From: a virus
Length of the DNA stretch: 43,262 nucleotides
Strand: one strand, 5' to 3'
IMG/VR virus record: IMGVR_UViG_3300045974_000152
Span: 1-43,262 of that record
Shown: positions 1 through 43,262 of the stretch, piece after piece
Numbering within the stretch: position 1 is the first letter of the stretch
Layout: every line of letters starts with the position of its first letter
Position numbers and translations under genes: made by a program
The notes under the pieces: model-generated
What the model saw: only the letters and a program-made list of their open reading frames with translations
Databases searched by the model: none
What the model was told of the DNA's origin: nothing

Positions 1-127
1 AACATAATCGCTGAAATTAATTTAAAATTCATGCAAACCCCTTTTCATTGTTATAATCAAACCATTCCTGTTTACAGCTAGCGCATAATCCGTCGAAACA
101 AGTTGCTTCGTCGCACATACCAGAACA
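1..127. repeat. Left copy of exact 127-bp terminal direct repeat (identical to 43136-43262)
   Basis: Read directly: aacataatcgctgaaatt...cgtcgcacataccagaaca is present at both contig ends. This fits an assembly overlap of a circular or permuted genome. Confidence 0.95.
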
Positions 128-247
128 GTACGGCTCAACCCAACCCGAGAGGTTTCGATTTAGCGGCTTTGTTTTTAAAATATAAAAGCCATCGTCTGGC
201 ATCTTTTGCGTGCTCGATGTATGAGTCAAGAGCTTTAATTCTTTCAT
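29..247 (-). CDS. Small Cys-rich protein (72 aa), function unknown
   Basis: Frame of track ORF 29..310. The internal ATG at 247 has GAGGAGG 6 nt upstream. The stop overlaps (ATGA, 29-32) the start of the junction-spanning lipoprotein gene. C-terminus is CSGMCDEATCFDGLCASC. Confidence 0.45.
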   Translation of the reverse strand: MKELKLLTHTSSTQKMPDDGFYILKTKPLNRNLSGWVEPYCSGMCDEATCFDGLCASCKQEWFDYNNEKGFA

Positions 248-365
248 TGATGTCCTCCTCAAAAGCTTTGTTAGGTGCGTTTTTAATAATCTGTAGTGCC
301 ATGATAGCATTATCTACAGACTTGGCTAACTTATAAATATATTTTTCCATCAAGTTAATACTCAT
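135..365 (-). CDS. Hypothetical helical protein (76 aa)
   Basis: ATG at 365 inside track ORF 135..371 (GTG). The sequence looks like amphipathic helix. Its last 113 nt overlap the next ORF out of frame, so one of the two boundaries is uncertain. Confidence 0.45.
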   Translation of the reverse strand: MSINLMEKYIYKLAKSVDNAIMALQIIKNAPNKAFEEDINERIKALDSYIEHAKDARRWLLYFKNKAAKSKPLGLG

Positions 366-412
366 TAGCACTTATAATACATCAAAAACCCAGGGGAGGT
401 CAACCCCTGGGG

Positions 413-592
413 TCAATGTAGAGTATTATTAAAACTTTGAGCCTCCATTACAGTGGCTAAAGCTTTTTCAATTGCATCACTCATCGAGCGAAGTGCAACT
501 TCCTGTTCTTGTAGATTATCTTCTTCGAGTGCTTTTTGAAATTCACGTGAGGACATTCCGAGAGCTTGGAAGGCAGTTAAGATGACAGACAT
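413..592 (-). CDS. Hypothetical protein (59 aa, just below the track cutoff)
   Basis: ATG at 592 is preceded by AAAGGAAC. Translation by hand gives MSVILTAFQALGMSSREFQKALEEDNLQEQEVALRSMSDAIEKALATVMEAQSFNNTLH. It fills the gap between minus-strand genes. Confidence 0.55.
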   Translation of the reverse strand: MSVILTAFQALGMSSREFQKALEEDNLQEQEVALRSMSDAIEKALATVMEAQSFNNTLH

Positions 593-612
593 ACAGTTCC
601 TTTTTGGTTCGT

Positions 613-1149
613 TTATTGTATATTTACTTGCATTAAAGCCCGAGCAGCTTCTATGCGATTCTCGGCTGGAATAGATGCGTTTTCTAAAATACTCTGGATA
701 AGACTATCTACACTTTCCAAAGCTTTAAACACCTCCTGTTTAACGTCTTTAATCGGCGTTTCTTTTTTCTTAGTAATAGTAGGCTCAGGAAGTTCCGGAA
801 TAGCTAAAGGGATATACTTGGCCCGTTGTGTGCGGGGTTGTAGATCCTTGACCTTTCCTAGAACAGCCTCACCGATACTAGAGAGCGTGGTCTTTATATC
901 GAATAAACCGATTACGCCGTTGTTCCGGCTGTAACGAATTTCTCCAAAACCACACTCAGCCAACACCTTTAATCCGTCAGCATATTGGTAGGACGAGTGT
1001 TTAAACCCGTTCTTATTCATCCGGTTATAGAACGACCTTAAGGTCACTTGACCCCTAGCTCGTTCACGTGTTCCGAAATCTAAAAACATGTCGTGAATTG
1101 CTTGCGATTTGTTAGCTGCTTGTTTCAGTACTTCGATTACTTTTTGCAT
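613..1149 (-). CDS. Hypothetical protein (178 aa)
   Basis: Long ORF with SD AAGGA 7 nt upstream of the ATG. No motif recognised. Confidence 0.7.
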   Translation of the reverse strand: MQKVIEVLKQAANKSQAIHDMFLDFGTRERARGQVTLRSFYNRMNKNGFKHSSYQYADGLKVLAECGFGEIRYSRNNGVIGLFDIKTTLSSIGEAVLGKVKDLQPRTQRAKYIPLAIPELPEPTITKKKETPIKDVKQEVFKALESVDSLIQSILENASIPAENRIEAARALMQVNIQ

Positions 1150-1206
1150 TTTGTTATCCTTTGCCAGTGAAGCTTAATTGCCTCTATAACCAAAGATTAC
1201 GCTATG

Positions 1207-1224
1207 CGTCCTTTTAGTACCACC
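1207..1224 (-). promoter_or_regulatory. Degenerate minus-strand copy of the GTGGTAC motif
   Basis: The reverse complement reads GGTGGTACTAAAAGGACG, 58-75 nt upstream of the ATG at 1149. It shares GTGGTAC + A/T run + GAC with the copies at 4582, 7042 and 17221. Confidence 0.25.
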
Positions 1225-1237
1225 CATCATTCACTAA

Positions 1238-2239
1238 CTACAGGTTTAATAATTCAACCCACTCACGCATAATACGTTGCATTCTAAAGTGAGGTGTGCC
1301 GCGTACCTTAGGGCGACCAAGACGCACCCACTGAATCATTCTGTCGATGACCGCTTTTTCATCGTTTACGTCGATGAGTTCCGCCGGGTGATCCGCACAT
1401 TCCGGTGTAGCCCCAAGCTTAGAAGATAAAAACGGGGTACCAACCGCATTAGCTTCAGCGTTTGCGATGCCCATTGTCTCGGGGAATACGCTATTAAGAT
1501 GAAGCGCAGCGAACGAGCTACGTAATTCTTTGATAAGATTAGGGTGCGGTAATGGGCCGAGATTGACCACGCTATCGATTCCATCAAGCTCGTAGTCTTT
1601 GAAGTAACCCGGATTTGCGACATAAAGTTTCATACCTTTCAACTCATCAAAGTTTTTAAATTGTTTAAATACTTTTAAAGTGTGCTCGAGTCCTTTGTGT
1701 GGCGAACTAAAAAATAGAAGCTTGTTCGGATCCACTTTCATATTGTCCGGACGCAGGTCCTCATCGATCGGGTTATAGATACGACGACACGGAATTGAAC
1801 CCTCAAATTTAAGGGATCTCATGACGTCATACATTTGCGTTTTGTGGAAGTCTGATACCACAATTGGTATCGTCTGGGTGTCCACCATAGCCTGGAATCC
1901 CTTGAACCACGCTTCCCCGCCAAAAAGATCATGGCAATGGAGATAGAGCTTTGCGTTCGGATATTGTTTCCGAGCGGTGTACAAAACGAGAGGCGCACGT
2001 TGCACGATAACGTGCGTCGCTTTGAAATCCTCATTCTTTCCGAATGGGGTATATTCTACGCCTTGCTTTGTCACGGAGTCCGTTCGGTTATGCTGCGTTA
2101 CTCGGACGTTGTGGCCTTTGGCAGCGAATGCGTTAGCCAGCCGCACGACCGTTGCCTCGCTACCCCCTAACGGTTCTGCGATTAAGGTATAGTTATCGTA
2201 AGGCTTTGACCCGACCGGATCGACGATTAAAATCTTCAT
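1238..2239 (-). CDS. GT-B fold glycosyltransferase (GT4 / group 1-like)
   Basis: 333 aa. N-terminal PLGGSEATVVRLA motif and E-x7-E motif (FPETMGIANAEANAVGTP). ATGA overlap with the upstream Rrf2 gene. Confidence 0.7.
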   Translation of the reverse strand: MKILIVDPVGSKPYDNYTLIAEPLGGSEATVVRLANAFAAKGHNVRVTQHNRTDSVTKQGVEYTPFGKNEDFKATHVIVQRAPLVLYTARKQYPNAKLYLHCHDLFGGEAWFKGFQAMVDTQTIPIVVSDFHKTQMYDVMRSLKFEGSIPCRRIYNPIDEDLRPDNMKVDPNKLLFFSSPHKGLEHTLKVFKQFKNFDELKGMKLYVANPGYFKDYELDGIDSVVNLGPLPHPNLIKELRSSFAALHLNSVFPETMGIANAEANAVGTPFLSSKLGATPECADHPAELIDVNDEKAVIDRMIQWVRLGRPKVRGTPHFRMQRIMREWVELLNL

Positions 2240-2586
2240 TGTAAAAACTCCCCCACACTGACATTCAGTGTGTCATATAATGCGTTATTTAGTCTGTCAG
2301 AAGCACGGGCATTGCCCATCTCTTTAACAGGATGACCAAGAGCAGCGAATACGTCAAGCATTCGGTATTGCACGAGATCAGTATAGTTCATACTAAACCC
2401 ACCGCCCGGCCCACGCTTGACTCGCACAATTCCCGATTTCGCGAGATTCATAAGAATGCGCTGCAAGAATGATTCGGGGGCACCGATCGCATTGGCTAGT
2501 TCTGCGGCAGTAGTTAACCGATCCGCATAAGATAGCCGCTCGATAGCGTTAACCGCGTAAAGCACTTCTTTATTGAATTGATTCAT
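2236..2586 (-). CDS. Rrf2-family winged-helix transcriptional regulator (no Cys ligands)
   Basis: 116 aa. Rrf2-type signature LAKSGIVRVKRGPGGGFSM. The protein has no cysteine. ATGA overlaps on both sides. Confidence 0.7.
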   Translation of the reverse strand: MNQFNKEVLYAVNAIERLSYADRLTTAAELANAIGAPESFLQRILMNLAKSGIVRVKRGPGGGFSMNYTDLVQYRMLDVFAALGHPVKEMGNARASDRLNNALYDTLNVSVGEFLQ

Positions 2587-2729
2587 TCCGCCGTCCCATA
2601 CATTCTAATCCATAAACGCAAAGCCATGGCATTTGTTTGATAAACCTCCGCCACGTCGTCCCATTCTTCATAATCCTGCGCTAATTTAGTGAGATTGGAC
2701 ATCTCGTTCAAAAATAAATCTAGATTCAT
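2583..2729 (-). CDS. Small acidic protein (48 aa)
   Basis: Track ORF 2583..2789 trimmed to the ATG at 2729, which forms an ATGA overlap with the stop of the upstream gene. MNLDLFLNEMSNLTKLAQDYEEWDD... Confidence 0.5.
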   Translation of the reverse strand: MNLDLFLNEMSNLTKLAQDYEEWDDVAEVYQTNAMALRLWIRMYGTAE

Positions 2730-2947
2730 TGCGTCCCCCGAATAAAAGCAACCAGTTTCTCTGTAGGTATAGTCATCTGAACAATACATTGCGCAAGTGT
2801 GTCCGAGGTAATGTCATAATTCGTGACATTATCGGTTACCGTGACGGGTATACCCTGCTTTATGAATTGGGTGATGTCGTAGATAGTCACATAACCCTTA
2901 TCGGTTTTATTGTATAGCTTTCGATTCTTATATTTAACAATGTTCAT
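2726..2947 (-). CDS. Stand-alone PhaR N-terminal-like DNA-binding domain protein
   Basis: 73 aa. IVKYKNRKLYNKTDKGYVTIYDITQFIKQGIPVTVTDNVTNYDITSDTLAQCIV follows the PHA regulator PhaR N-domain pattern (KKYxNRRLYDTxxSxYVTLxDIxxLIxxGxxVxVxDxxTGxDLTxxxLxQII). SD AAGGA is present. Confidence 0.6.
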   Translation of the reverse strand: MNIVKYKNRKLYNKTDKGYVTIYDITQFIKQGIPVTVTDNVTNYDITSDTLAQCIVQMTIPTEKLVAFIRGTQ

Positions 2948-3012
2948 TTTACTTTTCCTTATGTTATTAAATTCAGTTCAGCATCCCCATTTTAGCCACT
3001 ACTAAATCAGCT

Positions 3013-3201
3013 TTACGGCTCCTCATCTTCGTTGATATCTACCATGTCCACACTATCACACTCCGGGCACCCGTCACATTCGCATTCCGACTGATACGCG
3101 TACGCCATATCATCGGCCCACTCGCAAACATTGCAGTAAGTCCGCCACCGCCCGCGCTTTTCTTCGGGTTCAAAATAAAATAAAGGGTATAAATTGCTCA
3201 T
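3013..3201 (-). CDS. Small Cys-rich acidic protein (62 aa)
   Basis: Track ORF trimmed to the ATG at 3201, with AAGGA 8 nt upstream. CNVCEW...CECDGCPEC suggests a zinc-binding fold. Confidence 0.6.
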   Translation of the reverse strand: MSNLYPLFYFEPEEKRGRWRTYCNVCEWADDMAYAYQSECECDGCPECDSVDMVDINEDEEP

Positions 3202-3271
3202 TCCAAAGATCCTTTCGTCAAGTAATAATGTAAATATAACACGACGCAGAAAGTAAGCAACCAAAAACTAA

Positions 3272-3451
3272 TCATGCGGCCTCCAATGTTTCGGCGTCGG
3301 AATCACACACCAAAGCTGTGTCGTACACGGCCCAGTTGGCGTTATAGAACCGAGCTAGTATAGCGGTGTGGTCGTTGTCAGCAACCAAGACCCACTCACC
3401 GAGCGGCGAGAACGTTTCAAGATCTTTGATAGTATAGGCTGGGATGTACAT
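3272..3451 (-). CDS. Hypothetical protein (59 aa, below track cutoff)
   Basis: Hand translation gives MYIPAYTIKDLETFSPLGEWVLVADNDHTAILARFYNANWAVYDTALVCDSDAETLEAA. The start shares one base with the upstream stop (TAATG). Confidence 0.55.
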   Translation of the reverse strand: MYIPAYTIKDLETFSPLGEWVLVADNDHTAILARFYNANWAVYDTALVCDSDAETLEAA

Positions 3452-3663
3452 TATTTCACCAACCGTAATGGAAGTGGTTGAAGAGGCTCACTACGTACTA
3501 CGGTCTTAGCCTTGCGGCGTTCGTAGCTGTTTAAGTCCCGCATAACAGTGCTAGCATCTTCTAAACTTCTCCACATAGAGTGTGTCACGTTTGTTGTAGT
3601 GTTTACGATATGGTAAGCGTTAGGTTCAGTTCCTTTGATAACTTTAACTTTATAGTAAATCAT
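3451..3663 (-). CDS. Hypothetical protein (70 aa)
   Basis: Track ORF with GGGAG upstream of the ATG at 3663. Confidence 0.65.
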   Translation of the reverse strand: MIYYKVKVIKGTEPNAYHIVNTTTNVTHSMWRSLEDASTVMRDLNSYERRKAKTVVRSEPLQPLPLRLVK

Positions 3664-3668
3664 ATTGT

Positions 3669-3755
3669 TTACTCCCGAATGCTGATGATAAAATGAACTA
3701 CTACTAAGCCAGTTGAGAAGTACAAGAAAGACGTTGAAACGATTTCGTTAATCAT
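3669..3755 (-). CDS. Hydrophobic micro-ORF (28 aa) MINEIVSTSFLYFSTGLVVVHFIISIRE
   Basis: ATG at 3755 with AAAGGAAC 7 nt upstream. The 18-nt leader is identical to that of the micro-ORF at 3814. Confidence 0.45.
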   Translation of the reverse strand: MINEIVSTSFLYFSTGLVVVHFIISIRE

Positions 3756-3766
3756 ATTAAGTTCCT

Positions 3767-3814
3767 TTAGTTGAAGATGATGTAAACTAAGATGAAGATT
3801 GCGATGGTCATCAT
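3767..3814 (-). CDS. Hydrophobic micro-ORF (15 aa) MMTIAIFILVYIIFN
   Basis: ATG at 3814 with the same AAAGGAACTTAATATGAT leader. The stop lies inside the SD of the next micro-ORF. Confidence 0.4.
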   Translation of the reverse strand: MMTIAIFILVYIIFN

Positions 3815-4264
3815 ATTAAGTTCCTTTGTTACGTTCTGCTTACGTACCTATCTATTGCAGACGACATGCCACGTTGCGTAGTGTTGTAATCACTAAAGAA
3901 TCGCCCATCTTATGACATTAATTGTCGACGAACTATTAGGCAGCTAACATTATATGACACAATTTAGTGACAATAAACGTTACATTGCTTCGTGCACTAT
4001 ATAGAGCAGTTACTCTACTCATGGCTTGACGTTCAGAGCGTAGCGATAGGACTAACAAGCGTTAGTCATAGAGCGTTAGGAGATGAGAGAACGTATTGAA
4101 TACACATGCGTATGTTGTGCGTAAGTGATGAGGATGAGGAGTGTGTGAGAGATAGCGATTCGCGTGCCAACATCCCAGCTATCTACCAAACAGATCACAT
4201 GCATGGGGCATGCCAGGACATTGTACATGGCGTAGGGGTGTACCCCCTCCCCACCCACGCGAAA

Positions 4265-4293
4265 TTGAGAGTGGCATGATGTTTGTATACTAT
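4265..4293 (+). promoter_or_regulatory. Weak sigma70-like promoter candidate (TTGAGA-17-TACTAT)
   Basis: Hexamers and spacer read directly. A TATAAT also lies at 4300-4305. Confidence 0.25.
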
Positions 4294-4406
4294 CCCCTAT
4301 ATAATTTTTACTATTTTTAAACGTTCTCCCACCACGTTTAGTAGTGCGTTACGTAGGGTAGGTGCGCACAGTGCGTATAAAGCTCGTATAAGTCAATTGT
4401 GTGCGT

Positions 4407-4505
4407 CTAATGATGTACCCTGAGCGATGGTACGGGTACTATTCGCACCTCATCGTGAGGGGTACATTTTTTTGAACTTCGTACATTCGCCTTCCCAAGG
4501 CTCAT
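4407..4505 (-). CDS. Candidate micro-ORF A (32 aa) MSLGKANVRSSKKCTPHDEVRIVPVPSLRVHH
   Basis: Paralogue of micro-ORF B. They share MS..ANV[RH]S and IVPVPS, and every nucleotide difference in the IVPVPS codons is synonymous. No SD is present. Confidence 0.3.
   Translation of the reverse strand: MSLGKANVRSSKKCTPHDEVRIVPVPSLRVHH
4413..4473 (+). terminator. Terminator-like hairpin plus T7 run on the + strand
   Basis: atgtaccc (4413-4420) pairs with gggtacat (4460-4467) and is followed by T through 4473. It is antisense to micro-ORF A, so the two readings compete. Confidence 0.3.
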
Positions 4506-4581
4506 TATGCGTTTTTTGAATAATAAACTAAATCTTTATTCACCGTTTGGATTTACCTTAGTAAACAAAAACTTAACCCTC

Positions 4582-4605
4582 TTAGTGGTACAAAATGACA
4601 GTATT
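4582..4605 (+). promoter_or_regulatory. Degenerate copy (19/24) of the conserved GTGGTAC motif
   Basis: ttagtggtacaaaatgacagtatt compared with atagtggtacaatttaacagtata. Confidence 0.35.
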
Positions 4606-4689
4606 AGATTGTTTAGTGAACGACGTAGGGAGCAAGTGCGACCTACTAGACACGGTGTAGCTGACCTTCGCTATCCCAAGGGGCTACGG

Positions 4690-4773
4690 TCAGCATGTAT
4701 AGTGTGAGGGAACGGGAACGATGAGTAATGCCCGAACAGTACTGTGTACATTCGCTTCCCCTTGGAAGCTCAT
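4690..4773 (-). CDS. Candidate micro-ORF B (27 aa) MSFQGEANVHSTVRALLIVPVPSHYTC
   Basis: ATG at 4773 with AGGAAA 4-5 nt upstream. Paralogue of micro-ORF A. Confidence 0.35.
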   Translation of the reverse strand: MSFQGEANVHSTVRALLIVPVPSHYTC

Positions 4774-4931
4774 GGTCTTTCCTAAACAATGAGGTACTGT
4801 CTTCGATTTAGATAGTTAATATAATGTTAATTGCCCCCACCCAGTTCACTGGACTTCCGGGGGTCGTTCGGGCAGACGATACTGTCAAGCGGGGGGACTA
4901 AAAATCCCCCTGCGGTACTTATGAGGTTGCT

Positions 4932-5141
4932 GTGGCTACAAAGAAGTTGCGTGGTAAAGGTACTATCAATATCGACGATCAGATCATCCGCTGGAGACAG
5001 AAGCTCGAGAAGGAGTCTATCGTACTTGGTAAGCATACCGCTAAGGACAAAGGACGTAGTAAGCGTCAACGCGCCGGACAAAAAAAGGACGCTCTCGTAG
5101 CCAAAGGTAAGTTCAACTTCTTCGGTGGAGACGACGAATGA
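4932..5141 (+). CDS. Small basic protein (69 aa); possible DNA-binding or small-terminase-like role
   Basis: GTG start with GAGG 6 nt upstream. Lys/Arg-rich. ATGA-coupled to the HNH gene just upstream of terL. Confidence 0.55.
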   Translation: MATKKLRGKGTINIDDQIIRWRQKLEKESIVLGKHTAKDKGRSKRQRAGQKKDALVAKGKFNFFGGDDE

Positions 5142-5602
5142 TTTGTGTTGTTTGTGGTAAAACGGAAGAAAAACACCAATGGTATTCCGGTCCCACTTGT
5201 TCAACCTGCTATGTCCGTAAAAACAGTAAACGCGCTAGGGAACTAGCAATCACCCGAGCCGGGGGTTTAGAAGCTTTTAGGGCAAAGGCTAGAGAACGCC
5301 GCAAAGCTAATCCAGAGGCGTATAAAAACTACTTTAAAAATTGGTATAAACGAGACGGGAACAAAGATAAGGTTTTAGCCAACACTTCCGCTCGTTGCAG
5401 GGGTTTAAAACAACGGACTCCTAAATGGCTGTCCGAGTCTCAAAAGCAAGAACTCGTAGACATCTACACCTTTCGTCATCCAGACTACCATGTTGATCAT
5501 ATTATACCCCTACAAGGTAAAGATGTGTGTGGGCTCCATGTCCCATGGAATCTTCAATACCTACGTATAGAAGACAACCTTAAAAAGGGTAATAAGGTAT
5601 AA
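5138..5602 (+). CDS. HNH endonuclease (packaging-associated)
   Basis: 154 aa. N-terminal CxxC...CxxC. HNH core HVDHIIPLQGKDVCGLHVPWNLQYLRIEDNLKKGNK. Directly upstream of terL. Confidence 0.8.
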   Translation: MICVVCGKTEEKHQWYSGPTCSTCYVRKNSKRARELAITRAGGLEAFRAKARERRKANPEAYKNYFKNWYKRDGNKDKVLANTSARCRGLKQRTPKWLSESQKQELVDIYTFRHPDYHVDHIIPLQGKDVCGLHVPWNLQYLRIEDNLKKGNKV

Positions 5603-7020
5603 TGAGTACAATTGATTTAAGCAAGCTCTTTCCAGAAGCGGCAGATGGAACGCACAAACCGCTTCCCCGCCAATCGGAGTTCTTAAAGAACGTCCTAGAC
5701 CCTAATGGTCCACAATTCGTGGCTTACTACGGCGGGTTTGGATCGGGGAAGTCCGTGGTCTTATGTGCCGCTGTTTTAACGCAGGCGGTCTTATACGGTG
5801 GTGATTGGTTAATCAGCCGTATGTACATGCCGGAATTACGCCGTACCACTATGAAGGCGTTTTTAGACATGTGCCCAAAAGAACTCATTTTAGAGGTTCG
5901 GGTAGCAGATGCGGAGATTCATTTAAAATCCGCTAATGGTAAGGCTGTAGTTTACTTCATCGGGCTAGACACCCCCGAAAAAATTGACTCCATGAACTTA
6001 TCTGGTTTTGCCATAGATGAAGCTTCGCAAACAACCGAAGAAGCTTTTCTAAAGCTACAAGGTCGTCTCCGTAATAAAAAGGGTTTGCGTAAAGGATTAG
6101 TGGTCGGAAACCCCAAGGGTAGGGATTTCATATACCGGTTTTTTGTGTCTAAGATCGCGGTTCAACCGAACATGCGCAACAAGTACAAAATGATTGTTGC
6201 CCCCTCCACTGAAAACGTACACCTTCCCGAAGGTTACGTTGAAAACCTGCTCGGTTCGTACTCTAAAGAGCGTATCCAGCGTGACATCATGGGTTCGTTT
6301 GACTCCTTCGAGGGTATGATTTACAGCGAGTTTGACCGTAACATCCACGTTGTGGCACCTTACGAGATTCCCAAAGAGTGGACCCGTATTATTGGGCTTG
6401 ACCATGGCTTCAGTAACGCCACTGCCGCTATGTTTGGTGCCGTGGATCACGACGGCAACATCGTCATTTACAAGGAATTCTATCAATCCGAGTGGATTAT
6501 TAAAGACATTGTACAAAAAGGTCTTACCCCCCTCATAGGGGCTGACCGAATCGATGGTATTTACATAGATCCTAGTACTAGAGCCAAAAAAGGCCAATTA
6601 GGGCTCAGTGATTATAGTGCTTATTTAGAATACTTGTCACAAAAAATACCACTTATTTGTGCCAACAACGAAGTTTCTACCGGGATTGACCGAGTTAAGA
6701 CTTTCATGCGCCTACACCCCAAGTCTAAAAAACCACGACTGACAATTTTTGACACATGTATCAACCTTCTCGATGAAATCGGTGAGTATCGTTGGCAGGA
6801 GTTGTCCGCGAACCAGCAAGGCACTAAGAACGCACATGAAGCTCCGCGTAAATACCACGATCACGCGGTCGATGCTCTTCGTTATCTGGTAATGTCTCGC
6901 CCAGACCCATCAAAACTCGAGAAAAAAGACAAATCGTTCTGGACTATGGAGTCTTCCATTCAAAAAGAGCTGGAAAGTATCCGTAAGCCAAAGGAAAAAG
7001 ACCCATTTCAAGATTATTAG
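5602..7020 (+). CDS. terL: Terminase large subunit
   Basis: 472 aa. Walker A YYGGFGSGKSVV, Walker B-like FAIDEASQ. C-terminal nuclease-like acidic motifs (IIGLDHG, HDHAVDALRY). Confidence 0.85.
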   Translation: MSTIDLSKLFPEAADGTHKPLPRQSEFLKNVLDPNGPQFVAYYGGFGSGKSVVLCAAVLTQAVLYGGDWLISRMYMPELRRTTMKAFLDMCPKELILEVRVADAEIHLKSANGKAVVYFIGLDTPEKIDSMNLSGFAIDEASQTTEEAFLKLQGRLRNKKGLRKGLVVGNPKGRDFIYRFFVSKIAVQPNMRNKYKMIVAPSTENVHLPEGYVENLLGSYSKERIQRDIMGSFDSFEGMIYSEFDRNIHVVAPYEIPKEWTRIIGLDHGFSNATAAMFGAVDHDGNIVIYKEFYQSEWIIKDIVQKGLTPLIGADRIDGIYIDPSTRAKKGQLGLSDYSAYLEYLSQKIPLICANNEVSTGIDRVKTFMRLHPKSKKPRLTIFDTCINLLDEIGEYRWQELSANQQGTKNAHEAPRKYHDHAVDALRYLVMSRPDPSKLEKKDKSFWTMESSIQKELESIRKPKEKDPFQDY

Positions 7021-7041
7021 TGTTATTCTACGTACTTACAC

Positions 7042-7068
7042 AATATAGTGGTACAATTTAACAGTATA
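7042..7068 (+). promoter_or_regulatory. 27-bp conserved motif aatatagtggtacaatttaacagtata (copy 2)
   Basis: Identical to 17221-17247. Lies in the terL-downstream intergenic region. Confidence 0.6.
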
Positions 7069-7093
7069 TAGACATAGGAAATAGGAGCGCCTA

Positions 7094-7132
7094 ATGAAAT
7101 ATAAGCTCAATCAAAGTCGGACGGGTATGTAG
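7094..7132 (+). CDS. Leader mini-ORF (12 aa) MKYKLNQSRTGM
   Basis: AGGAG lies 6 nt upstream of the ATG. The last codons sit in the 5' arm of the hairpin at 7119-7153. Confidence 0.25.
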   Translation: MKYKLNQSRTGM

Positions 7133-7153
7133 CACTGGTTGTTACTCCCGTCC
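7119..7153 (+). promoter_or_regulatory. Leader hairpin (ggacggg / cccgtcc, 21-nt loop)
   Basis: A 7-bp perfect stem read directly. No T run follows. Confidence 0.35.
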
Positions 7154-7221
7154 ACACCGATAAGTCGCAAGCTGGGACTTTAAAGCGGTTAATCTTTTAA
7201 AAACCACAAGCGGAGACTAAA

Positions 7222-7485
7222 ATGGCATTTACTGCAACCGATTCTACTGGCGAACCACGAGCATTCTCTATCGGACCTCTTAAACTTCAAATTCTTACGT
7301 ACTCGATCGCATCTGGCGACACTTCCGGAACTGTTACTGCTGACGCTCTTACCACGATCACGGACATCGTTGTTCCTGGTATTTCTATGTCTGCAGCCCC
7401 TTCGATCTCCGGTAACGTAGCTACTCTTACGATTGTTGACCCAGTCGCTACGCGCGTTGGAACGATTCTCGTTTTAGGTAAATAA
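7222..7485 (+). CDS. Small beta-rich virion-module protein (87 aa)
   Basis: GGAG 7 nt upstream. Ser/Thr/Val/Ile-rich. Sits between terL and portal. Confidence 0.65.
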   Translation: MAFTATDSTGEPRAFSIGPLKLQILTYSIASGDTSGTVTADALTTITDIVVPGISMSAAPSISGNVATLTIVDPVATRVGTILVLGK

Positions 7486-7489
7486 TTAA

Positions 7490-7774
7490 ATGGCTGATGC
7501 AAGCGCTTTCGGCAAACCCGTTAACCAGTACAAGCAAGCAATGGCTGCTATGCAGGAAGGTGCAAGTCGTCCTGGTACTCTTCGTGGTATGGCCCCTGCC
7601 GCCGCACCTTCTCCCGCGGCTCCGGCCATCACCGCTAAACTGCCCGGTGAAGGTGAAGCACCCGAGAACGTATTTATTCCAACCGAAGATTCGCCTATGG
7701 CGTCTACTCGGGAAGAACGTATGAAAGCTATGATGGATGCTATGAAGGCAGCCAGAAAGAAACAGTTACCATAA
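7490..7774 (+). CDS. Ala/Pro-rich small protein (94 aa)
   Basis: Track ORF in operon context. Its stop is coupled to the next start. Confidence 0.55.
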   Translation: MADASAFGKPVNQYKQAMAAMQEGASRPGTLRGMAPAAAPSPAAPAITAKLPGEGEAPENVFIPTEDSPMASTREERMKAMMDAMKAARKKQLP

Positions 7775-8028
7775 TGTTTGGACCGTGCAAGGTATGTGCA
7801 GAGAAAGATAAGCGTGTTTCGTCTCTCGAGACTGAGATTGCGTTCCTCCGCACCCTTGTACGGCCCCCTGTTAATAACCGCCAATTGTCCGCCATTGAAT
7901 ACGAGGCGGATGGAGTTATGGGCGGTCAGACCGACCAAATAGAATTACAATCCCACTCGCAACTACGAGAGGAAGAGGATCAGGCCGTGCTCGACGAGCG
8001 TGATGCGATCCTTAATGGAAGTTATTAA
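7774..8028 (+). CDS. Hypothetical protein (84 aa)
   Basis: TAATG coupling at both ends. Confidence 0.55.
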   Translation: MFGPCKVCAEKDKRVSSLETEIAFLRTLVRPPVNNRQLSAIEYEADGVMGGQTDQIELQSHSQLREEEDQAVLDERDAILNGSY

Positions 8029-10310
8029 TGGCAACCAAAAGCAACGGTAACGACAACGCAAGTACGTCCGTAAACACAAGCGGAAACGATATTGACATTA
8101 CTCGTATCAGTAATGACGAGCCAGATCGTCTTGCGTCTGCCATTGAATCGTTCTACAAACAAGACGGCACTAAGAAGACCCGCCTCTCCTATCACTGGGA
8201 GCGCAACATGCGCATGCTCGACGGTGATCAGTGGCTTGTGTTTGGTGGTAGCGGCGGAACTGGCATGTACCAGTGGAACACACTCCAAGTCTCCAAAGCT
8301 AACGAGTATATCCCACGTCCGGTAACAAACTACCTTTTTGATTGCTATCAAACTTTAAAATCTTATCTTACTAAAACCAAACCCCGTTCTACGGTTAAAC
8401 CCAACACGCAGACGTACCAGGACAAAGCCGCAGCTAAAGTTGCAGAGCTTTGTATTGAGGCAAACTACGAACGTCTAAAAGACCAGGAGAACTATGAATA
8501 CGCCGCTGCCGTTCTCATTACTTATGGAACCGTCTACAAGAAGACTTATTGGGATACTACTGCTGGTGGGAGCATTGATGTTTCTCCGATGGCTGATCCT
8601 ATGGCAGGAATCGCCGGAACCCTCCCAGCCCCGCAAGAACTCCCAAGCGTTAATCCCGAAACCGGCCAGCCAATGGAACCGGATTTTGCCGCGCCAAACA
8701 TGGCCGCGCCGCAACCTGAAAGTATTACGCTCGGGGATATTAATACAGTCGTCAAGGAGCCATACTGCATGGCACTTGATCCTCTGGCTACGGATCTGCA
8801 TACCGCTCGTTGGATCATGGAATTTGCGATTCAGCCCCTCGACTGGATTCGCGAAATGTATGGTAAACACGACGAGGGCTACACGGGCCGCGTTGATGAA
8901 GTTAAACCGGAACAGCAACTTTCTGGTTCGATGCGCCGTTTCTACCAGCTTAAAAATTCTTCCGGCGTTAAAAATGCCGCCACACTTGAGGGTGTTGGTA
9001 ACAACGACACGGGAACCCAGCAGCTCGCTAACGCAGCAGTCGTAAAAGAATACTATGAAAGACCTTCTTCAGATTATCCTCGCGGCAGGCTTGTGGTTGT
9101 CGCTAATGGCGTTACTCTCTACGCAGGGGAATCTCCGTATAGCGGTCCCGACTCTGGAGACTGGCACCCATACTCCGAGTGCCGATGGGAGATAGTCCCG
9201 GGTCGTTTTGAAGGTAAATCTCCTCTCGACGCCGCTTGCGAACTCCAGAAGCGTATTAATTCTATCGACGCTACGATCATGCTCGTGCGTAAGACTCAGG
9301 CTATCCCGCAGAAGCTTGTCCCCGCTGGTTGTGGTATCGAACCGGGTCAGTGGACTGGACGCCCAGGACAGCAGCTCTCGTACCGCCCCGACGTCGGTAT
9401 GCCGTCTACCGTACCTGCCGCAGGTGTTGACTCACAGGTCTTCAAAGAACGTGAACAGTGTGTAGAAGACATGAAGACGATCACTGGTGCTATTGACATT
9501 CTGAAGGGTGACCGCCCGCCAGGTGTTAACGCAGCCTCCGCTCTCGCACTTCTTTACGAAGTAGGTACCGGTAAGCTTTTCCCGGTCCTCGACCGTTGGA
9601 AGCGTTTCGTAGAGAATGACCAAAAGAAAGAACTTCGTCTTATTGCTAACAAGTATAAAGAGCCTCGTGAAGAGTATATTAAGATGCTCAAGAAGGCGAA
9701 CAAAGAACTCTCCGCAGGTGACATCGAAAAGTTCCTTGGGCAAGATCTTTTAGATAACTGCAACGTCATCGTTGAATCCGGTTCTAACGTACCGAAGCTC
9801 GAGTCGATGAAGCAGATGCGTCTCCAGGAAGCTGCTCAATCCGGAGCTGTCGATCTTACCCAGCCTATCAACCGCATGGAATACCAGCGTCAGATGGGCA
9901 TCGTAGGGTTTGATAACGACGTCGGCCCTGATGCGAAACGCGCACTGTGGGAAAACGATTGCTTAGATAACATTTTACTTAACCCAGATAAGAAGCCTGT
10001 AGTTCTTACCTGTGACGATGACGCGGTTCACATCTCGACTCACGAACGTCGCATGAAAGAGCCATCGTGGATGGAACTCGATCAAGGTATTCAGCAAGCT
10101 TACATGGCGCACGTTGAAGAGCACCACACTGCTCAAGCGCAAAAGATGCAAATGCAGCAGATGCAAGCGATGGCGATGGGTCAACCTCCGGGGCAGGAAG
10201 CTTCCGGAATGGATCCAACACAAGCACAGGGACATGGCAAGGGCGCTCCGGAAAGTATGCAGAAGGCAAGTGCGTCTTCTGATATTCCACCAGGGAGTGA
10301 ACCTAGATAA
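8028..10310 (+). CDS. Portal protein
   Basis: 760 aa and the largest head-module ORF. Positioned between the terminase and the scaffold/capsid genes. Gln/Met-rich C-terminal tail. Call is based on size and synteny. Confidence 0.75.
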   Translation: MATKSNGNDNASTSVNTSGNDIDITRISNDEPDRLASAIESFYKQDGTKKTRLSYHWERNMRMLDGDQWLVFGGSGGTGMYQWNTLQVSKANEYIPRPVTNYLFDCYQTLKSYLTKTKPRSTVKPNTQTYQDKAAAKVAELCIEANYERLKDQENYEYAAAVLITYGTVYKKTYWDTTAGGSIDVSPMADPMAGIAGTLPAPQELPSVNPETGQPMEPDFAAPNMAAPQPESITLGDINTVVKEPYCMALDPLATDLHTARWIMEFAIQPLDWIREMYGKHDEGYTGRVDEVKPEQQLSGSMRRFYQLKNSSGVKNAATLEGVGNNDTGTQQLANAAVVKEYYERPSSDYPRGRLVVVANGVTLYAGESPYSGPDSGDWHPYSECRWEIVPGRFEGKSPLDAACELQKRINSIDATIMLVRKTQAIPQKLVPAGCGIEPGQWTGRPGQQLSYRPDVGMPSTVPAAGVDSQVFKEREQCVEDMKTITGAIDILKGDRPPGVNAASALALLYEVGTGKLFPVLDRWKRFVENDQKKELRLIANKYKEPREEYIKMLKKANKELSAGDIEKFLGQDLLDNCNVIVESGSNVPKLESMKQMRLQEAAQSGAVDLTQPINRMEYQRQMGIVGFDNDVGPDAKRALWENDCLDNILLNPDKKPVVLTCDDDAVHISTHERRMKEPSWMELDQGIQQAYMAHVEEHHTAQAQKMQMQQMQAMAMGQPPGQEASGMDPTQAQGHGKGAPESMQKASASSDIPPGSEPR

Positions 10311-11179
10311 TGTTGAATCCAGTTACCGGTAAGCGTTGGAAATTGTACATGGGACTGCCGTCGAATGGGACGGTATCGGATTTTCAGTCGTATGTTATTC
10401 GTGATCTGGTTGACCGCTACTCAGATGAGATCGAGTTTATCTTCCCTGAGCAGCTTTGTCAGCGTATCTTCCACGATGCTGCTCGAGAAGGGATCGTTCA
10501 AGACTTCCTCGACTCTGGCGCGGACATCCTCTGGTTTCTTGACTCGGATATTTGCCCACCGAAGTACCTACTTGATCTCGTCGTCCATCACGGCGATAAA
10601 TGGCTAGCCGCAGGAGCACCGTACCCGGTGTTCATGGCGCAACCCGGTGAGTCGGTTCGTCAATTGGTGTTTACGATTTACAAGGCGATTGGCCCATGCC
10701 CTGTTACTAAGAAGCCGCGACTTGCTCCAACCGAGTGCCCTACAGAAGGCACGGCGTTTATTGACGGTATCGCCACTGGGTGCTTGTTCATTAAACGTGA
10801 GGTGTTCGATAAGTTAGAGCGCCCCTACTTCGAATTTAAATACGACCCGATCACACGCGCACCTATCGAGGGTGAAGACATTGGGTTCTGCGTTAAGCTA
10901 CATAAACTTGGTATTCCGTTCTTTATTGATTTCAGCATGGTCTGCAAACACTACAAGAACAATATCGATCTGCTTGAGATGAATAACTACGCTATGTCTT
11001 ACGCCCAGAAATGCGTTGATTACCAACGTCGCATGGTCGAGGAGCAAGCAGCCCAGCTTCAAGAGAAGTGGGACAAACTCAAAGCAGAGAACAAAAAAAT
11101 GAAGGAAATGCTGATTCAGATTCAGCAATCTTCTAAAGGTAACTCCGGTCCTGCACGAGGGGACGTTTTCTACCGATAA
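10310..11179 (+). CDS. GT-A fold (GT2-like) glycosyltransferase with C-terminal coiled coil
   Basis: 289 aa. LPSNG near the N-terminus, DxD motif in ILWFLDSDICPP, GCLFIKREVF and EGEDIGFC motifs. Coiled-coil tail QAAQLQEKWDKLKAENKKMKEM. Confidence 0.6.
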   Translation: MLNPVTGKRWKLYMGLPSNGTVSDFQSYVIRDLVDRYSDEIEFIFPEQLCQRIFHDAAREGIVQDFLDSGADILWFLDSDICPPKYLLDLVVHHGDKWLAAGAPYPVFMAQPGESVRQLVFTIYKAIGPCPVTKKPRLAPTECPTEGTAFIDGIATGCLFIKREVFDKLERPYFEFKYDPITRAPIEGEDIGFCVKLHKLGIPFFIDFSMVCKHYKNNIDLLEMNNYAMSYAQKCVDYQRRMVEEQAAQLQEKWDKLKAENKKMKEMLIQIQQSSKGNSGPARGDVFYR

Positions 11180-11317
11180 AGTTTCCCACGTACATGCGCT
11201 CGTGGGGCGCAAAGCAAGTACCGAGGTTATGCGAACTGGGTACTCCCGCTTATAACAACCGCATTGGGTATAGGTTTGCCCACCGCTCGTCACGGCCAAT
11301 AGACGTAAAAGGAACCT

Positions 11318-12088
11318 ATGTTTGAAAATGAAGGTACTGAGATCGAGTCTACCCAATCCGACGTAACCGAGGACTCCTCGTCGGAGAGTCCGAGCGATGC
11401 TCAAACGGGACAGCAAGCTGCCGCCCCGCAGAAACAGCAGGAAGAGCCTAGAATTCCTTACGAACGTTTCCAAGAAATGGTGACGCAACGTAAGGAAGCC
11501 GAACTCAAGATGCAGCAATACGAACAACGTATGGCTGATATGGAGCGTCGGTATCAAGAGGCGCAGAAACCAAAAACTGTAGAACGTGATCCAATGTATG
11601 AGCGTCTCAAGGGTATTGACCCCGAGTTTGCGGAGTATCTGAACGATGTACGTTCTCAAGCGCTGAGTGCTAAAGAGCTTCGGGAAGAGCTTAATAGTAT
11701 GAAGCAAGAGCAGTTCGTTAGCAGTGCGCTAGGGAAGTTTGCAGAACTGAACAAGGTGAACAATGTCTCTCCGGAGCTTGCAACCCTTTATCAGTCTGAA
11801 ATTGACTTAGCTTATCGGGACGGAAAGATTAAAACGCTTTCTGACTTAGAGAAAACTTATAACGATTTGCACGGTAGAACTTCGAAATTCTTACAAGCGC
11901 AGGAGCGTTCAATCATCGAGAAGTATACCTCTTCTAAGAAGGCGGATGCAAAAGCACCCGCAGCACAATCCAAAGGACGTGCCCCTTCTCAAGGCAAAGC
12001 AGTCGAGTTTTCTAAGAATCCTCAAGAAGCAAAGGCACAATTAATTAAACATATGGCGTCGGCTTTGAAATCCGGTCGCGATATTTAA
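11318..12088 (+). CDS. Scaffolding protein
   Basis: 256 aa. Acidic N-terminus, Glu/Lys/Gln-rich helical sequence. Lies between the portal and capsid genes. SD AAGGA. Confidence 0.6.
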   Translation: MFENEGTEIESTQSDVTEDSSSESPSDAQTGQQAAAPQKQQEEPRIPYERFQEMVTQRKEAELKMQQYEQRMADMERRYQEAQKPKTVERDPMYERLKGIDPEFAEYLNDVRSQALSAKELREELNSMKQEQFVSSALGKFAELNKVNNVSPELATLYQSEIDLAYRDGKIKTLSDLEKTYNDLHGRTSKFLQAQERSIIEKYTSSKKADAKAPAAQSKGRAPSQGKAVEFSKNPQEAKAQLIKHMASALKSGRDI

Positions 12089-12106
12089 CAAAACATAGGT
12101 GAATAA

Positions 12107-13321
12107 ATGGCAACAGATCTTTCAAGTATTTCCGGCGCACTTAAGCAAGTGTACGGACAATACAATGTACAACAGAACTTAAAAGCAAAAGCTATCGATC
12201 AGATCGCTAAGTCGTTAACCAAGTACTCCAACGGTGGACAAGGTTACTTCGGAGCAATTAACGACTACGGTAACGAATCCGGTGGAGCTATCAACGAAAC
12301 CGAAACTTTCCGTACGATCGATAACGAAGACTACAAACAATTCAAAGTCACTCCAAAAGTGATCGTATGGCCTATCCAGTTCTCTGGACTGGTTGCTGCG
12401 GCTGCTGATGAAGATGATGAGACGTTCGCTAACGTCGTTGTCGATGCTCTCGACATGGCTAAAGAGCGTATGCTCAAAGACGAAAACCGCCAATTCTACG
12501 GACTTGGAACCGGTGTTCTTGCGTCCCCTGCAGGAACTGTATCGTCTGCTGCTACGTCGTTCTCGGTTGACTCCGCTCAGTACCTCCGTGCTAACATGGT
12601 TATCGACGTCTGCGCTGCAGGCTCTTCGACCGAAGTTATCTCGTCGGCACGTATTTCGGATGTTGACAAGGTGAACAACGTTGTTTATCTAGCGACTTCG
12701 CTCGGCGCGTCTCTGACCGTCGCTAACGAACTCGTTAAAGAAAACATCCGCGCTTCCCAGCCTTCTGATGGTAAGGAAATGATGGGTCTCCGTGGTATCG
12801 TTGACGATAGCACTGACCTCACCACTTTCGAAAACCTCTCGGCTGCTTCGAACCGCATCTGGCGCGGACGCCGGATCGATGCTTCGTCTGCTAACCTCAC
12901 TTCCGACCTTCTCCAGCGTCTCCTTGACGACGTTGAAGTTCTCGGTGGCGATGCTCCAGACACCATCATCATGCACCAAAAACAACGCCGTAAGTATCTC
13001 GACATCGTTGTACCGCAAAAGCGTTACAACGACCAGAAGCTTGACGCAGGTTTCGACATGCTCTCTTTCAACGGCAAGGACCTGTTCCTTGACGAAGATT
13101 GCCAGCAAGCAACTGTTTATGCTCTCACGAAGAAGCACATCCAGAAGTACGAACTTGAAGCTATCGGAATGGGTAAATACGACGGATCGGATACGTTCCT
13201 CCGTGCAGTTAACCAAGACGTGTTTCAAGCTTACTGGAGACACTACTGCAACTTCGGTACTGGCAAGCGTAACGCACACGGCAAGATCGTGTCCCTCGCT
13301 TCCCCTACTGGTGTAGCTTAA
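12107..13321 (+). CDS. Major capsid protein
   Basis: 404 aa. SD AGGTGA. Followed by the clearest intrinsic terminator in the window. Position fits a capsid gene. Confidence 0.75.
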   Translation: MATDLSSISGALKQVYGQYNVQQNLKAKAIDQIAKSLTKYSNGGQGYFGAINDYGNESGGAINETETFRTIDNEDYKQFKVTPKVIVWPIQFSGLVAAAADEDDETFANVVVDALDMAKERMLKDENRQFYGLGTGVLASPAGTVSSAATSFSVDSAQYLRANMVIDVCAAGSSTEVISSARISDVDKVNNVVYLATSLGASLTVANELVKENIRASQPSDGKEMMGLRGIVDDSTDLTTFENLSAASNRIWRGRRIDASSANLTSDLLQRLLDDVEVLGGDAPDTIIMHQKQRRKYLDIVVPQKRYNDQKLDAGFDMLSFNGKDLFLDEDCQQATVYALTKKHIQKYELEAIGMGKYDGSDTFLRAVNQDVFQAYWRHYCNFGTGKRNAHGKIVSLASPTGVA

Positions 13322-13342
13322 TTAGTTAGTTGAGTTTGGGGA

Positions 13343-13375
13343 GCCGGTTCTCTAAAAACCGGCCACATTTTTATT
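13343..13375 (+). terminator. Rho-independent terminator after the capsid gene
   Basis: gccggtt-ctctaaa-aaccggc followed by cacatttttatt. Confidence 0.65.
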
Positions 13376-13413
13376 AGGATTTAATAACAACATGCGCAGA
13401 GCGCGGGGTCAAT

Positions 13414-13626
13414 ATGTCAATCAGTAAACTAAACAAAGTCTCTAAAATGTACCACGCAGCCTCCAAAAACTCTAAGTCAAAAACTAGCGATGCCACTGAG
13501 CTTGACTCTCTCCGTAAAAACCTTAAGAAGAAGGAAGACTCGGAAACTGACGTTCAAGAGTCAGATGAGTCAGAGACGGAAAAACAAGTAGAAGACGCAC
13601 TTAAGATCGAAAAGAAAAAGAAATAA
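13414..13626 (+). CDS. Highly charged Lys/Glu/Ser-rich small protein (70 aa)
   Basis: Track ORF. Low-complexity charged sequence. Confidence 0.5.
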   Translation: MSISKLNKVSKMYHAASKNSKSKTSDATELDSLRKNLKKKEDSETDVQESDESETEKQVEDALKIEKKKK

Positions 13627-13641
13627 TCCCTAAAGGACACC

Positions 13642-16506
13642 GTGGGAAATAAATCCTTATATAATAAAATCCCGTCCAGTCAGTTTGGTATCGGTGGTGA
13701 TAAGGTTTCTACTAAGGAACTCACCATCGATACTAACGACCAGCCACCTCAAACAAAGGTGATTTTACAGGGTAACTCCGCGACGGCTGGCGAGATAACA
13801 GTTGTCCTCCCAAGTACGTCGGGTACACTGTCTTATGGCGGAACTACGAACGCGTTTGAGACGATACAGACTCCGTTGGGCACTAGTCCGGTGGCTACCT
13901 CAGCGTTTGATGTACTCACGATGTCTTCTGGCTCCGGAATTACTATAACTGGTAATGCCGCAACCGATACCATTACTTACGCTATAGACCCTTCTGCCTT
14001 ACCCGCTAACGGAGCACAATCGGGTTTTTTATCATCAACTGACTGGTCAACATTCAACGGAAAGCAAGCAGCGCTGGGCTACTTCCCTGCTAATGATCAA
14101 CTATCAAATCTAGCTACAACCGCAATTAACAGCAATCTACTTCCTGATACGGATGGGTTTTATAACGTAGGGCTGACCGGACAAAACTGGGACCATGTAA
14201 ACACGAGAGTAATCGGCTTTGACGGGGTCACTCAATTTGATTTTGTAAACTCAAAAATAAATGACACCGCTGGTCTTCAAGCTCTAAAAATCGATGATCG
14301 CACAGCGTTTGACGTTGCTGGAGCTGTTTCGCTTTCTTGGAATTCTAGAACACTTAACGACTCAACAGGAGCTGAGTCTGCGAACTGGCAACTCAGACAT
14401 CTTTCGGACGATTCAGCCCTACTTTCATTAGATTGGCTGGACCGAAGGCTCTTTGCGCTAGATGGTACCACAGCAAATTTTGATTGGTCCTCTGCTACAG
14501 GACCTACCACGCTAACCCAAACACGTGGTGATGACACAACTAAAGTAGCTACAACGGCTTTTGTCGCTGCTAAATTTAGAGGCACAGCGGCTTCCGATTC
14601 CTCTCCGAACGTAGAACAGCTTTCCGCAGCTGGTTGGACATCAACTGGATGGACCGGATCTTTTGCTGCAGGTTTTACAAACGTCCCGACAAACGTATCA
14701 TCACTAACTAATACTGTAGTTTTTACTGCTGGTGTTTACTATAAAGTAACATTAACCATAACTGGTAGAACCGCCGGTACTATTTCTACCGACATTGGTG
14801 GCGTTAATTACGATAGTGGTACATCCGCCTCTTATACTTTTAACGTTCTACCGTCCGTCACGGGTACACTCTCCATTACACCTACTTCTACCTTTAATGG
14901 GACGGTAGTTGTTTCTATTGTCACGAACTCTGTACCTACTTCGATTTTTTATAACTCAACTGGGACAGATGGACTTGAACTACGGTCGCCAACTAACACC
15001 GCCAACGTGTTTTTAGGTAAATTCGCTGGGGCCTCTAATACTATCGGATACAATAGTGTTTTTGTGGGTAATCAAGCGGGAGGGGCAAACGTAGAAGGGG
15101 GGGGTCATACCGCAGTCGGTTCGGAGGCTATGGCTGCGTTTATAGGTGGGCCATCAACCGTGGGCCACACAGCTATCGGACGCCAAGCCCTTAGATTTAT
15201 GAGGAGTAGCACTTTTGAGAACGTCGCTGTTGGTAGCTACGCTCTTTATAGTTTGCAGTCAGGGAATGGCGGAAATACCGCAGTTGGTAACTCAGTTTTA
15301 GGTTATTTATTAACTGGGCAGTACAACACGGGTGTTGGGTATCAAGCCCTACTTAATTGTACCGGAAACGAGAACACCGCGCTCGGTATGAGTTCTCTTT
15401 TAGCGCTAACTTCAGGAGCTCAAAATACAGCCATAGGACGCCTTAGCGGGTTTAATGCTACAGGATCCGGTAATACTTTTGTAGGTTATCAAGCCGGACG
15501 TACGATTACGTCAACAAGCAACAACACGTTTGTAGGCCTAAGCGCTGGATTTAACGGGTCTCAGTTAGCGACTGCGACAAACTCAATCGCCATCGGAAAC
15601 GGGAGCTATACCACAGCATCTAACCAGATGGTTTTAGGTTTCACGACCATCACATCTATCGGTCTGGGTATGATCCCAGCTACCACTGTTAAGCTAGACG
15701 TATCAGACACTACGTTGGCTGCTTCCGGTGCGTTGGCGGGAACTTTACTTAATCTGGCTCAGACCTGGAACACTACAGGGATTCCAACCGCGATTAAGCT
15801 AAACGTAACAGACACAGCATCCAACGCCGCATCCGCTCTTTTAGATTTACAAGTAGGGGGCGTGAGTAAGTTTAAGGTAGATAAGCTAGGTCAGTTAACG
15901 GGTGTTTTTGGGGTTAGTACGGGTGGCGCATTTATCACTTCGTCTTACTCTTCTGCGGCACAGTTTTACTCCCGTGGTGCCGCAATTGATAACGTTGGAG
16001 GCTTCAGGGCGCTTTCAAACTGGGCCCCCACTTCAGGGACAAATTACGGAGTTTCGATTTACTCCGGCACTGGGTACGCTCCCACTTCCGGCACTGGAAT
16101 ATTTAACGCTTACGAGTATATCGGGACAATTAATCAAACAGGAGGGGCTAACGGGGTAACTCGCGGTCTTTACATTAATCCGACTATTACAGCCGCTGCT
16201 GATTTTAGAGCTATAGAAACCACAGCCGGAAAAGTCGTTTTTTGGGCCACTAATACAGCTAGTGGTACTACCGGTGCCCAAACTATTAATAAAACTTCAG
16301 GAACTGTTAACTTTGCAGCAGCCGCGACGTCTTTAGTCGTCACTAACTCTCTGGTAACGACTGCTAGTATTATTATGTGCGTAGTAAGGACTAACGATAC
16401 TACAGCTACGATTAAAAACGTGGTACCCGCTGCTGGTTCTTTTACAATAAATCTCAGTACGGCGGCTACTGCTGAGACCTCGGTCGGTTTTATGGTTATC
16501 AACTAA
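13642..16506 (+). CDS. Tail fibre / spike protein with adhesin-like repeat core
   Basis: 954 aa. GTG start with AAGGA upstream. Fibre-type motif SGFLSSTDWSTFNGKQ. About 10 degenerate NTA[VIL]G repeats reminiscent of YadA-head/Hep_Hag repeats. Confidence 0.7.
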   Translation: MGNKSLYNKIPSSQFGIGGDKVSTKELTIDTNDQPPQTKVILQGNSATAGEITVVLPSTSGTLSYGGTTNAFETIQTPLGTSPVATSAFDVLTMSSGSGITITGNAATDTITYAIDPSALPANGAQSGFLSSTDWSTFNGKQAALGYFPANDQLSNLATTAINSNLLPDTDGFYNVGLTGQNWDHVNTRVIGFDGVTQFDFVNSKINDTAGLQALKIDDRTAFDVAGAVSLSWNSRTLNDSTGAESANWQLRHLSDDSALLSLDWLDRRLFALDGTTANFDWSSATGPTTLTQTRGDDTTKVATTAFVAAKFRGTAASDSSPNVEQLSAAGWTSTGWTGSFAAGFTNVPTNVSSLTNTVVFTAGVYYKVTLTITGRTAGTISTDIGGVNYDSGTSASYTFNVLPSVTGTLSITPTSTFNGTVVVSIVTNSVPTSIFYNSTGTDGLELRSPTNTANVFLGKFAGASNTIGYNSVFVGNQAGGANVEGGGHTAVGSEAMAAFIGGPSTVGHTAIGRQALRFMRSSTFENVAVGSYALYSLQSGNGGNTAVGNSVLGYLLTGQYNTGVGYQALLNCTGNENTALGMSSLLALTSGAQNTAIGRLSGFNATGSGNTFVGYQAGRTITSTSNNTFVGLSAGFNGSQLATATNSIAIGNGSYTTASNQMVLGFTTITSIGLGMIPATTVKLDVSDTTLAASGALAGTLLNLAQTWNTTGIPTAIKLNVTDTASNAASALLDLQVGGVSKFKVDKLGQLTGVFGVSTGGAFITSSYSSAAQFYSRGAAIDNVGGFRALSNWAPTSGTNYGVSIYSGTGYAPTSGTGIFNAYEYIGTINQTGGANGVTRGLYINPTITAAADFRAIETTAGKVVFWATNTASGTTGAQTINKTSGTVNFAAAATSLVVTNSLVTTASIIMCVVRTNDTTATIKNVVPAAGSFTINLSTAATAETSVGFMVIN

Positions 16507-16514
16507 GGAAAGTC

Positions 16515-16805
16515 ATGGCTATCAAAAAAGTTAAATTAGTAATGGGCGATCAAGTTCAAATTGAACATCATACGATAGCCGCTATTCCAACTATCGTAAA
16601 TACACCAGAAACCCAGGTTTTAACGCTGACCGTTTACGAGTACTTAAATGCGCAAAGTAAGTCAGATGGAAAAACCCCAATCTCGCTTTCTACTTATACT
16701 ATAGAGATTAGCCGAAGCGAAATTACTGGACTTGAGAACATTTTAGCATTATTATACACTAAGCTATCCGCCTTATCTGATTTTGATGGGTGTGAACCAG
16801 CTTAA
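16515..16805 (+). CDS. Hypothetical virion-module protein (96 aa)
   Basis: SD AAGGAAAG upstream of the start. Confidence 0.6.
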   Translation: MAIKKVKLVMGDQVQIEHHTIAAIPTIVNTPETQVLTLTVYEYLNAQSKSDGKTPISLSTYTIEISRSEITGLENILALLYTKLSALSDFDGCEPA

Positions 16806-16828
16806 CCGTTTAATAGGAGTATAGTAAA

Positions 16829-16957
16829 ATGACTAAAGAACAAGCGATTCAGATCTTAGAACAAGCAACCGGAGAGCTTAAACTTTCCCGTAAGGACCAC
16901 CTCCTTGTACAAGAGGCCCTTCAGACGCTAGCTAAAAAAGAAGATGCAAAAGAGTAA
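16829..16957 (+). CDS. Small helical protein (42 aa, below cutoff) MTKEQAIQILEQATGELKLSRKDHLLVQEALQTLAKKEDAKE
   Basis: AGGAG upstream. Hand translated. Overlaps the next ORF by 14 nt. Confidence 0.45.
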   Translation: MTKEQAIQILEQATGELKLSRKDHLLVQEALQTLAKKEDAKE

Positions 16958-17222
16958 AGTAGTAATATTCGACCATGAAGGGGGGTGGGTACTCATTAAT
17001 CCGGAGAAATCCGAGTATGAGACCCTCCCTCACGTGGTTAATCCCGACCTAAGTTTAGTTAAGAATCTACCACCCGAAAGTTGGGCTTTAGTGGCGGGTA
17101 AGGTAGTACCCCGTACTGATGAGACGCCCGTTCCACGTAAACCAATACAGTGGACTAAGATTTTACCATGGGCTATTGCCACCTTCTCTGTTATTGCCGA
17201 AGTATTACACAGACTTATGTAA
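16944..17222 (+). CDS. Protein with C-terminal transmembrane helix (92 aa)
   Basis: Hydrophobic tail ILPWAIATFSVIAEVL. The stop codon lies inside motif copy 3. Confidence 0.5.
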   Translation: MQKSKVVIFDHEGGWVLINPEKSEYETLPHVVNPDLSLVKNLPPESWALVAGKVVPRTDETPVPRKPIQWTKILPWAIATFSVIAEVLHRLM

Positions 17223-17247
17223 TATAGTGGTACAATTTAACAGTATA
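17221..17247 (+). promoter_or_regulatory. 27-bp conserved motif (copy 3)
   Basis: Identical to 7042-7068. Ends 7 nt before the ATG at 17255. Confidence 0.6.
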
Positions 17248-17254
17248 AGGTAGT

Positions 17255-17446
17255 ATGCCCAATCATTTAGAATCTAAAACTATGGCCGGACTTGCTCTTC
17301 TTATCGGGGTAGCGGTTCTATGTGCCATCCTAGGTAAGTTAACCCCTGAAATGGTTGACGTTTTAAAATGGATCGGCGGTAGCTTTATGGCGATGCGCGC
17401 CGCAGCTAACGTAGCTGAGAACCTACCGGGTAATAAGAATGGCTAA
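17255..17446 (+). CDS. Small membrane protein, holin-like (63 aa)
   Basis: TM segment AGLALLIGVAVLCAILG followed by an amphipathic segment and a charged tail. Confidence 0.5.
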   Translation: MPNHLESKTMAGLALLIGVAVLCAILGKLTPEMVDVLKWIGGSFMAMRAAANVAENLPGNKNG

Positions 17447-17969
17447 CACAATGGCTAAAGCCGTTGGGAAGCTTTGCAAGGGTCATGTTTTAGACGTTAA
17501 CCCTAAGTCCTTTCAGAAAGCCCTGCAAGCCTACGATAAACAGTTGTACATCGTATGGAACCCCAAGAAGCTAAAGGGAAATGGGTGCTGGGAGATTCGC
17601 CGTAAGCCTGAGTTTAACTCGGCTCTAGACATTGTTGAATTAGACGGCGTGAATATAGTTAAAGTCGGTCCGTACGAAAACAACCTCGTACATTGCATTA
17701 TGGACTGCGCTTTCTTGAACTACGATCAGATTCGTAAGCTTAAGGAAATGGATACCTGGCAATACGGTAATGCTACCCAGTATCAGGATCTTGTTGAACG
17801 CAAGAGTCGTGATCGCCAGGAAGCTGATAAAGAAGCCGGAATGCGTAGACGCCGGGACGCAGCTAAGACTTTCAAAGCGCAGATTCGTGCGCTGAAACAA
17901 TTTATTCTCGATGGCGGCAACCCGCACGAAATCGGGAGATTCTGGGACTCAGTTCAAGCCTTGGAATAA
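17439..17969 (+). CDS. Hypothetical protein (176 aa)
   Basis: Track ORF in operon context. Basic C-terminal helix. Confidence 0.65.
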   Translation: MANTMAKAVGKLCKGHVLDVNPKSFQKALQAYDKQLYIVWNPKKLKGNGCWEIRRKPEFNSALDIVELDGVNIVKVGPYENNLVHCIMDCAFLNYDQIRKLKEMDTWQYGNATQYQDLVERKSRDRQEADKEAGMRRRRDAAKTFKAQIRALKQFILDGGNPHEIGRFWDSVQALE

Positions 17970-18014
17970 TAACAAGCGGGTCAGTCGCCCTATCCGGGCT
18001 TTAAAAGGATCGTC

Positions 18015-18497
18015 ATGGCTACTACAATTAATGCTACTCAGGAAACAATTACACTTAAGCTTCGCGGTAACTATTTCACGTGGAAACCGGCTCAGAAGAA
18101 AGTTATCCGGGATGAGGAACTTGCTCACTTTATCAAGACCGAGCGTAGCGACTCAGGTATCGCGGTTATCGCTGATTTAGTTGGTGAAAACGAAGATGTT
18201 ACCCCAGAAGAGTTAGAAGAGCGTAAAGTTGCTAACTCGGGTACCGAAGCTGCTGAGTGCGAAGCGGCTCTTGAACGGTACGTACATAAACATCGCGGTA
18301 TCGTAGCAAATAATCAGATCTCGTTACGACGCGATCTCGAGCAGAAAAACATTAAGGCTGACCCAGCCGTGTTCGCTTCTACCGGTGAGCTTGAGTCGAT
18401 GAAACTCGTCGCCAAGTACCAGAAGAGGTCTGAAGATGCGGAAGCAGCTAAGATCGCAGAAGTCAAGAAGCTCATGGAACAGGTTAACAAAGGATAA
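18015..18497 (+). CDS. Hypothetical acidic protein (160 aa)
   Basis: SD AAGGA. Confidence 0.65.
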   Translation: MATTINATQETITLKLRGNYFTWKPAQKKVIRDEELAHFIKTERSDSGIAVIADLVGENEDVTPEELEERKVANSGTEAAECEAALERYVHKHRGIVANNQISLRRDLEQKNIKADPAVFASTGELESMKLVAKYQKRSEDAEAAKIAEVKKLMEQVNKG

Positions 18498-18499
18498 TA

Positions 18500-19195
18500 A
18501 TGGCAATCCCTTTAGCGTCATCCACATTAGGAAGTTATATTACGTCGGTTCGCGATATGTTGAACCAGCCTAATGCTTCTAACTCATTCTGGAGTGATGC
18601 GGAGATTACCCGTTATCTTAACGAAGCAATTCGCATCTACTATCTAGAAATTACAAATAACGACGAAGGGTTCTGGACTAAAATCGCAGATCTTGACGTC
18701 GTGTCTAACGTAGAGACGGTTGCTCTACCTACTGACTGCTTCGAGATTAAAGCTGTCTACAAAGCTATTCCAAACGGATACGTTGTCCTCCCCTACCGCA
18801 ATATGGAGTCGGAATCTTACACGACCCAGGGCGGTTCGGGGGGATCAACTTACTTCCCTTCGTACTATTTCCGTGAAAACTCGATCGTACTTCGTCCGGT
18901 CCCTAACTTCTCGGAAACCGCGTCTCTTCGTATTGAGTACATTTACTTCCCGGACATGCTATCCGCTCCCGGCGATACGATGAGTTCGAACGTCCTCCCG
19001 ATCTTCAAGCAAATGGTCGAGATGTACGCAGTTTACAAAGCGAAGCTGAAAGAGTCCCTTACTAACGGTACGGACACTTCCGCTCTCGCTAAAGCCAACT
19101 TTGACGAGCTTTACCGCCTATTCATTGACACGGCTCGCAACCGCAGCAAATACCCACAGTTCGTTAAAGCGTTTAACCCAGAAAATACTTGGTAA
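18500..19195 (+). CDS. Head-tail adaptor-like protein (T7 gp11-type position)
   Basis: 231 aa. FWSDAEITRYLNEA-type connector/adaptor motif. Lies just upstream of the nozzle-like gene. Confidence 0.45.
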   Translation: MAIPLASSTLGSYITSVRDMLNQPNASNSFWSDAEITRYLNEAIRIYYLEITNNDEGFWTKIADLDVVSNVETVALPTDCFEIKAVYKAIPNGYVVLPYRNMESESYTTQGGSGGSTYFPSYYFRENSIVLRPVPNFSETASLRIEYIYFPDMLSAPGDTMSSNVLPIFKQMVEMYAVYKAKLKESLTNGTDTSALAKANFDELYRLFIDTARNRSKYPQFVKAFNPENTW

Positions 19196-19204
19196 GGAAA
19201 TAAA

Positions 19205-19540
19205 ATGAGATTAGAACCTTGTGATTCAGTAGTACAAGCAACCACCGCGACACAGATTATCGTAGGTCGTCCGTGTATCCTTCAAGGATGCCTTCTGACC
19301 CCGGCAGCAGCAAGCTGCACGGTCGCTCTCTATGACCCAGCCCCGACTGCATTTAGCCCAATCACTCAGGGCATCGCAACCACGGTCGGAGCCACCCTTC
19401 GCGTAGTTCTTCAGGCCGCAGCAGCAGGAGGAACGGTTACTTCTGACATCTCCGCTCACGGGATCGCATTCAATAACGGGATCATCGCTGTCGTAACCGG
19501 CGCAGGTGCTCAAGCTACGATTGTAACGGCAACTATTTAA
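19205..19540 (+). CDS. Ala/Thr-rich small beta protein (111 aa)
   Basis: SD AAGGAAA. Coupled to the next gene. Confidence 0.55.
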   Translation: MRLEPCDSVVQATTATQIIVGRPCILQGCLLTPAAASCTVALYDPAPTAFSPITQGIATTVGATLRVVLQAAAAGGTVTSDISAHGIAFNNGIIAVVTGAGAQATIVTATI

Positions 19541-21591
19541 TGTCACAAAGCGGACCAAACGGCCAGTTTCTCGAAACACAGTATTTCGATAGCACTGGTG
19601 GTTTAAACATCTCTGACTCTCCTTTCCGGGTAAAAGATACCCAGGCTACGGATGGTAATAACTTCGAGTACACCCAGACCGGCGGTATTCAGAAGCGTCG
19701 TGGTACGGCTGAGATTAACACGGTCGCCGACACGCAGCTTACGTCTCGTGGCATCGATGTGTTCAATACCACGCTTGGTGTTAAGACGGTTATCCGTTGC
19801 GCTGGTACCAAGGTCCAGAATCTCGACATTGACACCCCACTCTTCACAAACCTCTCCCAAGACACGACCGCAGCTACGACCGACGTGTTCACGTCCACAA
19901 ACGTGACCAATACCGTGTTTGCTCCGTTCAACACTTCCGCTATCTCGCTTCTTAACTTTGCCGGGGCAACGGACGGTGTCTACGCGGTGTACTCAAACGC
20001 TAAGTACACTAGGAACGGTTCGACCGCCCCTGCCGGAAACTACACCGCTACGACTATCGCAGGCGGCGGGGTATGGCAGACCACGGGAACATACCGTTAC
20101 GCGGTATCTTACCTCAAGGCCGCTACTAGCGCCGAAAGTAATGTGTTCGGCGGCTCTGTAACCCTTTCTGTGGGTGTAACGACTGACGTTAATGCCACGG
20201 TCGCTGCAGTTACGAACTCTGTTGTTCTGACGTTCTCTTCCCTTACTTCAATCGACACCACGACCTACAACCAGATGAACATCTACCGTTCGTCGGTTAA
20301 TGGGTCTGACGATTTTACGGTAGGCTCGCTTATAGCCACCCTCACCCTACCAGTTACGTCCTACACGGACACCGGGACTTCGATTCTCGACAATGAGAAC
20401 ATTCCACGCGCTAACAATGTGCTCTTAGATAACTCGACCCTCCCTACTGGGACATACAACGTACTCTGTACCTGGAAACGTCGCCTAGTGACGGCTACAG
20501 GCACCACGCTTCGTTTTAGCGAGCTTAACGCCCCTGAGTCATGGCCTACGGTCAATACGATCGACATTCCTTCTGGTGGGCCTATTACGGGCGTTTCCGT
20601 CATATCGTTTAACACTGACTTCGGTAACGACGAGTATCTCGCCGTGTTCAAAGAGCGTGAACTCTGGCTTGTACGCGGTAATGATTATACTGACTTTACA
20701 CTGTCATTTATCGACACTGTGGGTTGCGCTAACCAATCCCTAATTGCGTTATCGAATGGTTTCCTGTCGTGGATTGACTATCGCGGGATTTACCTTTGGA
20801 ACGGTAGTGGAAAGCCTATCTACACGTCCCGACCTATCGAGCCTTACTTCGCTATTGATGGTGACCTGGACAAAACTCAGCTTATCTACGGAACCAGCCA
20901 GTATTTCCGTAACCGAAACATCGTTTGTTGGTATGTGTCGTCTAAAACGCACGGTATTCAGAAGTTTGTAATCAAGATGGACTTGAGGTTAACTCTTCCA
21001 TCTATTACCGAGTCCTTAACCTCACGGGTTATGGACGGTGTATTTGTAACTGACACCTCAGCGCAACAAATCTACTCCGCTAAAGCTTATCTCCCGTCGA
21101 CGTCACAAGACGAAATTATGATTGTTGGTGATAATGCCGGTAAAGTTTACAAGGCGTATCAGCAGTTTTCTGATGCGGGTACCGGGATTGACTTTCAATA
21201 CACAACTCCGTTCTACTCCCTATCTACCCCCAATAAGTCAAAACGGTTTACTAAAGTCGTTGCTTGGGTTGACGCCACTGGTTCATGGGACCTTACCCTT
21301 GATTACTGGGCGGGTTTTCGAGCTTCATTATCTCAAAAGTCTACCCTCCAAGCTCCGATCACGACCGCAGCCACTAACGCGTCCGCACTGTGGGACGTAG
21401 CGTTCTGGGATCTAGCTTCTTGGGACGACTACACTCAATCCCTTGTGGGTGTGGTATTCAATCTTAATAACGACCAAGGTAACTCGGAAGGTGACTGCAT
21501 TCGCCTCAACTTCCGTAACAGCGGTGTGGATCAGCCTGTTACCATTTACGGATATTCAATTTTTAGCACTGAAGGCGGGATGAATAGATAA
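19540..21591 (+). CDS. Tail tubular B / nozzle-like protein
   Basis: 683 aa. The N-terminal pattern GGLNISDSPFRVKDTQATDGNNFEYTQTGGIQKRRG resembles, as I recall it, the N-terminus of T7 gp12 (GGISQQP..LR...Q....N......GLQKRP). Confidence 0.5.
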   Translation: MSQSGPNGQFLETQYFDSTGGLNISDSPFRVKDTQATDGNNFEYTQTGGIQKRRGTAEINTVADTQLTSRGIDVFNTTLGVKTVIRCAGTKVQNLDIDTPLFTNLSQDTTAATTDVFTSTNVTNTVFAPFNTSAISLLNFAGATDGVYAVYSNAKYTRNGSTAPAGNYTATTIAGGGVWQTTGTYRYAVSYLKAATSAESNVFGGSVTLSVGVTTDVNATVAAVTNSVVLTFSSLTSIDTTTYNQMNIYRSSVNGSDDFTVGSLIATLTLPVTSYTDTGTSILDNENIPRANNVLLDNSTLPTGTYNVLCTWKRRLVTATGTTLRFSELNAPESWPTVNTIDIPSGGPITGVSVISFNTDFGNDEYLAVFKERELWLVRGNDYTDFTLSFIDTVGCANQSLIALSNGFLSWIDYRGIYLWNGSGKPIYTSRPIEPYFAIDGDLDKTQLIYGTSQYFRNRNIVCWYVSSKTHGIQKFVIKMDLRLTLPSITESLTSRVMDGVFVTDTSAQQIYSAKAYLPSTSQDEIMIVGDNAGKVYKAYQQFSDAGTGIDFQYTTPFYSLSTPNKSKRFTKVVAWVDATGSWDLTLDYWAGFRASLSQKSTLQAPITTAATNASALWDVAFWDLASWDDYTQSLVGVVFNLNNDQGNSEGDCIRLNFRNSGVDQPVTIYGYSIFSTEGGMNR

Positions 21592-21899
21592 TGGCAACTT
21601 GCGCAGTTAGTGGAAACATCGTAGACCCATCAGGCACCGCAATCTCGAGCGTGACTGTTTACGCTCGCGTCTCTCAGCCCGTTCTATCTGGGTCCACCCT
21701 CGTTACGCCTTTACAGCTCTCGGTTCAGACCGATACAAATGGTAACTTCGTAATGACGATCCAGCAAAGTATTTCGGTTATCTTCACGCTCCTGTATCCT
21801 TCGATCGGTACGGACCCAAAGCGTATCTTTAATTATACGGCGAATATCCCTGCTACTAGCACGGCGTCGTTTAGCAATGTTATCGTAACGGAGGTTTAA
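21591..21899 (+). CDS. Small beta-sandwich protein (carboxypeptidase-regulatory-like pattern)
   Basis: 102 aa. SGNIVDPSGTAISSVTVYA...TDTNGNFVM pattern. Confidence 0.45.
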   Translation: MATCAVSGNIVDPSGTAISSVTVYARVSQPVLSGSTLVTPLQLSVQTDTNGNFVMTIQQSISVIFTLLYPSIGTDPKRIFNYTANIPATSTASFSNVIVTEV

Positions 21900-22282
21900 T
21901 GCCAGTCCTAACGTATCCGACCTCGGATTTTCAACCTTTCACTAAAATTTTAAGTTCGGAAGTGAATGGTAAATTCAATTCCATAAAGACCCTCCTCAAC
22001 ACAACCGGATTAAACTCGGTAAACATTCAGGTCGGTGGGCTTAACTACAACAACCTAACCACTACTACGTCTCTTCAGATCGTAGGAACTAACGCATCCG
22101 GTCTAATGACCACGCAACCTTTAGTTTTGTCTTCTCAGGGGGGAACCGGGTTTGCGTTCACCTCAACAACACTTAACGCCGCACTCGTTGTGCAGGCTAA
22201 CTCAACTGGGTCAGCATTGACCCTAGATGTGGTTCCGACGTCCGGAACGCTTAAAATGTATCAATGGAATCACTTTTTTTAA
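21899..22282 (+). CDS. Short tail-fibre-like protein (127 aa)
   Basis: N-terminal FTKILSSEVNGKFNSIKTLLN, typical of a fibre N-terminus. Ser/Thr-rich. Confidence 0.45.
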   Translation: MPVLTYPTSDFQPFTKILSSEVNGKFNSIKTLLNTTGLNSVNIQVGGLNYNNLTTTTSLQIVGTNASGLMTTQPLVLSSQGGTGFAFTSTTLNAALVVQANSTGSALTLDVVPTSGTLKMYQWNHFF

Positions 22283-22291
22283 GGGGAAAAT

Positions 22292-22699
22292 ATGGCATCA
22301 ACACCTAGTTTTGTAGGCACACCTAAATTCGCAAGCATCGTCTTGAACAACTCAAATGGCGGAGATTCCGCGTATATCAACCCGACTACGGTTGTTGCGG
22401 TTCTTACGATCGGAGCTACTGGTGGTCGTATCGACACTGTGTATCTTCGACCTACCGGAACTAATGCTTCTTGCGTAGTCCGTTTCTGGGTCGATACTGT
22501 AGGGTCTGGTGGGGCTAACAACCGCCTTATTCAGGAAATCCCATTAGCGGCTTCTACTTCAAGCGGCGTATCTACTCTCGTGGGTAGCACTTGGCCAGCT
22601 AAATTGATTCTTCCGGCGAGCTCGGTTTTACGAGCAACTGTCGCAAACACCGCCGTAACTAATGGCGTCGCTATTTCTGTAGAGTACGGGGAGTTCTAA
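22292..22699 (+). CDS. Virion-module beta protein (135 aa)
   Basis: SD AAGGGGA. Confidence 0.55.
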   Translation: MASTPSFVGTPKFASIVLNNSNGGDSAYINPTTVVAVLTIGATGGRIDTVYLRPTGTNASCVVRFWVDTVGSGGANNRLIQEIPLAASTSSGVSTLVGSTWPAKLILPASSVLRATVANTAVTNGVAISVEYGEF

Positions 22700-23280
22700 T
22701 GTCTACTTTAGGGTACGGAATGTATGGTTATAATACCGCGAACCCTAACGGGGAGACGTCTCAACGGTATTTCTGTAGGATGAGTGGTGTTAATAACGGC
22801 GGTTCTATTGCTAACGGCGCAAGTGCGCTAATTCAATTTATCAGCGCAGACTCTGATGAGTATTACATGGCCATTCAAAACGCCAATGGTTCATATGGCG
22901 GGGCTAGGACACCCGTTGCCGGTATTTACAGGGTTTCGTGCGCATCCTCAGCAACTATGTCAGTCGGTGGGGGCCGTTGGAACATTAATATAAACTACGA
23001 TCGAGGACTGACTTTAGACTCTAACGGTGGTGTTACGGCTTCTGGACCTACTGGAGCCACCATTGTTTCCGGTTATTCAAGTAACGGTTCCGCAGGTGTA
23101 GTAGTTTCTGCTCAGGCTTGGACTGATATTTTTCTTGAAAAAGATTGCGTTGTATGGGTTCAAATGGTATCATCTGGTGGTAGTGCCGGAGTTCCAGCCA
23201 CTGGAAAAAACCAAACTTGGTTCTCATTAGAGTTACTATCTACTGAAAACGGTCTTAAAACTTCGGATCAAATCTGGTAA
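22699..23280 (+). CDS. C1q/TNF-like jelly-roll candidate (receptor-binding?)
   Basis: 193 aa. TPVAGIYRVSCASSA and LEKDCVVWVQMV resemble the C1q-domain motifs aPvxGxYxFxF and LxxGDxVwV. Confidence 0.35.
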   Translation: MSTLGYGMYGYNTANPNGETSQRYFCRMSGVNNGGSIANGASALIQFISADSDEYYMAIQNANGSYGGARTPVAGIYRVSCASSATMSVGGGRWNININYDRGLTLDSNGGVTASGPTGATIVSGYSSNGSAGVVVSAQAWTDIFLEKDCVVWVQMVSSGGSAGVPATGKNQTWFSLELLSTENGLKTSDQIW

Positions 23281-23281
23281 T

Positions 23282-23632
23282 ATGGATTACGCCCGCTACT
23301 TACGTGAAACCCTTGGACACGAGATTCATGAAGACCCAGAGGGTCGTGGTTTCCTGACTTACGGCTTTGACTGCATCCCAGGCGTGGACTTCCCACATTG
23401 CTACATTCAGGAGATCTTCGTAGCTCCGGAGCACAGGGAAAAACACATTGCGGCGAACATGGCGGACCACGTGGCGGCACTTGCCAGGGCGTGTGGTAAA
23501 CATGTATTATTTGGTAGTGTGTGCGGTACGGCTAAGAACCCGGACAGATCGTTAAAAGTACTCATGGCGTACGGAATGCAACTTTACAGTATTGGCGATA
23601 ATGTCATTTATATGGCAAAAGGACTTAAATAA
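23282..23632 (+). CDS. GNAT-like acetyltransferase (weak)
   Basis: 116 aa. IQEIFVAPEHREKHIAANMADHVAALA resembles GNAT motif A, but the Q/RxxGxG/A residues are not canonical. Confidence 0.35.
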   Translation: MDYARYLRETLGHEIHEDPEGRGFLTYGFDCIPGVDFPHCYIQEIFVAPEHREKHIAANMADHVAALARACGKHVLFGSVCGTAKNPDRSLKVLMAYGMQLYSIGDNVIYMAKGLK

Positions 23633-24570
23633 TGGGCGGAGCACTTAAATCTATTACGAAACCCCTGGCAATCGCAGCTAATCCGATGATTGGGCTTAAC
23701 GCTCTTGCGGGTAAGAAGGGCGCAGAAGCTCTCGGAATAAAAATGGACGATGAGCAGGGTGATTATCTCACCCCGGAACAGAAAGCTCAACGAGACGCGC
23801 AAGCGTATTACGGCAACTACGACAAGGCCATGGGGGACGCAACTAAAGGCGTTCAAGAAGGTGCCTTGACCAAGGGCCTCTTTGGTGCGGGCGGGCTTCA
23901 AGAGCAGCTCGGCAACGAACAGAAGGACCTATCTTCTCGTGGTTACGAATTAACACAAGGTGACCGCGAAGCTTACGGACAGACGGCAGGTGATGTATCT
24001 CGCATGTTCGGTCAACAGAACCAAGCAGCTACGGCGCAGTTAGCGCGTCGCGGTCTTGGATCAGGAGCTTCGGGCGCGGCAGGCGCGACCTTCTCCGGGC
24101 TGCAGGGTAATAAAAACGAGATGCTTGCTCGAGCACAAACTGACATTGCGCAGAAGCGGATGGCTGACACGAACCAGCGGTTACAGCAGACTCGCGCTCA
24201 GATGCAGTCTCTTACAAACCAAGGTACGGGATTAGCAAATCAGGGTTGGGCTAACAAGGGTGAATCGCTCGATAAAGCGGCAGGTCGAGAAATTGGACTT
24301 CACAACCAGAACCAACAGACGCTAGAAGCGCAACAAGCCGCGATGAAGCCTGGTTTGTTCAGTACACTTGGTCAGGGTTTACAACGAGGTATCGGTCAGA
24401 TGGCGCAGGCGGCTCCGGGTATGGCTCTCGGTGCGGCTACGGGTGGTGGATCTCTTGTCGCTAGTGGCGGAGCTGGTATGCTTGGTGACGGCGGTGGAAA
24501 CTCAGCAATTGGTGCCCCTAACAAAACAATGAGTGGTCAAAACTCACGTAACTACGGGAACTACGCATAA
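23632..24570 (+). CDS. Gly/Gln/Ala-rich internal virion (ejection) protein candidate
   Basis: 312 aa of low-complexity Gln/Gly sequence. Lies after the tail genes, as internal core genes do in T7-type phages. Confidence 0.45.
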   Translation: MGGALKSITKPLAIAANPMIGLNALAGKKGAEALGIKMDDEQGDYLTPEQKAQRDAQAYYGNYDKAMGDATKGVQEGALTKGLFGAGGLQEQLGNEQKDLSSRGYELTQGDREAYGQTAGDVSRMFGQQNQAATAQLARRGLGSGASGAAGATFSGLQGNKNEMLARAQTDIAQKRMADTNQRLQQTRAQMQSLTNQGTGLANQGWANKGESLDKAAGREIGLHNQNQQTLEAQQAAMKPGLFSTLGQGLQRGIGQMAQAAPGMALGAATGGGSLVASGGAGMLGDGGGNSAIGAPNKTMSGQNSRNYGNYA

Positions 24571-25448
24571 TGGGATTATTTCAACGTCAGTTAGATAAAG
24601 CGTTTGAACAGGGTGGATCTGCTACCGACGCGTATGAGAACGCAAAAAAACGCAGACAGACTACAGAAGAGGGTCAAGCGTCTAGAGATGCGGCACTTTC
24701 TCAACTTATCACGGGTCATCAATTGGCCGATGAAGCTAAGAACTCGATGTATGATAAGCAATTACAGACCGCTAAAGATCTGCGTTCTCAATACGGATCA
24801 GAAGCGAATATAGATGCGGGCGACGTTAGGATCGGTGGAATTGACCCACTAACACACCTCTTAAAAGCACGTGAGTTACAGAAACCACAACTTACACCAG
24901 GACAGACTGAGGCGGAGAGAACTGCTGCTAAAAAATTAGCGGATTACGAAGCAGCGGGTGGTAGATCTTCGGCGGAGCAGAATTTAAAACAGATTGGTGA
25001 AGTTAAGAGTGATTTAACTGCCGGGAAACGTGACACGTGGGATCGTAAAGTAGGCGGGGCGTTGTCTAGCTTTCCTTCGCTCATGGGTGCTTTTGCGCCG
25101 TCTGAGAAAACGCGCAGGGATAAGGTTAGGGCTACAGCACTTATGATGGCTAAGCAGTCAGACCCAAACCCAACTGAAAAACAGATTAACGAGATTATGG
25201 GTCAACTCTACGACCCCTCCTCGGACGATCGTTCTAACCTCTCACGTCTTGATGACTATGAGAATAAAGCGCGAGCTCAAAACGCTCAAATGCAACAATC
25301 TGCAGCTAACCTATCTAAAACCGGCTATTCTATGCCTGGTATTGCTGGTAACCCCGCAGCTAAAGGAATTCCACAAGAAGCTCCGCAAACTAAAACGATT
25401 GGTGGAACCACGTACGTTAAGACCCCTGCGGGCTGGGTGGCTCAATAA
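24570..25448 (+). CDS. Internal virion protein candidate (292 aa)
   Basis: Coupled starts. Charged and Gln-rich. Confidence 0.45.
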   Translation: MGLFQRQLDKAFEQGGSATDAYENAKKRRQTTEEGQASRDAALSQLITGHQLADEAKNSMYDKQLQTAKDLRSQYGSEANIDAGDVRIGGIDPLTHLLKARELQKPQLTPGQTEAERTAAKKLADYEAAGGRSSAEQNLKQIGEVKSDLTAGKRDTWDRKVGGALSSFPSLMGAFAPSEKTRRDKVRATALMMAKQSDPNPTEKQINEIMGQLYDPSSDDRSNLSRLDDYENKARAQNAQMQQSAANLSKTGYSMPGIAGNPAAKGIPQEAPQTKTIGGTTYVKTPAGWVAQ

Positions 25449-26752
25449 TGTCGCGACCCCTTTCCGACGCCGAGATGGTGCAATTAGAAGCGCAGCACAC
25501 TCCTGCACAACGTCCCCTTTCCGACGAGGAAATGGCGGGTCTTGAAGCACAACACGCGCAATCTCCGGAGATGCCTGAGAACCTACTGCATGGTGGGTTG
25601 ATTCGGACGCAAGAAGGCCGCGCTCAACATGCAATCTCCCCAGAGGGGTTACAAGAAACCAACGAACAGGTTTATGGTCAGGGTGGCCTTACACCTGAAA
25701 AGGTCGGGGCCGCCGCTGGTAATGCGTTATCACTTGGACTTCCGGGCATGGGTGGGGTTAAATCTGCTACCTCCGGACTTGCTGAATGGTTAGGCGGTAA
25801 ATTAGGAACTGCGGGTAAAGTAGCCCGTGGTGCTCAAGCTGTGGTGCCCGTTGCAGAAGATGCCGCAATCGCAGCCGCAACTTCTCCCGGAGATCGTGCT
25901 GGGGCTGCCACTCAAGCCGCAGGTACCAGCGCATTAATGCGCGGAATTAGCCCGGTGCTAGGTAAAGCCGGGGACTTTCTTGCTCAGAAGGCCGCCGGAA
26001 TTAAAAATACCCGGGCTGGGCAGGGTAACACCCTTATGGAACAGGGTGTTTGGGGTACTAAAGGGATGCAATCTGGTCAGGTTGCTAAAAAGATCGGTGA
26101 ACGGGGTATTGATTTAGACGCTGCAGTTAACAGTATTACGGATCCAATTTCCGCTAAGAATGTCGTTGATAACCTACGCGCTGAGGCTGCTAAACTTGAA
26201 ATCGGTGGTAACGTCGCTTCTAACGAGCGTGGGTTACATAAACAATACACCGATCTTGCTGACAGTATTGAGAAAATGGGCGCGGGCGAAAATGTCGCTA
26301 TGGTATCCGAAGATTTACATCGTCTCAAACAAGGGCAAGGCGATGTCGCTCATAACGCAAAAACCGGGCTGGTGCCTGACACAGATAAAGCTGCGGCGGC
26401 TAACTTAGCTAAAAAAGAGTCTCGTCAAGCCTTATCGGACGCATACGCTAGCTCCCACCCAGGTCAACCTAATGAATACGAAGTTCAAAACGCCAACTTA
26501 GCAACCTTGTTTGGGGCTAAGCGAGGGTTATCCAATAAAACAGGTCTTGGGGATCTTGCCGAATTAGGCGCTCTAACCGGACTTGGTTACGCTACTGGAG
26601 GGACTGAGGGTGCCGCTAAAGCCGCATTACTTAAGTCCGCTCTTGTTAAGTCTGCCGCTGCTCATGGATCACGTGGATTAAGTAAGGCCGCCGCTGTCGC
26701 TGCTTCCCCAGTTTCTAGAACATTATTTAGAAAAGAAGAAGATTCTAAATAA
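25448..26752 (+). CDS. Internal virion protein candidate (434 aa) with N-terminal tandem repeat
   Basis: RPLSDAEMVQLEAQH and RPLSDEEMAGLEAQH, then Ala/Gly-rich sequence. Confidence 0.45.
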   Translation: MSRPLSDAEMVQLEAQHTPAQRPLSDEEMAGLEAQHAQSPEMPENLLHGGLIRTQEGRAQHAISPEGLQETNEQVYGQGGLTPEKVGAAAGNALSLGLPGMGGVKSATSGLAEWLGGKLGTAGKVARGAQAVVPVAEDAAIAAATSPGDRAGAATQAAGTSALMRGISPVLGKAGDFLAQKAAGIKNTRAGQGNTLMEQGVWGTKGMQSGQVAKKIGERGIDLDAAVNSITDPISAKNVVDNLRAEAAKLEIGGNVASNERGLHKQYTDLADSIEKMGAGENVAMVSEDLHRLKQGQGDVAHNAKTGLVPDTDKAAAANLAKKESRQALSDAYASSHPGQPNEYEVQNANLATLFGAKRGLSNKTGLGDLAELGALTGLGYATGGTEGAAKAALLKSALVKSAAAHGSRGLSKAAAVAASPVSRTLFRKEEDSK

Positions 26753-26772
26753 TTTAAACAATTGGTGCATGG

Positions 26773-26979
26773 ATGCAAGAAATAAGAGATGAGTTAAGGA
26801 AGATTTCTAGGGACGTAGCCGACATTAAAATCAATGTCGCTGTTAACACCGTATCGCTCGAGCACCATATTGCTCGTTCCGACGCATCAGAACGCCGTAT
26901 CGAAAAAATAGAGCATCTACTGATGGGATTAGCCGTTGTCGGTATCCTGGGCGGACTTATCAAGCTCCTGGTCAGTTAA
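26773..26979 (+). CDS. Coiled-coil protein with C-terminal TM anchor (68 aa)
   Basis: LLMGLAVVGILGGLIKLLV tail. Last gene of block A. Confidence 0.5.
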   Translation: MQEIRDELRKISRDVADIKINVAVNTVSLEHHIARSDASERRIEKIEHLLMGLAVVGILGGLIKLLVS

Positions 26980-27138
26980 GTTATTCAGTTCGTCCTCGTG
27001 AGCGATCATAGTATAAAGATCGTCAGTGCGGAGCATAAACCCCTCACTATTTACCGCCACGACCGTGGCTTCTTTACCTGAAAACTTCCAGTACGGACTA
27101 TCGCCCACCTTGAACTTTACTCGATCACCAATTTTCAT
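26929..27138 (-). CDS. Small SH3/KOW-like protein (69 aa)
   Basis: MKIGDRVKFKVGDSPYWKFSGKEATVVAV pattern. ATGA coupling to the upstream gene. Confidence 0.55.
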   Translation of the reverse strand: MKIGDRVKFKVGDSPYWKFSGKEATVVAVNSEGFMLRTDDLYTMIAHEDELNNLTDQELDKSAQDTDNG

Positions 27139-27437
27139 CGTACTACCCTACTCCCTACAAATAAACCAATAGTCGCCCACAGAAACGGGTTTGTCCACAA
27201 GGACGTCCCGCGATCACGCAATTCTGCGTTTTCTTTCCCAAGTCGTTCCATTTCATCCGACCGTAATTTAACCCCTAAATCTGCGAGGTCTAGTTCACGT
27301 GTTTTAGCATTTAACGCTTTATCACACGCGTCGAGCACTACCGCGCACTCAGGACCCGCCGCCTGTACGGTTCTCGTCATACTCGCGTTTAAGAGTAAGA
27401 TAGTCAGCAACAGCGGCTTCAGTATCGGAGTGCGCAT
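27135..27437 (-). CDS. Envelope protein with N-terminal signal peptide and C-terminal TM (100 aa); spanin-like topology
   Basis: ATG at 27437 with AAGGA 8 nt upstream. Signal ILKPLLLTILLLNASMTRTVQA, coiled-coil middle, FLWATIGLFVGS tail. No canonical lipobox. Confidence 0.5.
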   Translation of the reverse strand: MRTPILKPLLLTILLLNASMTRTVQAAGPECAVVLDACDKALNAKTRELDLADLGVKLRSDEMERLGKENAELRDRGTSLWTNPFLWATIGLFVGSRVVR

Positions 27438-27603
27438 ATTCACGGTCCTTATCGTTAAGTTTAATTTCAGTTTTAGCTACCGAGCTAGCAAGCTCCGCTT
27501 CCGCTTTTTCGGTCTTACGAGACTGCCTAAACAGTAAAGCAGTAGCGATACCTGCAATAGCTGCTAGGATCCACAGTACATTAGACTTTACTTTTCCCCA
27601 CAT
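27349..27603 (-). CDS. N-terminal TM + coiled-coil protein (84 aa), i-spanin-like
   Basis: VLWILAAIAGIATALLF followed by charged helix. AGGGAG SD. Its 3' 89 nt overlap the next gene out of frame. Confidence 0.5.
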   Translation of the reverse strand: MWGKVKSNVLWILAAIAGIATALLFRQSRKTEKAEAELASSVAKTEIKLNDKDREYAHSDTEAAVADYLTLKREYDENRTGGGS

Positions 27604-28391
27604 TTTGCTCTCCCTTTCAATGAAGCGCGTTTTTCTTTACTAAAAAGATTGTTCTTAGACCCGGACTCGGAGTGCCACGTTCCACAAGCCTTACATTGAA
27701 GGCGGCGGAATTTACCCGACTTCGAGTAGTTAAACCCACGGTGCTGTTGTTCATTAGATCCACACGTAGGGCATACTGGACGGGTGTCGTCGTTATACAC
27801 CCGGAAATCGTGAGGGTTATGCCATACGATAAGGGTGTTATAAAGCTCCTCAAGGGACAGCACGTCGAGCTTATTATAATCGCGCATTTCGTTGTACGCG
27901 GCTAGGTTACCCGCCATGCACTCTTTCCACATGGAGAAGCCATCGAACTTCTTGTGTTTAGACTTCTTGTACTTAGTGTTAAGCTTGTCGGTTAGGTACT
28001 CGAGCTTGTTGGACGTAAAGCCGAAGCTCTTAGTAGCAAGCTTCTTAGTGTCTATTTGCTTATAAGGCTTCGGAGGTTTGTAGCCGTTAAGAATAAATCG
28101 TGCATTGAGCTTCTTGTGGTCAAAAGCACTACCGTAATGCCAAACAACGATATCCGCCTCATCGAGCAATTTCCAAATGCCTTTAAGGACTCGCTTGTCG
28201 TCCCTCGGCTTATCACCACGAACATCATCATACATGACCTCTTTTTCACCGAGCCATTTAGCCGACCACGAAAGAATGGTCCAATCTTCGGAGATTTGAC
28301 CCAGGGAGATGTTTTGATCAAACAGTCCCCACGTCCAAACTTCTAATGGTAGTGTTTCAATATCGGCAATCAGGATTTTGGGTTTATTCAT
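27588..28391 (-). CDS. DnaQ/RNase H-fold 3'-5' exonuclease with C-terminal zinc ribbon
   Basis: 267 aa. ExoI LIADIET, ExoII HYGSAFDHKKL, ExoIII YNKLDV. CPTCG...CKACG. Confidence 0.65.
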   Translation of the reverse strand: MNKPKILIADIETLPLEVWTWGLFDQNISLGQISEDWTILSWSAKWLGEKEVMYDDVRGDKPRDDKRVLKGIWKLLDEADIVVWHYGSAFDHKKLNARFILNGYKPPKPYKQIDTKKLATKSFGFTSNKLEYLTDKLNTKYKKSKHKKFDGFSMWKECMAGNLAAYNEMRDYNKLDVLSLEELYNTLIVWHNPHDFRVYNDDTRPVCPTCGSNEQQHRGFNYSKSGKFRRLQCKACGTWHSESGSKNNLFSKEKRASLKGRAKCGEK

Positions 28392-28810
28392 TCTAACTCC
28401 TGTTTATAACCGCGTTCTACAAGTAGAAGTTGGATACGTTTAAGTCTGCGTTGCACCGTCATAGTACTTACGTAACCAAACTTTTTAGCAATGTCCCTTA
28501 GAGACAAATTGTGAAAGTATTTAGCTTCAAACAACTCTAAGTCCCATTTATCGAGAATACCGTAGTTTTTAACCCTGTCAAGCATTACTTCTGGGCTATG
28601 TACTGGGAACATGACTTGAAATACACTCATACTAGTACTGGCGGCCACTTCGTCACCTATGTAACGTGTTTTACCGTCGTTCATCTGGGGTAGTAACGCT
28701 TCTAAGTGTTTGCATGGTACGCCGTTACTCATGTCGCAGTTATGGACACAGGCCCATTCTCTTTGCTTGCTCACGGAGCACCTCCAACCCGTCCTGGGTA
28801 TGTATGTCAT
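28388..28810 (-). CDS. Sigma-70 region 4-like HTH protein (candidate transcription factor)
   Basis: 140 aa. LSLRDIAKKFGYVSTMTVQRRLKRIQ resembles sigma r4 / LuxR-type HTH. GAGAAGGA SD precedes the ATG at 28810. An alternative ATG at 28732 would remove the 71-nt overlap with the primase gene. Confidence 0.45.
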   Translation of the reverse strand: MTYIPRTGWRCSVSKQREWACVHNCDMSNGVPCKHLEALLPQMNDGKTRYIGDEVAASTSMSVFQVMFPVHSPEVMLDRVKNYGILDKWDLELFEAKYFHNLSLRDIAKKFGYVSTMTVQRRLKRIQLLLVERGYKQELE

Positions 28811-29453
28811 TGAAATCCTTCTCTACGAGGTGAATCCTCACGTCGTTATGTCCATTAGCCACAAGAAAGCTCTTAGTCTCAATAGCAGCTTGTGCACCTG
28901 CGGCATCAGAGTCCACAATAACGTGTATCGTTGAATATTGCAAGCATTTCTTCAGATTGTCCTTTCCAGTACGGGAATAGAAATCACCCGCCCCACCTGG
29001 GCTAATAACGTCTAAGCACGCCGGTTCAATAGCCGCTAGGGACATAGCGTTAAACTCACCCTCTACAAGAGCTAATCTCGGAAAAGACACGCCAGTCCGC
29101 GCAACAAACCATGGCTTACTATGCCCACTAGGGCCCCGGTATTTACTGCCAGATTCAGCACCATAGATACGACGCTTATAGTAAGAATCATTACCCCATA
29201 CAAGGTAATACCCACGGTCATCTGCATGAAGCGCAAAGCCCCGAATGTCCTGTTTGGGAAGGCTACGGATACTCTCGATTGAAGACGCAATATCTTCTTG
29301 GTAAACTGTTTCAATTCGTTCTCCCGGCGCAAGCCCAAGTTCTGATAGCGGCCCACTCCTACCGCAGCAAAACGAATAGTAGTTATTCGCATACGCTACA
29401 GCTGAGGGTGTCTTCTCCTCGTGGTGCGGACAGTGGTACTTCTTAACCGTCAT
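28740..29453 (-). CDS. DNA primase (CHC2 zinc finger + TOPRIM)
   Basis: 237 aa. CPHHEEKTPSAVAY..FCCGRSG zinc finger. TOPRIM LALVEGEFNAMS and IVDSDAAG. Confidence 0.75.
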   Translation of the reverse strand: MTVKKYHCPHHEEKTPSAVAYANNYYSFCCGRSGPLSELGLAPGERIETVYQEDIASSIESIRSLPKQDIRGFALHADDRGYYLVWGNDSYYKRRIYGAESGSKYRGPSGHSKPWFVARTGVSFPRLALVEGEFNAMSLAAIEPACLDVISPGGAGDFYSRTGKDNLKKCLQYSTIHVIVDSDAAGAQAAIETKSFLVANGHNDVRIHLVEKDFNDIHTQDGLEVLREQAKRMGLCP

Positions 29454-29887
29454 CGGCGATACCTCTCCAAATAATTAACGGCCCGTTGAATAACTACCGG
29501 GTCGTCTGTGAATTGACCTATTGCCATGTTGCATCTTCTACAAAGAAGGGATCGAACTTGACCGCTTAAGTGACAATGATCTACGCACAAAAGACCTATG
29601 TTTCCTGACCTATCCTTATAAGATTCTGGTTTATTACAAATCGCGCATACCCCGTTCTGGTTTTTCAACATAGTAGTGTACTGCTCTAATGATAAACCAT
29701 ACTTGCTTTTTAATAGATACTCTCTTTCTGGGGATCTCCTGCGACCTAAAATCCTAGGCCAATTCTTACGCTTATACTCTTTATTATAGAGATATTTACA
29801 TTGTTTGCATTGAGCTACGGATTTTCCGCGATCTAAATGAAACTCTTCTATAGGTTGTTGAATTTTACAGCGCGTACAGGTTTTCAT
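29450..29887 (-). CDS. Endonuclease VII-like (HNH-type) junction-resolving nuclease
   Basis: 145 aa. CAICNKP...LCVDHCHLSGQVRSLLCRRCNMAIG matches the T4 endo VII family pattern. Confidence 0.7.
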   Translation of the reverse strand: MKTCTRCKIQQPIEEFHLDRGKSVAQCKQCKYLYNKEYKRKNWPRILGRRRSPEREYLLKSKYGLSLEQYTTMLKNQNGVCAICNKPESYKDRSGNIGLLCVDHCHLSGQVRSLLCRRCNMAIGQFTDDPVVIQRAVNYLERYRR

Positions 29888-29889
29888 TT

Positions 29890-30360
29890 CTATTTCCTAT
29901 AACGAAGGTAGAGGAAGGGCATACGGTCCTGCTTCAGGCTTAACACCTGGGCATTTCCTATCCACTCCGAACACTTCTTCATTAGCGATCTAATGACTTT
30001 CTGGGTAGGTAAGGCTAACTCGGACACGGGGGTGAAATGAGTTATCTCTAGCACCTTAGTGGGATTTAGCCCCAGGACGCCGCAAGTACCGTCTTCTAGG
30101 ATGAATGACACCACGACGGATTCGTTAGGCGCTAGGGCGTAATACTTATCAAAACCCGTGGCTCGGGCCTTGTTTTCAAAGCGGATTTCTGAACCCCATC
30201 CTGGGGGTCTACCTACTACGTCGTCCTGGTACGCCTGGCGGGTCTTGACAGCCCCGGAGAGGGGCACCCTTACCACGTCAGACCATCCGTGACGTATGAG
30301 CTCATCCCTGAGCTGTCTCTCGCTCCTAGCGCCTTTATTACGCGAATGTTTACCACCCAT
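29890..30360 (-). CDS. Hjc-like (PD-(D/E)xK) Holliday junction resolvase
   Basis: 156 aa. NKGARSERQLRDELIRHGW..VVRVPLSGA...DDVVG...IRFENK follows the archaeal Hjc pattern KGxxxERxLxxxLxxxGFxVxRxxxSG..D...E.K. Confidence 0.55.
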   Translation of the reverse strand: MGGKHSRNKGARSERQLRDELIRHGWSDVVRVPLSGAVKTRQAYQDDVVGRPPGWGSEIRFENKARATGFDKYYALAPNESVVVSFILEDGTCGVLGLNPTKVLEITHFTPVSELALPTQKVIRSLMKKCSEWIGNAQVLSLKQDRMPFLYLRYRK

Positions 30361-30674
30361 TAAACTCTCCCGTCCGAATGTGCGTCTGGGTAACTCATAA
30401 CCCCGTCATCGTCCTCGTTGCACCGAGCACAAATCCTGTAGTTTGTGGTAAGTTCATCACAAGTGATGCACCTAACCTTACGACGTTCGTACAGCGGGGT
30501 AGCCGGCCCTAGCTCTTCGGTTACGACTGCGGCCTTTAGCTTCTTCCTAGCGCGTAATAGACGCATCCTACGTGCGGTAGTGAAGTTACGGCGTAAGCGT
30601 TTCCGCTCTTGGGCAGTAATACTGGTGTCTTGATCCACCGACTGATTCAGTTCCACACTCGCACTTTTTCGCAT
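30360..30674 (-). CDS. Basic protein with C-terminal zinc ribbon (104 aa)
   Basis: Strong SD AAGGAGAT. CITC...CARC. Confidence 0.6.
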   Translation of the reverse strand: MRKSASVELNQSVDQDTSITAQERKRLRRNFTTARRMRLLRARKKLKAAVVTEELGPATPLYERRKVRCITCDELTTNYRICARCNEDDDGVMSYPDAHSDGRV

Positions 30675-30915
30675 CTAGACTTATCTCCTTAGAAGATCCT
30701 AGTTCAGTCACTCGCCCAGCGTCAACAGAAAAAGAAATACCGGCGTCATTTTTAAGGTAGTAGATCGCTACTGCTTGTAGCTGGGTGTCGATGAACTGTC
30801 CCATATGGCCTGGGTAGAATCCTTCAATGTTACCCCACATATCTACGCGGCGGTAGTCCGCCACAAAGAATACATTACCGGGTAATGATACCTTAATCGT
30901 GTCTCCGTACTTCAT
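30586..30915 (-). CDS. Hypothetical protein (109 aa)
   Basis: ATGA-coupled to the helicase stop. Its last 89 nt overlap the next gene out of frame. Confidence 0.55.
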   Translation of the reverse strand: MKYGDTIKVSLPGNVFFVADYRRVDMWGNIEGFYPGHMGQFIDTQLQAVAIYYLKNDAGISFSVDAGRVTELGSSKEISLDAKKCECGTESVGGSRHQYYCPRAETLTP

Positions 30916-31877
30916 AGTCCCTCATCCCCAGCAAATACATATCTACCACCCTTGAAATCGCAGACCACCTCTTTGCCGGTATACCCAAAGAAACGATCTT
31001 TGTGAACCCTAAACTTAGTGGTTAACGTCTCAAAATCCGGCTCAATCTCGATAGCAAGAAACGAGTGGTTACAGAAGGTCTTATCATTCTGCACTCTCTC
31101 GTACATGGTAGATCCTTCCGCTCCAGGTCCAAGCTGCGCAAAACACACAACCGGAACACCGTGTTTCTTGCCGTAGTCTTTAAGGTAGAGACCAAGCTTT
31201 TTAGAGATTTGAAATGCTTCAAGATCCGGCTGTGCTCGGCTCTGAGTAATACACTGTAAGTAATCGACAAGAACCAAACCCACCTTATCGTGAGCTGCCG
31301 TTTCCAGTACTGACTGCACATCATCGATGTACGACATGTCATATGAACCCTCTTCCACTACTTCGACCCTAGGGATGATTAACCCCATAATGCAATCTTC
31401 TATTCCACGCTCTGTCCGATAATCGAGTTGACCACGGAAGAAATCCTGGTAATTAACCTCGAGAAGAACGCACGCAGTACGCTCGTAGATTGCATCAGAG
31501 GCTTCTTCGTTTGAGATGACGATTGCGCTTTTGTCAGGCACGGAACGCAAGAAACCCGCCAATACATTAGACGCAGTAGTTGATTTTGCTCGTCCTGATT
31601 TGGCTCCCACCACGATAAGTCCCTGACCAAGCCATAATCCGGGCAAGAATGACCTACTGATAAACGGCACTTGATTGAGCCTGATAGCGCGTCGGATTGC
31701 TCTAGCTTCTCGGTATTGCTCTGCTCGTTTAGCGACTGATTTTTGTTCATATACCCTCCCCGTCCTAATTTGCGTAGGAGAGATCTTCTCGAAGGAATTG
31801 ACTGCTTCTAACGGCGACAAGCCCCCGCTCCGTACCATATCGATTAGCCCGGACTTTATTTCTTTTAGTTCTGCCAT
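30912..31877 (-). CDS. DnaB-like (RecA-fold) replicative helicase
   Basis: 321 aa. Deviant Walker A VGAKSGRAKST, Walker B/DnaB motif LVLVDYLQ. Confidence 0.75.
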   Translation of the reverse strand: MAELKEIKSGLIDMVRSGGLSPLEAVNSFEKISPTQIRTGRVYEQKSVAKRAEQYREARAIRRAIRLNQVPFISRSFLPGLWLGQGLIVVGAKSGRAKSTTASNVLAGFLRSVPDKSAIVISNEEASDAIYERTACVLLEVNYQDFFRGQLDYRTERGIEDCIMGLIIPRVEVVEEGSYDMSYIDDVQSVLETAAHDKVGLVLVDYLQCITQSRAQPDLEAFQISKKLGLYLKDYGKKHGVPVVCFAQLGPGAEGSTMYERVQNDKTFCNHSFLAIEIEPDFETLTTKFRVHKDRFFGYTGKEVVCDFKGGRYVFAGDEGL

Positions 31878-32247
31878 AAAGAGTCATGACCTTTCTTGAG
31901 TATTCGTTTCCACTGCCTGTGGAAGAACCACGGTTATAAGCAACGACTGCCCGTTTCCAATCTCCGTAACGGTTATATTGCATCCGGAGGTAAGCCGCTG
32001 CAATGTTTGCATTGGTAATCGGGTTAAAAAGCTCCTTAACGCTAACGCCTGGGCGAAATTGCCAGGCAGTCCTTGTTTGTAACTGACACATTCCGACGCT
32101 ATCACGTCCACCTTTTCCATCCCGCTCCACTACCGCATAAGGGTTTAATTGAGATTCCACTGTGCACAAAGATACTAATAAACCACTAGGTACGCCGTGC
32201 AAAGACTCAGCAAGTCCGATGATGGCGGCTAGTACTGATGGGCTCAT
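31765..32247 (-). CDS. Lytic transglycosylase (SLT domain)
   Basis: 160 aa. Catalytic-Glu motif CTVESQLNPYAV, GMCQL, AYNRG. Confidence 0.75.
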   Translation of the reverse strand: MSPSVLAAIIGLAESLHGVPSGLLVSLCTVESQLNPYAVVERDGKGGRDSVGMCQLQTRTAWQFRPGVSVKELFNPITNANIAAAYLRMQYNRYGDWKRAVVAYNRGSSTGSGNEYSRKVMTLYGRTKRNKVRANRYGTERGLVAVRSSQFLREDLSYAN

Positions 32248-32384
32248 TACGGGGTCATCCTACAAACTATAACGCCTACCAAGTTGATAGGTACAATCCA
32301 GTAGTTGCCAATAACGATATTGATAACTGCCATCCCTAAGTTAGCCCAGAACAAGATCCCCTGAAGCTTTTGCAACTCGCTCAT
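32247..32384 (-). CDS. Membrane micro-protein (45 aa), holin/pinholin candidate
   Basis: Hand translated as MSELQKLQGILFWANLGMAVINIVIGNYWIVPINLVGVIVCRMTP. ATGA with the upstream gene and TAATG with the SLT gene. Confidence 0.5.
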   Translation of the reverse strand: MSELQKLQGILFWANLGMAVINIVIGNYWIVPINLVGVIVCRMTP

Positions 32385-32590
32385 TTGCTACCTCCTTTAA
32401 AAGCACCCGCACCTCTAGGTCTAACGCTAGCTGGACCAGAATCCATTGAATAGCCCCCATGCGCACTAATTTTCTGCTCGATCTTTTCTGAAGAGCAATC
32501 AGGGCACCGAGTGGGCACGTCCGCATCACTTCGTATTAAGTACTCTATCGTAATCCCACAATCCGGACAATGATAATCTCGTAACGGCAT
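32381..32590 (-). CDS. FmdB-family zinc-ribbon protein
   Basis: 69 aa. YHCPDCG...RCPDCSSEKIEQKIS follows the CxxC_CxxC_SSSS pattern. GGGAGGA SD. Confidence 0.6.
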   Translation of the reverse strand: MPLRDYHCPDCGITIEYLIRSDADVPTRCPDCSSEKIEQKISAHGGYSMDSGPASVRPRGAGAFKGGSK

Positions 32591-32591
32591 A

Positions 32592-34400
32592 CTAGTCCTC
32601 CCATTTCGTCATTATACCACTGCTCTCGGCCTTAAGAGCTACGGTCAGGTTTATATCCTCTCCCACCTTTTTCATCGCGTCAAGGAGGATTTTTTCGCCT
32701 TCTTCGGCTTTCTCTTTTTTGACTTGGATAACAATTTCGTCGTGGACGCTAAATAAAGCTCGTCCAATTCCGCGATGTCGAAGCATTTCGTCTGCAAGAT
32801 ATAAAGCCCTGCTAGTACAATCCGATCCCGTACCTTGCACAAGCGCGTTCCAAGCTTGTCTGTAGGCAGAGTCCCAAGCTTGTCGTTTACGGACATCAAA
32901 ACGGCGCCGACGTCCAAAAGGGTTAATGATAGGTTCTCCATCATCAACTCGTCTTGCGCACTCATCCATAACCTTTTTCTGGCCGGAGTAAGTTTCCCAG
33001 TACTTGTCATATGCTTCTTTCCCCTTTTGCTCGTTAACACCTAAGACCTTGGAAACTTTATAATGACTGCACCCGTACTGCATTCCGAAGTTGACGGTTT
33101 TCGCAAGGTTTCGGGGTATATTAAGTGAAGCTGCTGTAATGTCATGCTGGGATATTCCCTCATTAACAATTCGAAGAAGGTTCTCATCTCGGGTAAAGTG
33201 CGCAGATAGACACACTTCCAGTTGCGAGAAGTCTGCGGAGATGAAGACGGTCCCCGGGTCTGGAACGAACATTCCACGTATGCCACCCGTTCGGGGGAGA
33301 TTCCCCATGTTAGGGTTTGAGTGAGAAATGCGTCCAGTTGCGGTACCGGCAACGTTGAAAGAAGGGTAAATTCTTCCTTCAACCATTCTCTCCAGAGTGC
33401 CCTCGATATACGTTCCATAGATCTTGTTCGCCTCTCTATATTGCTGGATCATGTCGATAACAGGGTGCTTGTCCTTGATCTTCTCGAGCGAGTCATAGTC
33501 CACGCTGACAGACTTAGTCTTCTCGTTCTTCTGCACGGGTAATCCAAGCTTATCGTACAGTAGCGCAATAAGCTGCTTCGGGCTATCGAACGAAAACGTG
33601 GGACGTACCACCCGGGATTTACCCGCCTCAGTCTTCAGCTTGTCGATCTTCGCAATCCAGTCGTCACACTCGACTATAGAGATTTCGTCCGCAACCGCCT
33701 GGCGCATCTGAGGAAGAAGCCTCTCAATAGTCGTCTTAAGCTCCATGCCTTTTTGCATGAGGTAGGAAACGTCGATGGCGATTCCTGCGATTTCAGTACT
33801 GAGTAGTGAACGCTGGAGCGCGTGCACATGGGAAACAAGAGATTCTGGAACTCCTCCGGAGTGTAAACCCTCCCGGAATAGGTTATAGAGTCGTAAGGTA
33901 TAAGATACGTCTTTTCCATTATACGCTGCAAGTTCTTCTTCCGGCGCATCTTCCGCCTTTTTATACTTGCCCCAGAACTGCGTTTTGTAGTCGTCATTGA
34001 AGTACCTTTCTACGAGTGCTCCGAGTCCGTGCTCTCCGTTTTCGTCGAGGAGGTGGGATAGGATGAGTGTGTCGCTATAATCCACAGCAAGTACGCTAAG
34101 ATCGCACCCAGCCCAAGCAAGATGGCGAAGATCGAACGAAGCGTTGTGAAAAATGTACTTAAGTCCTGAGGGTCCTGTATTAAGTTCATGTAACATCTCC
34201 GGCCCGAAGAAGGCCACGTCATTCGCAGTCGGCCCTGTTACCGCCGCGCTAATAATCTTATCGGACCGTGTTAACCCCGTAGTCTCGATGTCGAGCGCAA
34301 CAGTGTCCTGGCCTTCCCTGGCCGTGTCCTCGAGCCAACCCCGTAGCTCCCCCGGTTTAGTGAGTTTAGTAATCTTAATCAAAGTGGATACCCGCCTCAA
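32592..34400 (-). CDS. Family A DNA polymerase with 3'-5' exonuclease domain
   Basis: 602 aa. Exo motifs ALDIETTG, HNASFDLRHL, YNGKDVSY. Pol motif A ISADFSQLEV, motif B RNLAKTVNFGMQYG, motif C SVHDEIV. Only TTG starts are available (34400 or 34382). Confidence 0.9.
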   Translation of the reverse strand: MRRVSTLIKITKLTKPGELRGWLEDTAREGQDTVALDIETTGLTRSDKIISAAVTGPTANDVAFFGPEMLHELNTGPSGLKYIFHNASFDLRHLAWAGCDLSVLAVDYSDTLILSHLLDENGEHGLGALVERYFNDDYKTQFWGKYKKAEDAPEEELAAYNGKDVSYTLRLYNLFREGLHSGGVPESLVSHVHALQRSLLSTEIAGIAIDVSYLMQKGMELKTTIERLLPQMRQAVADEISIVECDDWIAKIDKLKTEAGKSRVVRPTFSFDSPKQLIALLYDKLGLPVQKNEKTKSVSVDYDSLEKIKDKHPVIDMIQQYREANKIYGTYIEGTLERMVEGRIYPSFNVAGTATGRISHSNPNMGNLPRTGGIRGMFVPDPGTVFISADFSQLEVCLSAHFTRDENLLRIVNEGISQHDITAASLNIPRNLAKTVNFGMQYGCSHYKVSKVLGVNEQKGKEAYDKYWETYSGQKKVMDECARRVDDGEPIINPFGRRRRFDVRKRQAWDSAYRQAWNALVQGTGSDCTSRALYLADEMLRHRGIGRALFSVHDEIVIQVKKEKAEEGEKILLDAMKKVGEDINLTVALKAESSGIMTKWED

Positions 34401-34884
34401 ATACGAGATAATCTCTACCCTTATTAGGCATAGCTAATCCCGCACTGGAAATGTGATTATACCCTATGCTCATGAAGCTGTCCGTATCCCGCATACCAAA
34501 ACCGACGTCTGTGCAGAACTGCCCAAAGCCCCCCAGTACAGTATCCCGTGTCGTCATCAGGCAGGGGCCTATGAATGCCTTACCAAATACGCCCTCTTTC
34601 TGTCCCGGCTTAATTCCGAGTTGTGCCTTAAATAATCCCGCGCTTTTCCGACCATTACCGCCGTTATCGACGTAGCCCCCACCCTCAAACCCCGTATGAA
34701 TACCTTCCCATACGTACTCCTCACGGCGTAGTCCAAAGATCTTACTGGACCCGTCCGTAGTACCGTTCTGGATACTAGGTCCGAAATGTAAGCCCCAATC
34801 CGCTGCTAACACACCTCTAGCGCCTAGTACACATACTGCTGTAAGGAGTAACGTAAACACTATCAGTTTTGTCCGTTCTGACAT
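34375..34884 (-). CDS. pagL: PagL-like outer-membrane lipid A 3-O-deacylase
   Basis: 169 aa. Signal peptide MSERTKLIVFTLLLTAVCVLGARGVLA. The C-terminal IGYNHISSAGLAMPNKGRDYLVF aligns with the P. aeruginosa PagL active-site region as I recall it (AIHYSNAGLKQPNDGIESYSLF; His/Ser). Size matches (about 170 aa). Confidence 0.6.
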   Translation of the reverse strand: MSERTKLIVFTLLLTAVCVLGARGVLAADWGLHFGPSIQNGTTDGSSKIFGLRREEYVWEGIHTGFEGGGYVDNGGNGRKSAGLFKAQLGIKPGQKEGVFGKAFIGPCLMTTRDTVLGGFGQFCTDVGFGMRDTDSFMSIGYNHISSAGLAMPNKGRDYLVFEAGIHFD

Positions 34885-34895
34885 AATACCTCTAG

Positions 34896-34941
34896 AGTGA
34901 AAAATGCCAGAGGGAACACATCCTGTGTAACGTCCTCTGGC
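34896..34941 (-). terminator. Hairpin + T5 (terminator or attenuator) upstream of the PagL-like gene
   Basis: 8-bp stem gccagagg/cctctggc with inner acaca/tgtgt. On the minus strand it is followed by ATTTTTCAC. Confidence 0.4.
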
Positions 34942-35042
34942 TAGGGTGAGCGACTGGCAAGGGCGCTCCGGTTAACTTATGTGCAGTCTCTCCTGCTGTC
35001 ACCGAGGCTCACGCGGTCTGTCCCGGCGCGCGGGCGTAAATC

Positions 35043-35330
35043 TTAAAGTCCGCTGTCCCCGTCGTTTGCAGCTTGCATACGGGTACGCTCTTCAGCAAGA
35101 AGGTCGGCGGTAACGGCTTCTAGAAAGAAATCCGGAAACTTCTCGCCCTTCTCCTGCTTAGTCTTAGGATTAGTAGCCTTTACTGCAAGCTTACCGCCTA
35201 CTGCGGCCTGAATTGCTGCGCAAGCTTTATCAGCGTATTCCTGGGAGAGAATCGCGCTGCGTGAGTTTCCTGCAGTTTTAGTTGCGTATAGTCCTACTAC
35301 AGTAATCGGGTACTTCTTATCATTTGCCAT
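35043..35330 (-). CDS. Hypothetical protein (95 aa) with acidic tail
   Basis: Track ORF ending ...QAANDGDSGL. Adjacent to the annealase gene. An SSB-like role is speculation. Confidence 0.6.
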   Translation of the reverse strand: MANDKKYPITVVGLYATKTAGNSRSAILSQEYADKACAAIQAAVGGKLAVKATNPKTKQEKGEKFPDFFLEAVTADLLAEERTRMQAANDGDSGL

Positions 35331-36045
35331 TCGCTAGTCCTTCCAGTGTTTCGTTTAGTTCCTTAGCTTGAGTATCGCTTAACGCTTCTTTTGAGTCAAC
35401 AGAATATTTCGTCTTGATCATCGCTTTTAGTTCTTCAACCGTCTTCAACTTCTTTGCGATAACCACACGTGAGATAGCCCCGATCTTCTTATTAAGAACG
35501 TCGCGGTTAGTCTCACTTACCGCTAATACAGCCATAGCGGGGGCGTGGTTTTCAAGTGCCTTTTCTGCGGCCTTAACAAACGCGGTTTTCGGCGCTTCGT
35601 CAATAAATTCCCCAGACTTGTCGTAAAGTCCGAGGCCCATACTGATACCAAGTTTCATAGCTGCACGCTTAAGAGCATCGGATTCAGCCTCTTTAGTAGC
35701 CATCTCGTGAGGGTTAAGCTTTGACTTATCACTTCCCCACCCAGTACCCTCTTTAATGACCGTTGTATACCCGATCAACTCCCCGTCGCTCGATAGCGCG
35801 GGAACGCTGACCTTAATACGTACTTTTGCAACGTATGCTGGAAGCTGCTCACCTGTGCTAACAAGCCGCATTTCAACGGTTTCTGAGTCCCACCCAAGAT
35901 TACCAAAAACCTTGTTAAGGCGGTCAATTACGTACCACGAAGCAAGATAAGAAAGGGATTTAGACCCCCCTGCGCTACGCTGTTCAACGGCTTCACGTGG
36001 AATGTTACTCTCTAAGTCTTTTTCGACTTCTTCACGAGTTCTCAT
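35320..36045 (-). CDS. Rad52/Sak-like single-strand annealing protein
   Basis: 241 aa. LSYLASWYVIDRLNKVFGNLGWDSE and ESDALKRAAMKLGISMGLGLY fit the Rad52_Rad22 family pattern. Confidence 0.65.
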   Translation of the reverse strand: MRTREEVEKDLESNIPREAVEQRSAGGSKSLSYLASWYVIDRLNKVFGNLGWDSETVEMRLVSTGEQLPAYVAKVRIKVSVPALSSDGELIGYTTVIKEGTGWGSDKSKLNPHEMATKEAESDALKRAAMKLGISMGLGLYDKSGEFIDEAPKTAFVKAAEKALENHAPAMAVLAVSETNRDVLNKKIGAISRVVIAKKLKTVEELKAMIKTKYSVDSKEALSDTQAKELNETLEGLANGK

Positions 36046-36287
36046 TTGTTCTCCTTTTTCATCTGTGAATATACTTTACGCGTTAGTGCTCTATTAGGTG
36101 CGTCTCGGTAAACTTGCTCGGTGCGGTCGTACTCAAGGGTGCCGTCTTGTAATTTAGTTACATAATGCCCTTCGTTCATGATCGGTAGCCCGTCCTTATC
36201 GTATGCATATTGACGGTGATACGCTGGGGGTGATTTAGTCCGCCGCTTCCAGAATGGTTTATTTAACGCCTTTGCTCTACTGCTCAT
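36042..36287 (-). CDS. Hypothetical basic protein (81 aa)
   Basis: ATGA coupling at both ends. Confidence 0.6.
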   Translation of the reverse strand: MSSRAKALNKPFWKRRTKSPPAYHRQYAYDKDGLPIMNEGHYVTKLQDGTLEYDRTEQVYRDAPNRALTRKVYSQMKKENK

Positions 36288-36862
36288 AATGTCTCCCTTA
36301 GTTCGTTATTAAACTTTGCACTTTCTTCGATTATTTTGCAAGTAGTATTTTCATCAGGTTCAACGGCGATCAAATGAATTTCTCCGCTAACGTCATCTCG
36401 CATACACATAAATGCTAGGTCGATTTTAGCTACTAACATCTGCGCCAAGATCTGCACACGGTACGGCTCCCACACTTCGTAGTTACGTGCCATCTCGAGC
36501 TTCCCCTTAGCCCACGAGTTCTTAGTCTCTATGATAACCCCGTGCTCGAAGTTAACGCAGTCAATAGACGCTAGTATACCGAGTTCCTCGTCAAGGAGGA
36601 CACACGGCTCGAACTTCATCCCAAGTTTAGCTTCAGCCCACACCCGTAATTCGGCCTCGATTTCATGGCCACGTGCGAACATCGCGGTAGTGTACTCGTC
36701 GCGCTGTTTCTCCTCCCCTGAAGACTTGGACTCCAGTAGCTTCTTACGTGACCCGTATGCACCCTTAACCTTAAGGATAGCAGCCATCTCGGACGCGGTG
36801 GCGTACTTACGTCTAAGAGCTAACCACTCCGGTGAACCTTGGGCTACGTCGATAATCTTCAT
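36284..36862 (-). CDS. YqaJ-like (lambda Exo-type) recombination exonuclease
   Basis: 192 aa. QGSPEWLALRRKYATASE, GHEIE, SIDC and IIETK motifs of the PD-(D/E)xK YqaJ family. Confidence 0.7.
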   Translation of the reverse strand: MKIIDVAQGSPEWLALRRKYATASEMAAILKVKGAYGSRKKLLESKSSGEEKQRDEYTTAMFARGHEIEAELRVWAEAKLGMKFEPCVLLDEELGILASIDCVNFEHGVIIETKNSWAKGKLEMARNYEVWEPYRVQILAQMLVAKIDLAFMCMRDDVSGEIHLIAVEPDENTTCKIIEESAKFNNELRETL

Positions 36863-37038
36863 TCTCCCCTGCCTTTAAAGACGTCTTCACCAGCCTGCAA
36901 CGTGCCTTCGATCAAATCCATTAAGGTGGCCTCTGGAAACTCTCCCGCCAACCACCGCTCAACTAACTGTTCAAATTTAGGTTTGAGTTCAGTTTCCACG
37001 ACGTGTTTAACATAGTCTTCCCACGCCCCGTCGCTCAT
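36859..37038 (-). CDS. Hypothetical acidic protein (59 aa, below cutoff)
   Basis: Hand translated as MSDGAWEDYVKHVVETELKPKFEQLVERWLAGEFPEATLMDLIEGTLQAGEDVFKGRGE. ATGA at both ends. Confidence 0.55.
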   Translation of the reverse strand: MSDGAWEDYVKHVVETELKPKFEQLVERWLAGEFPEATLMDLIEGTLQAGEDVFKGRGE

Positions 37039-37385
37039 GTTTTCCTCGCGCTTTCCACTGGGCCGGCTTCGAGGTCGGCAAGAAAATCCTCGATCGGCTC
37101 ATCCACCGTTTCGACCATTTCAATAACGTGTTTAGCCCTCTCCAGCATTCGATCTTGCCACTCGGCTAGCTTGCGAAGTTGAATCTTTTCCTGAATGTCT
37201 TTTGCAAGCAGGGCCTTAGCCTGGGTGAGTTCGGATTCTAGGAGGCGAATGCGTTCAAACGGGCCAACATGGTTTGGGTTCTCTACCCTACTTTTTAGAA
37301 TAGACTCTCGAATGCACTCACGGGTGTGACACGCAGGGCGACATCCCGGATCACGCTCGCAATAGTCCTTTTCTTTCGTATTCAT
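37035..37385 (-). CDS. Coiled-coil protein (116 aa)
   Basis: Track ORF trimmed to the ATG at 37385, which forms an ATGA overlap with the upstream stop. Confidence 0.6.
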   Translation of the reverse strand: MNTKEKDYCERDPGCRPACHTRECIRESILKSRVENPNHVGPFERIRLLESELTQAKALLAKDIQEKIQLRKLAEWQDRMLERAKHVIEMVETVDEPIEDFLADLEAGPVESARKT

Positions 37386-37573
37386 CGCAGAGCCTCCGGG
37401 TTCATTTCGCTTGGGTGGTCTGTCATCTGAACTGGAGTGAGTGTCGTGCATTCCTCAAGATCTGGAAGCGTGTCAACGTGCGGATAGAGATAGATTCGAG
37501 CGGGGCACCCATCGCCTAAATCACAGCGTTCGTATGCCAATTCTAGGTCTGCTTTTCGGATATAAAACTTCAT
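37382..37573 (-). CDS. Hypothetical protein (63 aa)
   Basis: GAGGGA SD. Confidence 0.55.
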   Translation of the reverse strand: MKFYIRKADLELAYERCDLGDGCPARIYLYPHVDTLPDLEECTTLTPVQMTDHPSEMNPEALR

Positions 37574-37609
37574 ACTGTCCCTCTACCTTTGTGGAGCCCC
37601 AGAAACCGT

Positions 37610-37855
37610 TTATTCGGGGTTCTCGTCAGAAACAAAAGGGCATTCGCAAAGAATGCGCTCACAGCCACTGCATAGAGTTGCTTCTTCTCGCCCATGTTTT
37701 ATTCCGGCTTCAAAAGACTTTATGACTAAATCCTCTACGTCATGGGAAAGTTCGTAATTAGGATAAACCTTCTCATTGAAATACTTTATTGCCGCTTCTA
37801 CATCTTTTTCATCCTGCGTAGTCTCTTGTGGAATGTGGGTTAAATCGTCGGTCAT
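37610..37855 (-). CDS. Acidic protein with C-terminal Cys cluster (81 aa)
   Basis: CSGCERILCECPF. ATGA-coupled to the methyltransferase gene. Confidence 0.6.
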   Translation of the reverse strand: MTDDLTHIPQETTQDEKDVEAAIKYFNEKVYPNYELSHDVEDLVIKSFEAGIKHGREEATLCSGCERILCECPFVSDENPE

Positions 37856-38643
37856 GCTTTCCTCGCACTTAAAATAATTGTATGTTGATAGTTGATTTCG
37901 TCGCCGTTTCCCTGACTAACAGTAGCCCGCCCGGCTAATTTATGCAACTCATATTCATTAACGTCAACACCCTTCTCTCGTAACCCGTTAGCGATCTCCT
38001 TACAGATACCGAACATCACAGGGCAGTAATGCCCGTCAGCTCCGGTGTGCTTCTCGATCACAAACCCGCACTCGTTTAGGAACCGCTTATGGGTCGCATA
38101 GTTGTAGTGCCGGATATGCTCAAAAGTCCAGTGTGCCTCAGCCGTCTGCATTACACGGCGGAATGACTCCAGGTGGTTAGTGATCCAGTCAAAATTAGGC
38201 GTACTTAGTACATACAGACCGTCACGCTTCAGGAGGCGTTTAACTTCCCGATGCACTACCCGCAAGTCCCAGAGGTGCTCTAACACCTCGGACGTAATGA
38301 CCGCGTCGAAGTACCCGTCATCCCAGGGGTAGGGTGGCTTCATTAAATCGTGCTCTTGGAGGTGATTTTCAAAGTCTTCTTTACCACGAAATCTAGGTGC
38401 GGCTTTCTCCGTATTGATGTCTACCCCGTACCATTCAAACTCAGGCATCAGTTCGGCAAACACCGCGTCCCCACACCCAACGTCTAGCACCTTAGCCCCG
38501 GGCTTTAACTCAGCGCGTAGCCAGTCACAGAACACCTGCATACGTGACGTCTGGGCTTGATTAGCACCGAGGTACGCAACGTCACCTTTGTCCTTGTAGT
38601 AGTTCTTGTAATATTCCATATCGGACGACCGGTAATCACTCAT
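37852..38643 (-). CDS. Class I SAM-dependent methyltransferase (not an obvious DNA MTase)
   Basis: 263 aa. Motif I VLDVGCGDAVFAE, then DAVITSEVLEHL. No DPPY/NPPY or PCQ motif seen. Confidence 0.7.
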   Translation of the reverse strand: MSDYRSSDMEYYKNYYKDKGDVAYLGANQAQTSRMQVFCDWLRAELKPGAKVLDVGCGDAVFAELMPEFEWYGVDINTEKAAPRFRGKEDFENHLQEHDLMKPPYPWDDGYFDAVITSEVLEHLWDLRVVHREVKRLLKRDGLYVLSTPNFDWITNHLESFRRVMQTAEAHWTFEHIRHYNYATHKRFLNECGFVIEKHTGADGHYCPVMFGICKEIANGLREKGVDVNEYELHKLAGRATVSQGNGDEINYQHTIILSARKA

Positions 38644-39071
38644 TTTGACTCTCCGTTTTTAACAAGTAACTTAGGTATCGCCAGAACCTTCATATTAAGC
38701 GCAATCCGCTCCTCAAGCTGTTCAATGCGGCTCAGCATCATAGGATCTTTTGACTTAAGATCCTTTCTCTGATCTTCTGTGAGGTTACTGACATGTGGGA
38801 TAGCACTTAGTAAGTTTTCTGACAAAGACTTAAAATAGTCGTCGGCTTTCTCGTCTCTATCCAAAAGCTCTCTTTCCGTGATTTTAAATTCATTCCTGGA
38901 GTTAGAATCGTCAGATTTAAACCAAATCTCGTTTGACCCCATCCACTCGTACTCAACCCTAGAGTAGCCTCTGGGTATAGTATTTATAGCTCTCTCTAGT
39001 GAAGAGCATACGTAAAGTATGTCGCTATTGTCGTGATAAGGCTCTTCCGTAACGATATATACTTTACTCAT
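38640..39071 (-). CDS. Hypothetical protein (143 aa)
   Basis: ATGA coupling at both ends. Confidence 0.65.
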   Translation of the reverse strand: MSKVYIVTEEPYHDNSDILYVCSSLERAINTIPRGYSRVEYEWMGSNEIWFKSDDSNSRNEFKITERELLDRDEKADDYFKSLSENLLSAIPHVSNLTEDQRKDLKSKDPMMLSRIEQLEERIALNMKVLAIPKLLVKNGESK

Positions 39072-39115
39072 AATCGCGTTTCCTTGGTTTCGTTATAATC
39101 GTCGGGCAGGTTCAT
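39068..39115 (-). CDS. Coupling micro-ORF (15 aa) MNLPDDYNETKETRL
   Basis: Bounded by ATGA overlaps at both ends (39112-39115 and 39068-39071). Confidence 0.3.
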   Translation of the reverse strand: MNLPDDYNETKETRL

Positions 39116-39261
39116 TGCCAGATCTCCTTCTTCGCCACACACTGTTCAATCCATACAATACGCGCACCACGCTCTCGGTCCGCCTCGCTCATGAACTTGA
39201 CCACAGGACGCACGGTTAACGCTGTCCACTCCTGAGAACACAGTAACATCAAAAGCGTCAT
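39112..39261 (-). CDS. Small protein (49 aa, below cutoff)
   Basis: Hand translated as MTLLMLLCSQEWTALTVRPVVKFMSEADRERGARIVWIEQCVAKKEIWQ. ATGA at both ends. Confidence 0.45.
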   Translation of the reverse strand: MTLLMLLCSQEWTALTVRPVVKFMSEADRERGARIVWIEQCVAKKEIWQ

Positions 39262-39545
39262 GATGTCAGCTCCTTAATTGCAGCCATTACCTTAGCGCAT
39301 TCGTCTTTGGTCAGTTCACGCTCCGCAGCACGATACGCCATGGACGAACAGACCATCTGCGCCTTAGTGGTAGCTATCGTGTACAACTCCTTGTGTTTAC
39401 GTAAAAGCGTTACTGCAATAGTACACTCCTCAGCCGGTTCAGGCTTGGAATCTTTAGGTTTATACTGTTTTACTGGTCCTGCCCCCTTATCTTCTGCTAA
39501 CTTAGCTAACTCTCTTGCCCGCTTCAGTTTACTGTTTTTACTCAT
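39258..39545 (-). CDS. First gene of the leftward early operon (95 aa, Lys-rich)
   Basis: Track ORF 39258..39653 trimmed to the ATG at 39545. The longer GTG form would run through both divergent promoters. Confidence 0.55.
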   Translation of the reverse strand: MSKNSKLKRARELAKLAEDKGAGPVKQYKPKDSKPEPAEECTIAVTLLRKHKELYTIATTKAQMVCSSMAYRAAERELTKDECAKVMAAIKELTS

Positions 39546-39551
39546 ACCTCT

Positions 39552-39580
39552 AATATGGCATAAGTACATTTCTGGGTCAA
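39552..39580 (-). promoter_or_regulatory. Leftward promoter candidate TTGACC-17-CATATT
   Basis: -35 is the reverse complement of 39575-39580 and -10 that of 39552-39557. The A of the ATG at 39545 falls at the expected +1, suggesting a leaderless transcript. Confidence 0.4.
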
Positions 39581-39595
39581 TACAATACTTAGTGC

Positions 39596-39625
39596 TTGAC
39601 ATCAAAGTACAAAGGTTTGTATAAT
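39596..39625 (+). promoter_or_regulatory. Rightward consensus sigma70-type promoter TTGACA-18-TATAAT
   Basis: Both hexamers match the consensus exactly. It lies 15 bp from the leftward -35. Confidence 0.6.
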
Positions 39626-39655
39626 TTAAAGAACGCACCGAGAACACGGTCACGA

Positions 39656-39699
39656 TCTACACTATCCGTGTAGACCGCGCCCTAACCAAAGCGGTCTAC
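39656..39699. promoter_or_regulatory. Overlapping mutually exclusive dyads (operator or RNA switch)
   Basis: tctacac-tatcc-gtgtaga (39656-39674) shares gtaga with gtagaccgc-N12-gcggtctac (39670-39699). Confidence 0.45.
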
Positions 39700-39896
39700 T
39701 ACACCGTAACCATTATACACATACTTTCTTACTTAAGGATACGTGTATGTTTTCAACATACGATCGTATTATACGGTAATACGAATAATGTATTTTTATA
39801 CGATAAAGCGTATTATAAAGTACTATATATTATAATACATAATTGTATTGACACGGATATAGTTTATTGGTACGTTATATAGAGGAGAAACGTAAC

Positions 39897-40604
39897 ATGA
39901 AAGCTATGTTGATTAGGTCCGCGTTCGCTGCCGTTATTGCAGCAAGTGTATTTGGTTTAGTAACTATTGGACGCAGTCCCAGTCAAGGACAACGTTTAGC
40001 ACGCTCGGTAGTACGTGTGCTTAACTTTGAAGGTACGGGTGGTGGTACGGGATGGGTAACCCGTTCAGCTTCCGGACGTCGTGTTATTGTAACGAACGAT
40101 CACGTTTGTGAAGTTGCTAAAGACGGCATGGTACGCATTCAAGACGATTCGGGTACATCTTCGATTAAAGAAGTACTTACAACGTCCTTCGATCATGATC
40201 TATGCCTTATTGAAGGTATCGAAGCCCCAGCTCTTACCGTAGCTAAAACCGGTCCTAACCGCTTTGATGATCTTACTGTCGTAGGGCACCCACTTCTTGG
40301 GCCTCTCACGATGTCTAAAGGACAGTTCACTGGTATCAGTATCCTTCCCATTGGTGGGTTCGTAGAAGAAGGTCAAGAATGTCCACACGGTACGGAAACC
40401 GTTCAATCACTTTTCGGTACTGTATGCATTCACCTTATGGAACTCGGCACGACGACTGCTCAAATTTACCCGGGTAACAGTGGCTCGCCTGTAATTAATA
40501 CGGACGGGGAAGTGATCGGTGTAATGAACTCTGGTGACGGTATGATGTTTCATGGTAACCTTGTAACGCTTAATTACTTACGAGACATTTTAAACACGAA
40601 ATGA
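39897..40604 (+). CDS. Secreted trypsin-like (S1/S1C) serine protease
   Basis: ATG at 39897 with AGAGGAG upstream. Signal peptide MKAMLIRSAFAAVIAASVFGLV. Triad contexts TNDHVCE, DHDLCLI, GNSGSPVIN. Confidence 0.7.
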   Translation: MKAMLIRSAFAAVIAASVFGLVTIGRSPSQGQRLARSVVRVLNFEGTGGGTGWVTRSASGRRVIVTNDHVCEVAKDGMVRIQDDSGTSSIKEVLTTSFDHDLCLIEGIEAPALTVAKTGPNRFDDLTVVGHPLLGPLTMSKGQFTGISILPIGGFVEEGQECPHGTETVQSLFGTVCIHLMELGTTTAQIYPGNSGSPVINTDGEVIGVMNSGDGMMFHGNLVTLNYLRDILNTK

Positions 40605-40807
40605 ACTGGTTAGAGTGCCTTTATTGTGGTAAGCAGTGGAGGGCGCAGTTTTATAAGATTGTGCCCTCCTGCCCTAAATGTAATGAATCTAAAAGCATAA
40701 GAGTACTTAAAAAAGGTGAGCGTCATAATAAATATTATGAAGGCGACCCAGAGCCCACGGATGGGGCTAAAAATGACTTCAAAGATTACAAAGACTTCAT
40801 CGACTAA
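40601..40807 (+). CDS. Zinc-ribbon protein (68 aa)
   Basis: CLYCGK...CPKCN. ATGA coupling. Confidence 0.6.
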   Translation: MNWLECLYCGKQWRAQFYKIVPSCPKCNESKSIRVLKKGERHNKYYEGDPEPTDGAKNDFKDYKDFID

Positions 40808-40820
40808 ACGCGTAGAGAGT

Positions 40821-41231
40821 ATGGACGAGACAGTCGTCCAGGAAGCGCTTACTAGACAGGTAGCGACTATCCTTCTTGCCGGTACTTCGATCACGGATTG
40901 CGCCAAGCAACTAAGCATTACCCCCGCAGCGGTACGCCGCATTACGAGCTTGGATAAGTATAAAGAACTGGTAACCGCTACTGCGGAAGACGAACTTGCC
41001 CCGGCACTCGCTAAGGCTAAAGCGCAGCTTGCTAGGCTCACGACTAAGGCGGTTAAAGCTATTGAACAGGCTCTTGATTCTGGTAACTCCCGGGACGCTC
41101 TACAGGCGGCTACGATCGTCCTTAAGTCTGTCGGGTTACATGAAGAGAAAGAAGCGCAACAAGATACGAGTATCACGGTGGTACTCCCAAGCGGGATAGA
41201 ATCCCCTATTACATACGAGGTGAAAGAATGA
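40821..41231 (+). CDS. HTH DNA-binding protein (136 aa)
   Basis: Track ORF trimmed to the ATG at 40821. AGTSITDCAKQLSITPAAVRRI looks like an HTH, followed by a long helix. Confidence 0.5.
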   Translation: MDETVVQEALTRQVATILLAGTSITDCAKQLSITPAAVRRITSLDKYKELVTATAEDELAPALAKAKAQLARLTTKAVKAIEQALDSGNSRDALQAATIVLKSVGLHEEKEAQQDTSITVVLPSGIESPITYEVKE

Positions 41232-41551
41232 GTACTACGTTTCAACCCCTTTACGATAAGGTGCTAGTTATTCGCAGTCAAGCTGAAGAAGTCAGTGCGG
41301 CGGGCCTGGTTATTCTTGAGACTTCCCAACTACGGGAAAAGCCTTCTACTGGTATTGTTGTAGCAGTGGGCACGGGTCGGGTCAATGAACTAGGTCAAGT
41401 GCTCCCCCTCATCGTTAAAGAAGGGGATAAGGTACTTTTCGGTAAATACGCAGGTACTGATATTAAGCTTGACGGTGACGAATTTCTCATGATGCGAGAA
41501 GAAGACATCCTCGGTATCATTAAAGAATCTTCCCTTGTGAGCCTCGGATGA
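41228..41551 (+). CDS. groES: GroES (Cpn10) co-chaperonin homologue
   Basis: 107 aa. Aligns by eye along the whole length with bacterial GroES: PLYDKVLVIR..EEVSAAGLVILETS..EKPSTGIVVAVGTGR...VKEGDKVLFGKYAGTDIKLDGDEFLMMREEDILGII. Confidence 0.8.
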   Translation: MSTTFQPLYDKVLVIRSQAEEVSAAGLVILETSQLREKPSTGIVVAVGTGRVNELGQVLPLIVKEGDKVLFGKYAGTDIKLDGDEFLMMREEDILGIIKESSLVSLG

Positions 41552-41976
41552 AAAAACAAAAAGACATATTTTTAGTACTTGGTTTAGGGTCTACCGCTAA
41601 AGGCAGCGGGAGTGCTGGAATGCTCGGCCTGCTAACTCTCCAGGGATTAAAGAAGCGAGGGGACATTGGTAGAAAGATCTCTAAGAAAGACTTAGAAGGT
41701 CCTCAGGTTAGCATCTGGTTCGCTAACGCGGAAGCGGTTACTTCTCTCTGTGCCGAGTTAATGACTGTGGCTAACGACATGGCTAAAGCAGAAAAGGAAA
41801 TAAAAGATGCCTCAATTAATATCTCCGCTGGATGTACTGACAAGCTCGGGAAGTCACCCAGAGAGGGAAAAAGATCCGGAGTGTACGACGCAAGTAAGAA
41901 TAAACGCGGCGGACGTGGCGGAAAGAGTGTCAAAGCTGCTCGGGGCGTTGGGCGTAACACAAGTGAAGGTCGTTAG
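41548..41976 (+). CDS. Hypothetical protein (142 aa) with basic RGG-like tail
   Basis: ATGA-coupled to groES. Its last 170 nt overlap the M15 peptidase gene out of frame. Confidence 0.5.
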   Translation: MKKQKDIFLVLGLGSTAKGSGSAGMLGLLTLQGLKKRGDIGRKISKKDLEGPQVSIWFANAEAVTSLCAELMTVANDMAKAEKEIKDASINISAGCTDKLGKSPREGKRSGVYDASKNKRGGRGGKSVKAARGVGRNTSEGR

Positions 41977-42214
41977 TGGGTTCCGCACCTCAGAGGCTAA
42001 CCATGCCGCTAATGGCGCGAAGAATTCAGCTCATATGACCGGAAAGGCGGTAGACCTTGAGGATAAGGATGGGAAAATCGATGCTGCTATTACTGCTGAT
42101 CCTAGTTTACTCGACACTTTTGATCTCTACCGCGAACATCCTTATTACACCCTTAATTGGGTTCATTTATCAATTCAACCGACAGCCTCGGGAAGGCGCA
42201 CCTTCACACCATGA
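41807..42214 (+). CDS. Peptidase M15 (VanY / L-Ala-D-Glu peptidase-like) cell-wall hydrolase
   Basis: 135 aa. VVSGFRTSEANHAANGAKNSAHMTGKAVDLE and WVHLS give the His/Asp/His zinc-site pattern. AAGGA lies 8 nt upstream. Confidence 0.7.
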   Translation: MPQLISPLDVLTSSGSHPEREKDPECTTQVRINAADVAERVSKLLGALGVTQVKVVSGFRTSEANHAANGAKNSAHMTGKAVDLEDKDGKIDAAITADPSLLDTFDLYREHPYYTLNWVHLSIQPTASGRRTFTP

Positions 42215-42429
42215 GTAAGAAGAAACCAAAGTACGTCGCACCTCTTAATATCGAGGCAAGCCTTGATCTTACCGAAGAAGGTAACCAATGTCTTATCGAC
42301 ATAACGTGTGTTGACGGGCATGAGCTTACTCCGCAAATTATCCTCGATGCGGTAGCGGACATGCTCACGGCGCGTTTCGACATGGCACCTGAAGACTGGG
42401 ATTTCCCAGACGACGGGCTAGACTCATGA
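42211..42429 (+). CDS. Small acidic protein (72 aa)
   Basis: Trimmed to the ATG at 42211 (ATGA with the M15 stop). Acidic tail EDWDFPDDGLDS. Confidence 0.55.
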   Translation: MSKKKPKYVAPLNIEASLDLTEEGNQCLIDITCVDGHELTPQIILDAVADMLTARFDMAPEDWDFPDDGLDS

Positions 42430-42734
42430 GTTATCCAGACCGTCTTAAAATCGGCGATCGTTATTACCGTATACGATTCGTTAAATCTATTCGCGGTTGT
42501 AAGAAGTCCGTTGACCTGAAGAATACCACTTTAGGACTATGCGACGAGGCTCGAGCGGAGATTCTTATTCGCGATGAACTATCCACCGACGAGAAACTAA
42601 AGACATTACTCCACGAGCTGGGGCACGCTATGGAGTTCGAGTATAATATCAACATCCCCCACGCTGCTATTTACAAGTACGAAGAGGCGCTATTCGATTT
42701 CATTTGCGCTAACATCGACGTCTTTAAAAAGTAA
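42426..42734 (+). CDS. HExxH zinc metallopeptidase (ImmA/IrrE- or SprT-like)
   Basis: 102 aa with motif LLHELGHAMEF. Confidence 0.6.
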   Translation: MSYPDRLKIGDRYYRIRFVKSIRGCKKSVDLKNTTLGLCDEARAEILIRDELSTDEKLKTLLHELGHAMEFEYNINIPHAAIYKYEEALFDFICANIDVFKK

Positions 42735-42735
42735 A

Positions 42736-42773
42736 AACCCCGAACCGTTTCCAGTCCGGGGTCTTGTCTCTTT
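42736..42773. terminator. Terminator hairpin between convergent blocks C and D
   Basis: ccccgaac...gtccgggg. On the minus strand the stem gains a G-U pair and is followed by TTTTTACTTTTT. On the plus strand it is followed by tcttgtctcttt. Confidence 0.55.
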
Positions 42774-42858
42774 GAGGTTGAGGCTAACCAGTACCCTTGT
42801 ATTAATATGCTCCGGTACTCCGAGAGAACAGAACCGCCTTGGGTTTTCTAACGTGGGG

Positions 42859-43167
42859 TCAGTTCTGAATTCCACAATTAGCTAGCACTACAAAATTACA
42901 ACTTGCGTTGATCCCATTGGACCCGTACGAGCCCGGGGGAATCTCGGTAGTGAACCCGCCATTAGCGGAGTACGTTGCGTAGATTTTATTATTCACGCAG
43001 AAACCGCCTTCCACAAAGCGGGAAAGGTAGGTCGTAGTTCCAGGACAGAATTTAACGAAAGTTACAGAGCTTGCGTCAATCCCGTCCCGTCCGTTGTACC
43101 CAGTAGGACCTCGTCCGCAACCCATGAGAACTACTAACATAATCGCTGAAATTAATTTAAAATTCAT
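42859..43167 (-). CDS. Lipoprotein with short collagen-like GXY run
   Basis: 102 aa. Lipobox in MNFKLISAIMLVVLMGC. GPTGYNGRDGID gives four GXY triplets. The start lies inside the terminal repeat. Confidence 0.7.
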   Translation of the reverse strand: MNFKLISAIMLVVLMGCGRGPTGYNGRDGIDASSVTFVKFCPGTTTYLSRFVEGGFCVNNKIYATYSANGGFTTEIPPGSYGSNGINASCNFVVLANCGIQN

Positions 43168-43262
43168 GCAAACCCCTTTTCATTGTTATAATCAAACCAT
43201 TCCTGTTTACAGCTAGCGCATAATCCGTCGAAACAAGTTGCTTCGTCGCACATACCAGAACA
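43136..43262. repeat. Right copy of exact 127-bp terminal direct repeat
   Basis: Identical to 1-127. Confidence 0.95.

Follow-up and report, generated by a model that had tools for sequence, protein, structure and literature searches.

A probable structured RNA upstream of the DNA-packaging genes in a clade of uncultured phages

We analyzed a viral DNA sequence of 43,262 nucleotides (IMG/VR record IMGVR_UViG_3300045974_000152, hereafter the window), in which positions 4407-4773 had been described as carrying two diverged copies of a module that encodes either paralogous small peptides or structured RNAs. Comparison with related genomes shows that the first copy (copy A) corresponds to two adjacent predicted plus-strand hairpins, here named SL1 and SL2, that are kept by compensatory substitutions in a clade of uncultured phages. 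The same comparison shows the second copy (copy B) to be an additional predicted hairpin of the SL2 type, named SL2', for which the closest relative has no counterpart at the homologous site. These hairpins probably form a regulatory RNA structure in the untranslated stretch before the DNA-packaging genes. As an account of the whole region we favor, with reasonable but limited confidence, a cis-acting structured RNA in the leader of the late (packaging) operon, and not peptides.

Genomic context and relatives

The window represents a whole phage genome, circular and ~43 kb long; the ends of the assembly overlap by 127 nt. Terminase, portal and polymerase were assigned in the gene map, and the largest ORF (954 aa) matches a tail spike. 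The hairpins lie inside a gene-free region of 1.17 kb (3760-4930) that separates divergent operons, one leftward and the other a rightward operon for packaging and structural proteins that spans 22 kb. The downstream gene order is a small basic ORF, HNH, large terminase, portal and onward. The small basic ORF (4932-5141, plus strand, 69 aa) is the first gene of the rightward operon and is kept in relatives directly 5' of the large terminase; neither it nor its homologues had a family match in Pfam or PHROGs. A tRNA and tmRNA search of the window found none.

At E <= 1e-80 the terminase has 531 relatives, many of which are on ~44-kb contigs, and the clade is known from metagenomes alone. Terminase identity to any cultured phage is <30%, and positions 3700-5000 had no match in GenBank phage DNA. 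Our comparison set consists of 12 relatives with terminase identities of 67-86% (labels L121-L142; L124 is the closest). A long gene-free region 5' of the terminase is present in all of them. Scanning GTDB genomes with the 5' flank and one arm of SL1 gave no prophage and no clue to the host; the three matches, in Pseudomonas and Chloroflexia DNA, are due to chance, and two of them are clearly within coding regions. The presence of strong SD sequences speaks against a Bacteroidetes host.

Conserved hairpins

SL1 (4411-4469, plus strand) is a predicted 59-nt hairpin that is recovered from covariation in the alignment of the 12 relatives (A1), by RNAalifold, which predicts the same helix from the relatives, and by a covariance model (R1). 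From the base upwards it comprises a lower stem (AUGUACCC/GGGUACAU), an internal loop (5'-UGAG/5'-UGAG) in which tandem G·A lies between U·G and G·U, an upper stem (CGAUG/CAUCG) and an apical region of ~21 nt that includes ACGGGUAC; in this genome a run of seven U residues (U7) comes next. Across A1, 92.2% of cells are paired, as opposed to 31-46% in slid controls, and double changes affecting both sides occur in 12 of the 15 pairs. None of 500 shuffles reached this level of covariation, a statistic that overstates independence because the 12 sequences are mutually related. The U·G, G·A, A·G and G·U of the internal loop are conserved, and the tandem G·A loop is invariant. This loop and a recurrent ACGGGU loop motif resemble a site at which a protein or RNA polymerase would dock.

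The covariance model detects one SL1 per genome, at 48-70 bits. In the window the single copy scores 64.9 bits and the next best match 11 bits (E 0.6). Since this search of the window found no second SL1, we abandoned the view that the module is present twice in full.

The plus strand of SL1 folds more stably than the minus strand in 12/12 relatives (mean difference -6.6 kcal/mol), with 1-5 G·U pairs versus 0-1, and the plus strand of 4405-4520 has a folding z of -3.4. This G·U bias, two plus-strand tRNA genes within the leader of L131 and the proximity of the hairpins to the SD sequence of the next gene suggest, indirectly, that the plus strand may be transcribed.

Directly 5' of SL1 is a block, CGTATAAGTCAATTGTGTGCGTCTAATGAT (4385-4414, plus strand), that is present in all relatives with the consensus cGTATAgGgCA....GTGCGTyTAAtGAC. 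Pairing of the SL1 5' flank with other leader segments was not consistent in the relatives, nor was a long-range helix, GCCCGAAC/GUUCGGGC. Behind SL1, at least four Ts occur in 5/12 relatives and at most two in 4/12. We rejected an intrinsic (rho-independent) terminator, as the U-tract behind the hairpin is not kept in relatives despite the U7 of the window; because of this lack of conservation, a simple terminator role is not general.

SL2 (4484-4506, plus strand) has an inner stem, GCCUU-ccc-AAGGC (4489-4501), a UC/UC internal loop and a short outer helix, and is found 10-20 nt 3' of SL1 in every relative. In the window it is enclosed by a CGUA...UGCG helix that is followed by U6. The inner stems covary (GCCUU, GCUUCC, GCCCC, GCUUUC and GCUCC, with matching 3' arms). 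In an alignment of five sequences (A5), on which the covariation of SL2 rests, 92.7% of cells are paired, outer helix included, double changes occur in 5/9 pairs, and the score was reached by 0/500 shuffles. More distant relatives have an imperfect SL2 (GCTTCCCCTTGGGCGC), so part of the conservation may be of primary sequence.

SL2' (4749-4774, plus strand), with the structure CAU-UC-GCUUCC-ccuu-GGAAGC-UC-AUG, repeats the SL2 motif once more, in the variable middle part of the leader. L124 has no such hairpin at the homologous position; the window carries ~27 additional nt there, after GTACATTC. In L128 the alignment at this site is too poor for a call either way. Nowhere in the leaders of L124 and L128 did we find a second copy of the motif. 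In sequence, SL2' is nearer to the SL2 of distant relatives (GCTTCCCCTTGG...) than to copy A of the window.

The initial annotation reported GTACATTCGC followed by a hairpin and TCAT at two places, and this was confirmed letter by letter. GTACATTCGC occurs at 4481-4490 and 4746-4755, the only exact copies in the window, and both hairpins pair (GCCTT-CCC-AAGGC at 4489-4501 and GCTTCC-CCTT-GGAAGC at 4754-4769), with TCAT after each. The motif TC-GC-stem-loop-stem-GC-TC has exactly two matches in the window, both on the plus strand, versus 0.38 in shuffled sequence. The proposed two-copy module of roughly 90 nt was not borne out, because only ~25 nt are common to both copies; a local alignment of the two regions extends at best over 16 nt (score 25), and other parts of the genome give scores as high or higher. 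A third, weaker copy of the motif (ACCTTCGCTATCCCAAGG, 4664-4681) had been overlooked. It falls in a predicted hairpin, GCUGACC...GGUCAGC (4660-4694, plus strand), whose loop carries this weak copy as TTCGCTATCCCAAGG.

A scan of IMG/VR with GTACATTCGCNTNCCC returned at least 119 single matches, all of them compatible with chance given that the pattern specifies 14 bases; in no case were there two copies. Against Rfam 15 the window had no match at gathering score, positions 3600-5100 had none to E = 5, and the 12 relatives matched tRNA families only.

Predicted minus-strand peptides

Both minus-strand ORFs exist and encode the peptides originally given: ORF A (4407-4505, 32 aa) and ORF B (4690-4773, 27 aa). 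Also correct are the five differences between the codons for the shared IVPVPS (ATAGTACCCGTACCATCG versus ATCGTTCCCGTTCCCTCA), all at codon position 3, and the presence of an SD-like GGAAAG at copy B only. These features, together with an ATG start in both ORFs and the rarity of a common hexapeptide (9 of 5,000 dinucleotide shuffles), would suit two paralogous micro-proteins encoded on the minus strand. We consider this extremely unlikely, given what the relatives contain. ORF A is antisense to SL1 and SL2 and is not kept. L124 has no minus-strand ORF of at least 10 aa at the orthologous place, a 13-codon GTG fragment remains in L128, and stops interrupt the frame in five more relatives (L121, L131, L132, L140 and L141). 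An ATG ORF in the frame of ORF A occurs in only 2/12 genomes. The CAT that gives its start codon is TCG, TCTC or TCAG in relatives, and the closest relatives are without the start.

In copy A the IVPVPS codons coincide with part of a hairpin, namely its upper stem and its apical loop. Because both arms change together, the changes in this frame are non-synonymous. Comparison of orthologues is rich in such changes (HDEVRIVPVPSLRVHH, HNKVRNTPVVLLRVRH, HSKVRIAIPVLLRVRH), which preserve base pairing, whereas the synonymous bias is confined to the six-codon match between the paralogues and is not seen between orthologues. Moreover, the DNA behind IVPVPS consists of tandem hexamers (GGTACGGGTAC, GGGAACGGGAAC) in which a T-to-A change recurs with period 6, so that fewer than five of the differences are independent. 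ORF B starts in the covarying outer helix of SL2', the hairpin that L124 lacks at the homologous site, and its CAT forms one side of a covarying 3-bp helix (CAU/AUG, UUC/GAA, CGA/UCG, UCU/AGA). The start codons fall in covarying helices, and selection appears to act on hairpins of the opposite (plus) strand. From this comparison we conclude that the micro-ORFs are false gene calls over plus-strand hairpins, and not genes. Of the two interpretations offered initially, the peptides failed on conservation in relatives, the very condition for refutation that the initial annotation had set; an RNA or DNA site was upheld in that the small hairpin covaries, with a different anatomy from the one proposed, as most of copy A is the larger plus-strand hairpin.

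Other elements of the leader

A promoter-like block (4272-4310, plus strand) faces the packaging genes 100-135 nt 5' of SL1, and its position and orientation are kept in relatives. It begins with TGGCATG-N4-TTGTAT (4272-4288), which has the spacing of sigma-54 -24/-12 elements; TATAATTTTT comes next. Sigma-54 promoters have GG at -24 and GC at -12, a fixed distance apart (TGGCACG-N4-TTGCW). The window (TGGCATG-atgt-TTGTA) has GT where this consensus has GC, and the block of L139 has TGGCATG-cggt-TTGCA and reads TGGCATGcggtTTGCAT. Across relatives, sigma-54-like sites are 30-fold enriched in this region and clustered just 5' of SL1. Many of them form palindromes, which also fits a regulator site. 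We infer a promoter role for the 4272-4310 block from these sequence features.

No Sigma54_activat or AAA+ domain was detected among the window proteins scanned (from ORFs of at least 90 aa); the host might supply an activator. Another sigma-54-like match, at 39153-39169, is located within an apparent coding region and probably reflects chance. A literature search for sigma-54-dependent phage promoters returned nothing relevant. Scans for sigma-70 promoters and for terminators gave no excess over shuffles, fitting a sigma-70 or Bacteroidetes-type promoter by eye to either conserved block failed, and the operator motif TAGTGACA is not enriched in the window.

A further conserved block, ACTTAACCCTCTTAGTGGTACAAAATGACAGTATTAG (4571-4607, plus strand), is kept in 10 relatives 250-335 nt 5' of the small ORF. 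It may bind a protein or serve as a promoter, or it may belong to the RNA. Just before its ribosome-binding site the small ORF has two predicted covarying hairpins (4871-4916, plus strand): GGCAG-ACGAUA-CUGUC, which is followed by AAG, and then CGGGGGG...CCCCCUG. In an alignment of 11 relatives (A4), 8/9 predicted pairs still pair via double changes, and a loop ACGAGAU and AAGUGG are conserved in this region. Like these hairpins and the tRNA genes of L131, the GNRA loops (GCAA, GUGA) in the leaders of L130, L139, L140 and L142 are RNA-type features of the plus strand. An AT-rich stretch with TTAAC/GTTAA repeats is present 3' of SL2.

Under the favored explanation, the plus strand would be transcribed rightward from the promoter-like block near 4272-4310, which would place SL1 and SL2 ~110-210 nt into a leader of ~630 nt. 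The further covarying hairpins would follow in the leader, up to the ribosome-binding site at the first gene of the packaging operon. The target of SL1 and SL2 would then be the late transcript, nascent or mature, on which they might serve as a signal for pausing, attenuation or antitermination, or as a site for double-strand-specific processing or stability.

Alternative explanations

Other explanations place the function in the DNA or in a separate transcript. SL1, SL2 and the GTAC-rich palindromes might constitute a terminase recognition site (pac/cos) or a replication origin, with the inverted repeats serving as protein-binding sites or forming extruded hairpins in DNA that is single-stranded or supercoiled. 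We regard this as rather unlikely. Sites of the cos or pac type often lie upstream of terminase genes, and the region is directly 5' of the small-ORF and terminase genes. There are 12 GTAC in 731 nt versus 3.5 expected, the densest cluster of the genome being at 4201-4500. Palindromes that are unable to form RNA hairpins (GGGTACCC, CCCTAGGG) occur just 5' of SL1 in relatives, and the lower stem of SL1 (GTACCC/GGGTAC) resembles them; the AT-rich TTAAC/GTTAA stretch after SL2 also counts in favor, and the half-sites of a repeat bound by a dimer could co-vary too. However, among close relatives with the same lower stem, the upper stem of SL1 varies freely and is complementary in every case (CGATG/CATCG, CAACA/TGTTG, CAGCA/TGCTG), a pattern that agrees with base pairing and not with one protein specificity common to all. 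The arms are also ~40 bp apart, and the G·U and G·A pairs favor one strand in 12/12 relatives. Assemblies break here in L122, L131, L135, L140 and L141, although the breaks are at homopolymer C/G runs, a known assembly problem. No terminus is visible in the window because it assembles as a circle.

A trans-acting non-coding RNA of ~170-220 nt could instead extend from the promoter-like block to SL1 with U7, or to SL2 with GCGUUUUUU, in which case a separate promoter at the 4571-4607 block would drive the late genes. That block does separate SL2 from the downstream leader, and U-runs are found behind SL1 in the window (U7) as well as in L124, L121, L140 and L142, and behind the helix that encloses SL2. 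Yet L128, L134, L130 and L139 are without the run behind SL1, and SL1 would be a poor terminator because its base is A-U rich. The 4571-4607 block gave no sigma-70 fit at the spacings tried by eye, no trans target is evident and no Rfam family matches, so we judge a stand-alone small RNA distinctly unlikely.

The analysis eliminates two false small-gene calls, and in their place is a well-supported, previously undescribed structured element that is without an Rfam family. SL1, a single-copy element with an invariant tandem G·A loop, may provide a handle on late-operon control in phages without their own RNA polymerase. The cluster of sigma-54-like sites, if real, would be an unusual promoter class for phages.

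Comparison with known systems

The pac and cos regions of phages carry repeated short motifs, such as the hexamers of P1 pac and the R sites of lambda cosB. The region described here likewise adjoins terminase genes and is enriched in a short motif (GTAC/GGGTAC); the difference is that the evidence here is intrastrand base pairing with a strand bias. N4-type virion RNA polymerases read DNA hairpins with 5-7 bp and 3-nt loops. We rejected an N4-type hairpin promoter, as no RNA polymerase was found among the window proteins scanned.

Hairpins processed by RNase III, such as those of the T7 R0.3-R1.1 type, occur between phage cistrons and in phage leaders. SL1 is similar in its length (about two helical turns), in its irregular shape with a symmetric internal loop between lower and upper stems, and in lying in an untranslated region of a phage, where it could stabilize or mature the transcript. 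However, its internal loop (UGAG/UGAG) and lower stem are far more conserved than such sites need, and its apical region is large (~20 nt).

In the lambda late leader (PR'-qut-tR', the 6S RNA), a promoter and a terminator-like hairpin precede a late operon of >20 kb that includes the terminase genes. SL1 with U7 in the window resembles such an intrinsic terminator ahead of a terminase-bearing late operon. In contrast to lambda, the U-tract varies among relatives and a Q-like antiterminator was not identified here; the conserved stem sequence of SL1 is also not typical of terminators.

The put RNAs of phage HK022 (putL and putR) are cis-acting processive antitermination RNAs of two stem-loops and ~70 nt that suppress termination via the beta-prime zinc-binding domain of RNA polymerase, without protein factors; putR lies ~270 nt downstream of its start site (PMC9378689). 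That SL1 and SL2 form a self-sufficient put-like switch, modifying host RNA polymerase to read through the 22-kb operon from a sigma-54-type promoter within the cluster of such sites, seems very unlikely. If true, this would be the first phage group with an early/late switch based on sigma-54 and an antiterminator RNA. No sequence or model similarity to put was found. Whereas HK022 has two copies, in two early operons, there is one SL1 per genome with SL2 alone duplicated, and SL1 and SL2 precede a late packaging operon. Like put, SL1 and SL2 are phage-encoded, are predicted to form two adjacent stem-loops (together ~95 nt) with non-canonical pairs, and would be located tens to hundreds of nt downstream of a putative promoter, in a leader ahead of a long operon.

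Genome context and relatives

The ends of the window are identical over 127 nt (1-127 and 43,136-43,262), and thus it represents a circularly closed assembly of ~43.1 kb. A search of GenBank phage DNA with positions 3700-5000 returned no match, and the large terminase (5602-7020, + strand) shares <30% identity with that of any cultured phage. Also encoded are a portal (8028-10,310, + strand), a tail-spike-like protein of 954 aa, an SLT lysozyme, small DNA-binding proteins, and a replication and recombination set comprising a family A DNA polymerase, a DnaB-like helicase, a primase, and Rad52-like and YqaJ-like proteins. No RNA polymerase gene was found among the window proteins scanned. The presence of a GroES (Cpn10) homologue (41,228-41,551), a PagL-like lipid A deacylase (34,375-34,884) and a group 1 glycosyltransferase (1238-2239) suggests a Gram-negative host.

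Leftward genes lie below 3760 and rightward genes extend from 4932 to ~26,750; the rightward series opens with genes for a 69-aa basic protein, an HNH-like protein and the large terminase. The 1.17-kb gene-free stretch that separates these divergent operons contains both copies (A and B) of the module proposed in the initial annotation. A perfect 18-nt direct repeat, ATCATATTAAGTTCCTTT, occurs at 3751-3768 and 3810-3827 (59 nt spacing), where the leftward operon begins.

Terminase searches recovered one IMG/VR contig, three metagenome contigs and 531 database proteins (E <= 1e-80). DNA was fetched around 10 of these 531, and L134 and L135 were added by a pattern scan. All relatives have a gene-free region of 0.8-1.6 kb 5' of the homologous small basic ORF and terminase. 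The HNH-like gene interrupts the junction of these two genes only in the window (5138-5602) and one relative (L001, 353-808); it is lacking in L124 (the closest relative), L128 and L121, and is more likely to be an inserted mobile homing endonuclease gene than a constant part of the packaging machinery.

Conserved hairpins in the gene-free region

The sequence GTACATTCGC occurs at 4481 and 4746, with no other exact copies in the window, and each occurrence leads into a self-complementary hairpin, different in sequence, and then TCAT, as originally described. The pattern TC-GC-stem-loop-stem-GC-TC matches the + strand of the window twice and the minus strand not at all, versus 0.38 matches expected; recurrence of this short motif is not due to chance. 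A weaker third copy is found at 4664-4681. The letters of the original observation stand, but a 90-nt module in two copies is not supported: when the two regions are aligned locally, the best match spans 16 nt, and equal or better scores occur elsewhere in the genome. The suggestion of an RNA or DNA site holds in that a structured nucleic acid is indicated by covariation, with a revised anatomy consisting of two adjacent hairpins, SL1 and SL2.

SL1, a long + strand hairpin at 4411-4469, is apparent when the relatives' regions are aligned. Its upper stem varies in nearly every relative and complementarity is always kept (CGATG/CATCG, CAACA/TGTTG, CAGCA/TGCTG, TACC/GGTA, CTATT/AATAG, CATAAC/GTTATG, CCTC/GAGG, GGTT/AACC). 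In close relatives the lower stem reads GTACCC/GGGTAC, which is replaced by GTACTA/TAGTAC, GTACTG/CAGTAC, CTACCC/GGGTAG, GATACC/GGTATC or GCTATC/GATAGC in more distant ones. Between the stems is a conserved symmetric internal loop (5'-UGAG/5'-UGAR), in which a tandem G·A can be read between a U·G (or U-A) and a G·U pair. In a 12-sequence alignment, 92.2% of cells are paired and 12 of 15 pairs show two-sided changes, values that 0 of 500 shuffles matched on any measure; moving the partner by 1-3 columns reduced pairing to 31-46%. RNAalifold recovered the same helix. A covariance model finds one copy per relative and a single copy in the window (64.9 bits; runner-up 11 bits). The + strand fold is stabler than the minus-strand fold in all 12 genomes (mean difference -6.6 kcal/mol) and includes 1-5 G·U pairs, compared with 0-1 on the minus strand. 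Thus, pairing is selected on the + strand, opposite the proposed ORFs.

SL2 (4484-4506; inner stem 4489-4501) is located 10-20 nt 3' of SL1 in all relatives. Inner stems in the five clearest cases are GCCUU, GCUUCC, GCCCC, GCUUUC and GCUCC, with matching 3' arms. The inner stem is enclosed by a 3-bp outer helix, which also covaries, with a UC/UC internal loop between the two. Pairing is found in 92.7% of cells and double changes at 5 of 9 pairs, with a covariation score reached by 0 of 500 shuffles. In more distant relatives GCTTCCCCTTGGKCGC is conserved at SL2 but pairs less well, so the constraint may be partly on primary sequence. The copy B hairpin (4749-4774) is an additional hairpin of the SL2 type; ~27 nt including it are absent from the homologous site of L124, and a motif scan found no second copy anywhere in the leader of L128, where alignment at this site is too poor to judge.

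The minus-strand reading frames

ORFs of 32 aa (4407-4505) and 27 aa (4690-4773) are present on the minus strand, and both encode the hexapeptide IVPVPS, by codons that differ at five sites, every one a third position, as first reported. A common hexapeptide arose in 9 of 5000 shuffles. The inference that the peptide is under selection is nevertheless refuted, as the frame is not kept at orthologous positions. L124 (terminase identity 86%) lacks any minus-strand ORF of at least 10 aa there; L128 retains a 13-codon fragment in the ORF A frame, five relatives (L121, L131, L132, L140, L141) have stops in it, and an ATG ORF exists only in the window and L142. The CAT that supplies the ORF A start is TCG, TCTC or TCAG in relatives, and that of ORF B forms one arm of a covarying outer helix.

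The IVPVPS codons of copy A constitute the upper-stem 5' arm and apical loop of SL1, and the coincidence is between apical GGUACGGGUAC and purine-rich GGGAACGGGAAC. Each of these consists of hexamers in tandem, so the third-position differences amount to fewer than five independent events. The pattern, which is not fully explained, is regarded as an oddity and not as evidence of coding. The underlying DNA corresponds to an ACGGGUA(C/A) loop motif and GGGAAC repeats. The loop motif occurs in differing hairpins of differing relatives: in the window and L124 it is in the SL1 apical loop, and in L124, L128 and L140 in the final hairpin 5' of the SD. Sites of one or the other type are at 4428-4438 and 4708-4719 in the window, 3893-3915 in L124, ~3985 in L128 and 5160-5181 in L132, and GGGAAC-like strings were seen by eye in the leaders of L132, L133, L140 and L142. 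The two may constitute a common ligand-binding motif.

Flanking conserved features

A block conserved ~100-135 nt 5' of SL1 consists of TGGCATG-N4-TTG(C/T)AT, then (C/T)ATAATTTTT, then a C-rich, G-poor stretch. The first element matches a sigma-54 promoter in its -24/-12 spacing and in most of its letters. Sigma-54-like sites (<=2 mismatches to TGGCACG-N4-TTGCW, none of them in GG at -24 or in TG of TTGC) are 30-fold denser in the intergenic region (27 in 12.9 kb) than in the remaining fetched DNA (10 in 143 kb). In the window they lie at 3856-3871, 4154-4169 and 4200-4215 (minus strand) and 4272-4287 (+ strand), and in relatives at 4643-4816 (L132, with two perfect matches), 3255-3371 (L121), 2639-3064 (L139) and 2143-2619 (L142). 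Many are palindromic, TGGYAC-N5-TTGCAATAGCAA-N5-GTGCCA, an arrangement that would fit binding of a dimeric regulator just as well. Promoters, regulator sites and roadblock sites are all candidate identities. Because palindromic sites also fit a regulator, and no activator ATPase was detected among the window proteins scanned, we regard the block as no more than a likely promoter directed rightward. This cluster is a more surprising lead than SL1 and SL2 themselves.

Three small putative DNA-binding regulators are encoded (2236-2586, 2726-2947 and 28,391-28,810). One is Rrf2-like, one has a PhaR-type PHB_acc_N domain, and one, of 140 aa, has a weak sigma-70 region-4-like helix-turn-helix; each could be the reader of the conserved blocks. 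C (or G) homopolymer or near-homopolymer runs are found beside the promoter-like block (window 4243-4258, L121 ~3335-3345, L128 ~3400, L122 1-25, L140 1-14). The L122 and L140 assemblies begin exactly at such runs, probably reflecting a sequencing or assembly break.

Directly 5' of the SD of the 69-aa ORF, an alignment of 11 relatives reveals two covarying + strand hairpins (4871-4916) in which the loop ACGAGAU and the linker AAGUGG are conserved. They have no Rfam match and resemble a translational operator or some other RNA domain. Among other RNA-like features of the + strand, GNRA loops occur in the leaders of several relatives, and the leader of L131 contains + strand genes for tRNA-Asn(GTT) and tRNA-Arg(ACG) (737-893) in the variable stretch corresponding to the position of copy B.

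Possible roles of SL1 and SL2

It is well supported that SL1 and SL2 are conserved, non-coding base-paired elements selected on the + strand. They would be part of a ~630-nt leader transcribed toward the packaging operon, and we favor a role as a cis-acting RNA signal affecting the late transcript at the level of elongation, processing or stability, for which the invariant G·A loop of SL1 may be a docking site. The main rival, less likely, is a pac/cos or origin element acting as DNA. This reading is kept alive by the enrichment of GTAC in 4200-4930 (12 versus 3.5 expected; no stretch of the genome is denser in GTAC than 4201-4500), where GGGTAC/GTACCC units recur, and by short palindromes (GGGTACCC, CCCTAGGG) 5' of SL1 in relatives. 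Still less probable is a stand-alone RNA of ~200 nt that ends at SL1 or SL2. SL1 is unlikely to be a plain terminator, as a U-tract follows it in only 5 of 12 relatives.

In anatomy, SL1 and SL2 resemble two kinds of known phage element. One is HK022 put, with two adjacent stem-loops in a leader (PMC9378689). The other is the T7-type RNase III sites. The likeness to each is one of layout, and no test of membership placed SL1 and SL2 in either class. SL1 and SL2 are a new element within the broad class of structured phage leader elements.

What the first reader, a model, noticed from the sequence alone, without database searches (positions are those of the whole stretch)
34375..34941. Phage-encoded PagL-like lipid A deacylase in a moron-like position
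The 169-aa ORF has a cleavable signal peptide, the size of an 8-stranded outer-membrane barrel, and the C-terminal block IGYNHISSAGLAMPNKGRDYLVF. That block lines up with the PagL active-site segment as I recall it (HYSNAGLKQPNDG, catalytic His and Ser). The gene sits between the recombination genes and the DNA polymerase. It lies directly downstream of a hairpin plus T5 and has its own SD. Its 3' end overlaps the polymerase start. A lipid A 3-O-deacylase made during infection could remodel the outer membrane of the infected cell. Possible outcomes include blocking superinfection, changing vesiculation, or altering susceptibility to antimicrobial peptides. I am not aware that this is a described phage function.
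Basis: partly seen in the sequence, partly recalled or inferred. Interest (0 to 1): 0.7.

Follow-up and report, generated by a model that had tools for sequence, protein, structure and literature searches.

The report
Phage-encoded PagL-like outer-membrane lipid deacylase
A complete 43-kb uncultured phage genome carries, inside its DNA-replication operon, a gene for a small outer-membrane barrel enzyme of the PagL family (bacterial enzymes that strip a fatty acid from lipid A), and it belongs to a large clade seen so far only on phage contigs, which suggests phages remodel the lipid core of the host's outer membrane during infection.

Summary
ORF 34375..34884 (minus strand, 169 aa) matches Pfam PagL (PF09411) above its curated cutoff. 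Its family profile reaches crystallised P. aeruginosa PagL (2ERV), with H144 on His126, S146 on Ser128 and D158 on Glu140. AlphaFold gives a signal helix plus exactly eight strands (pLDDT 88). In 183 relatives Ser, Asn154 and Gly156 are invariant, His is 182/183, and the third triad residue is Asp or Asn. The contig is a complete phage (127-bp terminal repeat). Every interpretable relative context is phage, on at least four unrelated backbones. No relative was found in 50,697 deposited phage genomes, or in 185,579 species genomes with clade-specific patterns. The "moron" label is not supported. The upstream hairpin lies 6 nt from the ribosome-binding site, so it is in the gene's own leader. 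The gene overlaps the polymerase start by 8 nt and its composition is normal. Enzyme activity, substrate position and biological payoff remain inferred. I favour infection-time outer-membrane remodelling for exclusion of other phages or protection of progeny. Side finding: the conserved leader contains a 17-mer exactly complementary to the portal mRNA.

The parts
34375..34884 (-). PagL-like gene: 169 codons plus stop. Sec signal peptide followed by an 8-stranded outer-membrane beta-barrel.
   Evidence: ORF; PF09411 E=2.5e-6, 28.1 bits vs cutoff 23; AlphaFold pLDDT 88.2 with strands 28-39, 42-59, 62-73, 82-91, 98-110, 121-132, 136-146, 156-168; Foldseek match to 2ERV.
34804..34884 (-). Signal peptide, residues 1-27, with predicted cleavage VLA|ADW.
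   Evidence: Sequence inspection; helix 3-22 in the model; an A-x-A|AD[YW] site is conserved across the family alignment.
34411..34455 (-). Catalytic block H144-I-S146-S-A-G-L-A-M-P-N154-K-G156-R-D158: putative Ser-His-Asp triad plus a conserved Asn.
   Evidence: hmmsearch and hhalign against 2ERV place H144=His126, S146=Ser128, N154=Asn136 and D158=Glu140. Conservation in 183 members: S 183, N 183, G 183, H 182, and D 159/N 22/E 1/Q 1.
34889..34893 (-). Ribosome-binding site AGAGG, 4 nt before the ATG.
   Evidence: Sequence; strong SD-like sequences are also present in L007, L013 and L116.
34900..34941 (-). Two-tier hairpin (34906..34941) plus A-T5 (34900..34904) in the 5' leader of the PagL-like gene: a terminator or attenuator-like element.
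   Evidence: It is conserved in L004 with compensatory changes in both stems. L116 has a classic GC-rich stem plus T6 at the same place.
34955..34971 (-). Conserved leader box CCGGAGCGCCCTTGCCA. Its 12-mer core, GAGCGCCCTTGC, is invariant in four related phages.
   Evidence: An exact 17-mer copy lies at 10235..10251, antisense to the portal mRNA.
32592..34382 (-). Family A DNA polymerase, TTG start, overlapping the PagL-like stop codon by 8 nt (TTGATTAA): co-transcribed and probably translationally coupled.
   Evidence: phrog_17 E=1.5e-104; 596-aa gene call in L030; same 8-nt overlap in L116.
35043..36862 (-). Upstream genes of the same strand block: 95-aa ORF, Rad52/Erf-like annealing protein, 81-aa ORF and RecE/YqaJ-like exonuclease.
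   Evidence: the same order is found in L004, L007 and L116.

Best explanation
The gene encodes a catalytically competent member of the PagL family (PF09411), made by a phage during infection of a Gram-negative host. Shown by sequence and structure prediction: a Sec-type signal peptide, an eight-stranded amphipathic beta-barrel ending in an aromatic residue near the C-terminus (an outer-membrane assembly signal), and an H-x-S...N-x-G-R-D block. This block aligns without gaps to the His126/Ser128/Asn136/Glu140 active-site block of P. aeruginosa PagL, giving a Ser146-His144-Asp158 triad on neighbouring strands 7 and 8. Inferred: after export and insertion into the outer membrane, it hydrolyses an ester-linked primary acyl chain of lipid A in the outer leaflet, most likely the 3-O chain as in PagL. 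Expression: the gene lies in the minus-strand recombination/replication block behind a conserved leader (invariant 12-mer plus terminator-like hairpin) and overlaps the DNA polymerase start by 8 nt. It is therefore transcribed through that hairpin and made together with the polymerase in early or middle infection, not with the lysis genes. Biological role (inferred, least certain): under-acylated lipid A changes outer-membrane packing and curvature, and active PagL raises vesiculation about 4-fold in Salmonella. I think the most likely payoff is protection of the infected cell and the progeny from further phage adsorption or injection (a superinfection-exclusion or receptor-destroying-type function). 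Fast evolution of the protein and its exchange between unrelated phage backbones fit a host-interface role.
For: Family membership: PF09411 above cutoff; 28/28 diverse relatives hit only PF09411. The profile against PDB finds 2ERV at E=8e-6, and hhalign gives 93% probability and E=2.9e-7 with H144/S146/D158 on His126/Ser128/Glu140. The 2ERV sequence was verified. Fold: pLDDT 88.2, eight strands. 2ERV has the highest sequence identity (19%) and the lowest rmsd among the natural proteins in the top list. Catalytic constraint: S, N and G are invariant, H is 182/183, and D or N accounts for 181/183 across 183 members that share only about 25-60% identity. His and Ser are essential for PagL activity, and active PagL raises vesicle production about 4-fold (PMC4958258). 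Phage origin: terminase, portal and capsid genes and a 127-bp terminal repeat. Nine of the ten relatives whose contexts were looked up are phage or phage-like; the tenth (P0100) sits on contigs too short to judge. 17 IMG/VR loci were found, none in GTDB species genomes, and none in 80 unrelated PolA-phage loci. Expression context. Fast evolution: PolA is 76-77% identical but PagL only 47-55% in the same phage pairs. A copy on an unrelated integrase/Prim-Pol backbone is closer, at 65%.
Against: No enzymology: activity, substrate and position specificity are inferred from homology at only about 19% identity to the characterised enzyme. The Pfam score of the window protein is only 5 bits above cutoff, and no NCBIfam model matches. 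The residue I recall as giving PagL its lipid A specificity (Asp106) aligns with a variable position (T125), while the neighbouring D126 is only 71% conserved. The third triad residue is Asp/Asn rather than Glu. The host is unknown, so the lipid A chemistry it would act on is unknown. Nothing in the data distinguishes exclusion, vesiculation and lysis-priming as the payoff. The cellular-genome scans used stricter patterns than the viral scans; only about 3 of the roughly 15 distinct viral loci would match them. So the 'phage-restricted' claim rests mainly on contig sizes and contexts.
Confidence: 0.72

Rival explanations
1. It is a PagL-fold outer-membrane serine esterase, but its substrate is not the 3-O acyl chain of lipid A. 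Alternatives include another lipid A ester (3'-O or a secondary acyl chain), mislocalised outer-leaflet phospholipid (as for OMPLA), or another surface glycolipid of an unusual host.
For: The clade is very divergent from characterised PagL (19% identity; no NCBIfam hit). The position aligned to the recalled specificity residue Asp106 is variable. The third triad residue is Asp or Asn, and Asn is what OMPLA uses (my own knowledge). The host and its lipid A are unknown.
Against: The only family any of 28 diverse members matches is PF09411. The active-site block aligns to PagL without gaps over 15 residues, including the invariant Asn and Gly. OMPLA and LpxR are 12-stranded barrels (my own knowledge), not 8-stranded.
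Confidence: 0.17
2. It is a lysis accessory. By deacylating lipid A it weakens the outer membrane so that the last barrier fails at lysis, in place of or alongside spanins.
For: No spanin pair or holin was recognised in the window with the tools used. PagL activity perturbs outer-membrane curvature (PMC4958258).
Against: The gene is never in the lysis cassette. In the window the M15 endolysin (41807..42214, + strand) is 7 kb away on the other strand. In relatives the gene stays next to polA/dnaB or among early small genes. Coupling to the polymerase implies synthesis long before lysis. I did not search for spanins rigorously, so their absence is not established.
Confidence: 0.08
3. It is a non-enzymatic outer-membrane barrel, a Lom/Ail/OmpX-like surface protein acting as an adhesin, receptor mask or structural decoy, and the PagL resemblance is only shared fold.
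For: Foldseek cannot separate small 8-stranded barrels: OprF-N, OmpA and Ail score as well as PagL. Many phage-encoded OmpX/Opa/OmpA-like barrels exist in BFVD.
Against: Sequence, not only fold, assigns it to PF09411. No Ail/Lom or OmpA Pfam model matches even at E<=10. The near-absolute invariance of H, S, N and G and the D/N position in 183 members at roughly 25-60% identity is what a catalytic site shows, not a scaffold.
Confidence: 0.03

Closest known systems
PagL, lipid A 3-O-deacylase of Salmonella, Pseudomonas aeruginosa (PDB 2ERV) and Bordetella (Pfam PF09411)
   Same: Same Pfam family. About 150 mature residues. Eight-stranded outer-membrane barrel with a signal peptide. The H-x-S-[NS]-A-G...P-N-x-G active-site block is in the same place on strands 7 and 8, with an acidic residue two positions after the Gly.
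   Different: Encoded by phages rather than chromosomes. About 19% identity. Asp (87%) or Asn (12%) replaces Glu140, and an almost invariant Arg precedes it (G-R-D). The column aligned to Asp106 is variable. Expressed from a phage replication operon rather than under PhoP/PhoQ control. No NCBIfam model recognises it.
Phage-encoded LPS modification and exclusion functions: O-antigen glucosylation/acetylation (GtrABC, Oac) of temperate Salmonella/Shigella phages, and T5 Llp lipoprotein (my own knowledge)
   Same: A phage alters or masks the host surface to stop further phage adsorption or loss of progeny on debris. T5 Llp is likewise made early in a lytic infection and acts at the outer membrane.
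   Different: Those systems act on the O-antigen or on a protein receptor. None is an outer-membrane barrel enzyme, and none touches lipid A acylation.
Lambda Lom and other phage-encoded Ail/OmpX-type 8-stranded barrels
   Same: Small phage-encoded outer-membrane beta-barrels with the same overall fold.
   Different: Lom-type proteins are non-enzymatic and are typically expressed from the prophage as true morons. This protein has a conserved catalytic triad, matches only PF09411, and sits in a lytic-cycle operon.
OMPLA (PldA), LpxR and PagP: other outer-membrane lipid-modifying barrel enzymes
   Same: Their active sites lie on the outer face of a barrel at the level of the outer leaflet. OMPLA uses Ser-His-Asn, like the 12% of this clade with Asn at the third position.
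   Different: Different strand numbers (12 for OMPLA and LpxR) or different chemistry (PagP is an acyltransferase). No sequence match to their families.

Membership tests
PagL (Pfam PF09411) | Significant match to the family HMM above the curated gathering score | tested here: met
   28.1 bits vs 23, E=2.5e-6. 28/28 diverse relatives match PF09411 only, best E=2.9e-13. The family profile finds 2ERV at E=8e-6, and hhalign gives 93% probability.
PagL (Pfam PF09411) | Eight-stranded antiparallel outer-membrane beta-barrel of about 150 residues | tested here: met
   AlphaFold2 pLDDT 88.2, pTM 0.75, exactly eight strands after the signal helix. Foldseek match to 2erv_A: TM 0.60/0.66, rmsd 3.8 A.
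PagL (Pfam PF09411) | Catalytic His and Ser in an H-x-S motif on the penultimate strand | tested here: met
   H144/S146 align to His126/Ser128 of 2ERV. H is 182/183 and S is 183/183 in the clade. Their essentiality in PagL is stated in PMC4958258.
PagL (Pfam PF09411) | Acidic third member of the triad at the start of the last strand (Glu140 in P. aeruginosa; residue identity from my own knowledge of Rutten et al. 2006) | tested here: met
   D158 aligns to Glu140 without gaps (G-R-D vs G-I-E). The clade has D 159, N 22, E 1, Q 1 of 183. This is a conservative substitution, not identity.
PagL (Pfam PF09411) | Conserved Asn of the P-N-x-G turn (proposed oxyanion-hole residue; role recalled from memory) | tested here: met
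   N154 aligns to Asn136 and is 183/183 invariant.
PagL (Pfam PF09411) | Asp that hydrogen-bonds the 3-OH of the acyl chain and gives lipid A specificity (Asp106; recalled from memory) | tested here: inconclusive
   hhalign puts T125 opposite Asp106, and this column is variable (H/E/T/Q/N). The next residue, D126, is D in 130 and E in 24 of 183. A one-residue register shift cannot be excluded without coordinates.
PagL (Pfam PF09411) | Sec signal peptide and a C-terminal aromatic assembly signal for the outer membrane | tested here: met
   The n/h/c regions and the VLA|A site were read from the sequence, and the model has a helix at 3-22. The window protein ends ...GIHFD. 133/175 full-length members have F/W/Y within the last three residues. 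This is heuristic only; no SignalP was available.
PagL (Pfam PF09411) | Lipid A 3-O-deacylase activity | not testable with these tools
   Requires expression and lipid A mass spectrometry.
Moron (independently transcribed insert in a phage genome, sensu Hendrix) | Own promoter upstream and own terminator downstream, between two conserved genes | tested here: not met
   Only 6 nt separate the T-run (34900) from the ribosome-binding site (34893). The only promoter-like hit has its -10 element on the start codon. No terminator follows, and the gene overlaps polA by 8 nt.
Moron (independently transcribed insert in a phage genome, sensu Hendrix) | Base composition deviating from the surrounding genome | tested here: not met
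   Gene GC 49.4% (GC3 48.2%) vs 47.3% for the genome and 49.3% for polA.
Moron (independently transcribed insert in a phage genome, sensu Hendrix) | Presence/absence polymorphism among otherwise syntenic genomes | tested here: inconclusive
   All six syntenic relatives examined carry the gene, before polA (L004, L007, L013, L116) or after it (L006, L011). It is absent from 80 unrelated PolA-phage loci and present on unrelated backbones. It is mobile over long times, but no recent insertion was seen.
Ail/Lom/OmpX-type phage outer-membrane proteins | Match to the Ail_Lom or OMP barrel sequence families | tested here: not met
   PF09411 was the only Pfam hit at E<=10. The structural similarity is generic to 8-stranded barrels.
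Known anti-phage defence / exclusion proteins (PADLOC-DB) | Match to a catalogued defence protein model | tested here: not met
   No PADLOC hit at E<=1.

The most novel reading that the evidence does not exclude
Phages of Gram-negative bacteria carry their own, phage-restricted clade of PagL-type enzymes. These deacylate lipid A of the infected cell early in the lytic cycle as a dedicated infection function. Possible roles are closing the outer membrane to competing phages, shedding receptor-bearing vesicles as decoys, or stopping progeny from being wasted on debris. This would be the first case of a virus editing the lipid anchor of LPS rather than its sugars. In this lineage, synthesis would be gated by a conserved leader RNA that also pairs with the late (portal) mRNA.
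Probability: 0.3. Interest if true: 0.78.

Novelty: new variant of a known kind. Interest (0 to 1): 0.6.

Why it matters
Phage manipulation of LPS is known for the O-antigen and is mostly linked to lysogenic conversion. Enzymatic editing of lipid A by a virus has not, to my knowledge or in the literature I could search, been described.

If the activity is confirmed, it adds a new layer to phage–phage competition and phage–host surface biology. It also gives a large natural panel of compact outer-membrane deacylases (573 cluster representatives at 50% identity) that could be useful for detoxifying LPS in vaccine or vesicle production strains.

It matters for phage therapy too, because lysates from such phages would carry under-acylated, less TLR4-active lipid A. 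The clade is invisible in cultured-phage databases, so it also illustrates what metagenomic phage 'dark matter' still hides.

Tried and rejected
- **Whole-region megablast** against 50,697 phage records found no match. tblastn with the protein and two divergent relatives also found nothing, so no cultured reference is available.
- **NCBIfam, PHROGs and PADLOC** gave no usable hit.
- **Single-sequence phmmer against PDB** missed PagL. Only the family profile reached it.
- **Structure paper** (Rutten et al. 2006): not held by PubMed id or PMC id, and two literature searches for the triad residues returned noise. Residue roles beyond His/Ser therefore rest on my memory. The 2ERV sequence itself was verified.
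The single-protein IMG/VR scan found nothing.
- **Host identification failed.** There are no tRNAs. The capsid and polymerase are at most 26-29% identical to any cultured phage, with mixed hosts. The strong Shine-Dalgarno sequences only argue against SD-poor hosts such as Bacteroidota (my inference).
- **Polymerase-alignment scan** meant to sample the window's lineage returned only distant PolA phages. I reused these as a negative control.
- **Rfam** found nothing in the leader. The hairpin loop motif occurs only at this locus.
- **Covariation test of the leader box against a variant portal site** could not be run: the pattern was too short for a collection scan.
- **Rejected readings:** a lipoprotein reading of the N-terminus (Cys18 is not preceded by a lipobox and is not conserved), and a virion-protein reading (a Sec signal plus a membrane barrel is incompatible with it).
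Full report
**1. The observation**

The window is a whole 43,262-bp contig with a 127-bp exact direct terminal repeat, 47.3% GC and no tRNA genes. It encodes a large terminase, portal, major capsid protein and tail spike on the plus strand. The minus strand carries a replication/recombination block: methyltransferase, RecE/YqaJ-like exonuclease, Rad52/Erf-like annealing protein, family A DNA polymerase, SLT transglycosylase, DnaB-like helicase, primase and a 3'-5' exonuclease. It is therefore a complete tailed-phage genome.

- Its N-terminus (MSERTKLIVFTLLLTAVCVLGARGVLA|ADW) has the three regions of a Sec signal peptide.
- Immediately upstream are AGAGG (34889..34893, 4 nt from the ATG), a T5 run (34900..34904) and a hairpin, GCCAGAGG/CCTCTGGC with a 20-nt interior (34906..34941).
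- The polymerase frame has no ATG or GTG ahead of its DIETTGL motif, only TTG at 34400 or 34382. It therefore overlaps the stop codon of the ORF. An independent gene call on a second assembly of the same phage uses the 8-nt overlap.

**2. What the protein is**

- Pfam gives a single hit, PF09411 (PagL, lipid A 3-O-deacylase), at E=2.5e-6 and 28.1 bits against a curated cutoff of 23. That margin is small, so I built the family.
- A first search found 17 relatives at 33-65% identity.
- A profile of these reaches the crystallised P. aeruginosa PagL (2ERV) at E=8e-6.
- After verifying the 2ERV sequence, profile–profile alignment gives 93% probability and E=2.9e-7. H144, S146, N154, G156 and D158 lie opposite His126, Ser128, Asn136, Gly138 and Glu140, with no gaps.
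- AlphaFold2 on the family alignment gives pLDDT 88.2 and pTM 0.75: a helix at 3-22 followed by exactly eight strands.
- Foldseek against the PDB returns only small outer-membrane barrels. 2ERV scores TM 0.60/0.66 and rmsd 3.8 A, with the highest sequence identity in the list (19%). Fold alone cannot separate PagL from OmpA, OmpX or Ail. The sequence evidence does.
- An exhaustive profile search of 1.84 billion cluster representatives finds 573 relatives at E<=1e-3 and 37 at E<=1e-30.
- All 28 of a diverse sample match PF09411 and no other Pfam family.
- In 183 members, Ser146, Asn154 and Gly156 are invariant, His144 is 182/183, Arg157 is 173/183, and position 158 is Asp in 159, Asn in 22, Glu in 1 and Gln in 1.

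His and Ser of this motif are essential for PagL activity (PMC4958258). Invariance of this kind at about 25-60% overall identity is the signature of an active enzyme, not a scaffold.

The clade differs from characterised PagL in two ways:
- It has G-R-D where P. aeruginosa has G-I-E.
- The column opposite Asp106 is variable. I recall Asp106 as the lipid A specificity residue, so the exact ester attacked cannot be asserted.

**3. Where the family lives**

I looked up genomic contexts for ten relatives. Nine are phage or phage-like; the tenth, P0100, sits on contigs of about 1 kb that are too short to judge.
- Five relatives (P0002, P0012, P0014, P0017, P0183) are on roughly 35-45 kb genomes syntenic with the window. 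The PagL-like gene lies just before polA (L004, L007, L116) or just after it (L006, L011).
- P0006, which is 65% identical and closer than most syntenic copies, is on a different, integrase-bearing backbone with a Prim-Pol replicase.
- P0181 is on a 57 kb phage with holin and M15 endolysin genes.
- P0177 is on a 166 kb phage with Pyr_excise, peptide deformylase and ClpP genes.
- P0150 is on a 9.6 kb contig of tightly packed, co-oriented genes with no Pfam hits.

Clade-specific peptide patterns found 8 and 9 loci in IMG/VR, on contigs of 6 to 177 kb. All have a signal peptide, the H-x-S and PN-x-GRD motifs, and a C-terminal aromatic residue.

Four such patterns found nothing confirmable in one genome for each of 185,579 bacterial and archaeal species. 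The caveat is that the genome patterns were stricter: only about three of the roughly 15 distinct viral loci would have matched them.

Independent support comes from contig sizes. No cluster or 49 is seen on a contig longer than 166 kb, and none carries a curated name.

None of 80 unrelated PolA-phage loci (854 kb) has a copy. No record among 50,697 deposited phage genomes matches three divergent members by tblastn. PHROGs has no family for it. BFVD holds many phage OmpX/Opa/OmpA-like barrels but nothing PagL-like. The literature searches found no natural phage PagL.

**4. How it is expressed, and why 'moron' does not fit**

Only 6 nt separate the T-run from the ribosome-binding site, so no promoter can sit between them. 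The single promoter-like hit there has its -10 element on the start codon. Transcripts of the gene must therefore pass through the hairpin, which lies in its 5' leader.

There is no terminator after the gene. The polymerase start overlaps it by 8 nt, as it does in L116. GC and GC3 are unremarkable.

The leader is conserved. Window and L004 have the same two-tier hairpin with compensatory changes in both stems. L116 has a classic GC-rich stem plus T6. All four aligned leaders share an invariant GAGCGCCCTTGC 20-35 nt upstream of the hairpin.

The gene is thus an integrated member of an early/middle operon behind an attenuator-like leader and is made together with the polymerase.

It does evolve fast. 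PolA is 76-77% identical between the window and two relatives, while the PagL-like proteins are 47-55% identical. It has also moved between backbones. Both properties are typical of host-interface genes.

**5. Mechanism**

Shown by sequence and structure prediction: signal peptide, barrel, triad and operon position.

Inferred: Sec export, BAM insertion, and hydrolysis of an ester-linked primary acyl chain of lipid A in the outer leaflet.

In Salmonella, active but not inactive PagL raises vesicle production about 4-fold, and deacylated lipid A accumulates in vesicles (PMC4958258). Lipid A acylation state affects entry of an RNA phage in P. aeruginosa (PMC10783630).

The gene is early, never lies in the lysis cassette (the M15 endolysin is at 41807..42214 on the other strand), evolves fast and is exchanged among phages. 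For these reasons I favour infection-time outer-membrane remodelling that excludes other phages or protects progeny, over a lysis-helper role. This last step is the least certain.

**6. Comparison and novelty**

By every sequence and fold criterion I could test, this is a member of the PagL family. It belongs to a divergent clade (Asp/Asn for Glu, G-R-D signature) that appears to be carried by phages only.

Phage modification of O-antigen and phage outer-membrane barrels such as Lom are known. A phage lipid A deacylase is not known, as far as I can tell. I rate it a new variant of a known kind, with interest 0.6.

**7. Side finding**

The leader box extends to a 17-mer, CCGGAGCGCCCTTGCCA (34955..34971, minus strand). 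It recurs exactly at 10235..10251 on the minus strand, antisense to the 3' end of the portal gene about 60 nt before the next gene. About 5e-6 such matches are expected by chance.

In the L013/L118 phage, box and portal site keep 13 nt of perfect complementarity. The portal site encodes a conserved G-K-G-A-P motif in an otherwise variable tail, so part of the conservation comes from the protein.

In three of the four leaders the box sits in the loop of a short hairpin. In L007 the same slot holds a tRNA-His gene.

A leader-derived or independent small RNA that pairs with the late mRNA is a reasonable hypothesis. I could not test covariation.

Noticed in passing
window 34955..34971 (-) and 10235..10251 (-); L004 4919-4930, L013 5862-5873, L116 6931-6942: The leader upstream of the PagL-like gene contains a 12-mer, GAGCGCCCTTGC, that is invariant in four related phages. 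In the window it extends to a 17-mer that recurs exactly, antisense to the 3' end of the portal gene (codons G-K-G-A-P), about 60 nt before the next gene. The L013/L118 phage keeps 13 nt of complementarity. This may be a small RNA or leader that pairs with the late mRNA.
   Followed up: partly
window 34900..34941 (-); L004 about 4946-4990; L116 about 6950-6985: The hairpin plus T-run upstream of the gene is conserved between window and L004, with compensatory changes in both the outer and the inner stem and a conserved junction (ACGTTAC / GTTC). L116 has a classic intrinsic terminator at the same place. There is no Rfam match.
   Followed up: partly
L007 5915..5986: In a syntenic relative, the intergenic slot just upstream of the PagL-like gene holds a tRNA-His (GTG) gene instead of the box-plus-hairpin leader.
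   Followed up: no
window 4583..4612, 7024..7068, 17203..17254 (+): Three copies of an AT-rich motif of about 25-45 nt (TAGTGGTACAA[AT][AT]T[AG]ACAGTAT...) lie in gaps of the plus-strand structural block: after the terminase gene and before the genes starting at 5138 and 17439. They are candidate late promoters or regulatory sites.
   Followed up: no
window 41228..41551 (+): Phage-encoded GroES-like co-chaperonin (Pfam Cpn10, E=5e-28). It is also present in relative L116, next to the protease and endolysin genes.
   Followed up: no
window 39867..40604 (+): A trypsin-like serine protease (Trypsin_2) with an N-terminal hydrophobic signal or anchor. It is conserved next to the M15 endolysin region in the related phages (L004, L006, L007, L010, L011, L116). 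Its role is unknown.
   Followed up: no
window 42859..43167 (-): A 102-aa ORF with a lipoprotein signal (MNFKLISAIMLVVLMG|C). It is a second predicted envelope-targeted phage protein and has no PADLOC hit. It could be an exclusion lipoprotein or an outer-membrane spanin-like component.
   Followed up: partly
window 1238..2586 (-): A GT1-family glycosyltransferase (333 aa) sits directly downstream of an Rrf2-type transcriptional regulator (116 aa). This is another possible surface-modifying cargo gene. A GT1 gene also occurs in relative L011.
   Followed up: no
window 31765..32247 (-): An SLT-type lytic transglycosylase is embedded in the replication module between polA and dnaB, and is conserved in L007. 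It is separate from the M15 endolysin at 41807..42214.
   Followed up: no
window 1..127 and 43136..43262: An exact 127-bp direct terminal repeat, indicating a complete genome (either terminally redundant or a circular assembly).
   Followed up: yes
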